Below are positions 1-64,000 of a stretch of DNA of 64,000 nucleotides, in pieces; the first letter of the stretch is position 1, and each line of letters starts with the position of its first letter. The position numbers were made by a program, and so were the translations under genes. Origin of the DNA: a bacterium (lineage in GTDB: Bacteria > CLD3 > SB21). The DNA lies in assembly GCA_008933615.1 (NCBI GenBank), contig WBUR01000003.1, forward strand, positions 16,340 through 80,339, given 5' to 3'. A model generated the notes under the pieces. The model made no database searches and was not told the DNA's origin. It saw nothing but the letters and a program-made list of their open reading frames with translations.

Positions 1-1
1 C

Positions 2-232
2 TATATGGTCTGGGCGTTGTATCACGGATGCGGAATCGCCGTGTGGCATTTTTTTCAGCATTTTAAACGGAGGGTACAATTACCGGATTATTTCTGGTTA
101 AAAAAAGGAGTGGCTGTTTTTTCAATCGCGTTCACGATGAATTTTGTCATTCTCAGTTTTGCAATTACTAAATCAGACAGTCTCGCTGATGCGTTCGAAG
201 TTTATCTCACGATATTTAGTTTAGGAAAATAG
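2..232 (+). CDS. C-terminal part of a small hydrophobic protein whose start lies upstream of the window; ends at TAG 230-232
   Basis: ORF 5-232 is open back to position 2. It has a hydrophobic stretch (VAVFSIAFTMNFVILSFAI). I recognise no family. Confidence 0.25.
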   Translation, partial: YMVWALYHGCGIAVWHFFQHFKRRVQLPDYFWLKKGVAVFSIAFTMNFVILSFAITKSDSLADAFEVYLTIFSLGK

Positions 233-235
233 CAA

Positions 236-370
236 ATGTATACCGTATTGTGTAAATTATTCCCGAAATCAGTTGCCGCCATTATTCTGGCGTTATGGTA
301 TACCGCACTTATAATTTTAACCTATGCGCTTTCTGCAGACCCGGCGGGAGAATTTAGGTATTTGTATTAA
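236..370 (+). CDS. 44-codon hydrophobic small ORF (MYTVLCKLFPKSVAAIILALWYTALIILTYALSADPAGEFRYLY). It is absent from the ORF track because it is under 60 aa. It is in the same frame as ORF 5-232, separated from it by a single TAG.
   Basis: ATG at 236, TAA at 368-370, read directly from the sequence. It lies immediately upstream of the radical SAM gene. Confidence 0.2.
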   Translation: MYTVLCKLFPKSVAAIILALWYTALIILTYALSADPAGEFRYLY

Positions 371-388
371 ATCTTTTTGGGCAATATC

Positions 389-1354
389 ATGCAAAACGGC
401 TTGGGCGATCATTCGGAAAAAAAAAGATTTCCGTCGAGTCTGCAAACCAGGAGGGGTTGGGCCGAATATTTTGAAATGAAGCGGTCCACCGAACCTCACC
501 TGCATCAAATTGAACCTACCAACCACTGCCCGTACAGCTGCATCATGTGCCCCCGATCACAACACATGAAGAGAGAACTTGGCTTTATGGACATTTCACT
601 CTACCAAAAAGTCATAGATGAGGTATCGACGTATTCTGAACCGATTAGGTTGAAAGAGATAGAACTTTTTCATTTTGGCGAGTCCCTTCTCCATCCCTGT
701 ATAGATAAATTCGTGGGCTACGCGTCAGAACAAAAATTAAAAGTAACTCTTTCTGTCAATGGGCCTCATTTAACTCCCGAACTTTCCCGAAAGATCCTTG
801 AACACCAACCGTTTAGGATTATCGTATCTTTGGATGGAAATGACCAAGAAACATATCAGGCCATTCGAGGACGAAAAGCAGATTTTGACAAAGCCGTACG
901 AAACATAGATGCGTTGGCAGACACATTTCAGAGAGTGAAATCGGCCACGAAGATATCTGTTCGTATGATAGAGATCAAAATCAACCGGGAACAAGTATAT
1001 GCATTCAAAAAAAGATGGCAAGATAAAAACATTGAAGTAGAAGTCAGACAGTTCTTTCCATGGGGAGAAAAGGATATGGTCGAACTTGGCAATTTTGAAA
1101 AATACCCTCCTGCCATGCCCTGCCCCTTTCCCTGGCAATATCTTGTTGTGCAATGGAACGGTGACGTTGTCCCATGTTGCAGGGACTACAATGCGGCTAT
1201 AACACTGGGGAATGTAAAGAATGTTTCCCTTAAGGAGATATGGAACAGCGGCCGGTATGAGGAATTTCGGCAGCAAATGGCGAGCGGAAAGTTCCATAAT
1301 AACCCCATCTGTTCTCCTTGTCTCGACCTCTATTACACCGAAAAAAACGATTGA
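389..1354 (+). CDS. radical SAM enzyme with C-terminal SPASM/twitch-like Cys cluster
   Basis: CxxxCxxC motif (HCPYSCIMC) near the N-terminus. The C-terminal segment is Cys-rich (CPFPW...VPCCRDYN...CSPCLD). The track ORF begins with TTG at 377; the first ATG is at 389 and another is at 476, so the start is uncertain. Confidence 0.6.
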   Translation: MQNGLGDHSEKKRFPSSLQTRRGWAEYFEMKRSTEPHLHQIEPTNHCPYSCIMCPRSQHMKRELGFMDISLYQKVIDEVSTYSEPIRLKEIELFHFGESLLHPCIDKFVGYASEQKLKVTLSVNGPHLTPELSRKILEHQPFRIIVSLDGNDQETYQAIRGRKADFDKAVRNIDALADTFQRVKSATKISVRMIEIKINREQVYAFKKRWQDKNIEVEVRQFFPWGEKDMVELGNFEKYPPAMPCPFPWQYLVVQWNGDVVPCCRDYNAAITLGNVKNVSLKEIWNSGRYEEFRQQMASGKFHNNPICSPCLDLYYTEKND

Positions 1355-1565
1355 TTGTTGTCCCGAAAATCAGTTGGATTAAAGACCACAAGAAGCAATG
1401 AATCCCAGCCAAAATCCTATTGCAATTTAAAACGAAAAGAATTATTATAAAAACGTTTTCGAAGAGCAAACGGTACACGCTTTTCCCCGAGATCATCATT
1501 GTCGTTTCTACTGAAAGTGAAAAAAATAACGTCTCAAACCCTCCGGAATCTAAAACGAGGTTACT

Positions 1566-1982
1566 ATGGTTCTGTATACCGGCCTTTTTTTGAATACGAT
1601 CATCGAAGACACCCCGATCTACCAAAATTATATCCCGCTTCTTGTTCTCATGATCGTTGCGACCCTTATTCCGCTTGCGATTTTAGTCATCACAAATATC
1701 CTGGGCCCCAAAAAGCCGAGCGAGCGTAAACTTTCCGTATATGAATCGGGCATGCCTCCCGTGGGCGATGCGCATCCGAAATTCTCCATCAAGTTTTATA
1801 TCATTGGTATGCTGTTCATCTTATTTGACATAGAAATTGTTTTCATGTATCCATGGGCGGTAATTTATAAACAATGGATATCGACAAGTGTTTTTATTTT
1901 GATTGAAGGGCTTGTCTTCGTGGGTATTCTGCTGGTCGGCTATATATATGCATGGAAAAAAGGCGCCCTGGACTGGGAATAA
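1566..1982 (+). CDS. nuoA: NADH-quinone oxidoreductase subunit A
   Basis: Three-TM protein with the NuoA signature KLSVYESGMPPVGDAHPKFSIKFYIIGMLFILFDIEIVFMYPWA and C-terminal ALDWE. It is first in the nuo cluster. Confidence 0.85.
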   Translation: MVLYTGLFLNTIIEDTPIYQNYIPLLVLMIVATLIPLAILVITNILGPKKPSERKLSVYESGMPPVGDAHPKFSIKFYIIGMLFILFDIEIVFMYPWAVIYKQWISTSVFILIEGLVFVGILLVGYIYAWKKGALDWE

Positions 1983-2034
1983 CTCGATTGATGATTTTTA
2001 GTATTAGGTAATTATTATAAGCTGGGTAAATATT

Positions 2035-2544
2035 ATGGCAGAAAAAATTGAAAATAATCCGACGCCAGAAAAACTGAAATCCAAATTCGGTTCGGACGTA
2101 CTGAAAACAGAGGTATTCCGTAATCAGCACGCAATTGTCGTTAAGCGCGAACGTATTCTGGATATAATGAAATTTCTGAAAGACGATGCGGAACTCGCGT
2201 ATGATTTCCTTGCGGATCTGACAGCGGTTGATTATCTCAAAATGGAAGTAAGCCCGCGCTTTCAGGTGGTTTACAATCTGCGTTCGATGAAACATAACCG
2301 GCGTGTGCGGATCAAAGTTCCCGTTCCAGAAAATGACTGTAAGATTGAAAGTGTGAGTGAATTATGGAAAACGGCAAATTGGCTGGAACGCGAAGTGTAT
2401 GAAATGTACGGGATCACTTTTGAAAATCATCCCGACCTGAGAAAACTCCTGATGCCCGAATCGTATGAATATTTTCCGCTACGCAAGGATTATCCTCTGC
2501 GCGGAAAAGGAGAAAGAGACGCCGTTCTGCCGGAAGGCTCTTAG
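2035..2544 (+). CDS. nuoC: NADH-quinone oxidoreductase subunit C (30 kDa subunit)
   Basis: 169 aa with a conserved NuoC core (ERE.YEMYGI.F.HPDLR.LL). Its position is between nuoA and nuoD. Confidence 0.85.
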   Translation: MAEKIENNPTPEKLKSKFGSDVLKTEVFRNQHAIVVKRERILDIMKFLKDDAELAYDFLADLTAVDYLKMEVSPRFQVVYNLRSMKHNRRVRIKVPVPENDCKIESVSELWKTANWLEREVYEMYGITFENHPDLRKLLMPESYEYFPLRKDYPLRGKGERDAVLPEGS

Positions 2545-2633
2545 GAATGTTGAATTTTTAATCGAGATTTCTGAATTAGAAATTTTTTGAGTGTTCAGTA
2601 ACGAGAACACATTAATAATAAAGGATTGACAAC

Positions 2634-3941
2634 ATGGAAGTCGATCGTTCAGAGGCTATAGAAGAATTTACAGTATCAACGTCCGAGGAATTGAAAGCGA
2701 AAGTTACAGGACGCAACAAGAAATTTTTGATCGGAACGGATGATGAGGAGTCGATCGAAGCCTGGAAGAAATCGGACACGATGTTTCTTAATTTCGGTCC
2801 GCAGCATCCTGCAACCCACGGCACGCTGCGCATGTTACTGGAACTCTCCGGCGAAAAAGTGGTCAAGCTCGATCCCCGTCCGGGTTATCTCCACACCGGA
2901 TTTGAAAAATTAGCTGAGCATCACACGTTCAATCAGTTTATTGCGGTCACCGACCGGATGAATTATCTCTCTCCGTTATCCAATAACGTTGGTTTTGCCT
3001 GCGCCGCCGAAGAATTACTCGGCATAAAAATTCCACCGCGCGCCCAGTATATCCGCGTGATACAGGCCGAACTCTCACGTATCGCCGATCATCTTGTCAA
3101 TATCGGCACGCACGCGCTCGATCTCGGTGCGTTCACTGTGTTTCTTTACGGATTCAGGCAGCGCGAATTCATTTACGATCTTTTTGAAGTATCGACCGGT
3201 TCACGTCTCACCACAAGCTATACCCGAATCGGCGGCGTTATGCGCGATTTTCCCGAAGGCCACGAGGAACAGATAGCCGGGTTCTGTAAACAATTTGATA
3301 TCGTGTACGGAGAGATCGAAGGATTACTCAATCATAACAAAATTTTTCAAAACCGTACTCAGGGAATCGGAAAGATCAACGCACAGGACGCGATCAACTA
3401 CGGCATGACCGGTCCTTGCCTGCGCGCGAGCGGTGTTCCGTACGATATTCGTAAGGACGAACCGTATCTTAATTACGACCAATTGGATTTTGACGTGCCG
3501 GTTGGTACGGAAGGCGACGTATTCGAGCGGTATCTTGTTCGTATGGAAGAAATGAGACAAAGCATCCGCATCATCGAGCAATGCCTTGCGCAAATGCAAA
3601 AAGGTCCGGTAAAGGTGGATGATCATACGATCGCCCTTCCGGACAAAAGCAAAGTGTACGGCAGCATCGAAGGATTGATTCATCATTTTAAACTGATTAT
3701 GGACCATCACGGAATTGATATGCCGAAAGGCGAGATCTATCACGCGACGGAAGCGCCCAACGGCGAGCTGGGCTGGTTTATCGTCAGTAACGGCGAAGGC
3801 GTACCTTACAAAGTTCATGTGCGCGGGCCGTCGTTTGTTCATTTTTCTATGATGCCGAAATTGTCAGAAGGCGGGATGGTCAGCGACGGCGTGGCTATTT
3901 TGGGAAGTCTGAACGTGATCGCCGGAGAGTGCGACAGATAA
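2634..3941 (+). CDS. nuoD: NADH-quinone oxidoreductase subunit D (49 kDa subunit)
   Basis: NFGPQHPATHGTLRM motif and a NiFe-hydrogenase large-subunit-like fold signature. There is an N-terminal extension of about 45 aa; an alternative start is at 2781. Confidence 0.9.
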   Translation: MEVDRSEAIEEFTVSTSEELKAKVTGRNKKFLIGTDDEESIEAWKKSDTMFLNFGPQHPATHGTLRMLLELSGEKVVKLDPRPGYLHTGFEKLAEHHTFNQFIAVTDRMNYLSPLSNNVGFACAAEELLGIKIPPRAQYIRVIQAELSRIADHLVNIGTHALDLGAFTVFLYGFRQREFIYDLFEVSTGSRLTTSYTRIGGVMRDFPEGHEEQIAGFCKQFDIVYGEIEGLLNHNKIFQNRTQGIGKINAQDAINYGMTGPCLRASGVPYDIRKDEPYLNYDQLDFDVPVGTEGDVFERYLVRMEEMRQSIRIIEQCLAQMQKGPVKVDDHTIALPDKSKVYGSIEGLIHHFKLIMDHHGIDMPKGEIYHATEAPNGELGWFIVSNGEGVPYKVHVRGPSFVHFSMMPKLSEGGMVSDGVAILGSLNVIAGECDR

Positions 3942-4456
3942 TTTTTTACAAACCCATTTTCTTAAGGTATAGTATGGCGTTAGAATTTTCTCCAGAAAAG
4001 AAAAAAGAAGTTGAGTGGACCCTTACACGGTACCCGAATACGCAGGCGGCTATGCTGCCCGTTCTGCATATCGCGCAATATCAATTCGGCTGCATCTCAC
4101 ATGAAGTGATGGAACTCGTGGCGAAGACGCTTGACCTTCCGGTTAGCCGCGTGCAGGACGTGGTTACTTTTTATACGATGTTTCACGAAAAACCGGTGGG
4201 AAAATTTCATATCCAGGTTTGTCACACGTTGTCGTGCGCCATTCGCGGCGGAAGTCAGGTTGTGGACTATTTGGAAAATAAATGCGGCGTAAAATGTAAT
4301 GACGGCATTTCAAAGGATGGAAAATTTTCGATCACGAAAGTCGAATGCCTGGGTTCCTGCGGCACGGCGCCCATGATGCAGGTAAATGACGATTATTTTG
4401 AGAATCTGTCCAAAGAAAAGATCGACCAATTGGTTAATAAGTGGAAAAGTGAATAG
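3929..4456 (+). CDS. nuoE: NADH-quinone oxidoreductase subunit E (24 kDa, [2Fe-2S])
   Basis: Thioredoxin-like 2Fe-2S Cys pattern (CHTLSC ... CLGSCGTAP). It overlaps the end of nuoD by 13 nt. Confidence 0.85.
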   Translation: MRQIIFYKPIFLRYSMALEFSPEKKKEVEWTLTRYPNTQAAMLPVLHIAQYQFGCISHEVMELVAKTLDLPVSRVQDVVTFYTMFHEKPVGKFHIQVCHTLSCAIRGGSQVVDYLENKCGVKCNDGISKDGKFSITKVECLGSCGTAPMMQVNDDYFENLSKEKIDQLVNKWKSE

Positions 4457-4535
4457 TGCAGCCACAGAGTGCACAGAGGTTTTGAAATTCGTTTTTAGCT
4501 CTCAGTGATCTCTGCGGTAAAAAAAGGTATAAGGA

Positions 4536-5837
4536 ATGGAAAAAGTTTTAACGAAAATGGTGGGTGTTGAGAACTCACAGAACATTGACGTTTATCTAAA
4601 ACACGGCGGTTATCAGGCATTACCGAAAGCGCTGAAAATGACTCCCGACGAACTGATTCAGATGATGAAAGATTCCGGCGTGCGTGGGCGCGGGGGCGCA
4701 GGATTTCCTACGGGGATGAAATGGAGCTTTTTGCCTAAAGACAATCCGAAGCCGAGATACCTTTTGTGTAATGCGGACGAATCGGAACCGGGAACATTCA
4801 AGGACCGCGTACTGATGGAAGACGATCCGCATCAGGTCATCGAAGGATTGATTATTTCTTCGTTTGCTATCCAGGCGCATACCTGCTACATCTACATTCG
4901 TGGTGAATATGTGACCGGGGCTAAGATATTACATAAGGCTATCAATGAAGCGTATGAAAAAGGATACCTCGGAAAAAATATTTTAGGCAGCGGATTTGAA
5001 CTTGATATTACCGTTCATCGCGGCGCCGGCGCTTATATCTGCGGTGAAGAAACCGGATTGATCGAGTCGCTGGAAGGCAAACGCGGATGGCCGCGTATCA
5101 AGCCTCCGTTTCCGGCAGTGTATGGCGTATTCGGATGCCCCACGATCGTGAATAACGTTGAGACGCTGGTGACGCCGATCCATATCATCAACCGCGGCGT
5201 GCAGTGGTGGAAAGATAACGAACCGAAACTGTACTGCATGAGCGGACATCTCACGCGTCCGGGCACGTACGAAGCGAAGATCGGCACCAATTTGATGGAG
5301 TTGATCAACGATCACTGCGGTGGAATTCCCAACGGAAGAAAATTAAAAGCCGTTATTCCCGGCGGTTCGTCCGTTCCCGTGCTGCGCGCTGAGGAATGCG
5401 ACGTGGCGATGGATTTTGACGCGCTCGCTAAAGCCGGATCGGCTTTGGGTTCCGCCGGATGCATGGTAATGGATGATACCACCTGCATGGTCAATGCGCT
5501 GTGGAATCTGATGAAATTTTATTCTCATGAATCCTGCGGCCAGTGCACGCCGTGCCGTGAAGGCACGCATTGGCTGGAAATGATCTGCGGACGAATTGAA
5601 ACGGGCAGAGGCCGGATGGAAGATCTGGAACTGATGCTTGAGACGGCGAATAACATTGCCGGACGTACGATTTGTCCATTAGGCGATGCTGCGGCGTGGC
5701 CGGTAGCAGGATTGCCGGACAAGAATAAAGGCGGCGATCTTAACGGCCAGAGTTTTATAAATAAGTTCCGCGAGGAATTTGAATATCACATAACCAACAA
5801 AAAATGTAAAGTAACGATTCCGCATGAGTGGAATTGA
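4536..5837 (+). CDS. nuoF: NADH-quinone oxidoreductase subunit F (51 kDa; FMN/NADH-binding, [4Fe-4S])
   Basis: GRGGAGFPTG FMN-site motif and ESCGQCTPCREG 4Fe-4S motif. Confidence 0.9.
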   Translation: MEKVLTKMVGVENSQNIDVYLKHGGYQALPKALKMTPDELIQMMKDSGVRGRGGAGFPTGMKWSFLPKDNPKPRYLLCNADESEPGTFKDRVLMEDDPHQVIEGLIISSFAIQAHTCYIYIRGEYVTGAKILHKAINEAYEKGYLGKNILGSGFELDITVHRGAGAYICGEETGLIESLEGKRGWPRIKPPFPAVYGVFGCPTIVNNVETLVTPIHIINRGVQWWKDNEPKLYCMSGHLTRPGTYEAKIGTNLMELINDHCGGIPNGRKLKAVIPGGSSVPVLRAEECDVAMDFDALAKAGSALGSAGCMVMDDTTCMVNALWNLMKFYSHESCGQCTPCREGTHWLEMICGRIETGRGRMEDLELMLETANNIAGRTICPLGDAAAWPVAGLPDKNKGGDLNGQSFINKFREEFEYHITNKKCKVTIPHEWN

Positions 5838-5863
5838 TTCCTCCGCTCGGCGAGGAGGGTGTC

Positions 5864-6610
5864 ATGAAAAAGTATTTAGTTCGGACTGCTATAATAGTTC
5901 TTTTTAGTATATCGGTTTCGGCAGTTTATTTAAGTTGTTCAGATGACGAAACCGCCATGTTCTTTGATTTAACGGGAAATTGGTCCGGAATGGCGGTTCC
6001 GCCTAACGGAGCCGCTTTGATTGATCTTAGTATTGTGCAGGATACTACAGGATATGTGACCGGAACTTTATACATTCGCGGTCAGGAACCGGATACTGCA
6101 ACTATTTCCGGAACCGTGAGTAACGGTCGTTTCACCGGCACGGCTTCCAATATAGAATGCCCGGTCAACGTAGACCTTGAAATTGAGAATGATGGAACGG
6201 CGCTCGTTGGTAATGCGTCTGGCGAGGGTTCCGACACCTGTTCTGCAGAGTTTGTTTATCTTACGCTGTACAAGGACCTGCCGCCGTCCGTAAATGTAAC
6301 CGGAACGTGGTCCGGGACCCATTCCAGTACTGAAGGCAGCGGAAGTTTCACTATGGTGATCACTCAGAGTGGCGAAACGGTGAGCGGGACAATTTATGAC
6401 GAAGACACCACTGCCATAAACGGCCGCGTATTCGGCAATGCTTTTGCGGCCACAATCAGCGGTTCGGATTGCCCGATTCTGATTTTGATGGAAGTTAGCA
6501 ATAATACCATGAATGGCGCTTATGCGAATACCGGCGAAGGCCCGGGCGAATGCTTGGATAAAGGAACCGTTGCCGCCAGCCGTTTGACGGGAAAACGTTT
6601 TCAAAATTAG
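5864..6610 (+). CDS. predicted lipoprotein of unknown function inserted between nuoF and nuoG
   Basis: Signal peptide with lipobox (AVYLSCSDD). GGAGGG Shine-Dalgarno at about 5851-5856, 7 nt before ATG 5864. The track ORF starts at 5828. The sequence is Gly/Thr/Ser-rich and probably beta-rich. Confidence 0.5.
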   Translation: MKKYLVRTAIIVLFSISVSAVYLSCSDDETAMFFDLTGNWSGMAVPPNGAALIDLSIVQDTTGYVTGTLYIRGQEPDTATISGTVSNGRFTGTASNIECPVNVDLEIENDGTALVGNASGEGSDTCSAEFVYLTLYKDLPPSVNVTGTWSGTHSSTEGSGSFTMVITQSGETVSGTIYDEDTTAINGRVFGNAFAATISGSDCPILILMEVSNNTMNGAYANTGEGPGECLDKGTVAASRLTGKRFQN

Positions 6611-6680
6611 AAATGATAACAGAAGATTGTAAAAGTAAAATTAGCGGGATTCAAAAATTTAGATAGAAAGTCATTTCTCT

Positions 6681-8291
6681 ATGGCATTAATTAAGATCGA
6701 TGATCAGGAAGTGGAAATCGCAAAAGGCGAAGTGGTCATTAATGCGGCTAAACGGGTCGGGATAGACATCCCGTTTTATTGTTATCATCCCGGCATGAAA
6801 ATCGTCGCCAGTTGCCGCATGTGTCTCGTTGACATGGTCGGTATGCCGAAGCTGATGCCGGCGTGTTCTACCGCCGTTGGCGAATTACCGCCCGGGAAAA
6901 AATTAGAAGAAAAATACGATGCGGTTATTTATACCGATAACGATAAAGTGAAAACTGCGCGCCGCGCTGTATTGGAATTTCTGCTATTGAATCACCCGAT
7001 TGATTGTCCTATCTGCGATAAAGCAGGCGAATGCAAACTTCAGGATTATTCATACGAACACGGCAATCATGAATCGCGCCTCATTGATCCGAAACGCATT
7101 CCGGAGAAAAAAGATCTTGGCCCTTCAATTTATTTATATACGTCCCGTTGTATCATGTGTTCACGCTGCGTTCGGTTTACCGAAGAAATATCCGGAACGG
7201 AGGAACTCAAAGTAACGCATCGCGGTTGGCATGCGGAAATTTCCGTAGCGCCGGGCAAGCCTCTGGATAATAAAATGATGGGCAATGTCGTGGATCTTTG
7301 CCCCGTCGGTTGTCTGATCGACAAGCATGAAAAATTCGAAGGGCGTGTATGGAATTTCGTTCAGACAGAAAGTGTCTGTCCGGGCTGCAGTAAAGGGTGT
7401 AATACCGTTCTCGATACCATGAAACATCAAAAATTGAATCTGGAAGAATTGGTTGATACCGTGTACCGCATTCGCCCGCGTGAAAATATGGACGTCAATC
7501 AATGGTGGATCTGCGACGACGGACGTTATCATCTTGAAGACGAGAAGAAGAAAAGCCGAATCCTTGTCCCGCATCAGCGCGAAAATGGAAAATTAACCGA
7601 AACAACATGGTTCAGCGCTGTCGCGTCGATATCCGAAAGGATCAAGTCCGCCGGAGCCGGACAGGTTGTTTTTATCGGCAGCCCGTACGCATCGAATGAA
7701 GAAAATTATTTGTTCGGTAAATTAGCTAAAGGGCTGAATGCCGCAACGGATGTTAGCAAACCTACGTCCGGCGATACACAGACATTCAAAACGGAGATGA
7801 ATAAGTATCCGTTTACCATTGAATCTGAAAAAGCCCCGAATTTCCGTGGAGCAAAAGACGCGATAGGTTTAACGGATTCCAAGATCGATCAGTCGCTGTC
7901 GAAAAAAGTTGTGGTCATGCTCGGCAGTCATAATGTGGAATTAAAATCCAAACCCGAAACGTTGATCGTGATCGGCTCGTTCGAAGATGCAGTGACAAAG
8001 CAAGCGGATATTTTATTGCCGGCGGCGCTCTTTACGGAAACGAGCGGAACCTATACAAATAAAGACGGATTGGTTCAGAAGTTTAATAAAGCGATCAATC
8101 CTCAGGGCGATTCCAAAGCGGTATGGCAGATAGTGATTGATCTGGCGCAGGCTTCCGGACTGGATTGGTATTACGAAACGATCGGCGATGTGGCCAAAGA
8201 AATGATGCTAAATGCAAGCGGGTTCAAATCCGTTGACCTCGGTACACTTTACCCGCAGTTCGTTTTACAAGATGAACAAGTGGTTGCGTAA
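6681..8291 (+). CDS. nuoG: NADH-quinone oxidoreductase subunit G (short form, 536 aa)
   Basis: N-terminal 2Fe-2S ferredoxin fold (CYHPGMKIVASCRMCLV). 4Fe-4S motifs (HPIDCPICDKAGEC, CIMCSRCVRF). Molybdopterin-like C-terminal part. Confidence 0.85.
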   Translation: MALIKIDDQEVEIAKGEVVINAAKRVGIDIPFYCYHPGMKIVASCRMCLVDMVGMPKLMPACSTAVGELPPGKKLEEKYDAVIYTDNDKVKTARRAVLEFLLLNHPIDCPICDKAGECKLQDYSYEHGNHESRLIDPKRIPEKKDLGPSIYLYTSRCIMCSRCVRFTEEISGTEELKVTHRGWHAEISVAPGKPLDNKMMGNVVDLCPVGCLIDKHEKFEGRVWNFVQTESVCPGCSKGCNTVLDTMKHQKLNLEELVDTVYRIRPRENMDVNQWWICDDGRYHLEDEKKKSRILVPHQRENGKLTETTWFSAVASISERIKSAGAGQVVFIGSPYASNEENYLFGKLAKGLNAATDVSKPTSGDTQTFKTEMNKYPFTIESEKAPNFRGAKDAIGLTDSKIDQSLSKKVVVMLGSHNVELKSKPETLIVIGSFEDAVTKQADILLPAALFTETSGTYTNKDGLVQKFNKAINPQGDSKAVWQIVIDLAQASGLDWYYETIGDVAKEMMLNASGFKSVDLGTLYPQFVLQDEQVVA

Positions 8292-8317
8292 CTCATTTTA
8301 CCAAAGAGACTAAAATT

Positions 8318-9331
8318 ATGGAAATATTTTATCCCTACATCTTCATGGGTATTTTGTTAGTAACGTGGCTGACCAGCGTTCCCGTCATGGTTCTTGTTGA
8401 ACGCAAAGTCAGCGGGTGGCTACAGTATCGAGTCGGCCCAACCCGTGTGGGACCATGGGGGTTATTACAGCCGATCGCCGACGCGCTGAAGTTTTTATCC
8501 AAAGAAGATGTGGTACCTCATCACGTTAACAAATGGCTGTACATTTTTGCCCCGGCTTTGATGGTATTTCCTGCGTTTTTTGTTATAGGAGTGATTCCCC
8601 TCGGAATCCTGACGTTGGGCGGCAAAGAAGTTCTGGTGCAAATCGGACATACCAATATCGGCATTTTGTACGTCTTGGCCGTTTCGTCGCTGGTGGTTTA
8701 TAGTATTACATTCAGCGCGTGGGCATCCAATAATAAATATTCACTTTTGGGCGGGCTTCGCTCGGCCGCGCAGATGATGAGCTACGAACTGCCCATGGGG
8801 CTTTCTATTTTGGGAACGATCATGCTGGTGGGATCGCTGCGGCTGGAGGATATTGTTAATTTTCAGATGAATTCAGCCTGGGGTATTGTGTGGCAGCCGC
8901 TCGGCGCGCTTATATTTATTGTCACTGCATTTGCAGAGACTAATCGGTTACCGTTCGATCTTGCTGAAGCGGAGGCGGAACTCGTGGGCGGTTATCATAC
9001 GGAATACAGTTCGATGAAATTTGCCATGTTCTTTCTGGGCGAGTACTGCAACATGCTCACCGCGTCCGTTATGATCACATTATTATTTCTCGGAGGATGG
9101 AATGTACCTTTTGTGCAGGGGATGAATTTAGAGCCGCTTACTCTGCAGGTGATTCAAATTGCCGGTTTGGCATTGAAGGTTGTTTTTCTCATGTTCTTTT
9201 TTGTTTGGGTACGGTGGACGCTGCCGCGTTTCCGGTATGATCAGTTGATGAACTTTGGCTGGAAGGTCTTGATTCCACTGGCTCTGGCCAATGTGGTGAT
9301 CACAGCAATCGTGATGGCAATCATAAGTTGA
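8318..9331 (+). CDS. nuoH: NADH-quinone oxidoreductase subunit H
   Basis: Polytopic membrane protein with NuoH/ND1 signatures (VERKVSGWLQYRVGPTRVGPWGLLQP; LAEAEAELVGGYHTEYS). Confidence 0.9.
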   Translation: MEIFYPYIFMGILLVTWLTSVPVMVLVERKVSGWLQYRVGPTRVGPWGLLQPIADALKFLSKEDVVPHHVNKWLYIFAPALMVFPAFFVIGVIPLGILTLGGKEVLVQIGHTNIGILYVLAVSSLVVYSITFSAWASNNKYSLLGGLRSAAQMMSYELPMGLSILGTIMLVGSLRLEDIVNFQMNSAWGIVWQPLGALIFIVTAFAETNRLPFDLAEAEAELVGGYHTEYSSMKFAMFFLGEYCNMLTASVMITLLFLGGWNVPFVQGMNLEPLTLQVIQIAGLALKVVFLMFFFVWVRWTLPRFRYDQLMNFGWKVLIPLALANVVITAIVMAIIS

Positions 9332-9383
9332 TGCTCGATAAAAGTAGAAGCTCAAGAATGATAATAATAAGAAGGAAATAGAT

Positions 9384-9992
9384 ATGGCTGTTTCGGTTAA
9401 AAACGTAACGGTGCCGCGCGGCAAGAACTGGGTTGACAATACGTATGTTATTCCGGTGATCAAAGGGTTGATCATCACACTGAGGCATATGTTCAAGAAG
9501 CCTATTGTCTTAAATTATCCGGAAAACAAAAAAGTGCTTCCGCCGAATTACCGCGGCTTGCACATGCTGACCCGGGACGATCAAGGCCGAGAAAAATGCG
9601 TTGCCTGCGAAATGTGTTCTACCGCATGTCCTGCCGACTGCATTCGTATCGTTGCTAATGACAGCGGCGATGTATGGAAAGATAATTTTGAAAACCGCGA
9701 AAAACATCCGATCGTTTTTGAGATTGACGAACTGCGCTGCATATTCTGCGGCATGTGCGTGGAAGCCTGTCCGGAAGACGCGATCGACATGACCGACATG
9801 CATAATTTAGCCGATTACACACGCCAGGATTTTATTTACGATAAGGAACGATTGCTCGGAGTTTATGATGAATATATTAAACGTCATCCTGATCACGCAA
9901 AACGCCGTGACGGTGAATTCAAGGCGATGAAGAACTCCAGTTACTTTAGCGTAGTCTCGGTGGAAAACGCAAAAAAGCCGGGCGGGCATTAA
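9384..9992 (+). CDS. nuoI: NADH-quinone oxidoreductase subunit I (2x[4Fe-4S] ferredoxin)
   Basis: Two CxxCxxCxxxCP motifs (CVACEMCSTACP; CIFCGMCVEACP). Confidence 0.9.
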   Translation: MAVSVKNVTVPRGKNWVDNTYVIPVIKGLIITLRHMFKKPIVLNYPENKKVLPPNYRGLHMLTRDDQGREKCVACEMCSTACPADCIRIVANDSGDVWKDNFENREKHPIVFEIDELRCIFCGMCVEACPEDAIDMTDMHNLADYTRQDFIYDKERLLGVYDEYIKRHPDHAKRRDGEFKAMKNSSYFSVVSVENAKKPGGH

Positions 9993-10027
9993 GATTATTT
10001 TTAGCAAAGGATAAGCAGAGGTTTTTT

Positions 10028-10564
10028 ATGGACAGTTTCATGCAATATTTTATGATAAATCCGGTATTCTATATTTTTGCCGGTATTGCGGTTTTACTCG
10101 CTATTGCGATGCTGACGATGGATAATCCGGTCTACAGCGCGATTTTTATGGTACTGACGTTTTTCTGTATCAGCGTTATCTATATTACGCTGGAAGCTGA
10201 GTTCATAGCGGCCATTCAGGTTCTGGTTTATACCGGGGCGATCATGGTTCTCTTTCTCTTTGTTATTATGTTGCTGAATTTAGGACGCGAATCGGATTTA
10301 GTCGAACGTTCCGGGCCGATGAAATACATTTCAATATTACTCGCGTTTGGAATTTTACTTCAGATCGGCTTTGCCGCGAAAGTAACATTCAGTATCGGCG
10401 AAAAAGGCATGTATCCCATAGAGCAAGTGAGGCTTGCCGGTAATACGGAAACGATCGCGTCACTACTCTTTTCCCAATATGTATATCCTTTCGAGATCGC
10501 ATCCGTCTTATTACTGCTGGGCATGGTTGGGGCGATCATTATCTCAAAAAAGAAACAAGAATAA
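10028..10564 (+). CDS. nuoJ: NADH-quinone oxidoreductase subunit J
   Basis: 178-aa hydrophobic protein (five TM helices) in the conserved position after nuoI. Confidence 0.8.
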   Translation: MDSFMQYFMINPVFYIFAGIAVLLAIAMLTMDNPVYSAIFMVLTFFCISVIYITLEAEFIAAIQVLVYTGAIMVLFLFVIMLLNLGRESDLVERSGPMKYISILLAFGILLQIGFAAKVTFSIGEKGMYPIEQVRLAGNTETIASLLFSQYVYPFEIASVLLLLGMVGAIIISKKKQE

Positions 10565-10579
10565 CGCTGGAGTGATTGT

Positions 10580-10882
10580 ATGGTTCCGATTTCTCATTAT
10601 TTAATATTAACCGCCATTTTGTTTACCCTCGGAGTAATCGGTGTTTTGACTCGCCGGAATGCGATCATCGTATTCATGTGTATCGAACTCATGCTCAATT
10701 CGGTAAATTTAAGTATGGTGGTCTTTGCCCGTTTTCTGGATTCTATGGACGGACAGATCGCGGTATTTCTTATTATGACCGTTGCCGCGGCAGAAGTTGC
10801 CGTTGGATTGGCTTTGATCGTGGCCATTTACCGAAAGAAAGAATCGATCAATATCGACGAGATGCATATCATGCAAGGATAG
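10580..10882 (+). CDS. nuoK: NADH-quinone oxidoreductase subunit K
   Basis: 100 aa with three TM helices and the NuoK/ND4L pattern (FMCIELMLNSVNL...AAAEVAVGLALIV). Confidence 0.85.
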   Translation: MVPISHYLILTAILFTLGVIGVLTRRNAIIVFMCIELMLNSVNLSMVVFARFLDSMDGQIAVFLIMTVAAAEVAVGLALIVAIYRKKESINIDEMHIMQG

Positions 10883-10922
10883 TTTCATTTGAGCTTATTG
10901 AAATGAATTTTTCGGAGAAATT

Positions 10923-12932
10923 GTGATGGAAATGATAATTCTTCTTATCCCTTTGATTCCGCTGGCCGGTGCGATCTTAAATACGTTTTTTGGCCGAATG
11001 CTGGAAGGGCAGCACCGTACTGAAGAAGGGGAAACGCACGAAAACCATGAATCCAAACCTATTGCGGGTTATCTCGCCAATATTATGGTTGGGATTTCAT
11101 TCATACTGTCATTGGTTGTTTTTTTCAGAGTTCTCAACGGTGAAAAGTTTAATGTGGATTACTTTGATTGGATCGTTGTTGCCGACCTGAAGATCACGCT
11201 GGGATTTCTGATTGATCCGCTGTCCGCGACCATGCTTCTGATCGTAACGGGCATCGGTTTTCTGATCCACGTATATTCGCTAGGCTATATGGGCCACGAC
11301 CCGGACCGCCCGCGGTTTTTTACTTACCTTAATTTGTTTATTTTTTCCATGCTCATGCTTGTCATGGGCAATAATTTAGTCGTGATGTTTTTTGGATGGG
11401 AAGCCGTAGGACTTTGTTCGTATCTGCTGATCGGATATTATTACAAAAAGAAAAGCGCATCGGATGCCGGTAAGAAAGCTTTTATTGTAAACCGAATAGG
11501 TGATTTCGGATTTGGACTGGGGATCTTTCTCGTTTTCGGTACATTTGGCACCGTTCATTTTGAACCGCTATTTGTGGCGATTCAAAATCATCCTAATTTA
11601 TTTGCGATCGGAACGACCATGACCGCGATCGGTATGTTGTTGTTCGTCGGAGCGATGGGTAAATCAGCCCAGGTTCCGTTATTCGTCTGGTTACCCGATG
11701 CGATGGAAGGCCCGACGCCGGTTTCCGCTTTGATCCATGCCGCCACGATGGTGACTGCGGGCGTATTCATGGTCGCGCGATGTAATCCGATTTTTTCTTT
11801 TGATATCGGACCGGTAAGTCATATTATGGGCATGAGCGCAGGCGATCTCGTCACGTACGTAGGCTGCGCGACCGCAGTTTTCGCCGCGACAATAGGATTG
11901 ACGCAAACGGATATCAAAAAAGTTCTGGCCTATTCCACAGTCAGTCAATTAGGCTACATGTTCATCGGCGTCGGCGTCGGTGCGTATGCGGCTGGCGTAT
12001 TCCACCTTCTGACCCATGCATTCTTTAAAGCTCTCCTTTTCCTTGGCGCCGGAAGCGTGATCCATGTCATGGAACACGCGTTCCATAAAGTTCATCTCCA
12101 CGATGATCCGCAGGACATTCGCAATATGGGCGGACTTTTCTCCAAAGCAAAAATAACCGCGATTACATTTATTGCAGGCTGGATTGCAATCAGCGGTATT
12201 CCGCCGTTCTCAGGTTTTTTTAGTAAGGATGAAATATTGACAGCTGCGTACCATAAAGGTTATAACGGCGTTTTCTGGTTAGGTATTATCGGCGCCACGA
12301 TGACGGCGTTTTATATGTCGAGATTGGTTTTTCTAACATTTTTTGGCGAAAGCAGAACGAAACCGGAAGCGCGAGAACATTTGCATGATTCCGGATTTAC
12401 AATGACCGTGCCGCTGATGATCCTGGCGTTTTTCGCTGTGGTTGCCGGATTGATCGGAGTTCCGGAAGCATTGGGCGGGCACAATTGGTTTGGTCATTTT
12501 CTTGCGCCGGTTGTCGGTGAACATGCTGCGCCGGGAGGGCATCACGGATTTAGCGAAGGTATGCTGATTACCATCTCGATTCTTGCCGGCGTCATAGGGA
12601 TTGGTTTTGCATACATAATGTACATAAGAAAAAATATTGATGCGGATAAATTGGCCGCCGACTACAAACCCATCTATACAACGCTGCTTAATAAATATTA
12701 TGTGGACGAAGCATACGATAAATTTATTGTGTCGCCGATCAAATGGTTTTCGGATAACGTTTTGTGGAAATGGACTGACATCAAATTGATAGACGGGCTG
12801 ATCAAATTTATTGCAGTTACTATTGATTTGACGGGAAGAGTGCTCAGATTATTTCAAACCGGTTACGTACAAACCTATGCTTTCTTTATTTCGCTGGGTG
12901 TTGCAATGGTCATTTATTATCTCATGAAGTAG
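10923..12932 (+). CDS. nuoL: NADH-quinone oxidoreductase subunit L (antiporter-like)
   Basis: 669-aa Mrp-antiporter-like membrane subunit ([25 protein letters not shown]), with the long C-terminal extension typical of NuoL. Confidence 0.9.
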
Positions 12933-12960
12933 TTCAGATCTTAAGATAAGAGGCTTTTTA

Positions 12961-14553
12961 ATGGAAACTTACAGTGCAATCGTTTTATCGTTATTGATAT
13001 TTGTTCCTCTCGCCGGCGTGGTGATGCTTGCTTTTATTCCGCGCAGCCAGGAGAACACCATAAAAACCGTTACGCTCGGCGTCGCTTCGCTCGTGTTTAT
13101 ACTTTCTGTGCCGATGTATTTTGCATACGATATTTCCAATCCGGACATGCAATTTGCATACATAGCGAACTGGATACCGAATTGGGGCGCATATTATTCT
13201 ATCGGCGTTGACGGGCTCAGCCTGCTGCTTATTTTGTTAACGACTTTTATCATGCCGTTAGCCGTGATCGCATCGTGGAAAAGCGTTCATTTTCATGTCA
13301 AAGGATTTATGATCTCGCTGCTTCTGCTGGACGCAGGAATGGTCGGCGTTTTCTGCGCGCGCGACATGCTTTTGTTCTATGTTTTCTGGGAAGCGATGCT
13401 CGTTCCGATGTATCTGATCATTGGCATTTGGGGGCATGAACAGCGTATCCGGGCGGCCGTAACATTCTTCATATATACGATGGCAGGCAGTTTATTCATG
13501 CTTGTTGCCATTATCTATATGTATTTTCAAACGGCCGCGGTTGTCGTAGATGGAACCCTTATTTCCAACCACTCCTTCGCAATTCAATCGTTTATGGCGC
13601 TGCAATTGCCCTACGACACGCAGGTCTATTTATTCTGGGCATTCGCGTTAGCGTTCATGGTCAAAGTCCCGATGTTTCCGTTTCATACCTGGCTTCCGCT
13701 CGCGCACGTGGAAGCGCCGACGGCAGGCTCCGTTGATCTTGCCGCTATTCTTCTTAAAATGGGGCCCTACGGATTTATGCGATTCTGCATTTCTTTTTTC
13801 CCTGCAGTATCGGAACAATATACTCCGGTCATCATTGTACTTGCTCTGGTCGGAATTATTTATGGTGCGCTTGTGGCCATGGTGCAGCCCGACGCGAAAA
13901 AATTAATCGCCTATTCCTCCGTAAGCCATTTGGGGTTTGTAATGCTGGGCATTTATTCTATGAATATTCAGTCTTGGCAGGGCGCCATGTTGATCATGGT
14001 CGGACACGGTATTTCCACCAGCGCGCTTTTCCTTATGGTCGGTTTATTGTATGACCGGCGTCATACGCGTTTGATAGAGGAGTTTGGAGGCCTTTGGAAA
14101 GTCATGCCGGTATTTTCAGTGATATTCATGGTCGTATGTTTATCGTCTCTTGGCTTGCCGGGAACGAACGGATTTGTAGGCGAATTTCTTGTTTTGATCG
14201 GCTCATTCAATTCATCATTGGATCACGCAAGACTTTACGCGACGATCGCCATGCTGGGCGTGATACTCGGGGCCGTTTATCTGCTTTGGATGTACCAGCG
14301 CATTGCGTTCGGCGAAATCAAAAACGAAAAGAACAAGTCACTTAAAGATTTGTCTCTGCGTGAATACGCCTTACTGATCCCGTTTGTACTGCTGATTTTC
14401 TGGTTCGGCGTATATCCTAAAACACTGACCGACAAAACCGAAGCCACGATGCAGAAAAATCTGAAGTCGTACAAAACTGCGATTGAAAATGCCAAGACGA
14501 CGTCCCCCGGCAACGAAATGAAAAAAAACGTAAACAATCTGCAAGTTAAATGA
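12961..14553 (+). CDS. nuoM: NADH-quinone oxidoreductase subunit M (antiporter-like)
   Basis: 530-aa antiporter-like subunit (FWEAMLVPMYLIIGIWG; HTWLPLAHVEAPTAGS). Confidence 0.9.
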   Translation: METYSAIVLSLLIFVPLAGVVMLAFIPRSQENTIKTVTLGVASLVFILSVPMYFAYDISNPDMQFAYIANWIPNWGAYYSIGVDGLSLLLILLTTFIMPLAVIASWKSVHFHVKGFMISLLLLDAGMVGVFCARDMLLFYVFWEAMLVPMYLIIGIWGHEQRIRAAVTFFIYTMAGSLFMLVAIIYMYFQTAAVVVDGTLISNHSFAIQSFMALQLPYDTQVYLFWAFALAFMVKVPMFPFHTWLPLAHVEAPTAGSVDLAAILLKMGPYGFMRFCISFFPAVSEQYTPVIIVLALVGIIYGALVAMVQPDAKKLIAYSSVSHLGFVMLGIYSMNIQSWQGAMLIMVGHGISTSALFLMVGLLYDRRHTRLIEEFGGLWKVMPVFSVIFMVVCLSSLGLPGTNGFVGEFLVLIGSFNSSLDHARLYATIAMLGVILGAVYLLWMYQRIAFGEIKNEKNKSLKDLSLREYALLIPFVLLIFWFGVYPKTLTDKTEATMQKNLKSYKTAIENAKTTSPGNEMKKNVNNLQVK

Positions 14554-14560
14554 TTTTCAA

Positions 14561-15520
14561 ATGGTGGTGAATTTCAGGCTCCATTGTTCAACGCTCATTC
14601 TGCTTTTGTTCATTCCGTCGCCATTGCCGGCTTCTGATCGTTCGGGTTTTATAGAGTCTTCAGACAGCGTAAGAATTTATTATGAATGTGACGGGCATGG
14701 CGAACCTTTGGTTCTCATCGCCGGCGGGCCCGGAGATTCACACACCTATTTTAAACCGTATTTCAATAAACTAGCCAAAAAATATACCATAATATATTTT
14801 GACGCCCGCGGCCGCGGCCGTTCGACTAAACCGTCCAACGGGTCTTACAGTGTAGACAAGGACGTGGAAGACCTTGAAAATCTGCGAAGCAAGTTGGGCT
14901 ACTCTAAACTTAATATCTTTGGCCACTCGTACGGCGGTATAGTTGCAGAAAGTTATGCTCTTACTTATCCGGACAAAGTCGGGCGGCTTATACTGTGTAA
15001 CACCTTTCACAGCGCCGACGGATGGCAGGACAATATTGACAACTGCAATCGCCACATCCAGCAGAGTTATCCGGGCGAGTGGAAAAAACTTACGGGTCTG
15101 CGTCAGCGCATGACATCCAACACAAAAGAGTGGCGTGAAGCATACGATCCGTACATAACTAATCTGTATTGGTTCAGCGTTGCAAAAAGAAAGAAATATC
15201 TGGCAACCTATCAGACGTTGAGACGCGCTGAAGATGATTTTTCGGAAGATGTGTATTATGCGATTATTGGTTCGGATCCTGATTTTCAAGTCAACGGCAC
15301 CATGAAGGAACTCGATCTTAGGGACCAACTAAAAACACTGCGGATACCAACTCTCATTCTAGGAGGACGCGCTGACAGAATTGCAACGGTAAAGCAGGCA
15401 ATGGAAATTCATGATTCCATTCCGCAGGCAAAAAAATATATTTTTGAAAAAAGCGGTCATTTGCCGTTCGTTGAACAGAATAAAAAGTTCATTCATACGC
15501 TTGAACAGTTTCTAAAATAA
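14561..15520 (+). CDS. secreted alpha/beta-hydrolase (proline iminopeptidase/esterase-like)
   Basis: N-terminal signal peptide. Nucleophile elbow GHSYGG. LVLIAGGPG oxyanion region. It starts 8 nt after the nuoM stop. Confidence 0.65.
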   Translation: MVVNFRLHCSTLILLLFIPSPLPASDRSGFIESSDSVRIYYECDGHGEPLVLIAGGPGDSHTYFKPYFNKLAKKYTIIYFDARGRGRSTKPSNGSYSVDKDVEDLENLRSKLGYSKLNIFGHSYGGIVAESYALTYPDKVGRLILCNTFHSADGWQDNIDNCNRHIQQSYPGEWKKLTGLRQRMTSNTKEWREAYDPYITNLYWFSVAKRKKYLATYQTLRRAEDDFSEDVYYAIIGSDPDFQVNGTMKELDLRDQLKTLRIPTLILGGRADRIATVKQAMEIHDSIPQAKKYIFEKSGHLPFVEQNKKFIHTLEQFLK

Positions 15521-15534
15521 AACAGGACAACGCA

Positions 15535-18500
15535 TTGCCGGAAAAACATCACATACTCTGCCCCAATTGTGCAAAGACGACCACACTTGATCAGGGCGTT
15601 TGTCCGTTTTGCCGTTATACTTTTGCTGCGGATATAAAAAAATTTATTTCCTTATATAGCGATGTCATCGACAACGGCTTAGATGTTACGTCTGACCAGA
15701 TCTTGAAATTAGTGCAGGCACAGCGTTTCGAAGATGCGTCGTATCTCATTCAGACATTATTTGAAAAAGCGTATATGCATGACGCCGATTTTAGGAAAAT
15801 CGCATTTGCACTTCATGACCGGCATAAAGATGCATTGGCGTTAATTTGTTCCGAAAAAGCGCTTCAGATAAACCCGCAAGACCCGTGGAATCACCACTGT
15901 GCCGCGCAGTGTTATGGCGAGGTCGGCATACTCGAGAAAGCCGTAAAATACGGACAGGAAGCCGTTCAACTTTCGCCTAACGAACCGAGACACCACACGC
16001 TGCTCGCCGATATATTTGATAAACAAAATCAGTACACTGCTTCAGCGAAAGAATATATGCATGCGATTGCTCTAAACGATATGTATGAAAAAGATTTTGA
16101 CAACATCATCGACGACGCCGTCGATGTCGCCCAGGTGGAGGCGTATTATATCGAACTTCAGAATAGTTATCCAAATTCTGTGTCCATTTACCATGCTATG
16201 GGTAATCTGTATCTCGCCAAACTTCATTTTGAAAAAGCCGAGGAGTGTTACAAGAAGGCTTTGACCGTAAAACCCAACCAACCTGTTTTGCTGAATAAAC
16301 TGGCAGATGTATATCAGAGGGAAAACAAAACGGATTTGGCGCTGGTCGAATATAAGAAAGCTCTCGCTATCGATGGAAAAAATATAGAAAGCTTAAGAAG
16401 CCTTGGAAAACTGTACAAGGAAAAGGGCAATTGGGCTGAAGCGCTTACCTATTTTGAGAAAATTCTAAAACTTAATTCGAGAGACAGCAACGCCGCGTAT
16501 GAAACTAAGGAAATGTACCGAAAACTGAATAATTCGCAGAAAGCAATCGAGGTAATGAAAGAGTACCAGAAAGCGGATGTCAGTTATTTTAACTGGGCCA
16601 TGCATCATATTTTTGAAATTCTATATTACGATCTGAAGGACGATTTACAGCTCAGCGAGCTGGTGGAAAAAACCTATCCTAACAAAGTCAACGATTCATT
16701 CGTCTACGACTACTATGGATACAGCCTGATGAACCTTGGACGAATGGAAGAAGCGGTTAAATCTTTTGAACGATTCGTTGAACTTGAACCGAAGAATGCG
16801 CGTGTCATGCGTGAATTAGGGCGGGTTTTCTGCGATCTTCAAAAATACCAGGATGCGATCGATGTATTAACGAAATCGTTTGCGATTGAAAGTAAGAATT
16901 CGTACGGATTTTATTATCTCGCGCTGGCCTATCATAAATTAGGTAAAGACGACATTGCCAAAAGGACACTGGAAGACGGAAAGCAATTCGATCCGAATTA
17001 TAAATGGTTTGATGATTTGCTCTTTGAAATTGATCCGAACTATCAGTCCGCTCAGACGTCACATGAAAAGGCGGCTCAAGACACAAGTACGTCTACTTCA
17101 ACGGGTGTTTTAGGTGAATCGGTCATTGCCGGTATGCCTAATTTTCTTCGCGATCTGACGCAATTGGCCGGCGAAGGTAAGATCGATAATATATTTGGGC
17201 GGGAAACGGAGTTACGTGAACTGATCGAGGTCTTGTGCCGCCGGAGTAAGGCTAATCCGCTGATCGTCGGCCAGCCCGGTGTCGGTAAAACCGTGCTGGT
17301 CAATGGTTTGGCGCATCTTCTCGCCAAAGGAGAAGTGCCCGATATTCTCAGGCAATACCGATTACTGGAACTTGAAGTATTTGCCGTCGTGGCCGGCACG
17401 CGTTACGTAGGAACGCTTGAACAAAAATTTATGCAGCTGGCGCAATTTTGTCGCTCCAATAAAGTGATCATTTTTATCGATGAGCTGCACACCATGATGG
17501 GAGCGGGTTCATACAGTTCACATGAAACGGGCGGGCTTGATGAAATGTTCAAACCGTTGATGACCCAGCCGGATTTTAAATTAATCGGCGCGACCACGGA
17601 TGAAGAATATCAGAAAAACATTGCAAAGAGCGGCGCCTTTGACCGGCGCTTCACGCGCATTACGGTATTTGAGCCCGGCAAAGACGAAACGATGAAAATC
17701 ATTGAATCGCTTCGGGGCAAACTCGAGCCGTTTTATCATGTTACTATCAGCGAGAGAATGCTGCGAACCGTCGTGGACCTGTCAGAAAAATACGTTAAGA
17801 ACAGATTTTTTCCTGACAAGGCCTGCGATATTCTTGAACGCTCAGCTATTAAAGCAAGCCTGGCCCGCCCGCATAACAGCTTGGAAACACTGGCCGTTGG
17901 TGAAAAGCATATCGTTCAAGCCGTGTCTCAAGTCACGCGCATTCCGGAAAGTAATATACAAATTGAAGCCATGGGCGGGATGGCATCTTTGGAAGACCGC
18001 CTGCGCTCGCGTGTAATCGGACAGGAGGATGCAGTAGTTAAAGTTGCGGAAGTAGTGCGCATGACCAAAAGCGGTCTGGATATTAATCCCGACCGTCCTG
18101 ACGGCGTGTTTCTGTTTGTAGGGCCGACGGGCGTTGGGAAAACGGAACTTGCCAAAGCCCTGGCGGAAGCGCTGGAGGGAAGCGAAAAACGTTTGGTGCG
18201 AATTGACATGTCGGAATATAATGACCAGTACGCTTTGTCTAAATTAATCGGAACGGCGCCGGGTTTTGTAGGGTACGAAGACGAAGGGCGTTTAACCAAA
18301 GCCGTTCGTGAAGATCCTTCTGCAGTGATTCTTCTGGACGAAATTGAGAAAGCGCATCCGAAAATATACGAAGCTTTCCTGCAGGTTTTTGACGACGGGC
18401 GCATGACAGACGGAAAAGGGCAGACTATTTCTTTTTCCCACTCCACGATCGTCATGACGTCCAATCTCGGCGCGGAACATATTTACGGCAAGGTCAAACT

Positions 18501-18903
18501 CGGGTTCACCGGTGGAAACGTCGATGAAAACGCAGAGATCAAAGAAGCGATTACGGAATCGCTGCGCAAACATTTCACACCGGAATTTCTTAACCGCGTC
18601 GATGAAACCATATTCTTTAAATCTCTTGATGAAAACGTGTTGCAGCTTATCGCGCGCCAGAAAATAGAAATGATAATAAAACGGTTTGAAGAAAAAGAGA
18701 TACGCATTCACATCGACGATGAAGTCGTCGGATTATGTGTCAGAAATTTGGACATACGGCGCGAAGGCGCGCGTGGATTAAACCGCTCTATGGAAGAGAC
18801 GATCTCACGACCGTTGTCTAGGGTGATGATCGAAAACCCGACGTGCAGGGCGTATACGATCAAGCGGCACGAAAATGAAGTGCTTATTTTACGCGGAGCG
18901 TAA
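15535..18903 (+). CDS. ClpA/ClpC-like double AAA+ unfoldase with N-terminal zinc ribbon and TPR repeat domain
   Basis: N-terminal CPNCAKTTTLDQGVCPFC. About 450 aa of TPR-like repeats. D1 Walker A GQPGVGKT and Walker B IIFIDELH. D2 Walker A GPTGVGKT and Walker B ILLDEIEKAHP. There is no long ClpB M-domain. The apparent start codon is TTG at 15535. Confidence 0.8.
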   Translation: MPEKHHILCPNCAKTTTLDQGVCPFCRYTFAADIKKFISLYSDVIDNGLDVTSDQILKLVQAQRFEDASYLIQTLFEKAYMHDADFRKIAFALHDRHKDALALICSEKALQINPQDPWNHHCAAQCYGEVGILEKAVKYGQEAVQLSPNEPRHHTLLADIFDKQNQYTASAKEYMHAIALNDMYEKDFDNIIDDAVDVAQVEAYYIELQNSYPNSVSIYHAMGNLYLAKLHFEKAEECYKKALTVKPNQPVLLNKLADVYQRENKTDLALVEYKKALAIDGKNIESLRSLGKLYKEKGNWAEALTYFEKILKLNSRDSNAAYETKEMYRKLNNSQKAIEVMKEYQKADVSYFNWAMHHIFEILYYDLKDDLQLSELVEKTYPNKVNDSFVYDYYGYSLMNLGRMEEAVKSFERFVELEPKNARVMRELGRVFCDLQKYQDAIDVLTKSFAIESKNSYGFYYLALAYHKLGKDDIAKRTLEDGKQFDPNYKWFDDLLFEIDPNYQSAQTSHEKAAQDTSTSTSTGVLGESVIAGMPNFLRDLTQLAGEGKIDNIFGRETELRELIEVLCRRSKANPLIVGQPGVGKTVLVNGLAHLLAKGEVPDILRQYRLLELEVFAVVAGTRYVGTLEQKFMQLAQFCRSNKVIIFIDELHTMMGAGSYSSHETGGLDEMFKPLMTQPDFKLIGATTDEEYQKNIAKSGAFDRRFTRITVFEPGKDETMKIIESLRGKLEPFYHVTISERMLRTVVDLSEKYVKNRFFPDKACDILERSAIKASLARPHNSLETLAVGEKHIVQAVSQVTRIPESNIQIEAMGGMASLEDRLRSRVIGQEDAVVKVAEVVRMTKSGLDINPDRPDGVFLFVGPTGVGKTELAKALAEALEGSEKRLVRIDMSEYNDQYALSKLIGTAPGFVGYEDEGRLTKAVREDPSAVILLDEIEKAHPKIYEAFLQVFDDGRMTDGKGQTISFSHSTIVMTSNLGAEHIYGKVKLGFTGGNVDENAEIKEAITESLRKHFTPEFLNRVDETIFFKSLDENVLQLIARQKIEMIIKRFEEKEIRIHIDDEVVGLCVRNLDIRREGARGLNRSMEETISRPLSRVMIENPTCRAYTIKRHENEVLILRGA

Positions 18904-18943
18904 ATATTTTAAATCTGTAATAACTTAAATTCTTGGAGGACTT

Positions 18944-20410
18944 GTGGAAATAATTATACCCGATACAAACATGATGGCAATATTGCCTCAGATCATACTG
19001 TGCATCGGCGCGTGTCTCGTTCTGCTGCTCGGCGTTTTTGCGCATGGTATGAGAAAATGGATAGGTTACATATCTTTTTTTACATGTATGCTGGCCCTGA
19101 TCAGCGTATTCATGTCCTGGGACATGAATATTACGGCATTCAGCGGAATGATCACTATTAATTATTTTACAAACGCATTCTCCGCAATCATTCTAATGAG
19201 TTCCGCGCTGATCTGCCTCGTCACCCGTGACGATGTGGATGAACATAAGATCGGCGAATTCTTCTCGATAGCGTTGATGTCCACCATGGGTATGCTGGTC
19301 ATGGCTTCAAGCCTCAATCTCATGGTGATTTTTCTCGGTCTGGAGATCATGTCCATAGGACTCTACGTCATGATCAGTTTGAATCGCGCACGCATTCGAT
19401 CGCTCGAGGCCGGAATGAAATACTTCCTGCTCGGGGCATTTTCATCTGGATTTTTTCTATATGGAATTTCTCTGACATACGGCGCCACCGGCAGTTTTGA
19501 TCTTGCGCGGATAGCGCAATATTTGCAGACCAACAATTTACTCGGCGATCCGCTTATGATGGCCGGTTTAGGTTTGCTCCTGATCGGATTCGGATTTAAA
19601 GTTGCGCTGGTTCCTTTTCACATGTGGTCGCCCGATGTATATCAGGGATCTCCCGCGCCGATCACGGCTTTCATCGCCACCGGCCCAAAAGCCGCGGCCT
19701 TTGCAGCATTCGCACGGGTTTTCATAGATACGTTCGGCGGGTTGCATTTGGATTGGTCCAATGTGCTTTTCTGGATTTGTATTCTGAGTATGGTTGGCGG
19801 AAATCTTATGGCGTTAATCCAAACCGATATTAAACGTATGCTTGCGTTTTCAAGTATTTCGCATGCCGGGTATATTATCATGGCGATCATCGCAGGGCCT
19901 GTACTAATGACAAGCGATCCAACCGCGGCGCCGGCATCCATTATCTATTATGTGATGGTTTATGCTCTGACCAATATCACTGCGTTTACGATCATCCATG
20001 TTTTCGAAAGCCGTGAGGGTAAGAATCTCAAAGTAGACGACTTTGCCGGCTTTGGATTTCGTTATCCGCTATTAGCCGTCAGCATGTCCATCTCTATGTT
20101 GTCCATGGCAGGATTTCCGTTGACCGGCGGCTTCATCGGAAAATTCCAGGTTTTTTCAGCAGCCGTAGATGCGGGGTATGTGGTGCTGACGATCATCGCC
20201 GTTATCACGACGGTCATTTCGGTGTATTACTATCTCGGCGTTATGGTTAAGATGTATTTCAGCGATGCGGAGCAGGAACTGGAAGATATTTATGTTTCAA
20301 AAAGTACCTGGGCAACCATCCTTATAACGAGTACAGGATTGATTTTACTGGGAGTAATTCCTTCTATTCTCGCTGATGTTGTTAAAGGATTATTCCATCT
20401 TATTTTATAA
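18944..20410 (+). CDS. nuoN: NADH-quinone oxidoreductase subunit N (antiporter-like)
   Basis: 488-aa antiporter-like membrane subunit (HMWSPDVYQGSPAPITAFIATGPKAAA). It is the last nuo gene. Confidence 0.85.
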   Translation: MEIIIPDTNMMAILPQIILCIGACLVLLLGVFAHGMRKWIGYISFFTCMLALISVFMSWDMNITAFSGMITINYFTNAFSAIILMSSALICLVTRDDVDEHKIGEFFSIALMSTMGMLVMASSLNLMVIFLGLEIMSIGLYVMISLNRARIRSLEAGMKYFLLGAFSSGFFLYGISLTYGATGSFDLARIAQYLQTNNLLGDPLMMAGLGLLLIGFGFKVALVPFHMWSPDVYQGSPAPITAFIATGPKAAAFAAFARVFIDTFGGLHLDWSNVLFWICILSMVGGNLMALIQTDIKRMLAFSSISHAGYIIMAIIAGPVLMTSDPTAAPASIIYYVMVYALTNITAFTIIHVFESREGKNLKVDDFAGFGFRYPLLAVSMSISMLSMAGFPLTGGFIGKFQVFSAAVDAGYVVLTIIAVITTVISVYYYLGVMVKMYFSDAEQELEDIYVSKSTWATILITSTGLILLGVIPSILADVVKGLFHLIL

Positions 20411-20437
20411 TCGGCAATACTGTGAAAGCGATACCCG

Positions 20438-20471
20438 TTAGTTCTTGCCGAATGGTGAGAACTAATTTTTT
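20438..20471 (+). terminator. rho-independent terminator after nuoN
   Basis: Stem TTAGTTCT / AGAACTAA with a 12-nt loop, followed by a run of six T. It is 28 nt after the nuoN stop. Confidence 0.6.
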
Positions 20472-20491
20472 ATCTACCTACGAAAGTTAAA

Positions 20492-21505
20492 ATGAACGTC
20501 GCAGTAATTTTAGGCGGGACATCCAGCGAGCGCAATGTTTCTCTTGCCTCTGGAACGGCAATCGCCAAGGCGTTGAAACAGAGCGGCCATGATGTCATTC
20601 TTCTCGATCCTGCTTTTGGAAAAAACCAGAAGCTTCAACCTTTCACGCAAGTTGGCGTGACGCCGCCGGAACAAACAGAACTGGATCGTCTTCCGGCAGA
20701 GCAAGGGAAAGCGCTATTTGATCTTGTTGAAATTATTTTATCCAAGAAAATCGATATTGTATTCAATGCCTTGCACGGCGGCATTGGGGAGAACGGGATT
20801 ATCCAATCAATATTTGAAGCGGCGAAGATCAATTATACCGGATCCGGCGTGATGGCGAGCGCATTGGCGATGAATAAAGTCACATCTAAATATATATTTC
20901 AATCATGCGACGTACCGACACCGCCGTTTTTATTTTTTAAAAAAAGTACGGAGTGGACAATAGTTCGCAAGGCCATCGTCTCGGCATTTCAATTTCCGAT
21001 CGTTATAAAACCTAACGAGGAAGGCTCGACCGTTGGCTTGAGTATTGTGAAAGATGAAGAAGCCTTGGGCGCGGCGTGGGACAAAGCGATACATTACGGG
21101 CATGTATTGGTCGAAAAATATATAGCCGGTCGCGAACTGACCGTTGCAGTTCTCGGCGATCAGGCTTTGCCGGTAATTGAAATCATTCCTGAAGGCGGAT
21201 TTTATGATTACGAACATAAATATACCAAAGGCAAAACCAGCTATGTTTGTCCTGCGGATGTTACAAAGGCCATTTCTGAAAACGCAAAGAGTTTTGCCGT
21301 GAAGGCTTTTGAAGGATTGGGATGTAAAGCGTACGCCAGAGTCGATTTTCGATTGAGCGAGAATAACGAACTATACTGTCTTGAAGTCAATACCTTGCCG
21401 GGCATGACCGAGACCAGCCTCGTGCCTAAAGCGGCCAGGGCGAATGGGATGGAGTTTGAAGAATTAATACAAAACATTGTCACATTTTCATTAACCAAAA
21501 ATTAG
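20492..21505 (+). CDS. ddl: D-alanine--D-alanine ligase
   Basis: N-terminal VAVILGGTSSERNVSLASG and an ATP-grasp C-terminal domain (RVDFRLSENNELYCLEVNTLPGMT). Confidence 0.85.
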   Translation: MNVAVILGGTSSERNVSLASGTAIAKALKQSGHDVILLDPAFGKNQKLQPFTQVGVTPPEQTELDRLPAEQGKALFDLVEIILSKKIDIVFNALHGGIGENGIIQSIFEAAKINYTGSGVMASALAMNKVTSKYIFQSCDVPTPPFLFFKKSTEWTIVRKAIVSAFQFPIVIKPNEEGSTVGLSIVKDEEALGAAWDKAIHYGHVLVEKYIAGRELTVAVLGDQALPVIEIIPEGGFYDYEHKYTKGKTSYVCPADVTKAISENAKSFAVKAFEGLGCKAYARVDFRLSENNELYCLEVNTLPGMTETSLVPKAARANGMEFEELIQNIVTFSLTKN

Positions 21506-21545
21506 ACATTCAAATGTTACATTAATAATTCAGGGGAGTCAGATT

Positions 21546-22328
21546 ATGTCTTACAAAAACATCCTATTCGAAATCAAAAACAAGATCGCCTATATCACGA
21601 TCAACCGCCCGGATAAATTAAATGCGCTTAATTCGGAGACGTTCAACGAATTACACGACGCATTCATCAAAGCGAATGAAGATCAAGGCGTAGTCGGAGT
21701 CATCCTAACCGGTAGCGGTGAAAAAGCGTTTGTTGCGGGCGCGGATATTACGGAACTGGCTGTGCAGACACCGGTCACGGCAAAAGAGTTTGCTCTACGC
21801 AGCGAGGTTGTTCTGTGTTATATCGAACGCATGAGCAAACCGGTGATCGCGGCGGTGAACGGCTTTGCGCTGGGCGGCGGGTGTGAACTTACCATGGCGT
21901 GCCACATGCGCGTTGCTTCGGAGAGTGCAAAGTTCGGCCAGCCCGAAGTCAATCTCGGGCTGATCGCAGGAAACGGCGGCACGCAGCGTCTGCCGAGACT
22001 AGTTGGTAAAGGGCGCGCGATCGAACTTCTCTGCACGGGCGACATGATCTCCGCTGAAGAAGCGTATCGAATCGGGTTGGCAAATAAAATTACAAAAAAA
22101 GAAGAACTGATTTTAACCTGCGAAAAAGTATTGAACACGATCGCCTCCAAAGCGCCCGTGGCGGTGAAGCTGACGCTGGAGGCGGTGCAAAGCGGCATGG
22201 AAATGACTTTAGCCGAAGGGTTGAATTTTGAGGCGAACTTATTCGGTCTCGTTTTCTCGACAGATGATATGAAAGAAGGAACGAAAGCGTTTATCGAAAA
22301 AAGGAAAGCGGATTTCAAAGGGAAATAG
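21546..22328 (+). CDS. enoyl-CoA hydratase/isomerase (crotonase family)
   Basis: 260 aa. The crotonase fold motifs are AAVNGFALGGGCELTMACH and the oxyanion region. Confidence 0.8.
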   Translation: MSYKNILFEIKNKIAYITINRPDKLNALNSETFNELHDAFIKANEDQGVVGVILTGSGEKAFVAGADITELAVQTPVTAKEFALRSEVVLCYIERMSKPVIAAVNGFALGGGCELTMACHMRVASESAKFGQPEVNLGLIAGNGGTQRLPRLVGKGRAIELLCTGDMISAEEAYRIGLANKITKKEELILTCEKVLNTIASKAPVAVKLTLEAVQSGMEMTLAEGLNFEANLFGLVFSTDDMKEGTKAFIEKRKADFKGK

Positions 22329-22355
22329 CAATAAACCTAAGCTGAAAGATTTGTT

Positions 22356-22916
22356 TTGAATGTAAATATTGTCATTATATCCTTCGTTACGGTTCTTGCT
22401 GTGATCGTATCTGTCATCACAAAAAGAATTAATATCGAATGGGCGCTAAAGGCGTGGGTCAAATTGGTTTTTGTTTTCATGGCAGGGATTGGAGCCGCAA
22501 TCATCATTATGGAAAGCCGCGGCATTGATCAATTTCTCGAGATGAGAGAATGGCCGACCGTCGAAGCAAAAATAACTTCGTCGCGGGTCGAAGGACGAAG
22601 AGCATTTCATCCGGAAATTATTTATGAATATACGGTCAGCGGTGAAACATATACCGGAACAACCGATATGGGCGTCCCGGGATTTGGAACTAAAGCCAAC
22701 CGACTAAACGTTGCGTCAACGAATGTTGTTCACAATCCCGTAGGCAAAATAATTACCGTACATTACGATCCGCAAAACCCCTCTTTCTCGCAATTACGAA
22801 TTGTTCCGACCTATACGGCGTTCATTTTATTATCAGTTGCTTCGATGTTATTCGGCACGGGTTTGTGGGGAGTATTTTCTGCTTTTATAAAGAAAAAGCA
22901 GAAAATAGGTTATTGA
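22356..22916 (+). CDS. DUF3592-like membrane protein
   Basis: Two TM helices flank a beta-rich domain with a pattern I associate with DUF3592 (W.T.EAKI...Y.P.I.Y.Y.V.G..Y.G...V.YDPQNP). Start codon TTG. Confidence 0.55.
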   Translation: MNVNIVIISFVTVLAVIVSVITKRINIEWALKAWVKLVFVFMAGIGAAIIIMESRGIDQFLEMREWPTVEAKITSSRVEGRRAFHPEIIYEYTVSGETYTGTTDMGVPGFGTKANRLNVASTNVVHNPVGKIITVHYDPQNPSFSQLRIVPTYTAFILLSVASMLFGTGLWGVFSAFIKKKQKIGY

Positions 22917-23040
22917 TTTTTAGCAAAAGCTTGTATAGATTTTCATAGTTATTCTGAGAAATCTACATGCAGTAAACATCCTGCCTTTCATTTACAAGCG
23001 TCGATTTCAATCTACATAATATCTTATACGGAGATTCAAT

Positions 23041-25143
23041 ATGAAAACGTTTACACCCGACAAGATCCGAAATATTTGTCTTGCTTCACACGGCGGCACC
23101 GGAAAAACGACGTTAGCCGAATCGATACTTTTTGTAACCGGAACCAAAAAACGATTTGGAACAGTGGATGAAGGAAGCACCGCCAGCGATTATAATGCAG
23201 ATGAGATTGAAAGAAAATTTTCCATTAATACCTCTTTGATGCATTGCGAATGGAACGGGCACAAGATCAATATTCTGGATACCCCGGGTTATGCCGATTT
23301 TAGAGGCGAAGTGAAAGGCGCGATGAGAGTAGCGGACATGGTGATCATTCCTGTCAGAGCAACGGCTTTGCTTGACGTGGGAACGGAGGTGGCCTGGGAC
23401 TATGCCGCAGAATACAATATTCCGGTGATGTTCGTTGTAAATGAACTGGACAAAGAAAATTCAAATTTCGATAAGACGTTTGATGTGATCGTCGAGCGAT
23501 TTGGAGGCGAGCGTCATTTTGTTGAAATCGGATTCCCGGTTGGCGAAGGGCGGCCGGACTTTAACAAAATATTTGACACGATCAAAACTCAATTACTCAA
23601 ATTCGAACTCGACAAATCCGGTAATTACGAAGCGCTTGACGTACCCGCGGAATTCAAAGAGCGTATGAGCAAAATGCATGAAATTCTGATCGAAGATGCC
23701 GCCGAGAGCGAAGAAAAATTCATGGAAGACTATTTTGCAACGGGTACCCTTACGGATGAGGAATTCAAAACAGGTCTGCGCGAAGGTATTTTAGCAAGAA
23801 AAATCATTCCTGTTTTCTGCACGGACGGCATTAATTCCGTAGGCATTAAGCCACTTCTTGATTTTATTGTCGATTACGGGCCGTCACCCGTTGATATGCC
23901 GGTTGCCAAGGGCCTCGGGCCCAATGGCGCATCACAAACCCGCGAATGTAAAACGGATGCTCCGTTCTCAGCATTCGTATTCAAAACGATCAGCGAACCG
24001 CATGTCGGTGAAATGTCGTTGTTTCGCGTATATTCCGGAACGGTTAAGACCGGCGATGACGTAATGAATTCCACCCGCAATGTGATGGAACGAATCGGTC
24101 AAGTGTTTCTTCTGAACGGAAAGGAACGACTGGATGTAGGACAGGTCAGCGCAGGCGATATTGCAGCCCTGGTGAAAATGAAAGACACTCACACCAACAA
24201 TTCACTGAGCGACAAAAACAAATTAGTAAGGTACGAGGAGATCAATTTTCCGGATCCGATCATCACGTTTGCTATCGTGCCGCGCGGTAAAGCCGATGAA
24301 ACGAAGATCAGCACGGGTTTGCACGCCATTCACGAAGAAGATCCCGCATTTCACTATACGTACGACGTCGAAACTCTGCAGAGTATTGTCAGCGGACAGG
24401 GCGAAATGCATTTAACCATTATTACCCAGCGACTAAAAGATCGGTTTGGCGTGGAAGTCGATTTGGTCGATGCGCGCATTCCTTTTAAAGAAACCATTCG
24501 CGGCCACGTTAAAGACGCAGAATTCAAGCATAAAAAACAATCCGGCGGCCGTGGTCAATACGGACATGTCCATCTAAAAATAGATCCGAAGCCCAGAGGA
24601 ACAGGATTTGAATTTGTGAATGATATCGTCGGCGGCGTTGTGCCCGGACGATTCATTCCGGCGGTGGAAAAGGGCGTTCACGATGCTCTCGTAAACGGCG
24701 TTATCGCGGGGTATCCGGTGATCGACGTTCAAGTCACGCTGTTTGACGGCTCGTACCACGACGTGGATTCAGACGAACTATCCTTCAAGATAGCAGGCGC
24801 TCAAGCTTTCCGGAAAGGTTTTAGAGAAGCTCATCCTATTATGTTGGAACCGATTTATGAACTCGAGGTGAAAATTCCTGAAGAGTATATGGGCGCCATC
24901 ATGGGCGATCTTTCCGGGCGACGAGGGCAAATTCAAGGTATGGAAGCGGACGGCCATTTCCAGATTGTAAAGGCAACGGTGCCATTAGCTGAAATTCAAA
25001 AATACGCGACCGTCCTGCGTTCCATGACCAGCGGGCGCGGCGGATTCAGAAAAAAATTTTCGCATTATGCGGAACTGCCGCATGAGATCGCGCACAAGAT
25101 CATTTTGGAGTATGAAGAACGGAAAGCCGCCGGAGAAAAATAA
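23041..25143 (+). CDS. elongation factor G paralogue (EF-G-like GTPase with divergent G1 motif)
   Basis: 700 aa with the full EF-G domain order. G1 is SHGGTGKTT rather than the canonical AHxDxGKTT. DTPGYADF is G3. It has a domain IV/V-like C-terminus. Confidence 0.75.
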   Translation: MKTFTPDKIRNICLASHGGTGKTTLAESILFVTGTKKRFGTVDEGSTASDYNADEIERKFSINTSLMHCEWNGHKINILDTPGYADFRGEVKGAMRVADMVIIPVRATALLDVGTEVAWDYAAEYNIPVMFVVNELDKENSNFDKTFDVIVERFGGERHFVEIGFPVGEGRPDFNKIFDTIKTQLLKFELDKSGNYEALDVPAEFKERMSKMHEILIEDAAESEEKFMEDYFATGTLTDEEFKTGLREGILARKIIPVFCTDGINSVGIKPLLDFIVDYGPSPVDMPVAKGLGPNGASQTRECKTDAPFSAFVFKTISEPHVGEMSLFRVYSGTVKTGDDVMNSTRNVMERIGQVFLLNGKERLDVGQVSAGDIAALVKMKDTHTNNSLSDKNKLVRYEEINFPDPIITFAIVPRGKADETKISTGLHAIHEEDPAFHYTYDVETLQSIVSGQGEMHLTIITQRLKDRFGVEVDLVDARIPFKETIRGHVKDAEFKHKKQSGGRGQYGHVHLKIDPKPRGTGFEFVNDIVGGVVPGRFIPAVEKGVHDALVNGVIAGYPVIDVQVTLFDGSYHDVDSDELSFKIAGAQAFRKGFREAHPIMLEPIYELEVKIPEEYMGAIMGDLSGRRGQIQGMEADGHFQIVKATVPLAEIQKYATVLRSMTSGRGGFRKKFSHYAELPHEIAHKIILEYEERKAAGEK

Positions 25144-25208
25144 ATTTCTTGCATTGCTTTAAACCTGATGGTATCTTTTAGTAACACCGTCACTATTTGG
25201 AGTAATGA

Positions 25209-26345
25209 ATGAGGCATACGCTGCCGCAGCTTAGACTTCCCATTGTCCGTTATTATATGGTTCATTTCTACACCAATTCGCGTGTGGACGGAACTCCCCA
25301 TCGTAATATTTTTGCTTCTTTTGCTCAAACCGAATATTCGCAGGTTCTGCTGACGGAAATGTCTTTCTTTAACAAGCAGGACGTCAAGAACACACAGAAA
25401 TTTAACAGCCGGCAATCCATTCATATTGAGGATTTTGAGACGATCGCCAACATGACGATCAAACTGGATACGCAATCCTTTCTTGAAGTGGTCGTTCTTG
25501 AATACAGAGAATTACCGCCTAATATCATCATTGCCGACCTGTCTGAGGAGATCATCGAATCGTTCGAAATCATATATTTGTTTTATAAAGGCGCTATTTA
25601 TCCGGGTATTCACAAACTCGACATGATGATTGACACAGGCGTCATCGCGATGATCCCGCTGCGTGAGGTTCTCACGCGCGCGATCCCTGACAAACTGAAA
25701 GTGAACATACTGGCTGAATATCAGTTAATGAGTTTTGACCGCGATCCGAATGATTTTATCGATTTTAATCTCATTTGGTTTCTCGGCAAAATGGACCTCG
25801 AAAGCGTTGACAAATTTCTGCAGGAGGAAGAACTGCGTATGCAAGACCGGTATAGCGATTCCATGGAACCTTACGAGGAAAGCGAAGACGAAGAATCTGA
25901 GGAAGAAGAGGGATCTGATTTTGGCGAACGGGATTCACAGGAAGAACTGCAGAACGGCTTTAATACTTTAAATGAACATGATCAGACGATCAAACTGGCT
26001 CTGGAAAATGAGCTAAAGAAATTTTATTTGAACGAAGACGATTTTTTCACGCGGGTTGTCGGCGTGCGGCATTATGATTTTAATGTTTACGATCTGCCGG
26101 AAGGAACGCGCGTCGTATTGATACCTGAGCCGCACAATCAGCACGATATGTATGCCGTATCGGTCAAAACCAACGAAGGGAAAATGATTGGTTATCTAAA
26201 GCGGGAACTTTCCGAGATCATGTACCAAGAAATACAAAAAGGGGTGTTGTACCGCGCCACGATCGTAAAAGTTTTACCCGAAGCCGTTGACAGCAACAGC
26301 CGTGTGCACCTGCTCATCGAGAAAGTTATGTATCATTTCAATTAG
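25209..26345 (+). CDS. HIRAN-domain protein with unknown N-terminal domain and acidic linker
   Basis: The C-terminal roughly 100 aa (VVGVRHYDFNVYDLPEGTRVVLIPEPHNQHDMYAVSVK...GYL) match the HIRAN fold consensus. Acidic run EESEDEESEEEEGSDFGERDSQEE. Alternative start at about 25359. Confidence 0.6.
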   Translation: MRHTLPQLRLPIVRYYMVHFYTNSRVDGTPHRNIFASFAQTEYSQVLLTEMSFFNKQDVKNTQKFNSRQSIHIEDFETIANMTIKLDTQSFLEVVVLEYRELPPNIIIADLSEEIIESFEIIYLFYKGAIYPGIHKLDMMIDTGVIAMIPLREVLTRAIPDKLKVNILAEYQLMSFDRDPNDFIDFNLIWFLGKMDLESVDKFLQEEELRMQDRYSDSMEPYEESEDEESEEEEGSDFGERDSQEELQNGFNTLNEHDQTIKLALENELKKFYLNEDDFFTRVVGVRHYDFNVYDLPEGTRVVLIPEPHNQHDMYAVSVKTNEGKMIGYLKRELSEIMYQEIQKGVLYRATIVKVLPEAVDSNSRVHLLIEKVMYHFN

Positions 26346-26524
26346 TCATGTGTTTTGGCTGTTTGCCCACAGAACACACATAATAACACAGAAAAAATTC
26401 AAACCGCATACAGGAAAATGCCGGTAAAAGAAAATAATCTCTTTCGCGTTTTCGTTGGCTGGTGATTTTTAACAAGTCATTTAAATCCGGTTCGATTTTT
26501 TCCTGCCTCCATTTACAAAAATCC

Positions 26525-27439
26525 ATGCAACAGTTATTGGAACAAGCAATCCGTTATGCGAAGCCTTTTTTAGAGCAGGGTAAATTAGCTGATTATATTC
26601 CTGCATTACTCCGCGCAAACCCGCAGCATCTTGGTGTTTCTATCACAACTATGGATGGGAAACAACACAGCGCAGGCGATACAGACGAGCCGTTTTCCAT
26701 TCAAAGTATTTCAAAAATTTTATCGCTGATTTATGTTCTGAATGAACGAGGCAAAGAGAAAGTTCTGGAAAAAGTCGGCGTTGAGCCCAGCGGCAATCCA
26801 TTTTATTCACTGGTGCAGTTAGAATACGAATCAGGCAAACCGCGCAACCCATTGATCAATGCGGGCGCTATTGCAATCACGGGACTGATGGCCGGCAATT
26901 CAGCGCAGGAAAAATCGGCCGGCTTGATACAATTTTTGAATAATATTGTAGACGAATCAGACTACAAAATAAATCAGGAAATATATCGCTCGGAGTTCGA
27001 AACCAGCCACCGCAATCGCGCCGTAGGTTATTTTATGAAACACTTCGGTATGATCGACGGAGAAGTTGAAGCCGCTGTGGATGCTTATTTTCAGCAATGC
27101 TCGATCGAAATGACCTGCGCGCAATTGTCACGATTGTCGCTTTTTTTCGCGGGCGGCGGAACCGATCCGATCAGTCATAAAAAAGTAACGGATCCGGAAA
27201 ATGTAAAATGGGTTCACGCCCTGATGGCGATGTGCGGATTGTATGATGCGTCGGGGGAATTTGCCTGCACGGTCGGATTGCCAGGAAAAAGCGGCGTTGG
27301 CGGCGGAATTGTGGCCATTGTGCCGGGGAAGATGTCGATTTCGGTATTTGGCCCGGCGCTGGATGGAAAAGGAAACAGCATCGGCGGTTTGAAAATATTG
27401 GAATTTTTATCGAGAGAACTACGCTTATCGTTATTCTAA
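26525..27439 (+). CDS. glsA: glutaminase A
   Basis: Serine-dependent glutaminase signatures (FSIQSISKILSLIYVL; PLINAGAIA; GKSGVGGGIVAIVPG). The track ORF starts at 26462; ATG 26525 gives the typical length of about 305 aa. Confidence 0.8.
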   Translation: MQQLLEQAIRYAKPFLEQGKLADYIPALLRANPQHLGVSITTMDGKQHSAGDTDEPFSIQSISKILSLIYVLNERGKEKVLEKVGVEPSGNPFYSLVQLEYESGKPRNPLINAGAIAITGLMAGNSAQEKSAGLIQFLNNIVDESDYKINQEIYRSEFETSHRNRAVGYFMKHFGMIDGEVEAAVDAYFQQCSIEMTCAQLSRLSLFFAGGGTDPISHKKVTDPENVKWVHALMAMCGLYDASGEFACTVGLPGKSGVGGGIVAIVPGKMSISVFGPALDGKGNSIGGLKILEFLSRELRLSLF

Positions 27440-27484
27440 CCACATTTTATTTATCAGTAGATCACCTCTTTCAATTAATCACAC

Positions 27485-28858
27485 ATGAAATTTCTATCCA
27501 TCGGCGGCGGAAAATTCATCGGCGCAAATTCCCACTATCTGGAAATTGACGGCATGGGATTACTTCTGGATACCGGCCTGGATCCTCATCTGGACGGAAT
27601 AGGAAGTATGCCGCGATTTGATCTCATCCAAAACAAGATTGTGGATGCAGTATTTGTTTCGCATTGCCACCATGACCACGTGGGCTCATTACCTCTTGCT
27701 ATCAGGAATTTTCCACATGCCCGGGTGTACATGAGTTATGTGTCGAGTTTTCTGTATACCACACTTTTGCATAATGCAGTTTCTGTCATGAATATTCTTA
27801 AGCATGAGAAAAATATAACTGAATATCCGCTCTATACGCATGACGATGTAGATATCATATCGTTTATTATTCAGGGAATGAAATTTGAAAAAGTGTTTAA
27901 ACTCTTCGGGCACAACAATCCGCTCGATGGAATTGACTGCAGTTGGCATCATGCGGGCCATACACTCGGCGCGGGGAGCCTTTATATTCATGCCAAGCAG
28001 GGGAGGGTCTTTTTCACCGGTGATATTTGCGCGTCGAATCAATTCCTGATTCAGGGCGCCCATTATCCAAAAAAGCCTATAGACATTCTGATTGCAGAAT
28101 GCACGATGGGAGCCAACGAAGAAACGGAAACGATCAAACGTAAGAACGAGATCAGCAAATTCACAAAAATACTGAACGAAACTTTTAATAAACGCGGATC
28201 GGTTTTGATTCCCGCCTTTGCGCTGGGTAAAACTCAGGAAATGTTATGGCTGGTCAATAACCTCAAAAAGAGAAAACTCATACCGGATGTTGATATTTTC
28301 GTTTCGGGCCTAGGCAGAGCGGTTTCCAGAATCTATGATCTGACAAGCGAACACGCCTGCCGCATCGACGATGATTTCTTTTTTGATGACATGGAATTTT
28401 CCGTGATTGATTCGCGCGACCTGCTCAAGGAGGGACTGTGGGTCAAGCGTCCGTCGGTGATCATCGCCAGTTCCGGTATGATGATCGAAAACACACCGTC
28501 GTATTGGCTTGCGTATAAAATGATGCGTGAAGCGCGTCATACGATATGTTTTGTTGGGTATACGAGTGAAGATTCACCGTCACGGGTGGTATTGGAAAGT
28601 AAACGTAACTCAAAGATCACTTTGTCGGGAATACAGGAATCAGTTGATCGAAATTGCCGAGTGGAACGCATTCACTTCAGTGGCCATTCCAACAGGACGG
28701 AGATATTACAGATGGTACAAACTTTAAATCCGTCTAAACTCGTTCTGGTACACGCGGGAAACGAAGAAGCTTTGGCTTGGACAGTGGAGAAGGTTCGGGA
28801 GGATCAGCCAAAGATGGAGATAATATGTCCTGAGGTAGGGAAGGAATACGATCTTTAA
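27485..28858 (+). CDS. metallo-beta-lactamase-fold hydrolase, beta-CASP-like (probable RNA/DNA-processing nuclease)
   Basis: HCHHDHVGSLP motif 2. Further His and Asp ligands in the central and C-terminal parts (HFSGHSNRTE). 457 aa. Confidence 0.65.
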   Translation: MKFLSIGGGKFIGANSHYLEIDGMGLLLDTGLDPHLDGIGSMPRFDLIQNKIVDAVFVSHCHHDHVGSLPLAIRNFPHARVYMSYVSSFLYTTLLHNAVSVMNILKHEKNITEYPLYTHDDVDIISFIIQGMKFEKVFKLFGHNNPLDGIDCSWHHAGHTLGAGSLYIHAKQGRVFFTGDICASNQFLIQGAHYPKKPIDILIAECTMGANEETETIKRKNEISKFTKILNETFNKRGSVLIPAFALGKTQEMLWLVNNLKKRKLIPDVDIFVSGLGRAVSRIYDLTSEHACRIDDDFFFDDMEFSVIDSRDLLKEGLWVKRPSVIIASSGMMIENTPSYWLAYKMMREARHTICFVGYTSEDSPSRVVLESKRNSKITLSGIQESVDRNCRVERIHFSGHSNRTEILQMVQTLNPSKLVLVHAGNEEALAWTVEKVREDQPKMEIICPEVGKEYDL

Positions 28859-28959
28859 TCGATCTGCATTAGTCATAAAAAAATTTATAGTACCTATAAC
28901 AGGATGAATGTGTTACTTTCTTTGCTTTGATGCAAAGAAAGTAACCAAAGAAAAATCAA

Positions 28960-29097
28960 GGCTGTAAGAAAACCACCTGAATCCGAGTTGCAAATTTGGT
29001 TGCGAAAAACAAACTCGCCCTCTTGCGAGGGCTCAAACAAGTTTTTCGCTAATATTATTTACAAACTCGGATTCCAGACGGCGGTTTTCTTAAGGCC
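28960..29097. repeat. approximately 138-nt imperfect palindrome (nested long hairpin) in the MBL-rluD intergenic region; candidate small structured RNA or MITE/REP-like element
   Basis: Arm pairs: GGCTGTAAGAAAACC / GGTTTTCTTAAGGCC; CTGAATCCGAGTT / AACTCGGATTCCAG; GCGAAAAAC / GTTTTTCGC; and an inner GCCCTC-TTGC-GAGGGC hairpin. A separate perfect 14-bp hairpin lies at about 28912-28945. Confidence 0.4.
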
Positions 29098-29269
29098 GTT
29101 AAATCCCTGAAAACTAGATAATATTTGTGAAAAACAGAATGCAAGGTAAGTTTAAATAACCGTATATTTGATTCTATGTTAGAACTTTGATAAGTTATTA
29201 CCGTGATAAACAATATGTATAAACCGAGACATTTCTCAGCGCCTTTGCGTCTCTGCGATTAAATCTACT

Positions 29270-30220
29270 ATGCGTCAACATCAGATCATAGTTGCCGGCA
29301 ATCAGCGAGCCGAAAGGCTTGACGCTTTTATTTCCCGTCAGATCGTGAATCTTTCGCGCTCACGCGTTCAGCAATTACTTGATCAGGCGATGATCGTCGT
29401 CAATCAAAAATCCGTCCCGAAATCCTACAAAATCAGGCCGCATGATGTCATCGATATCACATTGCCGATTCCAGAAAAAGTTGAAATGGAAGCCGAAAAC
29501 ATTCCGCTCAATATAGTGTTTGAGGATGCCGATATTCTGGTTGTGAATAAACCGGCCGGCATGGTCGTTCATCCGGCTTATTCCAACTGGACCGGAACGA
29601 TGGTCAACGCGCTTTTGCATCATGTTCAGGACCTGTCGGGAATCAACGGCGAGTTACGTCCGGGCATCGTACATCGCATTGACAAAGATACCAGCGGCCT
29701 TCTTCTGGTTGCAAAACATGATAAAGAGCACCGCTTTTTGAGTAATCTTTTCAAGACCCACACGATTGAGCGTGAATACTGGACGATCGTGTGGGGCAAA
29801 CTCAAGAAGAAAAAGGGTACGGTCGAAACTTTGATTGGCCGCAGTCCGAAAGACCGAAAAAAGTTTGCTGTAGTGAAGGAAGGAAAAACAGCCATAACGC
29901 ATTACGAACTCATCGCGACGTATGATTTTTTATCCCTGGTGAAACTGCACCTGGAAACCGGGCGCACGCATCAGATCAGGGTTCATATGGCACACCTCGG
30001 GCATCCTGTCTTCGGCGACAAAACGTACGGGGGTGATAATCCGAACCTTGCCGGAACTGATAAAAAGAAAAAACAAGCACTGAAAGTATTGGAACTCATG
30101 CCGCGCCAGGCTTTGCATGCAAAAACGCTGGGATTTATTCATCCGACCACCAGGAAAAAAGTCACGTTTGACTCGGAACTGCCGGAGGATTTTAAACTTG
30201 TAATTAGACAACTTGAGTAG
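29270..30220 (+). CDS. rluD: 23S rRNA pseudouridine synthase, RluA family (RluD-type with N-terminal S4 domain)
   Basis: S4-like N-terminus. Catalytic motif HRIDKDTSGLLLVAK. 316 aa. Confidence 0.8.
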   Translation: MRQHQIIVAGNQRAERLDAFISRQIVNLSRSRVQQLLDQAMIVVNQKSVPKSYKIRPHDVIDITLPIPEKVEMEAENIPLNIVFEDADILVVNKPAGMVVHPAYSNWTGTMVNALLHHVQDLSGINGELRPGIVHRIDKDTSGLLLVAKHDKEHRFLSNLFKTHTIEREYWTIVWGKLKKKKGTVETLIGRSPKDRKKFAVVKEGKTAITHYELIATYDFLSLVKLHLETGRTHQIRVHMAHLGHPVFGDKTYGGDNPNLAGTDKKKKQALKVLELMPRQALHAKTLGFIHPTTRKKVTFDSELPEDFKLVIRQLE

Positions 30221-30361
30221 TTCAGGGCTTTTATGACGGACAAATAATTATCGTTGTTAAAAAACACTAAATTGATATGAATTATCAATCAAAACATACG
30301 CCGAATTGTATAATATAGTTCGTAAAGATAGTTATAATAGCCAAGGTGCAAAAACAAAAAT

Positions 30362-33067
30362 ATGATGAATCCCCTACTTCTGACTCTTGGTTTGTCTGCC
30401 ATGATATCGGTATCTGCTATGGATTCCGCTTTGATTTCCAATCCACTGCCCGTTGCCAGTCCGCCGACAGTAAGTACTGAATTACAAGATACAGTATTAG
30501 ACAAGAATTTTGGCTCTGTTTTCATATCCTATCTGTTCGATAATTTTACAAAACCAGGCGGCTTTCCTCCTTCACCGCCTTCACCGTTCAGCGTTACTGC
30601 TTTAATGCCAGGCATTATACCATTCATTTCCAATGACAGCCTGTACCTGATAGATTCTTTGAATTTCGTCGGAACCGTATTAATTCGAGTTACAGCCAGC
30701 GATGGAATTGATTCTGTCGCGGACACTTTTCAGGTTGTTGTAAGGGAAACGGCTCCGTCAGTCAATCACGCAATTTCGGACACGTCATTTATGGAAGATG
30801 CGGGCAGTGTAACCATAGCAGAGAATCTCGATTCTGTTTTTCAGGATGCTGACTCACCGGAACTTTTCTATTCAGTCATTGTTGTCGGAAACGGCATTAC
30901 TTCTGAGATCATCAATGACAAGCTCTTGCAGATTACGACCAAACCCGATTCGTTCGGCGTATATCAACTGATCGTGACGGCTACCGATGAACTGTCTCAG
31001 TCAGTCAGCGACACGGCGATGATCACTATCATTCCGGTGAATGATCCGCCGCGCATGGTTGTCCAACTGCCAGATGGATCAATCGGTGAAGACTTCGGAA
31101 AACTATTTATTGCAAAGATGGCAAATATATTTCGGGATCCAGATAATGACCTGTTAAATTTCTCAACTTCTACATCGATTCCAGCTAAACTCGCTTCATT
31201 GGTATCGGGAGACAGTTTATATGTCATATCAGTGAAGGACTCCAACGGCGTGGTGGACGTATATGTTTCCGCAACGGATCCTTCAATTGAAACAGCCCGT
31301 GATACTTTCAGGTTGACAGTCAATCCGATCAGCGATCCACCGCATGTATTTCAACAACTGCCGGACACAACCTTTTCGCAGGACTTTGGAAGGGCGTACG
31401 TGGCTAAACTTGAAAACTATTTCAAAGATATTGATAATGCCGTGTTGATCTATTCCGCTTACTCGCTGTCTGACGGAGTTTTTTCTGAGATATCAAATGA
31501 TAGTTTGTATTTGAATAGCCAATCTTACTTTTTTGGAAATGTTCAAATTGTTGTGGATGCATCGGACGGAGACGGGTCCATTACAGATACATTTTCTGTG
31601 ACCATAACTAATATCAACGACGCTCCGGTCAACTTGAATATTTTTACAGAACTGACGATTCCTGAAGACACAACCGCATTCTTGATTGGCGATATGAAAG
31701 ATAATTTCATAGATCCCGACAATGACCCGGTAGATTTCATCGCCCAAAGTTCAGATAGTTCCAGGCTATCAGTATGGATATCCAACGACAGCCTTTATGC
31801 CGTTCCGGAAAAAGATTCTTCAGGCGTAGTTCAACTATTTTTATCGGCAACCGATACGTTCTCTGCCGTGACGCGCGACACTTTTCTAATTACTATAAAT
31901 CCTGTGAATGATCCGCCGCGAGTTATGTCGGCAATTCGTGACACATCGCTGTTGCAAAATTTCGGTAAAGTATTTATCCGTACATTATCTTCGGTTTTCA
32001 TAGATATTGACAGTCCGTCGCTAACCTATACGGTGGATAGTTTATCATCTGGCGTTTCACGTCAAATTTCTTCAGACAGTTTGTATATCAAAAGTATACC
32101 GGGCTTCTTTGGCGTAATAAATTTCAAAGTAACGGCAAGCGATGGAAGCTTGTCCGTATCGGATACGTTTAAAGTCATTGTTAACGATATTACCGGCCCG
32201 CAGGCCTTCGTCAATGCTTTGGCATCGCCGGTATTAAATGTTGTTCGGTTCGTAGCGGGCGCAGACGAAAATCTCAGCGCGCTATCGCTCACGGCCAATA
32301 GCGTTCTCGTTACGATGACCAAACAGGGCAGCGTTTATTTTGGTGATTATAATCTCACGTCAGCAGGAAACCTTGTTGTATCGGTGTCGGCAACCGATGT
32401 ATCAGGGAATCAGGACACGGTCAATCGGCAATACCAGGTTTCTTTGCTTAACAAACCGGCCTCATTCGGGAAGTACCATTTCACGGGTTCAACCGGCGGC
32501 TACCTACTGGTAAGCAATGGCGAAAATGTCGCTGCACCGTCGGGCTGGATTAGATACGGCGACAATATTGAGGTAATCATCACAGGACTTCAAACAAACT
32601 TACAAATTGCCGCAACGTATGAAAGTTCACTATCGATAGATGATGAACCAAAAATCGGATTGTATGAATTGGTCAACGGGGAATGGAATTATCTCGGTGG
32701 AGAAGGCCTCGGCGGCAAAGTGGTTACGCAAGTGCAAAAGGGCGGACAATATGCCGTTTTCTATAATCCCGACCACGTGGTAATTCCGCGTGAATTTATT
32801 CTAAGTCAGAATTATCCTAATCCGTTTAACCCGTCTACGACGATCCGGTATGACATTCCGGTCGAATCGCGCGTGACGATCAAGATCTATAATTTGCTCG
32901 GGCAGGAAGTAAAAACATTAGTCAACGGCGTAAAAGGAATAGGGCGTTATGAAATTCAATGGAACGGAAGAAATGAATTAGGTAACAGTGTTGCAAGCGG
33001 CATTTATTTATATCGCCTGCAGACAAATAAATTTGTCCAAACTAGAAAAATGGTGCTTATAAAATGA
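30362..33067 (+). CDS. large secreted adhesin-like protein with tandem cadherin-like repeats and C-terminal T9SS (Por) sorting domain
   Basis: Signal peptide. At least six repeats ending in VNDPP/INDAP (ISNDSLY...TASDG...DTF.V.V.PVNDPP). C-terminal tail NYPNPFNPSTTIRYDIP...GIYLYRLQ, typical of the T9SS C-terminal domain. Confidence 0.75.
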   Translation: MMNPLLLTLGLSAMISVSAMDSALISNPLPVASPPTVSTELQDTVLDKNFGSVFISYLFDNFTKPGGFPPSPPSPFSVTALMPGIIPFISNDSLYLIDSLNFVGTVLIRVTASDGIDSVADTFQVVVRETAPSVNHAISDTSFMEDAGSVTIAENLDSVFQDADSPELFYSVIVVGNGITSEIINDKLLQITTKPDSFGVYQLIVTATDELSQSVSDTAMITIIPVNDPPRMVVQLPDGSIGEDFGKLFIAKMANIFRDPDNDLLNFSTSTSIPAKLASLVSGDSLYVISVKDSNGVVDVYVSATDPSIETARDTFRLTVNPISDPPHVFQQLPDTTFSQDFGRAYVAKLENYFKDIDNAVLIYSAYSLSDGVFSEISNDSLYLNSQSYFFGNVQIVVDASDGDGSITDTFSVTITNINDAPVNLNIFTELTIPEDTTAFLIGDMKDNFIDPDNDPVDFIAQSSDSSRLSVWISNDSLYAVPEKDSSGVVQLFLSATDTFSAVTRDTFLITINPVNDPPRVMSAIRDTSLLQNFGKVFIRTLSSVFIDIDSPSLTYTVDSLSSGVSRQISSDSLYIKSIPGFFGVINFKVTASDGSLSVSDTFKVIVNDITGPQAFVNALASPVLNVVRFVAGADENLSALSLTANSVLVTMTKQGSVYFGDYNLTSAGNLVVSVSATDVSGNQDTVNRQYQVSLLNKPASFGKYHFTGSTGGYLLVSNGENVAAPSGWIRYGDNIEVIITGLQTNLQIAATYESSLSIDDEPKIGLYELVNGEWNYLGGEGLGGKVVTQVQKGGQYAVFYNPDHVVIPREFILSQNYPNPFNPSTTIRYDIPVESRVTIKIYNLLGQEVKTLVNGVKGIGRYEIQWNGRNELGNSVASGIYLYRLQTNKFVQTRKMVLIK

Positions 33068-33123
33068 TCGAACGCAGATCCTTAACAAAATAGTTAATCA
33101 ACAATCTAATAGCGAAAGTCCGT

Positions 33124-33690
33124 ATGAAAATAAATGCTCTTTGGTTTATCATGTTAACTGCATTTTGGATCAACGGTTGCCCCAATGGCAGTAAGAAAGA
33201 CGTGAGCCTGACACAGGCAAAGAATGTTTTTAAAAGCGGTGATTATGAAGCCGCTCTCGTTTTATACGAAGATCTGATCGAGACGGAAGGCTCTGCTGCG
33301 CGTATCGGGGCCGCGTGGTGTTATATCCGGTTAAATGATTATGCAACGGCGAATACCTATTTCTCGTTATCGGCTGACGATTCTTTGGTGGACGGATATG
33401 CAGGGTGGACTTTTACGGCGTGGGCGGCGAATAGTCCGCAGGTGGCAATTGAAAGGGCAAATTTTGTTCTGAGAAAAAACGCTGCCTACGCGCTTTCTTT
33501 AGATTCACGAGTTAACGCAAATCATTTAATTTGGATTCAGGCAAGCAGCTACTTTCAGTTGGGAAACTATACGGCGAGTGTGGAAAAAATTAAATTACTC
33601 GACGCCTCTTTTAATCCGAACCTAAACGCAGAGAATATTAGTCAGTTGATTGCAGAAAAATTGCAGGTTCTGGGGGCCGTGCATTTTTGA
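33124..33690 (+). CDS. TPR-like lipoprotein
   Basis: Signal peptide with Cys (FWINGCPNG). Helical repeat composition. Confidence 0.45.
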   Translation: MKINALWFIMLTAFWINGCPNGSKKDVSLTQAKNVFKSGDYEAALVLYEDLIETEGSAARIGAAWCYIRLNDYATANTYFSLSADDSLVDGYAGWTFTAWAANSPQVAIERANFVLRKNAAYALSLDSRVNANHLIWIQASSYFQLGNYTASVEKIKLLDASFNPNLNAENISQLIAEKLQVLGAVHF

Positions 33691-33696
33691 TATTGG

Positions 33697-34164
33697 CTAT
33701 TTTTTCGGAAACAGCAGGCGTACGTCAATATTGGCTTCATCTACATCGTAGCAGTCTTTATCGCAGTAATCATCAGTATCAACCGACAAATCGTCTCCAT
33801 CGATCGCGATCACCGTGTCTCCGTCTTTTTGTATATATTTCGCGACTACGGAATAATACTGATCTACAGGCAATTCATAGGTTGCGCCCGAGCCGGTCAG
33901 CGTATCGAGGAGGACAAGGTCATTCTTCTCAAAGTCCCCTCTGAAAACAGCTATCGGAACCTGTAAATTCTTTCCGTTGATTGTGGAGCGAATAATTACC
34001 TGCCCGGTCGTCGGCCTGACGTCGACGCAGCCGAACGGCGCCGGCTCGCAATCTTCGTCGTTGTCAGTCCAAAAGTCACATCCATTTATGACCGCCGCTA
34101 ATAAAACAAACAAAAAAAGTCCGTCTGTCAAAACAGTTTTTCTAATATGATAATAGATTGTCAT
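33697..34164 (-). CDS. small lipoprotein of unknown function
   Basis: Lipobox AVINGCD. Asp-rich. Its start abuts the stop of the upstream beta-barrel gene on this strand. Confidence 0.4.
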   Translation of the reverse strand: MTIYYHIRKTVLTDGLFLFVLLAAVINGCDFWTDNDEDCEPAPFGCVDVRPTTGQVIIRSTINGKNLQVPIAVFRGDFEKNDLVLLDTLTGSGATYELPVDQYYSVVAKYIQKDGDTVIAIDGDDLSVDTDDYCDKDCYDVDEANIDVRLLFPKK

Positions 34165-34760
34165 TATAGCTGACCTCCGATAGCGAGATAGATGCGATGG
34201 CCTGCGCTGGTTCTATTATCAACGTATTGATAGCCGGAACGGAGAAAAACAAAACGTGAGAACTTATAAGAAAATCCCGCATTGATCACAGGCGTAAGGC
34301 CTTCTTTTTTTTCTATTTGATGTCCCTCCCACACGCCTTCGCCGGTTCCGCTGTAATCTACGAAAGTAACACCCAATCCGGCCGACAGAAAAGCATCCAT
34401 TCGATTATTGATCCACCATTTTTTGTCAAGTCCTGTTGCAATGATAAAACGGTATTCTTTTAATTGAAAAAAATAGTGGGGCTCGGATTTTACCAAGACG
34501 GCTTTTTTGTAGGGGCGGCCATAGAAAGATCCAAAAGCGCCGAGAAATTTGTCTCCGTTGACGGAATATCGGTACGTTATGCCGAGAGACAGATCGCCGT
34601 CATCAAGGACACCGAACGGCATTTCGAAATAGGCGGAATGCTTATGACTCTTTTCGTACGTCATGGCTCCGCCGCGGTCGAACTGAGCTTTGGCCGTAGA
34701 AGAAAAAATGAGAAAAAAAAGCAGGAACGAAAAGGTTTTATTCAAGATGCGTGTTATCAT
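34164..34760 (-). CDS. outer-membrane beta-barrel protein (OmpW/OmpA-like small barrel)
   Basis: Signal peptide. Alternating hydrophobic beta-strand pattern with aromatic-rich strands. Start overlaps the fbaB stop by 4 nt. Confidence 0.45.
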
Positions 34761-35827
34761 GCGACTGTAATTTCTTTTTCTAAATAAACATCCTGGATCG
34801 TATTAAGTAATTTGACTCCCTCGGTCATTGGTTTCTGAAACGCCTTACGTCCGGAGATCAGGCCCATACCACCCGCGCGCTTATTGATCACGGCCGTTTT
34901 GACGGCCTCGGCCATATCGCTCGCGCCTTTGGATTCTCCGCCGGAATTGATAAGACCTGCGCGGCCCATATAACAATTAGCTACCTGATACCGTGTGAGA
35001 TCGATCGGATGTTCGGTGGTCAGTTCAGTATAAATTTTTTCGCTGGTCTTGCCGTACGGATTATCCTTTGACGAAATGGCCTTATATCCGCCGTTATTCG
35101 TCGGTAATTTTTGTTTTATGATATCCGCTTGTATGGTCACGCCGAGATGATTCGCCTGTCCGGTTAGATCGGCGGAAGTATGATAATCTTTTTCAGCCGT
35201 CTTGAAGGCATTGTTGCGCGTGTAACACCAAAGAATGGTTGCCATCCCGAGTTCATGTGCGTATGAAAAGGCTTCACTCACCTCCTGAATTTGCCGCGTA
35301 GATTCTGCCGAGCCAAAATAGATAGTTGCTCCGACGGCCGCGGCGCCCATATCCCAGCACTGTTTCACGGACCCAAACATGATCTGGTCGTATTTATTGG
35401 GGTAGCTAAGGAATTCATTATGATTAATTTTAACGACAAACGGGATCTTGTGCGCATATTTGCGCGCGCAGGAACCCAACACACCGAATGTGGAAGCCAC
35501 AGCATTACAGCCGCCTTCGATGGCGAGCTTAACAATATTTTCAGAATCAAAATATATCGGATTGGGAGCAAAGGATGATCCCGCCGAGTGTTCAATTCCC
35601 TGATCTACAGGAAGAATGGACAAATACCCTGATCCGGCAAGGCGTCCGTTATTGAAAAGCGCTTGAAGATTTCGCAATACCTGCGGATTACGGTCGCTGT
35701 CTTTCCAAATGAGGTCAACAAAATTGGGCCCAGGAATATGTAATTGGTCTTTTGAAATACCTTTGCATTGGTGTTTAAGCAGGTGATCGGCGTCAGAGCC
35801 CATCAAATCCAGTAGATTTTTTAGCAT
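34757..35827 (-). CDS. fbaB: class I fructose-bisphosphate aldolase (DhnA/FbaB type)
   Basis: Strong collinear similarity to E. coli FbaB as I recall it (DADHLL.H.C.GI..DQL.IPG; [30 protein letters not shown]; [15 protein letters not shown]; [17 protein letters not shown]). Confidence 0.85.
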
Positions 35828-35905
35828 GATAATTACCTCAGTTTATTTTAAAAGTACATCTGTTTTTTTTATACGCAGCTAATGTAAAGAAAAAAGCATG
35901 TTTCT

Positions 35906-37162
35906 TCAACGACTAATTTTTTTGATTTCGACCTCGGATTTGCCGTCGTAAAATTCAATCACAGCAGGTTCTTTTTCTGCAAGTTCGCGCAAGCTCTGGA
36001 CAACCTTATTGTGCTGATGGGTGATGGTGTAGCCTCTTTGCAGCGTATTTCTAGGATTTAATGTGCGGAGCTGATCTTCAAAATGCTTTAGGTTTTGGCC
36101 GTATAATCTTATGTGATGAATTACCTGCCGCGACATTCGCCGTTCCAGGCCGTCCGCCTGCTGGCGGTATTGTTCGACGATATTTTCAGGACGCCGGAAC
36201 GCATAACGTTCTTCATAATGTTTAAGCCGGTCACGGTAATATCCGATCGTGTTTTCAATATTCTGAATGAGTGTGTACCGAAGGTTTGCTAATTGCTGTT
36301 CAACTTCCGATTTATCCGGCACGGCAATTTCAGCCGCGGCGGACGGCGTTGCGGCGCGTACGTCGGCAACAAAGTCCGCAATTGTAAAATCTATTTCATG
36401 CCCCACAGCGCTAATGGTAGGAATGGAGCAATGGTAGATAGCCCTTGCTACTTTTTCATCGTTAAAAGCCCACAAATCTTCGATCGATCCGCCACCGCGT
36501 CCGATAATAAGCACATCGACATTATTGTAACTATCAAAATCTTTGATGGCGCGAACGATCTCTTCAACTGCGCCGTCCCCCTGAACCTTGACGGGCGAAA
36601 GGATGAGTTGAACCGATGGCATTCGCCGTCGGCACACACTTACAATATCGCGAATAGCCGCCCCGGTTGGTGAACTGATAATGCCGACGGTCTCAGGAAA
36701 CCCTGGAATTGGTTTTTTATGCTTTTCGCTGAACAGGCCTTCAGCAAATAGTTTTTTCTTTAATTGTTCAAACGCTAATTGTAATTCTCCGATACCTTCC
36801 GGCTGAATGTCCAACACCGTGATCTGATAATACCCGCCTTTTTCGTACAAGGACAATTTTCCCCGGACTAAGAATTTCATGCCTTCATTAAGTGAAAAGG
36901 TCATTTGTTGTGCCTGGGATCGCCAGATAACGCATTTGATCTGAGCCAGTTCATCCTTGAGCGTAAAATAAATATGGCCGGATGAGTGGCGGGTGAGATT
37001 GGAGGCTTCACCGCGAACGACCAGTGAGGGAAAACTTTCTTCTATGAGAAACTTAATGTGGCGGGTGATTTCAACGACAGAATAAATCTTAATTTCTGAA
37101 GAGTCGGGTTCATCATCGTCTTTAGTCTGCCGTGGCGATGATGAAAAAAGATCCATGGTCAT
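35906..37162 (-). CDS. xseA: exodeoxyribonuclease VII large subunit
   Basis: OB-fold N-terminus (VRGEASNLTRHSSGHIYFTLKD), catalytic central domain (IGRGGGSIEDLWAFNDE) and C-terminal coiled coil. 418 aa. Confidence 0.85.
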   Translation of the reverse strand: MTMDLFSSSPRQTKDDDEPDSSEIKIYSVVEITRHIKFLIEESFPSLVVRGEASNLTRHSSGHIYFTLKDELAQIKCVIWRSQAQQMTFSLNEGMKFLVRGKLSLYEKGGYYQITVLDIQPEGIGELQLAFEQLKKKLFAEGLFSEKHKKPIPGFPETVGIISSPTGAAIRDIVSVCRRRMPSVQLILSPVKVQGDGAVEEIVRAIKDFDSYNNVDVLIIGRGGGSIEDLWAFNDEKVARAIYHCSIPTISAVGHEIDFTIADFVADVRAATPSAAAEIAVPDKSEVEQQLANLRYTLIQNIENTIGYYRDRLKHYEERYAFRRPENIVEQYRQQADGLERRMSRQVIHHIRLYGQNLKHFEDQLRTLNPRNTLQRGYTITHQHNKVVQSLRELAEKEPAVIEFYDGKSEVEIKKISR

Positions 37163-37182
37163 GAGCTAATACTTTCTTTGGA

Positions 37183-37866
37183 TCACTTCCATTTGAATAG
37201 GATGGAGCATCCTAAATTTACAAAAAGACCGTTGATCTCCGAAGAGGAACTGCTGCGAAAAGGGGAGCCCATGATACCGGCTCCGATTTGGGGTTTAATA
37301 GCGTATCGATCAGAGAGCTTAAACTTGTAGCCTGCGATAAGGAAAACGGAAAAAGTTTTTAAATTTCCGGACTTATTATTAACAATGATCGCGCTGTCGG
37401 GCGTAACTTCTTCTATCGATGAAGCAATGCCCTTCTTAAAATAATAATTTCCCGAAGCACCAACCGCCCAATAGGGTCCTTCTTTGTAGCTGTTTATATA
37501 GTTGTTGAGCACAACAGCGCCGCCAACGCCATTAATCCATTGCGTTTTCAAACGCGCCGTAATTTCATCCGATTCGATTTTACTGTAACGCGAAGCAAAT
37601 CCTCCGATGAGTGAAAACGTGCTTTTCGACGAACTGCCCGTTTTATTTTTCATCGTCATTTCCCATTCAATGCCGGATATGTTGTTAAACTGCACAACGG
37701 GTCCGATGAAATGCTGGGTTTTGAAATTTGACGGCTGTGCCGGCGTTCTTTTTTTTCTTACCTGCGCCTGCGTCGAATCGGCTGCGAATACTATTAATAA
37801 AACGAACAAGACATATTTCAAAGCAGACTCCATTCTTCCGGTATTGGTTGTGTTACTTATTTTCAT
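37183..37866 (-). CDS. outer-membrane beta-barrel protein
   Basis: Signal peptide (start possibly at internal MESALKYVLFVLL...). Alternating beta-strand pattern. C-terminal aromatic residues. Confidence 0.4.
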   Translation of the reverse strand: MKISNTTNTGRMESALKYVLFVLLIVFAADSTQAQVRKKRTPAQPSNFKTQHFIGPVVQFNNISGIEWEMTMKNKTGSSSKSTFSLIGGFASRYSKIESDEITARLKTQWINGVGGAVVLNNYINSYKEGPYWAVGASGNYYFKKGIASSIEEVTPDSAIIVNNKSGNLKTFSVFLIAGYKFKLSDRYAIKPQIGAGIMGSPFRSSSSSEINGLFVNLGCSILFKWK

Positions 37867-38536
37867 ATTTTTTTAATTGATAACCTTTCGGCATTTCCTG
37901 TTTAAACACCTCGTCTTTAATTTTTCCGTTAACTTTGAGATCTGTAAATTCCCAAATCGTGATATCCCCGTCGTTTTCATAGAGCTCTGCGCCATACGGG
38001 AGCCACAGATCGTCACGAACATAGATGACAATTTTCTCAAGCTTATTGTAGAGCTTGCTGTTTTTCAAGGGCGTCATTTGCATTCGATAGGAACCGAATT
38101 TTTTTTGAATCTCTCTGGCTGAAACCTTGATGTCAAACGTGTTATCCAGGCCGTCTAATGAGCCCCCAAATCCCATAATATATTGGCTGAAATTCAGTTC
38201 TTTTTCATTAGTAACGGTAACGCTTTTATTTTTGTGATTTATGATCCAGATTTCATTATTATTAATGATGTATTGATTTTCATCATTGGAGGATGGATCC
38301 AGAACATATTTACCCGGTTTCATGTAAAAGAAATCAGCTTTGCTGACCACTTCTTTTTCCATGAAAGAAGAAATTTTACGTTGTTTCATTTTCGCCTGGA
38401 GTGTTGCGGTGGTCTCGTTGGCCGACTTCATGTTCTTCATCACGTGTTTTTTTTCTTCGTCGCCGGCTCGGGCCGGTTTGGAAGCTCCTAAGACCAAGGC
38501 TGTAATTACAAAATACATTATACAGGAACGAAACAT
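37853..38536 (-). CDS. LolA-like outer-membrane lipoprotein-sorting / periplasmic carrier-fold protein
   Basis: Signal peptide. Size and beta-rich composition fit the LolA-like fold family. Weak call. Confidence 0.4.
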   Translation of the reverse strand: MFRSCIMYFVITALVLGASKPARAGDEEKKHVMKNMKSANETTATLQAKMKQRKISSFMEKEVVSKADFFYMKPGKYVLDPSSNDENQYIINNNEIWIINHKNKSVTVTNEKELNFSQYIMGFGGSLDGLDNTFDIKVSAREIQKKFGSYRMQMTPLKNSKLYNKLEKIVIYVRDDLWLPYGAELYENDGDITIWEFTDLKVNGKIKDEVFKQEMPKGYQLKKYENK

Positions 38537-38793
38537 ATTGTTAACTTTCTTTTTTTGTACGAAATAACCTGACCTGCTCTACGTTTATTTACTCATAATG
38601 TTACGGCGGAACCCGCTTTTTATATACCGCCGAGCCGTAGCGAGTAAATCTTTTCTTTTGCGAAAGTAGCACATTTTTGTTTTTTAATCAACATATAAAA
38701 CCACGATGTATCCGGCGTTTTAAGGTGTTGAATTACATGGATGAAACGTCTAAGTTAATCCACCATTAAAACTAAACCGCTAAGACGGATGAC

Positions 38794-39249
38794 ATGCAAA
38801 TGAAAAAGGAATTTGAGCCCATATCTGATGAACTTCGGGAACAATTAAGCGAGCGTCTGAAACACAGCAACGTGAACAAACTTTTTGGTTATGCGATCGA
38901 AGATATTAAAAAGGATTACTGCAATTTATCGTTGGCTTACAGTGATGTTATTACGAACGGACAGAAAAGCAGAGGCACGATTCATGGGGGAATTGTGGCA
39001 GCGCTTGTAGATACGGCAGCTGCATTTGCGTTGTCAACCGGTTTTGACGGACAGATGAGTTTTGCGACCGTCGATTTGCACATAAATTTTCTTCATCGTG
39101 CACAAAGCAAGGTCTATGCTCATGCAAAAGTTATTCGAAAAGGTTCGCGGCTCAATGTATGCGACGTCGATGTGCTGGACGAAAACGGAAAACACGTTGC
39201 CAAAGCGAGCGTAAATTTTATTCTAACCAAACGAATCGAAGGAAAGTAA
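38794..39249 (+). CDS. hotdog-fold thioesterase, PaaI/MenI type
   Basis: HGGIVAALVDTAAAFA motif and a size of 151 aa, typical of PaaI-family thioesterases. Confidence 0.7.
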   Translation: MQMKKEFEPISDELREQLSERLKHSNVNKLFGYAIEDIKKDYCNLSLAYSDVITNGQKSRGTIHGGIVAALVDTAAAFALSTGFDGQMSFATVDLHINFLHRAQSKVYAHAKVIRKGSRLNVCDVDVLDENGKHVAKASVNFILTKRIEGK

Positions 39250-39292
39250 TTTAGTCACCGATTAATAATTAAATCGGCGATTAAGATACGTT

Positions 39293-40279
39293 ATGCAATT
39301 CCAACTTCCTCCAATCAAAGCATGGTTTATGATCTTCCGCATTTTAGCGGTGGTGGTTTGGGCTGTGATGACGGTTCTTCTCAGTTCGGCGGTCGTGTTT
39401 TATGAAACGGGAAGGATTGATTGGATTAATTTCTTTCTGGTACTGGCTATTGCATCAATCACACAAGGTTTTCCGGCACACATTATTAACGAGATATTCG
39501 ATTGGAAAAGCGGCGCCGACCGGTACAGAAAAATTGGCGAAAAATCGGGCGGAAGCAAAGTGATCAAATCAGGCCTTGCGACCATTCCACAGCTTTGGGT
39601 GATGTTTGTCCTTACATCGGCAATAAGTTTTGCGCTTGTAATTGTATTGTATATGCGTACAGATCCACGAAGTTTATGGTTTTTTGGGGTTGGGTACCTT
39701 GTTTGTATTTTTTATACTCTGCCTCCTCTGAGTTTCGCATACCGGCCATTTGCGGGGGAATGGCTGGGCGGGTTTGCAGGCATTTTGCTGAATATGACGG
39801 GGAATTATTTTGTACAAACCGGTACCGTATCGCCGACGATTTTAGTTTTTTCTATGACGATAGGAATGGTCTATATTGCGATCATGATGTTATTCCATTA
39901 TCTTGATTATGAAAGCGACCGGCATGCGATTCCGATAAAACGAACAACCATAGTGTTCTTAGGACTGCAACGGAGCAAGATGTATGTGCTAATTTTATTA
40001 GCGGCCTCGACCGTATTGTCAGTGGTAATGGCCCTGCAGGTAAGCGTTATATTCACTATGGTAACGCTGAGTAATATCAGCCAATTTGTTTTTCAATTAC
40101 GTTGCGATCCGTCGGATGCGGAGTCTATAATAAAAACAGGGAAATGGCTTACGCTTGAAATGATCACATTTGCAATTCTTTTTTCAATAGTGGTCAACCC
40201 CATTTTTGGATGGGCGACATTTCCGGTGGTGTTGAGTTTTTATCTGCACAAAAAATTCGGTAAACTGAGAACGGTTTAA
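39293..40279 (+). CDS. UbiA-family-like integral membrane prenyltransferase (tentative)
   Basis: Eight or nine TM helices. Asp-rich segments (NEIFDWKSGAD; YLDYESDRH) that could be degenerate NDxxDxxxD / DxxxD motifs. Confidence 0.4.
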   Translation: MQFQLPPIKAWFMIFRILAVVVWAVMTVLLSSAVVFYETGRIDWINFFLVLAIASITQGFPAHIINEIFDWKSGADRYRKIGEKSGGSKVIKSGLATIPQLWVMFVLTSAISFALVIVLYMRTDPRSLWFFGVGYLVCIFYTLPPLSFAYRPFAGEWLGGFAGILLNMTGNYFVQTGTVSPTILVFSMTIGMVYIAIMMLFHYLDYESDRHAIPIKRTTIVFLGLQRSKMYVLILLAASTVLSVVMALQVSVIFTMVTLSNISQFVFQLRCDPSDAESIIKTGKWLTLEMITFAILFSIVVNPIFGWATFPVVLSFYLHKKFGKLRTV

Positions 40280-40290
40280 AAGGAAGTCGT

Positions 40291-41385
40291 ATGGAGTTTC
40301 AGTATTCACAATGGCGTGATGATTTTATAAAGAAGAACATGAAGTTTGAGGATATCCTCAAGCTGTTTAATCAATTGCTCATTCATACGGATGGCGATGT
40401 GAACGAGGCTTTGCATTGGCTGACGGAACTGGATAAGCAGTACAAATTGTTCTCGGATGAGTTTGGTTTCGATGATTTTCTGCAACGATTAAAGGACGAA
40501 GGTTATATCGAAGATCGGGCGGGGGAAGCTCCGGTTTTAACGCCAAAGGGCGAGAAAAAAATTCGTCAGGACTCTCTGGACGAAATTTTTTCTTCTCTCA
40601 AAAAATCGCCGACGGGTATGCATGAAACAACACATACCGGGCAAGGTGTGGAACGTCTGAGCGAAACCAAGCCCTATCAATACGGCGATCCGCCATCGAA
40701 CATAGATTTTGTAGCAACCATCAGCAATGCGATGAAACACAGCGGCGAGGATGATATCGATTTACGCGAAGACGATTTTGAAGTATATGAAACGGAACAC
40801 ATGACGTCCTGCGCTACCGTTTTGGCTATTGACATCAGCCATAGCATGATCCTGTACGGCGAAGATCGAATCACGCCGGCCAAGAAAGTTGCAATGGCGC
40901 TGATAGAACTCATATTGACACGTTATCCCAAAGACAGTCTGGATGTGATCACGTTCGGCGACGAGGCCTCGGTTATTGATCTGGAAGATATTCCGTATAT
41001 TCAGGTCGGGCCGTTTCATACGAATACCAAAGAAGGGTTGCAACTCGCGCGGCAGTTATTGCGAAAACATCGTAATAAAAATAAACAGATTTTTATGATC
41101 ACGGACGGGAAACCGTCGTGCATACGCGAGGAAGGCGTTTTGTATAAGAACCCGTACGGCCTGGACCGGAAGATCATCAATCAGACTCTGCACGAAGCCG
41201 CCCAATGCCGCAAAGACGGCGTGGTCATTTCAACTTTTATGATCGCGGACGATCCCTATTTAACGCGATTTGTTGATACCCTAACCAAAACCAACAAAGG
41301 GCGGGCTTTTTATGCCGGCCTGAACGATCTGGGGCAGTATATATTCGTGGATTACATCAGGAATCGCAGGAAGAATTTAAGATAA
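40291..41385 (+). CDS. von Willebrand factor A (vWA) domain protein, CoxE-like
   Basis: MIDAS motif DISHSM with downstream T and D ligands. Helical N-terminal domain. 364 aa. Confidence 0.6.
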   Translation: MEFQYSQWRDDFIKKNMKFEDILKLFNQLLIHTDGDVNEALHWLTELDKQYKLFSDEFGFDDFLQRLKDEGYIEDRAGEAPVLTPKGEKKIRQDSLDEIFSSLKKSPTGMHETTHTGQGVERLSETKPYQYGDPPSNIDFVATISNAMKHSGEDDIDLREDDFEVYETEHMTSCATVLAIDISHSMILYGEDRITPAKKVAMALIELILTRYPKDSLDVITFGDEASVIDLEDIPYIQVGPFHTNTKEGLQLARQLLRKHRNKNKQIFMITDGKPSCIREEGVLYKNPYGLDRKIINQTLHEAAQCRKDGVVISTFMIADDPYLTRFVDTLTKTNKGRAFYAGLNDLGQYIFVDYIRNRRKNLR

Positions 41386-41546
41386 AACCTAACTGACCCA
41401 ATTGGGTTAGCTCTTACGCACAGCGCCATCCAACATTTTCTCCTCCTAAATTGTTGTAACTTTTTCACTCAATTTCGTATATTATCCGGTCTTGACCCGT
41501 CTGTTAGACTTGTCGTAAATTCACATTATAATTTTGAGAGGGAATC

Positions 41547-44500
41547 ATGAAAAGCTTATTACTCTTATTTCTTGGACTTATGTTTTTAAACACTCTGTAT
41601 TCACAGGAAGAAGCCCGTCTGCTGAGATTTCCTGCAACGAACGGCAGTTATATCGTATTTTCGTATGCCGGTGATTTGTATACGGTCGGCATCGACGGCG
41701 GTATTGCGCGAAAACTGACGAATCACGAAGGTTACGAAATGTTCCCGCGTTTTTCTCCGGACGGAGAATCATTGGCATTTACAGGCCAGTATGACGGTAA
41801 TACGGAAGTGTACCTCATGACGGCTGGCGGCGGCATTCCCAAACGCCTGACCGTCACCGCTACGCTGGGACGAGACGATGTATCGGATCGTATGGGCCCT
41901 AATAACTTGGTTATGACGTGGAAAAATAAAACTCCGGAAATCGTATTTCGTTCACGCATGACTTCCTACAACGATTTTATCGGACAATTGTACTCGGTAA
42001 ATGTCGACGCAAGTCCGGCAAGTGAATTACCGCTGCCGCGCGGAGGATTTTGTTCGTTTTCACCCGATGATAAAAAAATGGCCTACAATCGTGTATTCCG
42101 GGAATTCCGTACGTGGAAGCGCTACCGCGGCGGTATGGCGGACGATATCTGGATCTATGATTTTGAGACCAAAAAGATAGAAAATATTACGAACAACGAC
42201 GCGCAGGATATTATCCCCATGTGGGCGGGTAATAAAATATATTTCCTTTCCGACCGCGATGTGAATAAGAGGATGAATCTATATTCGTATGATCTGGGAA
42301 CGAAAGTAACTAAACAGCTCACAACCTTTACCGATTTCGACATCAAATTTCCCTCTCTCGGCAAAGGCGCCATTGTTTTCGAAAATGGCGGATTTATATT
42401 TCGCTTTGATCTGGCGAGTGAAAAAGCCGTGATAGTTCCTATTCAGGTCAAGGAAGATTTTACGACCGGGCGCGGCGGCCTGATCAATGTGAGCAGAAAC
42501 ATCAGCAATTATGAAATTTCTCCCGATGGCAAGCGCGCATTATTCGGCGCACGCGGCGATGTGTTCACAGTTCCGGCCAAAAACGGCATCACGCGGAACC
42601 TGACTCAAAGTTCCGGCGTGCATGAACGCAACTCCAAATGGTCGCCTGATGGAAAATGGATCGCATTTATTTCCGATCAATCGGGTGAAAATGAAATTTG
42701 GATAATGCCTCAAGACGGCAGCGCGAAACCTACACAGATCACCAAAGGAGCAGACACGTATTACTACTCAATTTACTGGTCGCCGGACAGTAAAAAAATT
42801 CTGTGGGGTGACAAAAAACTCCGCCTTCGTTTTGTGGACGTGAACACTAAGACGATCACGGAAGTTGAAAAAGCCTCCGCATGGGAAATTACACAATATG
42901 GGTGGTCGCCTGACAGTAAGTGGATCACGTACGGCAAACCGGAAGAAGAAGGCATGAATAAGATTTATGTTTATTCTCTGGACCAGAAAAAATCGTTCGA
43001 TGTGACGGACGGATGGTATGACGCCAATAGTCCGGCGTTCAGCAGTGACGGCAAATATTTACTCTTTGCATCCAGCCGGGATTTTAATCCAATTTATAGT
43101 CAGACGGAGTGGAACCACGCATATCAGGATATGGAGCGCGTGTATTTCGTGACTCTTTCGAAAGATACCGATTCGCCGTTTAAACTGAAGAACGATGAAG
43201 TGGAAATAAAAAAAGAGGAAACAAAGGCCGAATCCAAAGATGCCAAAAAAGATGAACCCTCAAAATCTGATAAAAAAGAAACGGTTGTGAAAGTGGATAT
43301 GGACGGAATTAAATCGCGCATCATAGGTTTGCCGATTTCATCCGCTAACTATTTTAATCTTGCCTGTGTCGATGACAAAGTCTACTACAATCGTAAGAGC
43401 AGTAAAGACGAAAAAAACATTTTCCTGATGTATGACCTTAAAGACCAAAAAGAAACAGAACTGGGTCAAATTGACGGATATGAGATATCTACAGATAACA
43501 AAAAAATGATCGTTTCACAAAGCGGCAGCCACGCCATCATCGACCTTCCCAAGGGAAAAATTGAAATAAAAGACAAACTAAACACCTCAGGCATGGAAAT
43601 GAAACTGGACCGTCACGCCGAATGGGTTCAGATCTATAATGAATGCTGGCGGCAAATGCGTGATTTCCTTTATGATCCGAATCTGCATGGCGTGGACTGG
43701 GAAGGAGTTCGCAACAAATATGCGCCGCTTGTGTCGTATGTAAATCATCGGAACGATTTGACGTACATCATTGGAGAGATGATAGGGGAGCTTAATATCG
43801 GCCACGCTTACGTCGGCGGCGGCGACCGCCCGCAGGCGAAACGAATTCCACTCGGTCTTCTGGGGGCTATGTTGGAAAGGGACCCTGGTACAAAATATTA
43901 TCGCATTACGAAAATTCTCAACGGACAGAATTGGGATAAGACAACCCGCTCGCCGTTTACCGAAGTTGGCGTCAACGTCAATGAAGGCGAATACGTTATT
44001 GCAGTTAACGGCCAGCCGACAAACCAGATGAATAATATTTACGAAGCGCTGGTGAATACCGCAGATAAACAAGTGATTTTAAAGGTTAATTCCAAGGCAA
44101 CGGATACGGGCGCGCGTGAAGTATCCATCACGCCGATCGGCGACGAATCAAATTTGTATTATTACAAATGGGTTCAGACCAATATCGACAAAGTTGCCAA
44201 AGCAACCGGCGGAAAGGTCGGATATATCCACGTTCCAAACATGGGTGTTGAAGGTTTGAATGAGTTTGTCAAACATTTTTATCCGCAGCTTCGCAAAAAA
44301 GCGCTCATCATTGACGTTCGCGGTAACGGCGGCGGCAATGTTTCCCCAATGCTGATCGAACGGCTGCGTCGAGAGCTTGTGATGGTCAGTTCCGCCAGAA
44401 ATCTGTCGATCACGCCTGACCCGAACGCGATGATTCTTGGTCCGATGGTCTGCCTGCTCAATGAGTTTTCGGCTTCTGACGGAGATTTGTTTCCGTATCG

Positions 44501-44813
44501 TTTTAAAAAAATGAAATTAGGCAAACTCATTGGGAAACGCAGTTGGGGCGGGGTTGTGGGTATCCGCGGCTCTCTTCCGCTGGCGGACGGCGGCTATTTG
44601 AATCGCCCGGAATTCTCTCGTTACGGAAGCGACGGCAAAGAGTGGATCATTGAAGGTTATGGCGTGGATCCGGATATTTATGTAGATAACGATCCCGCCA
44701 AGGAATACGCCGGTACGGATGAACAACTCAACAAGGCGATCGAGGTAATCCAGGATGAATTGAAACAGCATCCGCAGGAATTACCCAAAGCGCCGGACTA
44801 TCCGAAAAAATAA
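41547..44813 (+). CDS. tricorn protease homologue (S41-family, beta-propeller + PDZ + peptidase)
   Basis: 1088 aa. Signal peptide. Repeated WSPDGK propeller blades. Central PDZ. C-terminal S41 catalytic region (GPMVCLLNEFSASDGDLF; KRSWGGVVG). Confidence 0.8.
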   Translation: MKSLLLLFLGLMFLNTLYSQEEARLLRFPATNGSYIVFSYAGDLYTVGIDGGIARKLTNHEGYEMFPRFSPDGESLAFTGQYDGNTEVYLMTAGGGIPKRLTVTATLGRDDVSDRMGPNNLVMTWKNKTPEIVFRSRMTSYNDFIGQLYSVNVDASPASELPLPRGGFCSFSPDDKKMAYNRVFREFRTWKRYRGGMADDIWIYDFETKKIENITNNDAQDIIPMWAGNKIYFLSDRDVNKRMNLYSYDLGTKVTKQLTTFTDFDIKFPSLGKGAIVFENGGFIFRFDLASEKAVIVPIQVKEDFTTGRGGLINVSRNISNYEISPDGKRALFGARGDVFTVPAKNGITRNLTQSSGVHERNSKWSPDGKWIAFISDQSGENEIWIMPQDGSAKPTQITKGADTYYYSIYWSPDSKKILWGDKKLRLRFVDVNTKTITEVEKASAWEITQYGWSPDSKWITYGKPEEEGMNKIYVYSLDQKKSFDVTDGWYDANSPAFSSDGKYLLFASSRDFNPIYSQTEWNHAYQDMERVYFVTLSKDTDSPFKLKNDEVEIKKEETKAESKDAKKDEPSKSDKKETVVKVDMDGIKSRIIGLPISSANYFNLACVDDKVYYNRKSSKDEKNIFLMYDLKDQKETELGQIDGYEISTDNKKMIVSQSGSHAIIDLPKGKIEIKDKLNTSGMEMKLDRHAEWVQIYNECWRQMRDFLYDPNLHGVDWEGVRNKYAPLVSYVNHRNDLTYIIGEMIGELNIGHAYVGGGDRPQAKRIPLGLLGAMLERDPGTKYYRITKILNGQNWDKTTRSPFTEVGVNVNEGEYVIAVNGQPTNQMNNIYEALVNTADKQVILKVNSKATDTGAREVSITPIGDESNLYYYKWVQTNIDKVAKATGGKVGYIHVPNMGVEGLNEFVKHFYPQLRKKALIIDVRGNGGGNVSPMLIERLRRELVMVSSARNLSITPDPNAMILGPMVCLLNEFSASDGDLFPYRFKKMKLGKLIGKRSWGGVVGIRGSLPLADGGYLNRPEFSRYGSDGKEWIIEGYGVDPDIYVDNDPAKEYAGTDEQLNKAIEVIQDELKQHPQELPKAPDYPKK

Positions 44814-44955
44814 TTTTTTGCCAAGGCGTCAAGAATAGGTTGGAAAATTCATCTTTTTAATCTCCCGCAGATACCGCAAATTAACGCAGAAAACGTTCTG
44901 CGGGGATCGGCGAGGTCTGCGGGACAAAAATGCAAAGTAAAAACAGGAGACTGAC

Positions 44956-46611
44956 ATGAAGTATTTTATAATTGTTCTACTGATTGCCGTAGCCGGTTGT
45001 CAGAAGCCTAAGGAAAAACCGATGGAAGAGAAAAGCGAGCTTCAGAAGAAGATCGATGCGTATGCGAAAATTGAAATTAATGTAAAAATGGATCACCTCT
45101 CGCCTAGAGAAAAAGAATTGGTCAATACGCTGGTGAAAGCAGGCGAAATTGCCGATGAGATATTCTGGAAACAGACGGCCTATGACGCTGCCGCTGTCCG
45201 TGATATGCTGAAACCTAAAACGGATAAGGCTTCCAAAGAAGCTTTGGAATTTGTCATGATCAATTACGGGCCCTACGATCGGGAAGACCGCAAACGATTT
45301 ATTGGTGACGGCCCGCAAGGCCATCCGGAAGGCGCCGCTTTCTATCCCGCGGATATGACCAAAGAAGAATTTGAAAAATACATTAAGGCCAATCCAAAAG
45401 AAGAGAAAGAACTTACCGGCCTGTACACGGTCGTTGTGCGCGAAAACGGGAAGTTGAAAGCGGTTCCATATCATCAAATGTACAAAGCGGAACTTGAAGC
45501 CATGAGCGCGTTACTTCAGAAAGCATCGGACCTGGCTGACAACGAATCACTCAAAAAATACCTCGCGGCGCGCGCGCGGGCAATATTGACCGATGATTAT
45601 TATGAATCCGATGTGTTGTGGATGAAATTGAAGGACAATAATATAGACGTGGTCATCGGGCCCATCGAAAATTACGAAGATAACATGTTTAACTACAAAG
45701 CCGCATACGAAGCGGCTGTGATGATAAAAGATCCTGAAGGGACAAAAGAACTCCAGATCTTCCAGTCGCATCTCGACGCTCTTGAGCAGAATTTACCTCA
45801 GAAAAAAGAATATATCCGTTCCTCAGCCGGTAAAGCGAACGTGTTGGAAGTGGTGAATATCGCGTATTTCGGCGGTGATTTTCAGAAAGGCATAAAAACC
45901 ATCGCGGCCTCGCTTCCCAACGATCCGAAGGTTCATGATGAATACGGCGGGAAGAAACAGATGTACAAAAATTTGATGGAAGCGAAATTTGAGAAGATCG
46001 TCAAACCGATCGGCGAAAAAATAGTTGCGGAAGATTTTCGCAAATATATCGACCCGCATTCGTTCACCACGTTTGTAACGATGCATGAAGTTTCGCATAC
46101 CTTGGGCAGAAGTTATGTGTACGGAAACGATAAGCTGGACGTTCGCAAAGCGTTGACTGATTTGCATTCGGCTATCGAAGAAGCTAAAGCGGACGTATTG
46201 GGAATTTATAACATGGATTATTTCAAACGCCAGGGCATGTATGACGAGGAGGCAATGAAGCGTCATTACGTTACCTACCTCGTTGGATTATTCCGTTCCA
46301 TTCGATTTGGCGCCGAAGAAGCGCACGGGAAAGCAAATATTGCCCAGATGGTCTTTTTGAAGGAGCAAGGCGCCGTAGCAAGAGATGCGAACGGATATTG
46401 GACGATCAATTTTGAAAAGTTCCAGTCCGGCGTTGCCGCGCTGGGCAAAGTTCTTCTTGAAATCGAAGCGGAAGGCAATTACGAAGGCGCGAAAATTTTT
46501 CTCGAAAAATACGGAAAATTAACTGACGATATAAAAGCCGATCTTGCAAAGATGACCGATATTCCGCGCGATCTGAATACGACGTATGGGATCATGAAAA
46601 CAGTTCACTAA
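44956..46611 (+). CDS. Zn-dependent metallopeptidase-like lipoprotein (HExxH; possibly DPP III/M49-like)
   Basis: Lipobox IAVAGCQ. HEVSH followed about 30 aa later by EEAKAD, resembling the HExxxH...EExxAE arrangement of M49 peptidases. The family assignment is tentative. Confidence 0.45.
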   Translation: MKYFIIVLLIAVAGCQKPKEKPMEEKSELQKKIDAYAKIEINVKMDHLSPREKELVNTLVKAGEIADEIFWKQTAYDAAAVRDMLKPKTDKASKEALEFVMINYGPYDREDRKRFIGDGPQGHPEGAAFYPADMTKEEFEKYIKANPKEEKELTGLYTVVVRENGKLKAVPYHQMYKAELEAMSALLQKASDLADNESLKKYLAARARAILTDDYYESDVLWMKLKDNNIDVVIGPIENYEDNMFNYKAAYEAAVMIKDPEGTKELQIFQSHLDALEQNLPQKKEYIRSSAGKANVLEVVNIAYFGGDFQKGIKTIAASLPNDPKVHDEYGGKKQMYKNLMEAKFEKIVKPIGEKIVAEDFRKYIDPHSFTTFVTMHEVSHTLGRSYVYGNDKLDVRKALTDLHSAIEEAKADVLGIYNMDYFKRQGMYDEEAMKRHYVTYLVGLFRSIRFGAEEAHGKANIAQMVFLKEQGAVARDANGYWTINFEKFQSGVAALGKVLLEIEAEGNYEGAKIFLEKYGKLTDDIKADLAKMTDIPRDLNTTYGIMKTVH

Positions 46612-46653
46612 AAAACAGTATTTGTTACCGTCTGAGTTGTATTGTGAATATCA

Positions 46654-46685
46654 AAACCCGGTCCATTGCCGGGTTTTTGTTTTTT
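46654..46685 (+). terminator. rho-independent terminator
   Basis: AAACCCGG-TCCATTG-CCGGGTTT hairpin followed by TTGTTTTTT. It is 43 nt after the stop of the peptidase gene. Confidence 0.65.
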
Positions 46686-46791
46686 AACTCCGCTTACCGA
46701 TATAAAACCTCCATATACCGAAAAGCCAGGAACATTTTATACGAAAAGCGGTATCTTGCAATGGGTTTAAGAATTAATAATTGGAGGTTAT

Positions 46792-47157
46792 ATGAAAGAG
46801 TATTCATCGCATCATTTCAGGTCGCAAATATTGTTCGGCCTGCTTTTCATTGTTGCGGGTATCGCGCTTTTTTTGGATCGATCCGATCTCCTTGAAGTAG
46901 GTTCGATCTGGCGTTATTGGCCATTCCTAATAGTTCTTTTTGGTATCAATAAGTTGGTACAGTTTTCTAATCCTCGCATCATGCTGAAGGGTTTTTGGCT
47001 TGTTTTCGTCGGGTTATGGTTATATGTTTCGATCGAGCATGTTTGGGGATTGGAGTTCAGCGACACATGGCCCATGCTGGTCATTGCATGGGGGATTTCC
47101 CTCGTGGTAAAAAGTTTTTTAAAGGGCTCAGAAGAATATTGTTTTAAGGAGAATTAA
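46792..47157 (+). CDS. LiaF/PspC-type N-terminal transmembrane domain protein (short paralogue)
   Basis: Four TM helices resembling the N-terminal half of the following gene (GLLFIVAGIALFLD / WPFLIVLFGINKL). Confidence 0.45.
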   Translation: MKEYSSHHFRSQILFGLLFIVAGIALFLDRSDLLEVGSIWRYWPFLIVLFGINKLVQFSNPRIMLKGFWLVFVGLWLYVSIEHVWGLEFSDTWPMLVIAWGISLVVKSFLKGSEEYCFKEN

Positions 47158-47158
47158 T

Positions 47159-47866
47159 ATGGACAACCAAACGTTTCGTTTTTCGCCGCAATTGATGATC
47201 GGCGCCGCTATTATGATACTGGGCTTTTTATTTCTTTTCGATAATTTGAACGTGATTGATGCCGGCAGGATCATCCGCTTATGGCCTGTTCTTTTTATTT
47301 TGTTCGGAATTTTAAAAATCAGCCAATCACGAAACCCGTCAAGCTGGTTTGTAGGAGGCGTATTCATTTTCATCGGCTCCATTATGACCTTGGGCAGGCT
47401 TGGCATAATGCACTTTAGTTTGCACCAGTGGTGGCCTATATTTTTAATCATTGTGGGTATCAGTTTTTTATTAAAGGCTTGGACTCGTCATCAGCATGGC
47501 GCCGTTTTGGGAGCTAGCCGCATTATGAATCATGATGAGTCAACGGTTAACGTTGTTACGTTCATGGGAGGAAATCATATCAAAAATATATCTCAGGATT
47601 TTCGCGGCGGTGAAGTTACAGCCGTGATGGGCGGTGTGGAGATGGATCTCAGGCAGGCGTCAATGAGCGGCGAAGCCATACTCAATGTATTTACGTTTTG
47701 GGGCGGAATTGATATCAAAGTGCCGCCCGACTGGAACGTCATAATGAACGGCATCCCCATTCTTGGCGGAATTGACGATAAGACCGTCCAACCTGCGGAT
47801 TCGCAGAGTAAACGCTTTGTTATCAAAGGCTATGCGATCATGGGCGGCGTGGAGATAAAAAATTAG
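47159..47866 (+). CDS. LiaF-like cell-envelope stress protein (TM domain + DUF2154-like beta-rich C-terminus)
   Basis: N-terminal TM helices, then repeated GG.E/D.K pattern (FMGGNHIKN; VMGGVEMDL; TFWGGIDIKVP; AIMGGVEIKN). Start is 2 nt after the previous stop. Confidence 0.55.
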   Translation: MDNQTFRFSPQLMIGAAIMILGFLFLFDNLNVIDAGRIIRLWPVLFILFGILKISQSRNPSSWFVGGVFIFIGSIMTLGRLGIMHFSLHQWWPIFLIIVGISFLLKAWTRHQHGAVLGASRIMNHDESTVNVVTFMGGNHIKNISQDFRGGEVTAVMGGVEMDLRQASMSGEAILNVFTFWGGIDIKVPPDWNVIMNGIPILGGIDDKTVQPADSQSKRFVIKGYAIMGGVEIKN

Positions 47867-47915
47867 AATTATTTCTGTTTTTAACCCTGCGATTTGTTTG
47901 TAAAAACGATTTTAT

Positions 47916-48974
47916 ATGCATCCGATTCTTGCGCATAGAGAAAAACTGGGACTGTATCTTTTCGCATGGCTGATACTCGGATTATTAATAACTACACTGG
48001 CGGTTTTATCTGACCGTTTCGCGTGGATATTTGCTTTGCTGTTTTCGGTTCCTGTCACGTTGCTGTACGCCTTCGTTGGCCTGTCGGCATATTATTTATG
48101 CCGCGCGTTTCCGCTTGATCGGGGAAAATTATTCCAACTCATACTCGTGTTTGTTTTTGTATCGGTAGTTTCCAGCGCCATGTGGATTCTGCTTGCCAAA
48201 ACGTGGTATTGGGCGCTGAGCCAAATTACGCTCAATACGACACCAGTAGAGTTGTCCGATGCGTTGCTAACCATCTTGTTTGGAGTCGGTGTCGTTCTGT
48301 ATATTCTATCGGTGTCGGTACATTACCTTCTCATTGAATTTGAAAAGGGAAGCCACGCGGAACGTCGCGAATTTCAACTGCAATTGCTTGCCCAAGATGC
48401 GGAACTGAAAAGTCTGCGCGCTCAAATTGACCCCCATTTTTTATTTAACAGTCTAAACTCCATCTCTGCGCTTACGACCGTCGACCCTGTTATTGCGAGG
48501 CATATGACGCTGCTGTTGGCCGATTTTCTGAGAAAAAGCCTGGATTTAGGCTCGAAAGATAAGATCACATTAGCCGAGGAGATTGAATTAGGATCCAATT
48601 TTCTTGATATCGAAAAAACGCGTTTTGCGGAACGACTTCAAGTGACTTATGATTGCGATCCTGCATGCAACGCCTGCTTGGTTCCTCCTCTGATATTACA
48701 GCCGCTGATCGAAAATGCTATAAAACACGGCATTGCCAATCTGGTTCAGGGAGGCATGATCATAATTCAGACAAAACGGTTAGGTAGCCGAGTGAGAATT
48801 TCTATCGAGAATCCGGTCGATAAGGAACCGTCGAGAAAAGCGGGCGCTCATCTTGGTTTGGAGAATGTCAAAAAAAGATTAGTAACATCGTATGCCGAAG
48901 AAGCCCGATTAGACATTATATCAACTGAAACGCGGTTTAAAATAGAAATCTTTTTGGCTGCGGAGGAAAGATGA
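47916..48974 (+). CDS. sensor histidine kinase, LytS/YehU family
   Basis: Four or five N-terminal TM helices. His_kinase (PF06580-type) box LRAQIDPHFLFNSLNSISAL. HATPase_c motifs (LQPLIENAIKHG; GLENVKKRL). Confidence 0.8.
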   Translation: MHPILAHREKLGLYLFAWLILGLLITTLAVLSDRFAWIFALLFSVPVTLLYAFVGLSAYYLCRAFPLDRGKLFQLILVFVFVSVVSSAMWILLAKTWYWALSQITLNTTPVELSDALLTILFGVGVVLYILSVSVHYLLIEFEKGSHAERREFQLQLLAQDAELKSLRAQIDPHFLFNSLNSISALTTVDPVIARHMTLLLADFLRKSLDLGSKDKITLAEEIELGSNFLDIEKTRFAERLQVTYDCDPACNACLVPPLILQPLIENAIKHGIANLVQGGMIIIQTKRLGSRVRISIENPVDKEPSRKAGAHLGLENVKKRLVTSYAEEARLDIISTETRFKIEIFLAAEER

Positions 48975-49720
48975 CGAAGAAAAAGGCAATTCGAACCCTG
49001 ATCGTCGATGACGAATCTCTGTCACGGCGCATCGTACGGGAATACCTTGGACTGCATTCGGAGATCGAGATCGTCGGCGAATGTGCGAACGGATTTGACG
49101 CCGTAAAAGAGATCACGGAACAAAACCCCGATCTTGTATTTCTTGACATACAAATGCCGAAACTAAGCGGTTTTGAAGCGTTGGAACTTGTGGACAAAAA
49201 TGTATCGGTTGTTTTTGTAACGGCCTACGATCAATATGCACTGAAAGCCTTTGAAGTTCACGCCGTGGATTATCTTCTCAAGCCATTCAGCCAACAGCGT
49301 TTTGATGAAGCACTGGAACATGCGCTACGGGACATATCCGCGAAAAAGCATAAAAACTTTCACGCGATAGCCGCCGCCGCGCAGCCTAAAGACCGTATTC
49401 AGGAACGTGTGCTGGTGCGCGAAGGATCACAGGTGCACGTTCTGCCGGCGGAAACGATAGACTATGTAGAGGCGCAGGATGATTATATCAGGATTCAGGC
49501 AGGTGGAAAATCATTTCTAAAACAACAGCGTTTATCTGAATTGGAAGAAGCTTTGGATCATAAAAAATTCATTCGGATTCACCGTTCGTATATTCTGAAT
49601 ATCGAACGTATGGCGAAGATCGAGCTGTATGCGAAGGACAGCCGCGTGGTGATACTTAAGGACGGTACGAAATTGAATGTGAGCCGGGCGGGGTATGAGA
49701 AATTACGCGGATTGCTGTAA
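48971..49720 (+). CDS. LytTR-family two-component response regulator
   Basis: Receiver domain (LIVDDE...D58-like FLDIQMP...KPF). C-terminal LytTR DNA-binding domain (FIRIHRSYILNIERMAKIE). Overlaps the kinase gene by 4 nt. Confidence 0.85.
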   Translation: MTKKKAIRTLIVDDESLSRRIVREYLGLHSEIEIVGECANGFDAVKEITEQNPDLVFLDIQMPKLSGFEALELVDKNVSVVFVTAYDQYALKAFEVHAVDYLLKPFSQQRFDEALEHALRDISAKKHKNFHAIAAAAQPKDRIQERVLVREGSQVHVLPAETIDYVEAQDDYIRIQAGGKSFLKQQRLSELEEALDHKKFIRIHRSYILNIERMAKIELYAKDSRVVILKDGTKLNVSRAGYEKLRGLL

Positions 49721-50255
49721 TAAAACAAACGTATTCATGGGTGGCTCCGATATTGAGAAGAATGCCATCGACACAAAGATAGAGATAGTTTTCCTGCAAG
49801 GGCGCTTCTTTCCATGCTATGTTGTCGCCACTGGGCTTTGAAGCGAGTGATCATTGCCGCAGATGACGGATTGAGGTCTCCAAACACGGTGCTCTATACT
49901 ACGCAAAGATATAAGCGGCCAAGCCATACAGATACAGCTAGGCATAAACGCATCAATGGCTGGAGTTCGGAGTTGGTATATACCCAGTATTTAAGACGCA
50001 AGATCATCTATTTAGCGTCGGCCAAAACTAATCCGTTTGAGGTTTGAAGTCATAGATTGATTTGGATTTGTTTGACATACTTTTTCACTGACGACCTCTG
50101 TAAGTTTTGAGAAAATAGGTGCTTCTTACATTAATTTGCGGAGTCGCCGCATTTATTCATCCTTTTTTCTGTACACAGCTTCTAAAATTAACTCCATGCA
50201 AGAACAAGAAACGGACCTTATCGTATAAACGTCAGCTTAATCAAGTAAAGCATTT

Positions 50256-51404
50256 ATGTTGTCCGAAATACTTTACGCCATCAAAATTGTAACTGTTTTT
50301 CAGTTATTATTTTTCTCAGTTTTTCTTTTTTTTCATAGTCGATCGGGAAAGCTGGGAAATTATATTCTTGCTGGCTTTCTTGCGGCGCTTACGTTTGGAA
50401 CGATTTACCGACTTTCATTTTACGATATCGAAATTTGCATTGAAAAATATCCCCAACTCGTTTTTATAGGCGAATCGTCCGGGCTAATTCTAGGGCCTTC
50501 GCTGTATTTGTATGCGCAAACGATCGTTCGCGGAGAGCAGGCTGTTAATCTAACCAAGTTACTGCTGCACAGCATTCCTTTTATAGTTTTCTGGGCGTTC
50601 TTCTTACCTCAACTAAATGTTGATTTTTCAACGGAAGGACGTTTGTTTTCGACATCGCTAGAAATGTTTCTGCCGTATGCGGATATTTTGATTCATGGTT
50701 TGATCGTTACCCATTTTATTGTCTATACGTCGTCAACGCTTTTGACTATCCATAGATATCATAAAGAAATGTTGAATCATTATTCCACGGTAGAAAAATT
50801 ACGCTTTCGGTGGTTGGCTATTTTGATAACCGCGTTTGTAAGCACATGGTTTTTGGGATTTGCCAATTATACCTCTGCATGGTATGGTGAGCAAATCAAA
50901 TCGGTTGGGGTGTCGTACGTATTTGCTGCATTTATTTTTTCAAATCTCATTATTATCAAAGGGCTTCGACAGCCGCAGATTTTCATCGATCTTTTTCAGA
51001 TCGTCCCGGATCGTCCCAAATATTCAAAAACCTTATTGCGGGATGAAGAGATCAAAACGTATCGACAGCAGGTGCAAAACTATATGGAAAAGTATAAGCC
51101 GTACACGGATGCCGGATTTACGATGGATGATCTTGCGAATGCGTTATCACTCCCCGCCCATGTCGTTTCACAGGTGCTCAATACATCTTTTGAAAAAAAC
51201 TTTTTTCAATTTATAAATCACTATCGCATCGAAGAATGTAAGCGGCTTTTTCAAGTTCAGTCCGGTGAAAAGGCATCCGTCCTTGAGATATGTTATAAAT
51301 CCGGCTTTAATTCTAAAACGACGTTTAATACTACATTCAAAAAAGTGACAGGATATACACCCACCGAATATTTAAGAAAAACTACTGATTCTCCAAAAAA
51401 ATAA
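50256..51404 (+). CDS. membrane-anchored AraC/XylS-family transcriptional regulator
   Basis: Six or seven N-terminal TM helices. C-terminal AraC HTH (MDDLANALSLPAHVVSQVLN...EICYKSGFNSKTTFNTTFKKVTGYTPTEY). Confidence 0.7.
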   Translation: MLSEILYAIKIVTVFQLLFFSVFLFFHSRSGKLGNYILAGFLAALTFGTIYRLSFYDIEICIEKYPQLVFIGESSGLILGPSLYLYAQTIVRGEQAVNLTKLLLHSIPFIVFWAFFLPQLNVDFSTEGRLFSTSLEMFLPYADILIHGLIVTHFIVYTSSTLLTIHRYHKEMLNHYSTVEKLRFRWLAILITAFVSTWFLGFANYTSAWYGEQIKSVGVSYVFAAFIFSNLIIIKGLRQPQIFIDLFQIVPDRPKYSKTLLRDEEIKTYRQQVQNYMEKYKPYTDAGFTMDDLANALSLPAHVVSQVLNTSFEKNFFQFINHYRIEECKRLFQVQSGEKASVLEICYKSGFNSKTTFNTTFKKVTGYTPTEYLRKTTDSPKK

Positions 51405-51555
51405 GGATTTATATGCCAGAAACTGTTTTGAAGTGCTGTCCTTTTATCTGTAAATTCGTTCGACCTTATTAACCTGAACGATTCTTCCACTTGAAAACGC
51501 TATCTTTTCTTGATTTTGCTCTGATTCTTCAACTCACAAGAAAAAAATCGTTCTA

Positions 51556-52281
51556 ATGCCGCATAAATACAAACACTTTCTGTCGTTCACATCAATATCA
51601 TCCATTTTTGGCGCGATAACTACAGCGTTTCTTTTTTTATGGGCATCCGCGGCGCCGCCGGACTTTGAATCGCAATTGAAGCTTGCTGACAACCCTTGGT
51701 ATATGGGAAAACTCTGGATACTTTTCTTTCATCCGCAATTTAATTTTTTGGCTGTTATAGGTATAGCGATAATCCGACTGCGGGAAACGCCGGGATTAGT
51801 GATAAGTAGCGTGTTGTTTTTACTGATATGGATGATCACGGAAATGTCGCAGCAAGCCTTTTTAATAGACGCTCTCAATCAAATGTGGAGGCCGGCTTAC
51901 GTACAGGCCGATACCGAACTGAAAAGAAATATCTACGAAACGCTTATTCGCGGAGCGTCGGGTTTTTCGGACAGTAAATATTTTGTCCTTCTTTATGCGT
52001 TCGGACTAGGCAGTTTGTTGTTGGGTCTGTCATTGCTCCGTGATACCGGCTTGGCAAAATGGATCGGATCCATTCAGATGTTTATCGGGATTTTAAGCCT
52101 GTCGTCTTTTGTTCGATATTATTTTTATTTTTCTTCGCTTGATCCGATAGTCAACTGGTTATATGAATGGATTTATGTTTTTATTCAGCCTTTCGTTCGA
52201 CTACTTATCGCGTATTGGCTTTTTTCTCAAATCAAAAAACTCAATTACAAGGATGAATCTGCGCATGATTATCAAGCGTAG
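51556..52281 (+). CDS. integral membrane protein of unknown function
   Basis: Six predicted TM helices. No recognisable motif. Confidence 0.4.
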   Translation: MPHKYKHFLSFTSISSIFGAITTAFLFLWASAAPPDFESQLKLADNPWYMGKLWILFFHPQFNFLAVIGIAIIRLRETPGLVISSVLFLLIWMITEMSQQAFLIDALNQMWRPAYVQADTELKRNIYETLIRGASGFSDSKYFVLLYAFGLGSLLLGLSLLRDTGLAKWIGSIQMFIGILSLSSFVRYYFYFSSLDPIVNWLYEWIYVFIQPFVRLLIAYWLFSQIKKLNYKDESAHDYQA

Positions 52282-52285
52282 CTCG

Positions 52286-53260
52286 ATGAAAAGATGGATG
52301 CTTGTGTTGTTATGGTTCAGTAGCATTCATATAAACGCCCAAAATGAAAATCAGCGCGAGCGCGATTCTATCGTTGATCACCACGTACATTTCTTATCGC
52401 CGGATTTGATTTCCCAATGGAAAGCTCTGGGGATCCCTTTTTCTAAAAAAGATAATTTCTATTCCGATATCGATTCGATCGTGAGACTGCTCGGAACGCG
52501 TCACATGAAACTTGTATCGATGGCGCACGTATTCACTTCTTCAGAATTCGGCCCGCCCGCTTCCGATGCATATGAAGCCGTAAAAAAGGAAAATAACTAT
52601 TTAGCCTATCTTAAAAACAAGTATCCAAAGACTATAAGAGCTTATTATGGAATAGATCCTCTTCAGAATTACACATTGACGGAAATCAAACGCTGTCAGC
52701 GGGAATTAGGGTTAGACGGTATCAAGTTACATTTTAACACTTCCCAGGTATTTTTGACAGAACCGGAACACCGAAAGAAGGTCAAGGAAGTGTTTAAATA
52801 TGCTTCTATACATCAGATACCCGTCTTGTTGCATCTGGATAACAGCCATGGGAGTTTTGGGGAACTTGATGTGCGTTTACTGGCCGACTCGATACTATCC
52901 GGTTTGGATTACGTCAAGCTTCATATTGCGCATTTCGGCACTTCCGGCGGTTTCAATGCAAGGACAAAGAGCGTCATTGATACGTTTACCGAATTATTTT
53001 CAGAGCAGCATCCGATTTCGAAACAACATATACGCTTCGATATTTCGGCGGTTGGGTTGAATAAGGATAGCGATGGAATCGCCCGCCTAAACGAAGAACA
53101 ATTTAAAGAACTGGGTATCTATGCGCGCAAGTTAGGCTTTGATAAAATTGTATTTGGAACGGATTACCCGCTGTATTCAGCCCATGAATATCTGAACGTA
53201 CTAAAAAACAAACTCAATCTTACACCGGACGAGTTAAAACAGCTCTTAATGGAGAAATGA
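52286..53260 (+). CDS. secreted metal-dependent TIM-barrel hydrolase (amidohydrolase-2-like)
   Basis: Signal peptide MKRWMLVLLWFSSIHINAQ. HHVHF metal-binding HxH near the N-terminus and downstream His and Asp ligands. The track ORF (52163) overlaps the previous gene by 118 nt, so the internal ATG at 52286 is preferred. Confidence 0.55.
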   Translation: MKRWMLVLLWFSSIHINAQNENQRERDSIVDHHVHFLSPDLISQWKALGIPFSKKDNFYSDIDSIVRLLGTRHMKLVSMAHVFTSSEFGPPASDAYEAVKKENNYLAYLKNKYPKTIRAYYGIDPLQNYTLTEIKRCQRELGLDGIKLHFNTSQVFLTEPEHRKKVKEVFKYASIHQIPVLLHLDNSHGSFGELDVRLLADSILSGLDYVKLHIAHFGTSGGFNARTKSVIDTFTELFSEQHPISKQHIRFDISAVGLNKDSDGIARLNEEQFKELGIYARKLGFDKIVFGTDYPLYSAHEYLNVLKNKLNLTPDELKQLLMEK

Positions 53261-53384
53261 ACAATGATACTGCCGTTAAAGAGTCGCGGAAAATTCCTGT
53301 AGAACTTATTCCAGACGATAACCCTTTCACGTTAATTCATTTAAGACCTGTGTATGCTGCACAACAAACTTACGAGGAGGTACT

Positions 53385-55394
53385 TTGAGTATCAAAATAG
53401 TCCTGTACGTTTATTTGTTGTTTGTCACCCTTGACAATTACAACCTGATTTTGGCGCAGACAAACGTATTTACGAATGTCAATATCATTCCGATGGACAG
53501 TGCGCATATATTGACGGATCATTTCGTTATGGTGACCGACGGGAAAATCGCATATATCGGAAAGGAGAAACCCGCGCGAATCCCAAAAAAAGCACATTAT
53601 ATCGATGCCCGTGGAAAATATCTCATACCCGGATTGATTGACAGTTACGCTCACATCCATGAAAAAAACCTCGGGCTTTTTCTCGCTAACGGTATCACTA
53701 CGGTACGCAATGCTCCCGGTTCCGCCTTTCAGCATGCTCTCAAGAAATTAACCGACAGCCAGGAGCTGATAGGTCCACGAATATACAGCGTTGGACCTGC
53801 GCTAACGGGATCAATAACGGCTTATCATACGCAGGGTGCTTTGGCCAATGCGGAAGAAGTTCGATTTGCAGTAAGGGAAACCAAGCGTATGGGTTACGAT
53901 GCCGTTTTTTCGTATGTTACGATCTCTCCGGAAGTTTATAAGGAGATGTTGGACGAGGCGCAAAAATGCGGACTTCCCGTTCAAGGCCATGTACCCTACA
54001 TGGTTCCCTATAAAGACTATATTGAAGGAAATCAATCATCTTTTGACAATCTTGTCGGGTTAATGAATTTACAAAGCGGAGCCACTTACCCGGAGGAACG
54101 CCTGGCTCAGTTTGCAGATGACTACAGGCGAACTGGAAAATACGTTATTCCCACCCTGACTATCCATAAAGCACGAGCCTCGGCCAGAAAAATAGACAGC
54201 CTAAAAAATCAATCTTCGATGAAATATGTGCTACCCCGCCAAAAGGAGTACTGGCGTCTGAACTCACAACAATACACTTATTCCGGCGCCCCGGATATCG
54301 TAAAGACATTTTACCAAAATGGCGTCCAACTTCTTTTAGGCTCAGACGGCGGTTTTCATTTTGTTGTGCATGGTTTTTCCTATCTTGATGAAGCGCAGAA
54401 TTTTGCCGAGTTGGGAATATCCAACTATGACATACTCAGCGCCGGTACGGTCCACGCGGCGCGCTATCTCGGCTGGGATAAAAAAATCGGGACGATCGAA
54501 GTTGGCAAAGAAGCCGATTTGGTTTTACTTAATCGTAACCCGTTGGAAGATATCAGAGCGCTTGCTGATCACAGCGGCGTCATGATCCGTGGGTCATGGT
54601 ATTCCCGGGAACAACTTGATGAAATGTTAAGAACACTTGAAAAAGAAATTCACGAAATGCCCGCAACAAATCGCATGGAGTTTTTTCCAAAACCGCCGCG
54701 TTCGTTTGAACCTTATGCGCAATATGAAATATATTATAAATCGGTACGGTGTGGAGATGAAAAAATCTATATATCGCAAGACGGTAAGCAACAGTCAAAG
54801 ATCCTGAGTTATAACAGTATTGATCCTTTATGCCAGCGTAACACCATCACCGAATGGACGTTTCAGAATGATAATATTCAAGATACGAAAGTGAAGCGTA
54901 CTTCCATCGAAGGGACTACGGAAGTATCCATGCGACCCAACAAAGGTTATACATCCGTCACCGGTCAGCATCCTATCTTCGGCACGATTAACTTCACGGA
55001 TAGCACGGATGTTCATCGTATAACCGGAGGGCCTAACACATCGATCAATCTGGACGTAGACGTGGTCGGTAACTATTACGTGTTATTTAAGCATTTGAAG
55101 CCGCTGGATATCGGTCAAACCGATAGCGTCATATCAAAAAAAATAGAACTTAATCCCGAAGAGTGGGGACGCCAATCTATCATTGGTAATTCCTGGTACA
55201 AGGTCACACGAGTAATTGCAAATGACACTGTTGCGAATCATAAAAAGTATGAGATTACTCAACCGGGATTCAACGGCTCTCCGGATTTTAACTTCAAAAG
55301 CGTAATTACCGTTAATGAAGATGGTGTGATCGATCATATCACGTTTAATGACAATGTGATCATAAAAAAGGTAAAATGGTCCGCAATAAAGTAG
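53385..55394 (+). CDS. secreted amidohydrolase-family protein with C-terminal domain of unknown function
   Basis: Signal peptide. PGLIDSYAHIHE (HxH) motif. Composite-domain signature near residue 400 (EVGKEADLVLL). About 250 extra C-terminal residues. Confidence 0.6.
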   Translation: MSIKIVLYVYLLFVTLDNYNLILAQTNVFTNVNIIPMDSAHILTDHFVMVTDGKIAYIGKEKPARIPKKAHYIDARGKYLIPGLIDSYAHIHEKNLGLFLANGITTVRNAPGSAFQHALKKLTDSQELIGPRIYSVGPALTGSITAYHTQGALANAEEVRFAVRETKRMGYDAVFSYVTISPEVYKEMLDEAQKCGLPVQGHVPYMVPYKDYIEGNQSSFDNLVGLMNLQSGATYPEERLAQFADDYRRTGKYVIPTLTIHKARASARKIDSLKNQSSMKYVLPRQKEYWRLNSQQYTYSGAPDIVKTFYQNGVQLLLGSDGGFHFVVHGFSYLDEAQNFAELGISNYDILSAGTVHAARYLGWDKKIGTIEVGKEADLVLLNRNPLEDIRALADHSGVMIRGSWYSREQLDEMLRTLEKEIHEMPATNRMEFFPKPPRSFEPYAQYEIYYKSVRCGDEKIYISQDGKQQSKILSYNSIDPLCQRNTITEWTFQNDNIQDTKVKRTSIEGTTEVSMRPNKGYTSVTGQHPIFGTINFTDSTDVHRITGGPNTSINLDVDVVGNYYVLFKHLKPLDIGQTDSVISKKIELNPEEWGRQSIIGNSWYKVTRVIANDTVANHKKYEITQPGFNGSPDFNFKSVITVNEDGVIDHITFNDNVIIKKVKWSAIK

Positions 55395-55576
55395 AAGCCC
55401 CCTAAGAATAATAAAACAACAAATTAGTTTTTCAAGGGCCAAAAGGCGATTAAAAGGAGTATTGGAAGCAGAAGTATCCGAAAAAATGGCTGCTATTACG
55501 AGGTATTAAAAAACTTTATATATTTCTTACAGCCCAAGGGATGATCCCAAAATCGGGCGTTTGGGAACAGCAACAT

Positions 55577-55633
55577 AAAACGAAATTAAATGTAAGTCGA
55601 GCGGGATATGAGAAATTAAAGGGTTTGTTGTAG
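55577..55633 (+). pseudogene. 3-prime remnant of a second LytTR-family response-regulator gene
   Basis: Translates in frame to KTKLNVSRAGYEKLKGLL* versus GTKLNVSRAGYEKLRGLL* at the end of the intact regulator (ends 49720). Similarity stops abruptly upstream. The nucleotide differences are mostly synonymous. Confidence 0.45.
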
Positions 55634-55665
55634 TTCTGCGCCTCAGCGTCTTCGCAGTAAAATTA

Positions 55666-56445
55666 TTATTCGATCTTCAGAACCGGCTCCAAAACATCCA
55701 GCCTTTTATCATCCTTATAATAGACCCGTTCCAGAAATAATCCCGATGGCGGTGCAGTGAATCGTGCCGGAATATCGGATTTCGACTGGAGAAATTGTTG
55801 AATGTCTTTTGACGTCAATTTTCCGCGGCCCACTTCCGCCATAACACCTACCATTTGCCGGACCATCTTCCATAAAAAATGCGATCCAACGATTCGAATG
55901 AGGATTAGAGCTCCGCTTTCTTTGATCTGAATACTCTCGATCATCACTTTGGAAGATTTGCTTTCCATTTCGTCCGGGGCAAAAGATTGAAAATTTTTCA
56001 GCCCGACAAATAATTTTGCCGCATCCTGCATTTTCTGAATATTCAATTCATCCTTGATCCACCAAACAAACCGTTTTCCGAACGCGCTCCGGCGGCGCGA
56101 GATCTGATACAAGTAACTGCGCGCAACAGCGTCATGCCGCGCGTGAAACTTGGTATCTGCTTTTTCGATGTCCAGAATATGAATATCGGCGGGCAGGGCA
56201 TCGTTGATCTGAATTCGCAGTTTAAACGGTTCGAGTTTTGTCACCGCCTCCAGATGTGCCACTTGCCTGAGCGCATGCACACCGCCATCCGTACGTCCGG
56301 AAGCGTACAATTCGAACTCGTTCGTATTCAACACCTTCTCGACCGCAGTGATAATTTCGCCCTGAACGGTGCGCGCTTCTTTTTGCGCCTGCCAGCCGCT
56401 GTAACGGGTTCCCTCGTATTCGATAATTAGTTTGTAACGGGACAT
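55666..56445 (-). CDS. truA: tRNA pseudouridine(38-40) synthase
   Basis: N-terminal YKLIIEYEGTRYSGWQ and catalytic-Asp region GRTDGGVHA. 259 aa. Confidence 0.85.
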   Translation of the reverse strand: MSRYKLIIEYEGTRYSGWQAQKEARTVQGEIITAVEKVLNTNEFELYASGRTDGGVHALRQVAHLEAVTKLEPFKLRIQINDALPADIHILDIEKADTKFHARHDAVARSYLYQISRRRSAFGKRFVWWIKDELNIQKMQDAAKLFVGLKNFQSFAPDEMESKSSKVMIESIQIKESGALILIRIVGSHFLWKMVRQMVGVMAEVGRGKLTSKDIQQFLQSKSDIPARFTAPPSGLFLERVYYKDDKRLDVLEPVLKIE

Positions 56446-56475
56446 GAGATCAACCTTACGTGCAACGCACGCTTT

Positions 56476-56946
56476 TTAATGAAGCAAAATCTTTTTTATT
56501 ATTCTCTGCAAAAACTTCGGTATTCCCGGCAGATAATTATCAAATGGTTTAATCGAGTAAACAGCCGGTCGTTCGTCGCGGTCATGTTTCATTCCCGGAC
56601 AACCCGAATCATAATACAATTGTCCGTCAATCCGATACCACGGATATTCCCGGCAGCCCTGCGGCCGCGCTGAGTAGCACGAACAGGCTTTATCTTTTAA
56701 TAGCGCACAGGCGAAACCGTTTGATTTTAGTTTAATACTCTTGCCGGAACGAACGAGCGATGGCTCGCCGATTTTTAAAGCATCTTCTTCCGTTACAACC
56801 ACACCGCCGCCCAGAACATCACAACATAGTCCGCATTCCCCGCCGATACAATCCAGCCGGATCGGCGCATCGGCTTTTCGCAGATGTAGTAATCCTTTTT
56901 TACGCGCGTAGAAAATAATCCGGATCAGGCGAAACACGGAACTCAC
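56476..56946 (-). CDS. YkgJ/UPF0153-type CxxCxxCC putative Fe-S/zinc-binding protein
   Basis: CIGGECGLCC motif plus further Cys (CALL..KACSCY..CREY..CPG). GTG start overlapping the upstream transporter stop by 4 nt. Confidence 0.6.
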   Translation of the reverse strand: MSSVFRLIRIIFYARKKGLLHLRKADAPIRLDCIGGECGLCCDVLGGGVVVTEEDALKIGEPSLVRSGKSIKLKSNGFACALLKDKACSCYSARPQGCREYPWYRIDGQLYYDSGCPGMKHDRDERPAVYSIKPFDNYLPGIPKFLQRIIKKILLH

Positions 56947-58424
56947 GTATTCTCCTTTTGTTGTAAGAGAAATCCGATTCCCAGCATGAGCGATGAGACC
57001 AGAAGGCTTGACACCGGCGCGAGAAATACAATTTCGTCATTGATAATATACTTGCCATAACCCGCGGTTGCCCATCCTGCAATAAATCCTGACGCAATAC
57101 TCACGGATGCCCAGCGGGATAGCTTCTGCAGTTTGGTCTTATCGCCAAATAAGGCGGCCATGATGGAAGGGAATAAGCCCAACTGCGCTCCGTAGATCGC
57201 AAATACAAAATCGGCGATGGAAAAACCGATGGATGACAATATCACCACAACGCCCATAGACAACAAAGCAGCTGTGATTAAGATCAATCTTGAAATCCAG
57301 AGCTCTCTTGCGGAATCAATCCGCTCTTTTAGTTTTCTCCCTTGCGAAATCAGATCTTCATAAACCGTGTGCGATACGGCGATCAATTGTGTTGACGCGG
57401 TGGACAGCATCGCGCCGTATAAGCCGAGCACAACAAAGAACAATGCCATCATCGGAATAAGTCCATTCATTCCGCCTATCGCGTTGAGCAGCGTCAAAAG
57501 AGGATTTACCCGTTCCATCGGCACGATGACCATAAATGCGAGACATGCCGTGACAACAAACAATCCCCAGCTCAGCGCAGAGATGAAGACGCTTGAAAAT
57601 AGTCCGCGGTATACCGTTTCCGGTTTCTGCGATGCGGCTATACGCTGCCAGACGCTCATGTCGGAAATAAAAGTTGGAACATTGATCACCCATACGCCCA
57701 GAAGAAAAGCGGGCAGTTCTTCACGCCAGGTAAATTGTTTTATTTCATCCGGAATGTTGGCAAGATTGACCGCCCAGCCTTCATGGCCGCGCACGAAATA
57801 AAAATAAAAACCAAGCAGAGCGGCGAGAAACAGCCAGATGGAAACCATTTGAATGCGGTCCGTCACGATCACGGCGCGAAATCCGCCGTAGGACGTGTAT
57901 GCGAGTCCTATCAACGCCAGAACAGAAACCGCCAGCCAAAGCGGAATTTCAGGAATCAGGCTGGCAAGAAATCGGGAACCGACGGTTAGTTCCACGGCAA
58001 ATGCGCCGAGAAAACCAAGGCTTGTGCAGGCGGCGCCGATCATGTACAAGGAACGGGAATTGAATTCCTGTCCCAAGAACTCATGCAGCGTCGGGCGATG
58101 GTCGTAAGCTGACAACTTTGTCCAGATTCGTTTTGCGACAAAACGTACGCAGAAAAGTCCGATCGACGTTGTGATCACCGTCCAGAAGAGCCACACGCCG
58201 AGTTCCGGCGCCAATTCAAAAAAGGCAAGAACGACCGTCGCCAGGGAAATGCTGGTAGCAACGGTGCTTGAGGAAAATTCAGCTGAATTTCTTATTTCAG
58301 CCTGATGTCCGCCGGTTAAAGGAATGAGATCGGCCAGGTTGCGGTTTTTCCTTCCGAGCAAGAAACCGACAAATAAATAAACGGAAAAAGCGCAGAGAAG
58401 CGCCGCTGCAACAGTTACCGTCAT
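56943..58424 (-). CDS. sodium:solute symporter (SSS family, PutP/PanF-like)
   Basis: 493 aa with 13 predicted TM helices and an SSS-type architecture. Start ATG overlaps the stop of the CDPS-like gene (ATGA). Confidence 0.75.
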   Translation of the reverse strand: MTVTVAAALLCAFSVYLFVGFLLGRKNRNLADLIPLTGGHQAEIRNSAEFSSSTVATSISLATVVLAFFELAPELGVWLFWTVITTSIGLFCVRFVAKRIWTKLSAYDHRPTLHEFLGQEFNSRSLYMIGAACTSLGFLGAFAVELTVGSRFLASLIPEIPLWLAVSVLALIGLAYTSYGGFRAVIVTDRIQMVSIWLFLAALLGFYFYFVRGHEGWAVNLANIPDEIKQFTWREELPAFLLGVWVINVPTFISDMSVWQRIAASQKPETVYRGLFSSVFISALSWGLFVVTACLAFMVIVPMERVNPLLTLLNAIGGMNGLIPMMALFFVVLGLYGAMLSTASTQLIAVSHTVYEDLISQGRKLKERIDSARELWISRLILITAALLSMGVVVILSSIGFSIADFVFAIYGAQLGLFPSIMAALFGDKTKLQKLSRWASVSIASGFIAGWATAGYGKYIINDEIVFLAPVSSLLVSSLMLGIGFLLQQKENT

Positions 58425-59152
58425 GATGGATTTTTGCTTTTTTTGGTGATGCGCAATTCGACGTTGATGCGCTGTTTCAATGCGGGAGGAATGTGCGGAA
58501 ATTTACCGGCGGCAATATCCACTAGTACGGGAATTTCGGCGCCGGGATATACTTCCACCGCCCAGCCGTTTTCGACAAGAACGCTGAATACCGCTATCTC
58601 TTCAAGCAGATATTGGGTTGATAAGGCTATGGCTGTTTTTTTGTCTACAACGGGGCTTTTTTTATTTTTCATCTGGCGAGAAATAAATTCAGTCGATGTT
58701 TTATCGATCGATTCCCGAAATTCAAAACTGGATACAAATAGTTCATCCAGGATCTTTTTCGCCTTATGGTATTCCGGCGAGTCGAGAAACGACTTCCAGC
58801 GTGTCACACGAAATTTTTCTTTAGGAAGTAGCGACAGATATTTTTCGGACTCTTTTAAAAAAGCATCGCCCATGCGCAGCGATTCAATTTCAGCTTCTTT
58901 GGCCTGTCGGTTGTAGAAAATATGTTCGTTATAACGCTGAAGATAATCGCCTACTACAATCAGGCATTCGTCAAAATGACGTGAAATCCATTCGAGCAAT
59001 ACCTGGAACGATTCGCCGCGGAACTGCGGATTGCCAATGCTGATACCGAGATAACATCGGCGGTGGAGAAACAGTTCTTTCTGCGTGATCGCCGGCGCGA
59101 TACTCTCGATGCGTGTGGTGTATTCGGTTAATAGATCTTTATTTGTTGTCAA
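58421..59152 (-). CDS. cyclodipeptide synthase (CDPS, AlbC-like tRNA-dependent)
   Basis: 243 aa. LGISIGNPQF (G-x-S with Ser nucleophile), LLEW...F...V.D, EKFRV, SPEY and YLLEE motifs, and a Y-P pair in VEVYPG, all collinear with the AlbC family as I recall it. Start codon is TTG. Confidence 0.7.
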   Translation of the reverse strand: MTTNKDLLTEYTTRIESIAPAITQKELFLHRRCYLGISIGNPQFRGESFQVLLEWISRHFDECLIVVGDYLQRYNEHIFYNRQAKEAEIESLRMGDAFLKESEKYLSLLPKEKFRVTRWKSFLDSPEYHKAKKILDELFVSSFEFRESIDKTSTEFISRQMKNKKSPVVDKKTAIALSTQYLLEEIAVFSVLVENGWAVEVYPGAEIPVLVDIAAGKFPHIPPALKQRINVELRITKKSKNPS

Positions 59153-60284
59153 GTTCGTTCCAGAGTTTTTCGATGTGTTTGAGTTTTTTCACGGTTTCGT
59201 TGTATGTAAAACTCGTGCCGTAGTGTACACGGTCTTCTTTGGCGTTCATCACGGAGTTATCCGCGAACGCCACCACGTTACCGCCGCGGAGTTTATAAAA
59301 CCAAAGATTATTCATCTCGACGGATTCGTGCAGCAGGATATCGTCAAACTGTTTGATCTGCGGATATCCCCATTTGATCTGGATCTTTTTCATCGCTTCG
59401 TTGAATCGAGGCAGGCGCTGTTCATATTTTTTGTGATTCTTTTCGAGGAAACGTTTGAAATTGGTTGTGAATTCCTTCAACACCTCTTTGCGATTGGGCG
59501 AAAGGTACATGATCTCCAGTTTTTCAAAATGTCCTTCCCATAAAAAGCTGTGATCGAAAAAATCAAAATTGGAATTATCCGTGAACATACGGTGGTCACG
59601 AATGGTGCCGACAATGTGCGTGATGCGCGACCGGTTTTTCTCTTCCCATTTCGCCAATTCATTGGGTGAAATGCGCGGGACGTAGCCTTGTAAATTTTCA
59701 AGCAGGTCTAACGAAAGATCGAGGTAAAACGGCGGCGTGGAACTCAACAATGATTTAACGTGGCTGTCGAGCAGTCCTTCCTGGTCAATAACCGTCGGCC
59801 GCGGCGTGGTAAGAAAGTTTTCCAGCTCGTTGTCAATATGCCGCGCTTTGATCTCGTCGCCGACGACGCTGGACTCTTCCGATTTGATAATCGGCCAAAG
59901 CGGATCAAATTTTTCAAAGAGATCATGTAGTTCCGCGTCGGCCTCGCCGAGCAGTTTGGACATGGCGCGCATGTCATCAATGGAATCGATGCCGGATTCC
60001 ATCACCTGAATCGCAACCATGATCTTGCAAAGGGGATCGAGTTCGATTCTTTCAAAACTCTTGATTACCAGCACGGCTTTTCCGGGCTGCAGAACGGCCG
60101 AGCCCGCTTCGACCATGCGGTAGGATGAACCGCCTAAGCCTAATTTGGACGCAACTTCATCGGAAGAGAGTACCATAAAATTTCTCATCCGCTGCAAGAC
60201 TAATCCCAATGCCTGCATAAGCGGATTTTTGAAAACCCTCTTAAGAGCTTCCAATTCTTTAGCGGAGGTCTTTGATCGATTCAC
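59139..60284 (-). CDS. HTH (XRE-like) domain protein with large uncharacterised C-terminal domain; first gene of the CDPS operon
   Basis: N-terminal LSSDEVASKLGLGGSSYRMVEAG helix-turn-helix. About 300 further residues with no motif I recognise. GTG start. Its last 14 nt overlap the CDPS start. Confidence 0.45.
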   Translation of the reverse strand: MNRSKTSAKELEALKRVFKNPLMQALGLVLQRMRNFMVLSSDEVASKLGLGGSSYRMVEAGSAVLQPGKAVLVIKSFERIELDPLCKIMVAIQVMESGIDSIDDMRAMSKLLGEADAELHDLFEKFDPLWPIIKSEESSVVGDEIKARHIDNELENFLTTPRPTVIDQEGLLDSHVKSLLSSTPPFYLDLSLDLLENLQGYVPRISPNELAKWEEKNRSRITHIVGTIRDHRMFTDNSNFDFFDHSFLWEGHFEKLEIMYLSPNRKEVLKEFTTNFKRFLEKNHKKYEQRLPRFNEAMKKIQIKWGYPQIKQFDDILLHESVEMNNLWFYKLRGGNVVAFADNSVMNAKEDRVHYGTSFTYNETVKKLKHIEKLWNELDNK

Positions 60285-60386
60285 GATGACTTTTAAAGTT
60301 ATATTTAATAATGATTTAGTTTTACTATTTTAACGCTTTAACATAGTCAAATATAACAAAAAAGTCAAAAAAATAAAACATCAATA

Positions 60387-60414
60387 TTGACTTAAATAAA
60401 AGTTGCCGTATATT
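60387..60414 (+). promoter_or_regulatory. sigma70-like promoter candidate (TTGACT-16 nt-TATATT) for the downstream TPR/GWxTD gene
   Basis: TTGACT at about 60387-60392 and TATATT at about 60409-60414, roughly 67 nt upstream of ATG 60481. It lies in an AT-rich region between divergent genes. Confidence 0.35.
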
Positions 60415-60480
60415 GAAAGGCAAGTATTACGGAATCACATCATCTACCCAAAATGTAGCGGTCCGCAAAATCGGGTTCGT

Positions 60481-62646
60481 ATGAAAAATTTTTTCCCATT
60501 TTTATTTTTTGTATCCCTTTGCTTCCAACTATCTTCCGTATTTTCGCAATCCCCAAAACCTCTCGATCTTAAAGACAGCATTAAAATTCTCAGGAAAGAA
60601 CTAAAAAGTAATCCCGACGGCTCGCGCCTGCGTTTCGAACTGGCGAAATTATATCTTTCTGACGACGAATACGGCGGGATCATCGATCTATACGAAAAAA
60701 AATTCGATAAGAAAGAATGCACTGCCGCAGAATATAAAATGTACGCCGTTGCGCGGATCAGAAATTATGAAAAAATGGTTATCACCGGCAAAATACTATC
60801 CAAAATACCGATCGCATCCATGTTTCATTCCGATTTGTCCGACGCGGGAAAAGCCTTGGACCTAGTTCTGCAACAGGACTCTGCAGACCTTGAGGCTAAA
60901 TTCTTTAAAGGCGTTTTACGCTGCGTAAACGGAAAAGAAACTGAAGCGGAAAATATATTTCGGGAGATCATTACAGCCGATCCTTATTTTAAGACGTACA
61001 TTTTTTATGATGCGTGGCTGGAACTTGGAGCGCTTTTAAGAAAACAGGAACGATGGAAAGAAGCCAATGAGTTGTTTGAGAAACGAGCCGCTCTCGACAG
61101 CGCAGATACGTGGCCGATGATCCAATTGGCCTTGTCTTACATAGACGTAAAAAAAGATGAAGGCGCCACCCGCGCATTTTACCGGGGATTACGATCCGTT
61201 TCAGATCAAAAGAATATCGAGCAATTGTACTTAGAAGCATTACCGATCGCTACGAAAGAAGAAATTAATGTATGGAAAGTACTGGCCGCTCCCGCGGATC
61301 AACTCCAATTTCTACAGACATTCTGGAAAAGCCGCGATCCAAATCTCGTCGATGCTGTGAATGAACGATTGGTCGAACATTACCGCCGTGTGCAGCATGC
61401 GCGCACATATTACAAAAAAATTCGCTCGCCGTACTTCGATGACCGCGGATTAGTTTACATCAAAATGGGCCCGCCTGACAAATACTTTACAGGAGTCAAT
61501 GACGCGTCCTGGGTGTACGAAAGCACGAATGAACATTTCGATTTTGTTGATGTAGGGCATGGCACGTACGAGATCCGGCCTTTATCTGATGCGGTACCTC
61601 TTGCAGGGAGCGCGCAGGAGCGGTTCGCTGCCTTGTACAATCTTCTGGATGCGCGTAGAAATTACCATACCGACTACGAACGCCTGGCCAACCGGATGAA
61701 AGGCGCCGAAAATAGTATTTCAGTTGAGCGTAACGCACAGCAGGTGCTTGGCGTTTATCAAAGCAATCTGAATATAATCGAACAACAATTGAATACCATT
61801 ACACTGAGTAAGCCTGTAAACGAAAAATTCGATTTCAACACCGGCGCACAGCCCTTGCAAATCAACGCAAACTTCGCCTCTTTCAAAAGTACCAATTCTT
61901 CTCGCCTGGACTTTTATTATATGATTCCCGTTCAGCGGCTGAAATTCATGCCGGTCGAGAACGTTTATGATAAATCTTTTCTCACCGTGAAAGCGAAAAT
62001 ATTCGACACTACGTATCAGGAAATTAATTATCTCGAAAGAGACTACCGTATCACCAGCGTGGATTCCACGTTGCAATCGGAATATTACATAATTGACGAA
62101 CTGCGCAGCCTGCTTAAGCCCGGTAATTATCTGCTGGCACTAGACATTCGTAACAATCTGAATGAAAAGATAGGAATTTACAAAATCAAGCTTCGCGTCC
62201 GAGATTATTCTTCCAGACAACTCACGATCAGCGACATTGAACTATCCTCCTCGGTGAGTCAGCAGGTAATCATTGACAAGTTCATCAAACCCGATACGAA
62301 ATTGCGCGTCGTTCCAAACCCCGCGGGTTTGAGCCCAAAATCGAAACCGCTGACCATTTATTATGAAATCTATAATCTGACGTTGGATAATGAAGGGATG
62401 AGTTCGTACGAAGTATCTTATACGATAGACACCAAATCCAAGAAGAATTTTTTTGCAAAACTCTTTTCAGGCAACTCGAGTATCAGTTCTACGACGCTCA
62501 AGACCGGCGCATCAACTCTTGAAAGAGAATACATTGCGTTCGATATCAGCGAATTGCCGGAAGGGAAAGCTTTCCTAAGCGTGAAAGTAACCGATCAATT
62601 AAGCAATAAATCAGCAGTATCCTCAATCGAACTGAAAATAAAATAA
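60481..62646 (+). CDS. secreted TPR-repeat protein with GWxTD-like domain
   Basis: Signal peptide MKNFFPFLFFVSLCFQLSSVFSQ (the track ORF starts at 60403). TPR-like N-terminal half. Segment DRGLVYIKMGPPDKYF...ASWVYE matches the GWxTD domain pattern as I recall it. Confidence 0.5.
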   Translation: MKNFFPFLFFVSLCFQLSSVFSQSPKPLDLKDSIKILRKELKSNPDGSRLRFELAKLYLSDDEYGGIIDLYEKKFDKKECTAAEYKMYAVARIRNYEKMVITGKILSKIPIASMFHSDLSDAGKALDLVLQQDSADLEAKFFKGVLRCVNGKETEAENIFREIITADPYFKTYIFYDAWLELGALLRKQERWKEANELFEKRAALDSADTWPMIQLALSYIDVKKDEGATRAFYRGLRSVSDQKNIEQLYLEALPIATKEEINVWKVLAAPADQLQFLQTFWKSRDPNLVDAVNERLVEHYRRVQHARTYYKKIRSPYFDDRGLVYIKMGPPDKYFTGVNDASWVYESTNEHFDFVDVGHGTYEIRPLSDAVPLAGSAQERFAALYNLLDARRNYHTDYERLANRMKGAENSISVERNAQQVLGVYQSNLNIIEQQLNTITLSKPVNEKFDFNTGAQPLQINANFASFKSTNSSRLDFYYMIPVQRLKFMPVENVYDKSFLTVKAKIFDTTYQEINYLERDYRITSVDSTLQSEYYIIDELRSLLKPGNYLLALDIRNNLNEKIGIYKIKLRVRDYSSRQLTISDIELSSSVSQQVIIDKFIKPDTKLRVVPNPAGLSPKSKPLTIYYEIYNLTLDNEGMSSYEVSYTIDTKSKKNFFAKLFSGNSSISSTTLKTGASTLEREYIAFDISELPEGKAFLSVKVTDQLSNKSAVSSIELKIK

Positions 62647-62861
62647 ATCGAGCGTTGTCGCCAACAAAGTTATTTGCACATCAAGGCGATTGTACATACC
62701 AATTCCCAAATCGTTAAAAGACCTTGATATATCCCTCATAGTTCAGTACCATTATTCCTAGAATTTATTTCTATCCATTGTTGATACCGGTAAGCTGTTG
62801 GGTTCATCGTTAGCTCAGAAAATAAAAGGTTAGTGAAGGCTCGGTGGTCGATTTGAATAAG

Positions 62862-63809
62862 ATGTCTGACACCATATCAAGACTTTCGTGTTGGCTGATG
62901 GTATACGTTTGTGCGGGGCTAATTTCCGGATGTTCGGTGAAAACCATGGCTGTGAATTCTATAGCCGACGCCCTCAGTGAGGGTAATGCCGGCGTCTATG
63001 CGACGGATGACGATCCGGAGTTGGTCGGCGACGCGCTGCCGTTTGCCCTCAAGACGATGGAATCTCTTTTAGAAGCCACACCGCGGCACAAAAAACTGCT
63101 TATCGCCACTGCTTCCGGTTTTGTTTTGTATGCGCACGCGTACATCGTACGTCCGGCAGATGCGATGGAGTCGACCCATTTCGATGTTGCACGTGAACAG
63201 CGCGCGCGCGCCAAACGATTGTTCCTTCGGGCGCGAGGCTACGGACTGCGGGCGCTCGAACTTAACTATCCGTCCATTTCCGACTCGTTATTAAACAACC
63301 GGGTTTCGATATTGTCCAATTGCCGGAAGGAAGACGTCCCAGCCCTGTATTGGACTGCGGCCGCATGGGGCTCGGCCATTTCCGTAGCTAAGAGTGACAT
63401 GGTTCTGGTGAGTAATTTCCCCGTTGCCGCGGCCATGATGGAACGAGCCTTGCAGCTTGACGAGGCGTGGGGTCAGGGCGCCATTCACGAGTTTTTTATT
63501 ATCTTGTCTGCGGGAAAGTCGGAATCGGAAGGCGGCGGAATCAAGCAGGCAGAACGCCATTTTAACAGAGCAATGGAACTTAATGGCGGACGATCCATCA
63601 GTCCGTTAGTTACCATGGCAGAATCCGTTTGCGTATTGAAGCAGGATCGAATAAAGTTTGAACAGTTATTGAAACAAGCGCTGGAATTTGACGTCCATCG
63701 GTATCCCGAAAACCGGCTGGCGAATATATTCGCTCAGCGTAAGGCGCAAAATCTAATGCTCAATATTGACAATCTCTTTTTTGCAGATGGCGATGGATCA
63801 GAAAGATAG
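62862..63809 (+). CDS. TatT-like TPR lipoprotein (TRAP transporter T-component)
   Basis: Lipobox LISGCS. N-terminal MAVNSIADALSEG...DDDPELVGDALPFALKTMESLL resembles the TatT family. It is followed by a DctP-like gene. The track ORF starts at 62844. Confidence 0.5.
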   Translation: MSDTISRLSCWLMVYVCAGLISGCSVKTMAVNSIADALSEGNAGVYATDDDPELVGDALPFALKTMESLLEATPRHKKLLIATASGFVLYAHAYIVRPADAMESTHFDVAREQRARAKRLFLRARGYGLRALELNYPSISDSLLNNRVSILSNCRKEDVPALYWTAAAWGSAISVAKSDMVLVSNFPVAAAMMERALQLDEAWGQGAIHEFFIILSAGKSESEGGGIKQAERHFNRAMELNGGRSISPLVTMAESVCVLKQDRIKFEQLLKQALEFDVHRYPENRLANIFAQRKAQNLMLNIDNLFFADGDGSER

Positions 63810-63861
63810 TTTTGAATAAGAATTCTGATAATTTATGTAACCAACGCGAGGAGCATATCCC

Positions 63862-64000
63862 ATGATTTTCGGTATTATTCGGCCGGTTGTAATCTATTTA
63901 TTTCTCCAGATATTTTGCACGGTTTCCATGTTTACAATGGATTCCGCGGAATACGAAAGCTCACGATCTGTCGTGATAAAGATGGCGACGCTGGCCCCCA
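63862..64000 (+). CDS. TRAP transporter substrate-binding protein (DctP family), 5-prime partial
   Basis: Signal-peptide-like start followed by SRSVVIKMATLAP, typical of the DctP N-terminus. The gene runs off the window end. Confidence 0.45.
   Translation, partial: MIFGIIRPVVIYLFLQIFCTVSMFTMDSAEYESSRSVVIKMATLAP

Follow-up and report, generated by a model that had tools for sequence, protein, structure and literature searches.

Among the Hsp100/Clp unfoldases, ClpA of the E. coli ClpAP protease has two AAA+ rings, is devoid of an M-domain and carries a hydrophobic-Gly-hydrophobic ClpP loop in its second ring (D2). ClpC, known from the ClpC-MecA-ClpP systems of B. subtilis and S. aureus, possesses a Clp_N domain and an M-domain (UVR coiled coil), and it is through these domains that MecA and McsB act. 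In ClpX and ClpE the ATPase is preceded by an N-terminal C4 zinc module, which in ClpX dimerises and binds adaptors and substrates; ClpX has a single AAA+ ring. The superhelix of O-GlcNAc transferase (OGT) and SPINDLY recruits protein substrates and guides them to the active site, and TPR proteins are recurrent assembly factors of membrane bioenergetic complexes, as is Ycf3 for photosystem I. In mitochondria, ClpXP removes damaged N-module subunits of complex I (PMC7118099); in plants, PSST is a target of FTSH3 (PMC10396367).

The window analysed here is a stretch of 64,000 nucleotides (GCA_008933615.1 WBUR01000003.1:16340-80339) from a contig labelled as phylum CLD3, an uncultured bacterial lineage. 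In its complex I operon, nuoM and nuoN are separated by an alpha/beta hydrolase gene and by a gene for a protein here called ZnR-TPR-Clp. In this protein a C4 zinc ribbon is followed by about 14 TPR-like repeats, and a disordered linker then leads into a double AAA+ core of the ClpA-like type. A Clp unfoldase between nuoM and nuoN is not reported in the searchable literature. ZnR-TPR-Clp is best read as a new, presumably ClpP-coupled Hsp100/Clp subfamily with a built-in TPR receptor.

Organisation of the operon

12961-14553, + strand: nuoM (TIGR01972, 600.7 bits; Proton_antipo_M, 2.5e-78), upstream edge of the insertion
14561-15520, + strand: predicted exported alpha/beta hydrolase gene, 319 aa, ATG start
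15535-18903, + strand: ZnR-TPR-Clp gene, 1122 aa, TTG start
18944-20410, + strand: nuoN (TIGR01770, 416.6 bits), GTG start, GGAGG 6 nt upstream
20437-20466, + strand: intrinsic terminator-like hairpin at the operon end, 13 bp plus U-run, z -2.17

An earlier account of this DNA made without database searches, the sequence-only reading, had placed two genes between nuoM and nuoN, and both were recovered as open reading frames with exactly the same borders. Its gaps of 8, 15 and 41 nt were coordinate differences; the true gaps are 7, 14 and 40 nt, and the tightness of the junctions stands while the figures do not. Its point of departure was that a complex I operon is normally contiguous from nuoA to nuoN. 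The insertion is real, and the operon differs from the textbook order in two more respects: nuoA and nuoC have no nuoB between them, and the nuoF-nuoG interval contains an extra ORF. This slot holds a hypervariable lipoprotein or glyoxalase; the hydrolase and a YfiR-like ORF are other variable cargo of the same operon, in which unk260 is hypervariable.

At the three internal junctions from nuoM to nuoN, folding was not better than that of shuffled sequence (z +0.6, +1.05 and +0.39), and the single strong terminator in this comparison is the hairpin 3' of nuoN, hairpins of an equivalent kind being present after nuoN in most relatives. The earlier statement that no terminator occurs until after nuoN agrees with these results, and the co-transcription of the inserted genes with the nuo genes, which the sequence-only reading called almost certain, is likely in this genome. 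Clp-nuoN gaps are 15-54 nt, GGAGG is kept in 12 of 13 loci, and the tight coupling is conserved also where flanking synteny is gone (L008, L009 and L116). The conserved operon position, the tight junctions and the lack of an internal terminator in this genome indicate that the Clp gene is likely transcribed with nuoN and, here, with the whole nuo operon.

A perfect, terminator-like 13-bp hairpin followed by U6 lies in the nuoM-Clp interval of one relative (L002). This hairpin and the loci L004/L114 are counter-examples to membership in a complex I accessory or quality-control system.

Domain architecture of ZnR-TPR-Clp

15535-15624, + strand: C4 zinc ribbon, residues 1-30 (C10, C13, C23, C26)
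15634-17031, + strand: continuous TPR-like alpha-solenoid, residues 34-499, 28 helices, many Pfam TPR families
16486-17049, + strand: most conserved part of the N-terminal region, residues 318-505
17053-17130, + strand: disordered Ser/Thr/acidic linker, residues 507-532, pLDDT <50 in both models, poorly conserved
17131-17874, + strand: AAA+ ring D1, residues 533-780 (Pfam, homologue alignment, AF2 model)
17269-17292, + strand: D1 Walker A, GQPGVGKT
17467-17484, + strand: D1 Walker B, IIFIDE
17875-18000, + strand: short D1-D2 linker, residues 781-822, coiled-coil M-domain absent
18001-18900, + strand: AAA+ ring D2 and D2-small, residues 823-1122
18121-18144, + strand: D2 Walker A, GPTGVGKT
18499-18507, + strand: predicted ClpP-docking tripeptide L989-G990-F991, aligned with the ClpC loop

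The four cysteines of the zinc ribbon are conserved in 19 homologues, the spacing CxxC-x9-11-CxxC is kept in the full-length homologues, and the region forms short beta strands in the AF2 models. Many Pfam TPR families match at about residues 50-500, and the N-domain was modelled with high confidence (pLDDT 91.1, pTM 0.73). Its best structural matches are the TPR superhelices of OGT/SPINDLY (1w3b, 1.1e-14; 8dtf, 2.2e-13) and the TPR subunits of the APC/C. The TM-scores to OGT and SPINDLY are low (0.38-0.54), with identities of 16-19%; the likeness is that of a generic solenoid and does not warrant transfer of function by homology. Column conservation reaches 0.88 in residues 318-505, compared to 0.87 in D1, 0.89 in D2 and 0.66 in the N-terminal TPRs, and the same residues are 58% identical to those of the outlier homologue P0023 (51% overall). 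This part of the solenoid is a putative partner- or substrate-binding surface. PF02861 (Clp_N) was listed for no family member, whereas it was listed for ordinary ClpC/ClpB matches.

Pfam assigns AAA (residues 576-706), AAA_lid_9 (7.6e-15), AAA_2 (residues 854-1024, 1.1e-57) and ClpB_D2-small (2.7e-08) to the core. D1 has the pore loop RYVG and an invariant insert, GAGSYSSHETGG; in D2 the Walker B motif is LLDE and the pore loop G[F/Y]VG. The Walker A/B pairs and aromatic pore loops of the two rings are conserved in the 19 homologues, as is G990-F991. With two AAA+ modules, Walker pairs and pore loops, the predicted protein has the sequence features of Hsp100/Clp class I. It reached the cutoff of neither the ClpA equivalog TIGR02639 (547.4 bits, cutoff 993.15) nor ClpB TIGR03346 (548.2 bits, cutoff 1232.1). 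Pfam, the alignment and the AF2 models bear out the earlier description of a zinc ribbon and TPR repeats in place of the Clp N-domain, ahead of a ClpA-like core with both Walker pairs.

ClpA aligns without interruption and collinearly (query residues 533-1098 with ClpA residues 168-720, 1.4e-115), whereas the matches to ClpC and ClpB fall into two stretches that skip the M-domain, and the AF2 model of the D1-D2 linker has short helices only and no long coiled coil. The two rings, the absent M-domain and the type of D2 loop are as in ClpA. ZnR-TPR-Clp differs from ClpA in having a zinc ribbon and about 470 aa of TPR instead of Clp_N, so that a ClpS-type docking site is absent, and in the invariant D1 insert SYSSHETGG. 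Among solved structures, ClpC matches best in sequence (1.2e-131), with protomer TM-scores of 0.85-0.87 within the 0.82-0.89 found for ClpC, ClpA and ClpB, but ZnR-TPR-Clp lacks both Clp_N and the M-domain and the adaptor logic must therefore differ from that of ClpC. The N-terminal zinc module recalls ClpX and ClpE, but in ZnR-TPR-Clp a long TPR solenoid comes after it. The ClpE chain of PDB 29hb, which is without TPR, has a lower score (5.9e-118).

The segment KLGFTG had been put forward in the sequence-only reading as a candidate ClpP loop, and L989-G990-F991 does align with VGF of B. subtilis ClpC and AGF of S. aureus ClpC. [L/M/V]GF is invariant in 19/19 family members, ClpB-type homologues lack the GF loop in the alignment, and residues 986-994 have a pLDDT <50, in keeping with a docking loop that is mobile. 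By this hydrophobic-Gly-Phe tripeptide in its last AAA+ ring, ZnR-TPR-Clp is a predicted ClpP partner. No ClpP was found in the 64-kb window.

Conservation and evolution of the locus

Synteny, the check suggested in the sequence-only reading, was compared in 15 GTDB species-level genomes and further metagenome contigs, taking CLD3-type relatives with enough flank, and its outcome supports that reading. Wherever the contig reaches, the Clp gene lies directly upstream of nuoN and/or downstream of nuoM, and this extends to lineages in which NuoM/NuoN are only 47-52% identical and Clp is 70-76% identical. In other phyla nuoM-nuoN is uninterrupted in 59/61 loci, in line with the expectation that the two genes are normally contiguous. 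Another lineage (L098, L109) has a CitMHS_2 transporter in this interval, and Melo et al. in 2005 reportedly described Rhodothermus marinus nqo clusters with nhaD and pcd; such cargo of complex I operons consists of transporters or small enzymes, unlike a Clp unfoldase.

The Clp gene was never lost across the relatives examined, unlike other operon passengers. Its dN/dS is about 0.025 (0.023-0.028) versus 0.015-0.026 for nuoL/M/N, and its dN equals that of core nuo subunits. Inheritance looks vertical across the 15 species, also between species with saturated synonymous sites. These comparisons show that the Clp gene is an old part of the complex I operon in the CLD3-type clade, and neither an artefact nor a recent insertion. 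Its positional conservation is in part general synteny, since the downstream ddl-ECH order is conserved in most relatives. Outside nuo, P0023 keeps all motifs and lies beside a SpoIIE/HATPase gene; in its probable host, a probable sister lineage, nuoN is solitary and detached too. A more distant TPR-Clp, P0026, is likewise located outside nuo.

Proposed function and alternative explanations

The explanation that we hold to be the best overall, and which we put at somewhat below an even chance, is that of a ClpP-coupled unfoldase with a TPR receptor, co-expressed with complex I and acting on respiratory-chain clients. There is good support for the predictions that ZnR-TPR-Clp assembles as an ATP-driven hexamer, docks on ClpP by its invariant [L/M/V]GF loops and threads substrates by its Tyr/Phe pore loops, and that the TPR/zinc-ribbon head is a built-in receptor replacing both the Clp_N domain and an adaptor such as ClpS or MecA. 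Since the gene appears to be transcribed with nuoN and the nuo operon, the likeliest clients would be respiratory-chain subunits, unassembled or damaged, those of complex I first. The operon context suggests mitochondrial ClpXP and plant FTSH3 as AAA+ protease models, although these two lack a TPR head and their genes lie apart from those of complex I. If true, ZnR-TPR-Clp would be a bacterial counterpart of the mitochondrial ClpXP turnover of the N-module. The data suggest a quality-control factor tied to respiration, for which a dedicated complex I role is plausible. Such a role is weakened by the non-nuo locus of P0023 with nuoN solitary in its probable host, by the dispensability and predicted export of the hydrolase, by unrelated, variable cargo elsewhere in the operon, and by the L002 hairpin between nuoM and Clp.

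Several of these observations would also fit a ClpP-coupled unfoldase whose clients are general or regulatory and have nothing to do with complex I. Its gene would have landed once in the nuoM-nuoN interval and been kept in place by its own essentiality and by the cost of rearranging an essential operon of 15 kb from within. We consider this quite possible, if on balance doubtful. P0023 functions at an unrelated locus and P0026 also resides outside nuo, other slots of the operon hold exchangeable cargo, the nuoM/nuoN junction has received CitMHS_2 in another lineage, and the flanking ddl, ECH and EF-G-like synteny is conserved too. However, other passengers are variable or lost while Clp evolves as slowly as core nuo subunits and is always retained, and its coupling to nuoN outlasts the flanking synteny. 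An unlikely alternative dispenses with ClpP: the TPR head would hold intermediates of complex I or another complex, and the AAA+ rings would remodel or extract them without degradation. A weak sub-threshold match to the Ycf3 model NF002725 (2.7e-08) points in this direction, as do the equally good ClpB and ClpA scores of the core, but the invariant hGF on a flexible loop at the ClpC/ClpA docking position, which ClpB-type relatives lack, and the absence of an M-domain for Hsp70 coupling speak against it. That the two genes are an integrated selfish, mobile or defence cassette riding the operon, for instance with a ClpB-like defence ATPase, is very improbable. PADLOC gave partial matches to DolB and PDC-M37B (1e-39 to 2e-34), but these cover one generic AAA_2 module of D2 (residues about 811-989) and a partner gene such as DolA is absent. 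No flanking direct or inverted repeats and no nearby integrase or transposase were found, GC, GC3 and RSCU resemble those of neighbouring genes, and the strong purifying selection and vertical-looking inheritance contradict a selfish insertion. This possibility, raised in the sequence-only reading, is not supported and largely refuted.

Membership of ZnR-TPR-Clp in Dodola DolB or PDC-M37B was rejected, a full-length match and the partner genes being missing.

The predicted exported hydrolase

14561-14635, + strand: signal-like segment of the hydrolase, residues 1-25

The earlier assignment to the alpha/beta hydrolases holds (Abhydrolase_1, 1.8e-32), and by sequence the protein is in the proline-iminopeptidase family (TIGR01250, MEROPS S33), where its 169.2 bits lie marginally above the cutoff of 167.65; it scores below the equivalog models NF045948 and NF045945. 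The catalytic Ser lies in GHSYGG, the Asp in GRADRI and the His in SGHLPF, and this triad is found together with a hydrophobic signal-like N-terminus in 10/10 aligned orthologues. Read by eye, the N-terminus of every orthologue begins with a basic part, continues with a hydrophobic run of 12-18 residues and closes with an A-x-A-like stretch ahead of the catalytic domain. The hydrolase is predicted to be exported from this signal-like extension. The gene often accompanies Clp but is optional, being missing from several lineages and lost several times, and its dN/dS is 0.118. Dispensability and predicted export argue that the hydrolase and Clp are not a functional pair; the S33-type enzyme would be a later, dispensable passenger, active in another compartment.

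Among solved structures the hydrolase is closest to the proline iminopeptidase in PDB 1XRQ/1MTZ (8e-28), of which residues 14-288 are collinear with 36-317 of the hydrolase, whose N-terminus is 22 aa longer than that of this cytosolic homologue. The 1MTZ protein, which we take to be the Thermoplasma tricorn-interacting factor F1, shares the S33 alpha/beta hydrolase fold and the Ser-Asp-His triad, but only the hydrolase of the window has the signal-like N-terminal extension.

Organisation of the operon

The window belongs to the ENA contig 'Bacteria_p_CLD3_contig_797', from whose name the CLD3 label is taken. The complex I operon lies on the plus strand of contig WBUR01000003.1 in the order nuoA, nuoC, nuoD, nuoE, nuoF, an unknown 260-aa ORF, nuoG, nuoH, nuoI, nuoJ, nuoK, nuoL, nuoM, a 319-aa ORF, a 1122-aa ORF and nuoN. 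The 1122-aa ORF encodes a zinc-ribbon/TPR/double AAA+ protein (ZnR-TPR-Clp, the Clp gene) and the 319-aa ORF an alpha/beta hydrolase.

Genes at the nuoM-nuoN junction (window positions, strand, identity)
12961-14553, +, nuoM
14561-15520, +, hydrolase, 319-aa ORF
15535-18903, +, Clp gene, 1122-aa ORF, TTG start
18944-20410, +, nuoN

The sequence-only reading had described this locus correctly except for the gap sizes, which were off by one: 7 nt separate nuoM from the hydrolase gene, 14 nt the hydrolase from the Clp gene and 40 nt the Clp gene from nuoN. None of the three internal junctions folds better than shuffled sequence (z +0.60, +1.05 and +0.39), while a 13-bp hairpin with a U-run is found 27 nt 3' of nuoN (z -2.17). 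A weak 7-bp terminator-like match overlapping the Clp stop codon is within chance expectation, and an Rfam search of window 1-26000 gave no match.

nuoA is followed directly by nuoC across a 52-nt gap, without nuoB (window 1566-2544), and the arrangement is identical in four independent assemblies. Since nuoB was detected neither in the window by motif scan nor within 10 kb upstream, the N2-cluster subunit must be encoded elsewhere. A motif scan of the 64-kb window did not detect clpP. Immediately 5' of nuoA and on the same strand are genes for a radical-SAM/SPASM protein, an MBOAT acyltransferase and two AMP-binding enzymes (window 377-1354; L110 1879-8667), which look like a lipid or peptide-modification cluster.

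Architecture of ZnR-TPR-Clp

In Pfam and NCBIfam the protein matches AAA, AAA_lid_9, AAA_2 and ClpB_D2-small, with many TPR families over its first 500 residues, and it scores below every curated Clp equivalog model (ClpA 547 versus 993, ClpB 548 versus 1232). The best solved-structure match is ClpC (1.2e-131). ClpA aligns in one collinear stretch (533-1098 to 168-720), and ClpC and ClpB align in two stretches each, with the M-domain skipped. Clp_N (PF02861) was detected in no family member but was present in the ordinary ClpC/ClpB matches of the same search. ZnR-TPR-Clp resembles ClpA in core layout, ClpC most closely by sequence, and ClpX and ClpE in having a zinc module at the start, yet it answers to the definition of none of these four. 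Since Clp_N and the M-domain are lacking and no curated model is reached, a new subfamily of Hsp100/Clp is the best classification for it.

When 19 homologues (51-90% identity) are aligned, there is little or no variation in the four zinc-ribbon cysteines, in either Walker A/B pair, in the pore loops (RYVG and G[F/Y]VG), in the arginine fingers or in G990-F991. L989-G990-F991, the predicted ClpP-docking loop (GF loop), aligns with VGF of B. subtilis ClpC and AGF of S. aureus ClpC; the tripeptide is [L/M/V]GF family-wide, and the loop is absent from the ClpB-type homologues of the same alignment.

The AlphaFold2 model (pLDDT 86.4) displays a zinc ribbon, unbroken helices at 34-499, a disordered linker at 507-532 and two canonical AAA+ modules, and the protomer superposes on those of ClpC, ClpA and ClpB with TM-scores of 0.82-0.89. 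Its mobile loops are exactly the GF loop (986-994) and an insert in the first AAA+ ring (D1; 658-666). This invariant D1 insert, GAGSYSSHETGGLDE (window 17506-17532), lies after Walker B and before sensor 1; it exceeds the ClpA/ClpC equivalent by two to three residues, is floppy in the model, and is a signature of the family.

Modelled alone (pLDDT 91.1, pTM 0.73), the N-region is most like the substrate-recruiting TPR superhelices of OGT/SPINDLY and of APC/C subunits, a resemblance between predicted and known folds that is generic solenoid similarity. Conservation of residues 318-505 (0.88) is level with that of the ATPase rings (0.87 and 0.89), suggesting that they form a binding surface under constraint. 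An OGT-style asparagine ladder in this conserved TPR module was rejected, as the invariant Asn residues occupy ordinary TPR consensus positions. A lineage-specific Nuo C-terminal tail as TPR ligand was likewise discarded; the tails of NuoF, NuoK and NuoI are conserved, but indistinguishably from generic conservation.

Extent of the family and conservation of its position

A word-indexed search of 5.8 billion proteins yielded 23 full-length clusters of 90% to 51% identity, below which only ordinary Clp ATPases appeared, with the AAA half matched at about 36%. When the N-region was scanned exhaustively with HMMER against 1.84 billion representatives, its own family cluster and P0172 were the only true relatives, the remaining matches being generic multi-TPR proteins. 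P0172 is an N-truncated homologue with 47% identity across 1033 aa. Its contig is 3.1 kb long, and downstream of the gene only 82 nt remain (L029 3061-3142); where the start of nuoN is expected, they consist of degenerate GGTTT/GGGTTT repeats and therefore provide no usable gene context. A more distant TPR and double-AAA protein, P0026 (31% identity), is without the zinc ribbon and has an MGF loop. Source databases label the family proteins only as 'AAA family ATPase' or 'ClpC', and our search of the literature for fused TPR-Clp proteins, for the biology of CLD3 and for gene insertions within nuo yielded nothing relevant.

A scan of GTDB species representatives gave 18 family loci in 15 genomes, all MAGs titled 'Bacteroidota bacterium' or 'bacterium'. 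The window's proteins were then located in these loci and in Logan/ENA contigs. In every case with a flank, the Clp gene is immediately 3' of nuoM, whether or not the hydrolase intervenes, and/or immediately 5' of nuoN; the comparison of nuoM-nuoN synteny proposed in the sequence-only reading hence found the adjacency in all relatives with a flank. It is kept at L008, L009 and L116, where NuoM and NuoN are 47-52% identical to those of the window and the Clp protein 70-76%. In 12 of 13 loci the Clp-to-nuoN gap measures 15-54 nt and contains a conserved GGAGG. At L009 this gap is 174 nt, and an extra 175-aa secreted DUF4154/YfiR-like ORF (9329-9856) separates hydrolase and Clp gene.

NuoN similarity falls from 92-51% within the CLD3-type clade to at most 46% in every other phylum, a sharp break. 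A NuoN scan of JGI metagenome contigs returned other phyla only, at identities of 46% or less, and these loci served as a background set for nuoM-nuoN adjacency only. The two genes are contiguous in 59 of the 61 loci from other phyla; in the remaining two (L098 and L109) a CitMHS_2 transporter is placed between them, which at L109 (4473-5969) is 498 aa long, matches at 3.4e-187 and overlaps the nuoM stop. The presence of this insertion in an unrelated lineage makes the nuoM/nuoN junction a recurrent insertion point. Extra genes inside complex I clusters have precedents in the CitMHS_2 case and in the clusters of Rhodothermus marinus, which carry nhaD and pcd, while for an unfoldase between nuoM and nuoN no precedent was found in the literature.

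Selection and origin

Because synonymous sites are saturated at the species level, dN/dS was taken from near-identical strains, and was 0.023-0.028 for the Clp gene versus 0.015-0.026 for nuoL/M/N. Between species, where dS is saturated, dN of the Clp gene equals that of the core nuo subunits. GC, GC3 and codon usage at the locus are those of the neighbouring genes, a repeat search revealed no flanking repeats or element boundaries, and no integrases or transposases were found there. The earlier suggestion of a selfish insertion riding the operon is not borne out by this native composition, absence of mobile-element traces and nuo-like constraint, and a recent or defence-type insertion is equally unsupported, PADLOC matches being confined to the generic module of the second ring (D2). 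The Clp gene is vertically inherited under purifying selection, with its domain architecture, motifs and operon position conserved.

A proposed function and the evidence tempering it

Established knowledge of ClpA, ClpC and ClpX with ClpP, together with the ClpC and ClpB-type alignments, gives good support for a hexameric, ATP-driven unfoldase that would dock ClpP via its GF loops and use the ZnR-TPR head as a built-in receptor. We hold the architecture and the predicted unfoldase activity with high confidence, and coupling to ClpP is probable. Judged purely from gene context, the clients may be subunits or assembly intermediates of the respiratory chain, above all of complex I, and a complex I-linked role of some kind is a tentative proposal that we consider somewhat doubtful. 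The fuller version is a dedicated operon-encoded unfoldase that would bind a subunit or assembly intermediate of complex I through its TPR head and, together with ClpP, pull out and destroy subunits that are damaged or in excess; as a whole it is rather unlikely. Analogues are mitochondrial ClpXP, which removes the N-module (the NADH-oxidising module) of complex I (PMC7118099), and, for complex I clients in plants, FTSH3-PSST (PMC10396367).

Several observations temper the idea of a dedicated complex I factor. P0023 (L004 10001-13414), a 51%-identical homologue with all motifs intact and no closer relatives found, is encoded outside nuo, beside a divergently transcribed HAMP-SpoIIE-HATPase gene and 5' of an ATP-grasp-like ORF. 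A solitary NuoN, P0318 (54% identity; L114 6585-8024), follows a terminator and a 595-aa ORF for which no Pfam match is on record, and neither nuoM nor the Clp gene is within 6.5 kb of it. The L114 and L004 contigs come from one sequencing series, both have a GC of 0.53 and their tetranucleotide correlation is 0.97; probably they represent one sister organism in which Clp homologue and nuoN are both detached. Cargo also occupies further positions in the operon, among them that of the YfiR-like ORF of L009. Between nuoF and nuoG the 260-aa lipoprotein-like ORF (window 5828-6610), which overlaps the nuoF stop and has no Pfam/NCBIfam match, is hypervariable (45% identity, dN 0.43) between strains with 98-99% identical nuoL/nuoM, and the same slot holds a glyoxalase/3-dmu-9_3-mt-like gene in L002 and is empty in L007-L009. 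In the hydrolase-less L002, moreover, the 150-nt nuoM-Clp gap (9851-10000) contains a perfect 13-bp hairpin with U6 (AAAAGGUUCGCGC...GCGAACCUUUUUU) that resembles an intrinsic terminator or attenuator within the operon, perhaps acting in both directions, and Clp-nuoN may there be a separate or attenuated unit. Finally, the ddl-ECH order 3' of the operon is also kept in most relatives, so part of the positional conservation of the Clp gene reflects slow genome rearrangement.

If the dedicated complex I role is true, ZnR-TPR-Clp would give bacteria their first known equivalent, built into the operon itself, of the complex I salvage by ClpXP in mitochondria. To our knowledge, repair and turnover of complex I in bacteria are essentially unknown, and a nuo-encoded unfoldase with its own substrate-receptor domain is a concrete, testable candidate. 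Independent of that role, zinc ribbon and TPR superhelix in place of Clp_N and separate adaptors constitute a new N-domain solution for Hsp100, relevant both to how AAA+ proteases select their substrates and to engineering that choice. The nuo operon of this lineage is a mosaic, with nuoB elsewhere and several cargo slots, which matters for annotating respiratory capacity in uncultured phyla.

The accessory hydrolase

The hydrolase matches Abhydrolase_1 (1.8e-32), is narrowly above the cutoff of the proline-iminopeptidase-family model TIGR01250 (169.2 versus 167.65 bits) and is below threshold for all equivalog models. Its nearest solved relative is the proline iminopeptidase PDB 1XRQ/1MTZ (8e-28), the tricorn-interacting factor F1 of Thermoplasma, which the window protein exceeds by a 22-residue N-terminal extension. 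All 10 aligned orthologues have this extension, which as judged by eye begins with basic residues, continues as a hydrophobic stretch and ends in an A-x-A-like motif, and keep the GHSYGG/Asp/His triad; secretion, as first proposed from the window, is a reasonable reading of this signal-like N-terminus. If exported, the enzyme could not share its substrates with an unfoldase of the cytoplasm.

With a dN/dS of 0.118 the hydrolase evolves under roughly fourfold weaker constraint than the genes around it. It occurs in 10 of the 15 GTDB genomes and at L028, and is cleanly missing at L002/L003, L007, L010, L014, L015 and L117/L118. When the Clp proteins are placed in a neighbour-joining tree with P0023 as root, the earliest branches are three lineages that lack the hydrolase, and one further pair without it is nested among hydrolase-bearing lineages. 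This suggests that the Clp gene came first and the hydrolase was added later and then lost at least once, an order that is only indicative because the root is a long branch. The hydrolase is accessory. A tricorn-protease homologue (PD40, Tricorn_C1, PDZ_Tricorn and Peptidase_S41) is also encoded in the window at 41547-44813, and its co-occurrence with an F1-like hydrolase embedded in nuo could be a functional pairing or coincidence.

Follow-up and report, generated by a model that had tools for sequence, protein, structure and literature searches.

The locus raises the question of what a cyclodipeptide synthase (CDPS) does in an operon whose other members are a regulator-like protein (X), an SSF transporter and a CxxCxxCC protein. 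Five minus-strand ORFs were found in the ORF listing of the window, i.e., the whole 64-kb stretch of DNA that was analysed, and by their coordinates three junctions overlap, by 14, 4, and 4 nt, and the fourth is a 30-nt gap. This bears out the packed layout given in a preliminary description of the region, and the non-actinobacterial lineage proposed there agrees with the contig label, phylum CLD3. The features are as follows.

60340..60393, minus strand: promoter and candidate operator from the promoter scan, with TTGACT/TATGTT boxes and an inverted repeat
59139-60284, minus strand: gene X, predicted one-component transcription regulator, 381 aa, GTG start
58421-59152, minus strand: CDPS of the XYP subfamily, 243 aa, TTG start (PF16715, TIGR04539)
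56943-58424, minus strand: divergent SSF transporter, predicted importer, 493 aa (PF00474)
56476-56946, minus strand: YkgJ/CxxCxxCC protein, putative [4Fe-4S], 156 aa, GTG start (PF03692)
55666-56445, minus strand: truA, housekeeping tRNA pseudouridine(38-40) synthase, 259 aa (TIGR00071)

The functional unit is best explained as a four-gene operon, i.e., X, CDPS, SSF, and CxxCxxCC, with one promoter at approximately 60368-60340. The fifth gene product was recognized as TruA by the TIGR00071 equivalog (204.7 bits, cut-off 142.85). The gene was adjacent in only 4/39 cassettes, all of one CLD3 sub-lineage, and was absent at all Planctomycetota and distant loci. It is a lineage-specific downstream passenger and not a conserved cassette member. 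The earlier suggestion of a functional role for truA in the operon was therefore rejected on conservation, as the cassettes next to truA were those of close CLD3 relatives only. The 30-nt gap between the CxxCxxCC gene and truA holds a 5-bp hairpin with no U-tract on the coding strand, so the hairpin is not a terminator on that strand. The gene is probably co-transcribed here by read-through, which would be incidental.

The other four genes behave differently from truA in relatives. X, CDPS, and SSF were found together, in the same order and on the same strand, in 39/41 X-anchored species genomes, and 37 of these also carried the CxxCxxCC gene. Such a recurrence in independently found genomes puts the arrangement far beyond chance. 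The expected conservation of gene order thus held for the X-CDPS-SSF(-CxxCxxCC) part and failed for the truA part. In distant sub-clades, the triad was present in 6/6 loci found via distant X proteins, none of which had the CxxCxxCC gene (0/6), and L069, located via its CDPS, adds another distant triad. Three distant triads adjoin a relaxase and a type IV (T4SS) coupling protein, and one of them also an integrase. The four cassette genes showed co-evolution (r = 0.69-0.90), and their junctions are tight or overlapping in many lineages. Co-inheritance of X, CDPS, SSF, and CxxCxxCC as a unit across phyla is strongly supported. All carriers, approximately 40 bacterial species, are uncultured.

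In the cassette flanks, no cyclodipeptide oxidase, P450, methyltransferase, prenyltransferase, or exporter was detected. The partner set differs from the described CDPS cluster types, as had been supposed. The albonoursin, pulcherriminic acid, mycocyclosin, bicyclomycin, and drimentine clusters are also compact operons built around a CDPS. However, the companions of the CDPS in those clusters are oxidases, P450s, methyltransferases or prenyltransferases, and exporters of the MFS or ABC type. Here it stands with a YkgJ-type protein, a predicted SSS importer and a regulator with XRE and putative PLD-like domains. Literature searches found no published description of the X-CDPS-SSF-CxxCxxCC cassette, and the CDPS surveys PMC5767969, PMC5816076, and PMC2922099 do not mention such a gene set.

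Other readings of the cassette's surroundings were discarded. PADLOC defence models gave no match for X, CDPS, SSF, or the CxxCxxCC protein, and with zero matches among the four proteins the locus was not considered a defence system. Two X proteins had no tblastn match in PLSDB plasmids, and two alignments found no relatives in IMG/VR viral contigs; plasmid or phage carriage was rejected on these empty searches. An unknown protein upstream of the Planctomycetota cassettes was compared with the CLD3 GWxTD protein, of which it might have been a split homologue, but the two showed no similarity.

The second gene, described earlier as a CDPS, was confirmed by profile search (PF16715, 45.5 bits, cut-off 27; TIGR04539, 85 bits, cut-off 45). 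The nearest solved relatives in a PDB sequence search were BcmA (9j61, E 1.6e-22) and Fdum-CDPS (5ocd, E 4e-19). The catalytic residues S38, Y181, E185, and Y202, i.e., Ser37, Tyr178, Glu182, and Tyr202 in AlbC numbering, were invariant in 71/71 clade members, and the CDPSs of the distant triads keep them with one exception, Y181F in L070. The XYP signature is present as Y202-P203, with N41 at the X position, and this signature and the top PDB matches place the enzyme in the XYP subfamily. The catalytic Ser/Tyr/Glu/Tyr set and the Tyr-Pro signature are common to this CDPS, BcmA, and Fdum-CDPS, which by sequence belong to the same fold family, but the bcm cluster carries 2OG oxygenases and P450s and the partners here are entirely different. 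The enzyme is, with strong support from these conserved residues, predicted to be equipped to join the aminoacyl groups of two aminoacyl-tRNAs into a cyclodipeptide, through the ping-pong mechanism usual for CDPSs.

The P1 pocket residues of the CDPS are invariant or almost so in the 71 clade members. G36, G68, V188, and F189 resemble BcmA, and W119, V188, and E200 resemble Fdum-CDPS. In the parts of the literature available to us, the pocket combination Y G V G W V F E had no counterpart among the described CDPS specificity groups, so, as far as those parts go, the product cannot be predicted from the pocket residues. From sub-clade to sub-clade the P1 specificity residues vary, and X diverges too.

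The SSF transporter matched PF00474 (38.7 bits, cut-off 22.8), and its hydropathy profile shows approximately 12-13 hydrophobic segments, i.e., about 13 TM. The generic SSS superfamily model TIGR00813 gave 83 bits, under its cut-off of 184, and the transporter is therefore a divergent family member. In the NCBIfam search, only this generic sss superfamily and a chance-level Csx15 match (E 0.28) were obtained, with no PutP-specific equivalog. The transporter had been called PutP-like, a specificity that these matches do not support. A sequence search of PDB gave a weak match to vSGLT (3dh4) and nothing useful. It is the most conserved gene of the cassette, with a median pairwise identity of 0.60. 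The characterised SSS members (TC 2.A.21) are Na+-coupled uptake systems, and we know of no SSS-family exporter. For this protein, import is the predicted direction of transport, and the C-terminus is predicted to lie in the cytoplasm.

The profile check of 56476-56946 upheld the CxxCxxCC assignment (PF03692, 37.1 bits, cut-off 23), whereas the PDB sequence search gave nothing useful. Eight Cys residues are invariant, i.e., C33, C38, C41, C42, C80, C88, C98, and C116, which form a CX4CX2CC cluster and four more Cys. In 10 loci/genomes, the SSF transporter carries the CxxCxxCC domain as a C-terminal fusion. This fusion indicates that the protein works with the transporter as a cytoplasmic partner, and it leaves the proposal of a free redox tailoring enzyme unsupported. 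Among Cys-cluster proteins of this type, only FliB has been characterised. It is the flagellin lysine methylase, a membrane-associated [4Fe-4S] SAM-dependent enzyme (PMC8598068). FliB binds its [4Fe-4S] cluster by a CX4CX3CC motif and likewise has eight conserved Cys (PMC8598068), but it is much larger and acts on flagellin, whereas the protein here is a 156-aa minimal domain tied to a transporter, with a putative Fe-S cluster. By analogy, FliB-like Fe-S chemistry is possible.

Protein X has, towards its N-terminus, a helical domain (approximately 20-160) that contains an XRE-type HTH, and a disordered linker (163-179) connects this to the C-terminal domain (approximately 180-381). The HTH is sub-threshold by sequence in Pfam (HTH_31, 14.8 bits, cut-off 27), but it was confirmed by structure and has the five helices of the lambda-cI/XRE type. 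The C-terminal domain is alpha/beta and putative PLD-like, without the catalytic His: no HxK(x)4D (HKD) motif occurs in X, and alignments A1 and A2 contain zero invariant His in this domain. X had been taken as a regulator or a tailoring enzyme. The regulator stands, on the XRE HTH and the putative PLD-like domain, and the enzyme was rejected, as both the HKD motif and an invariant His are missing. The non-catalytic PLD-like domain of the sugar-responsive TrmB family (TrmB 3qph/2f5t, TrmBL2 5box) binds small effectors, and the putative PLD-like domain of X is of that kind. However, the TrmB HTH is a winged helix whereas that of X is of XRE/lambda-cI type, and no sequence similarity exists between X and TrmB. 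By this analogy, X is predicted to fit a ligand-binding regulator resembling the TrmB-type effector-binding regulators.

The start of X is uncertain, i.e., the public gene call is 359 aa and the ORF from the GTG at 60284 is 381 aa. Because N20/P21 are nearly invariant, the start must precede residue 20, which is compatible with GTG 60284. The X family comprises 321 representatives at 50% identity, and linkage to a CDPS is seen almost throughout. Two solo X copies without a synthase were found (L033 and L059). The broad alignment A2 was too divergent for a DNA scan, and a metagenome scan with the sub-clade alignment A4 gave 2 loci only.

Ahead of X, the promoter scan gave a -35 box TTGACT (60368-60363), a 17-nt spacer and a -10 box TATGTT (60345-60340). 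A 7-nt inverted repeat, AAGTCAA-N18-TTGACTT, lies at 60362-60393 and overlaps the promoter. The motif TTGACTTTTTTG-N17-TAnnTT was invariant in 10/10 CLD3 loci, and neither the exact promoter motif nor the inverted repeat has a second copy in the 64-kb window. An analogous conserved block of approximately 45 nt precedes X in approximately 32-34 Planctomycetota loci. Against the seed, 28-44 of 46 positions of the block matched in 32 loci, where the shuffled maximum was 28. We infer that regulator X binds the operator at this promoter.

The best reading of the cassette, to which we give a probability of roughly 40%, is a circuit in which a cyclodipeptide is produced, reimported and sensed. The CDPS would make a cyclodipeptide, which would exit the cell. 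The Na+-coupled SSF transporter would re-import it, and the Fe-S partner may gate the transporter or chemically process the cargo. Cytoplasmic X would then bind the cyclodipeptide and change operator occupancy at the overlapping operon promoter. The outcome would be an autoregulated loop, i.e., a cyclodipeptide autoinducer circuit, with a logic like that of peptide systems that rely on an importer and a receptor in the cytoplasm. In the triads on conjugative elements the same loop may time element functions, and the solo X copies may be receivers only. For this loop we infer the product, the transport direction, the ligand of X and the operator binding.

Several observations point to this circuit. 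The CDPS is intact, and the cassette is conserved both in the X-anchored genomes and, with L069, in the distant triads. The genes co-evolve and their junctions are tight or overlapping, and a conserved non-coding block covers a promoter whose CLD3 motif is unique in the window. SSS members take up solutes, the CxxCxxCC domain is fused to the transporter and the flanks are without tailoring enzymes or an exporter. Solo X copies and triads beside the relaxase and T4SS coupling protein also agree with a signal. A P1 pocket that differs by sub-clade while X diverges is expected of diversifying signal-receptor pairs. The proposal that bacteria use cyclodipeptides as signals is 25 years old. The field of diketopiperazine (DKP) signalling is without a dedicated synthase-receptor pair, and for cyclo(Phe-Pro) in Vibrio neither how it is made nor how it is sensed is clear (PMC6622552); this missing pair was counted as support for the circuit.

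Other points count against it. The transporter is the most conserved protein while the CDPS pocket varies, which argues against a cargo-specific importer, unless the common diketopiperazine ring is recognised. A pure signalling model leaves the role of the Fe-S protein unaccounted for, and in the searches as run the cassette was on no PLSDB plasmid or IMG/VR viral contig. Ordinary natural-product clusters, too, often have a pathway-specific regulator as the first gene of the biosynthetic operon. Such a conventional secondary-metabolite cluster is the main rival, although rather unlikely. It would have the CDPS make the scaffold, the CxxCxxCC protein tailor it by FliB-like SAM-dependent methyl transfer or membrane redox chemistry, the SSF transporter export it and X act as the pathway-specific regulator. 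The intact CDPS and the frequency of cluster-situated regulators suit this rival, as does the precedent of FliB for a membrane-associated [4Fe-4S] SAM-dependent enzyme in the Cys-motif family (PMC8598068), and a last tailoring step fused to the transporter would fit coupled modification and export. But an export role is at odds with the Na+-driven importers among characterised SSS members, the usual CDPS tailoring families are missing, and the presumed tailoring protein is dispensable in the X-anchored distant triads. Solo X copies and the placement on conjugative elements are likewise unexpected for an antibiotic cluster, though ICE cargo genes occur.

The conserved transporter and variable CDPS pockets would also be compatible with import of another solute, an amino-acid substrate or other, that is sensed by X, while the cyclodipeptide stays intracellular, e.g., for stress protection or storage. 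Amino acids, vitamins, sugars, and osmolytes are typical SSS cargo, and database records place some carriers in saline anaerobic sediments. This reading is nevertheless improbable, as a CDPS draws aminoacyl-tRNAs from the general pool and does not obviously need a dedicated importer, the transporter matches NCBIfam only through the generic sss superfamily, the Csx15 match being at chance level, and the strict three-gene linkage over very distant lineages argues for a single common small molecule. Translational coupling of importer and synthase could mean instead that a CDPS-like enzyme releases no diketopiperazine and aminoacylates, with one or two groups from tRNA, a small molecule that the transporter imports. 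Such tRNA-dependent transfer onto small molecules is known in other enzyme families, but all residues of the cyclising mechanism are invariant, Y202 included, and no CDPS-fold enzyme with such activity was found in the literature consulted, which makes it a very improbable explanation. Slightly less probable still is that the product is a diketopiperazine that binds metal and returns to the cell in metal-bound form, with the metal freed through reduction by the Fe-S domain of the transporter. Its precedent is pulcherriminic acid, an iron-chelating cyclodipeptide derivative (PMC7731078), and a redox-type Cys-cluster domain fused to an importer would suit it. The flanks, however, hold no N-oxygenase, P450, or hydroxylase for chelating groups, no metal-responsive regulator signature was seen, and the CxxCxxCC protein is missing from the distant triads.

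Compared with known signalling systems, the proposed produce–reimport–sense circuit resembles RRNPP-type systems (PlcR/PapR, ComR/ComS, PrgX) and LuxI/LuxR, in which a signal gene lies beside a cytoplasmic HTH receptor, as is proposed for the cassette. Importer uptake, autoregulation, presence on conjugative elements and receptor-only solos are also matched in the proposed logic. However, an RRNPP receptor has TPR and LuxR an autoinducer-binding domain, whereas X has neither and carries the putative PLD-like domain instead. RRNPP and LuxI signals are ribosomal or acyl-ACP/SAM-derived, whereas the cassette signal would come from a tRNA-dependent synthase. The RRNPP importer is Opp, whereas the cassette has a dedicated SSS transporter, and the function of the cassette is a proposed one. 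With a putative PLD-like receptor domain and a CDPS as synthase, the cassette does not belong to RRNPP/LuxR quorum sensing, and the likeness is in logic only.

The cassette offers a concrete candidate for the pair missing in DKP signalling, i.e., one synthase, one transporter, a putative receptor and a candidate promoter/operator, in approximately 40 species and on conjugative elements. A wider proposal is tentative and open to considerable doubt. It would make the cassette the first self-contained cyclodipeptide communication system, composed of a synthase, a Na+-coupled re-importer with an optional Fe-S partner and a new receptor class of XRE HTH and PLD-like domain. Such a system would be widespread in uncultured Planctomycetota, CLD3, and Bacteroidota with many signal-receptor variants, recruited by conjugative elements for timing and accompanied by receptor-only eavesdroppers. 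Even if signalling is wrong, the locus defines a large uncharacterised regulator family that is nearly always CDPS-linked, and it gives the YkgJ-type Cys-cluster protein its first functional context, as a transporter partner. It also extends CDPS biology to phyla that are absent from current surveys.

The five minus-strand ORFs of the preliminary description were reproduced by ORF listing with exactly the same coordinates, i.e., with overlaps of 14, 4, and 4 nt and a 30-nt gap before the last gene. The features in the window are as follows.

59139-60284 (-), gene 1 (gene X), 381-aa regulator-like protein
58421-59152 (-), gene 2, cyclodipeptide synthase (CDPS)
56943-58424 (-), gene 3, sodium:solute symporter family (SSF) protein (PF00474, 38.7 bits)
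56476-56946 (-), gene 4, CxxCxxCC protein (PF03692, 37.1 bits)
55666-56445 (-), gene 5, TruA (TIGR00071, 204.7 bits)
60368-60340 (-), cassette promoter, found by promoter scan
60362-60393, 7-nt inverted repeat AAGTCAA-N18-TTGACTT, flanking the promoter

The CDPS assignment proposed for gene 2 was borne out by PF16715 (45.5 bits) and TIGR04539 (85 bits), both above the curated cut-offs, and the CxxCxxCC assignment of gene 4 by its Pfam match. For gene 3, NCBIfam gave only the generic SSS superfamily model, with a score below its cut-off. The HTH matches of gene 1 were all sub-threshold in profile searches. The window corresponds to an ENA metagenome contig assigned to phylum CLD3. The G+C content at 56001-60000, i.e., the cassette, was 0.47-0.49 against 0.39-0.43 in the immediate flanks, a mild hint of horizontal acquisition that is consistent with the patchy spread over phyla.

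In context look-ups, the order X (approximately 380 aa), CDPS, SSF, and CxxCxxCC was kept at CDPS identities of 86, 65, 62, 49, 45, and 43%. The proposed five-gene order thus held for these four genes, but truA was confined to the closest CLD3 relatives. Scanning the X alignment against GTDB species genomes gave 54 loci, all from MAGs or SAGs, of CLD3 (labelled 'uncultured Bacteroidota' or 'bacterium'), Planctomycetota (Phycisphaerae, Sedimentisphaerales, Anaerohalosphaeraceae, and 'Pirellulales'), and a few Cytophagales/Flammeovirgaceae. The cassette genes were scored with custom profiles in the 41 X-anchored loci having at least 2.9 kb of downstream sequence. X-CDPS-SSF was found in 39 and the CxxCxxCC gene in addition in 37. 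Pairwise identities of the four cassette proteins were correlated (r = 0.69-0.90, 39 complete loci), and the gene junctions overlapped or were very short in most lineages. The regulator-synthase-transporter unit is therefore firmly regarded as conserved and inherited together. In one Planctomycetota MAG (L013:4044-5137), the X gene was split into ORFs 4044-4412 and 4352-5137 with the other cassette genes intact; a frameshift, pseudogene formation, or an error in the assembly could explain this.

The truA gene, previously counted as an operon member, was adjacent in only 4/41 of these loci; it was rejected from the conserved unit and is considered a local passenger. The 30-nt gap contains a hairpin lacking a U-tract on the coding strand, so transcription from the cassette probably reads through into truA in the source genome. 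The cassette end of one truA-less CLD3 relative faces a convergent gene (L009:3915-4349, -) encoding a TrmO_N tRNA methyltransferase domain. This second tRNA-modification gene beside a CDPS cassette is probably a coincidence.

The nearest solved structures to gene 2 were the XYP-subfamily BcmA (9j61, E 1.6e-22) and Fdum-CDPS (5ocd, E 4e-19). An alignment of 82 homologues was used to map residues, with BcmA numbering (PMC11580168). Catalytic residues S38, Y181, E185, and Y202, together with P203 and N41, were invariant in 71/71 clade members, and the enzyme is securely a genuine CDPS. The P1 pocket (Y34, G36, V66, G68, W119, V188, F189, and E200) was invariant or nearly so, the exceptions being Y34 (F or gap in seven members) and V66 (I or L in 15). 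Some of its positions are BcmA-like and others Fdum-like, a combination matching none of the specificity groups described in the text consulted, so no product is predicted.

Profile searching against 1.84 billion representatives placed X in a family of 321 proteins, of which 249 reach E <= 1e-10 and nearly all are 350-420 aa long. The 36 close homologues were nearly all full length, some with PF01381. In the AF2 model (pLDDT 81), a disordered linker connects two domains; the sole multi-domain Foldseek match of the model was TrmBL2 (probability 0.75). Conserved residues of the C-terminal domain are W213, E214, F253, K300, and W328; no histidine is invariant among the aligned homologues, and the domain thus lacks the HKD catalytic motif. 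We read it as a putative non-catalytic effector-binding domain, and X as a predicted one-component regulator of TrmB-like architecture, differing in its XRE-type head.

Upstream of X, a block of approximately 45 nt, TTGACAaaTtaGyTTGcTgtTTTTTGCA-N8-TATAAT, was common to approximately 32-34 Planctomycetota loci. In 32 loci, 28-44 of 46 positions agreed with the seed; shuffled sequences reached 28 at most. The TTGAC/TTGC motifs of the block recur at roughly helical-turn spacing. In CLD3, TTGACTTTTTTG-N17-TAnnTT, i.e., the cassette promoter in the window, was invariant in 10/10 loci. This motif and the inverted repeat each occur once in the 64-kb window. Since conservation extends well past the hexamers although the proteins of these genomes are only 37-60% identical, the sequence indicates a putative regulatory site, a candidate promoter/operator that X may bind. 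In many Planctomycetota loci (e.g., L026, L027, and L040), a second short element, roughly AAGGACTTA, lies approximately 35-40 nt upstream of the block and could represent an additional binding site or the margin of an adjacent feature.

X-CDPS-SSF was found in the same order and strand in 7/7 distant-lineage loci examined, listed here.

L014 (via distant X protein), relaxase and T4SS coupling protein, L014:1-2407
L073 (via distant X protein), relaxase, T4SS coupling protein, and phage-type integrase, L073:9323-13092 and 1-903
L074 (via distant X protein), relaxase and T4SS coupling protein, L074:1-2650
L070 (via distant X protein), chromosomal
L071 (via X sub-clade alignment A4), chromosomal
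L072 (via X sub-clade alignment A4), ambiguous (AAA_25)
L069 (via its CDPS, 34% identical), near ImmA/IrrE-type repressor, CxxCxxCC also present

The coupling proteins are of TraG/TrwB type and directly beside the triads. Because of this adjoining machinery, including the L073 integrase, the triads of L014, L073, and L074 appear to be on integrative or conjugative elements. No match was obtained in PLSDB plasmids, searched by tblastn with two X proteins, or in IMG/VR, searched with two alignments. The distant CDPSs retain the catalytic Ser, Glu, and Tyr202; W119 (T/C/W) and E200 (N/D/Q/H/L) vary, which suggests sub-clades with different products. L069 holds the most divergent four-gene cassette, with a longer first gene (L069:5661-7004, 447 aa, faint HTH matches only). 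The nearby repressor (HTH_3 and Peptidase_M78) and a DUF3368 gene suggest a mobile-element context.

SSF and CxxCxxCC were fused as one ORF of approximately 655-676 aa in 10 loci (SSF approximately 1-505, CxxCxxCC approximately 505-665), and the SSF C-terminus is cytoplasmic by family topology and hydropathy profile. The Fe-S-type Cys-cluster protein is thus firmly a transporter partner. It has eight invariant cysteines, and its confident model (pLDDT 90) has no structural relative in PDB. As 0/6 X-anchored distant triads have the domain, it is dispensable in the wider family.

The cassette may encode a produce–reimport–sense loop (probability roughly 0.4), in which a cyclodipeptide made by the CDPS would be taken back up and sensed by the cassette's own regulator. 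The transporter family is, to our knowledge, uptake-only, and X, with its effector-type domain, comes first in the operon behind a conserved operator-like promoter. The loop is further favoured by pocket residues diversifying in step with the receptor, by recurrence of the triad on conjugative elements, where communication modules are common, and by solo X copies that would be receiver-only. Such copies occur in Cytophagales/Flammeovirgaceae MAGs (L033:2878-3999 and L059:6998-8117, the latter split into two reading frames), each preceded by a SnoaL_2-family gene; neither a CDPS nor an SSF gene occurs within 7 kb of them.

Two points count against the loop: conservation is higher in the transporter than in the synthase pocket, and the loop leaves the Fe-S partner without an obvious role. 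The main rival, a tailored and exported diketopiperazine, would give this partner the role of a FliB-like enzyme. FliB is a membrane-associated, SAM-dependent methylase whose CX4CX3CC motif, close to the CX4CX2CC here, binds a [4Fe-4S] cluster (PMC8598068). This rival is rated somewhat less likely than the loop. Neither a classical tailoring enzyme nor an exporter is present, which favours the loop. Import of a different solute by the transporter, aminoacyl transfer without cyclisation, and a metallophore cycle are lesser alternatives. In full-text literature searches, no CDPS was described with an SSS transporter, YkgJ-type protein, XRE/PLD-like regulator, Planctomycetota, or conjugative elements, in agreement with the initial view that this is not a described cluster. 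The cassette is a CDPS cluster whose widely conserved set of partners is undescribed, and it has a realistic chance of being a new type of signalling system.

A TPR-containing protein is encoded divergently upstream in both phyla (window 60403-62646, +; L011:3701-4876 and 2345-3490, both -). In six CLD3 loci it is a TPR and GWxTD-domain protein; in Planctomycetota, a TPR protein (32 loci) is followed by a protein of approximately 380 aa without Pfam match (22 loci), which shows no similarity to the GWxTD protein (BLASTP E 16). The upstream TPR gene could reflect lineage synteny or be an extra component.
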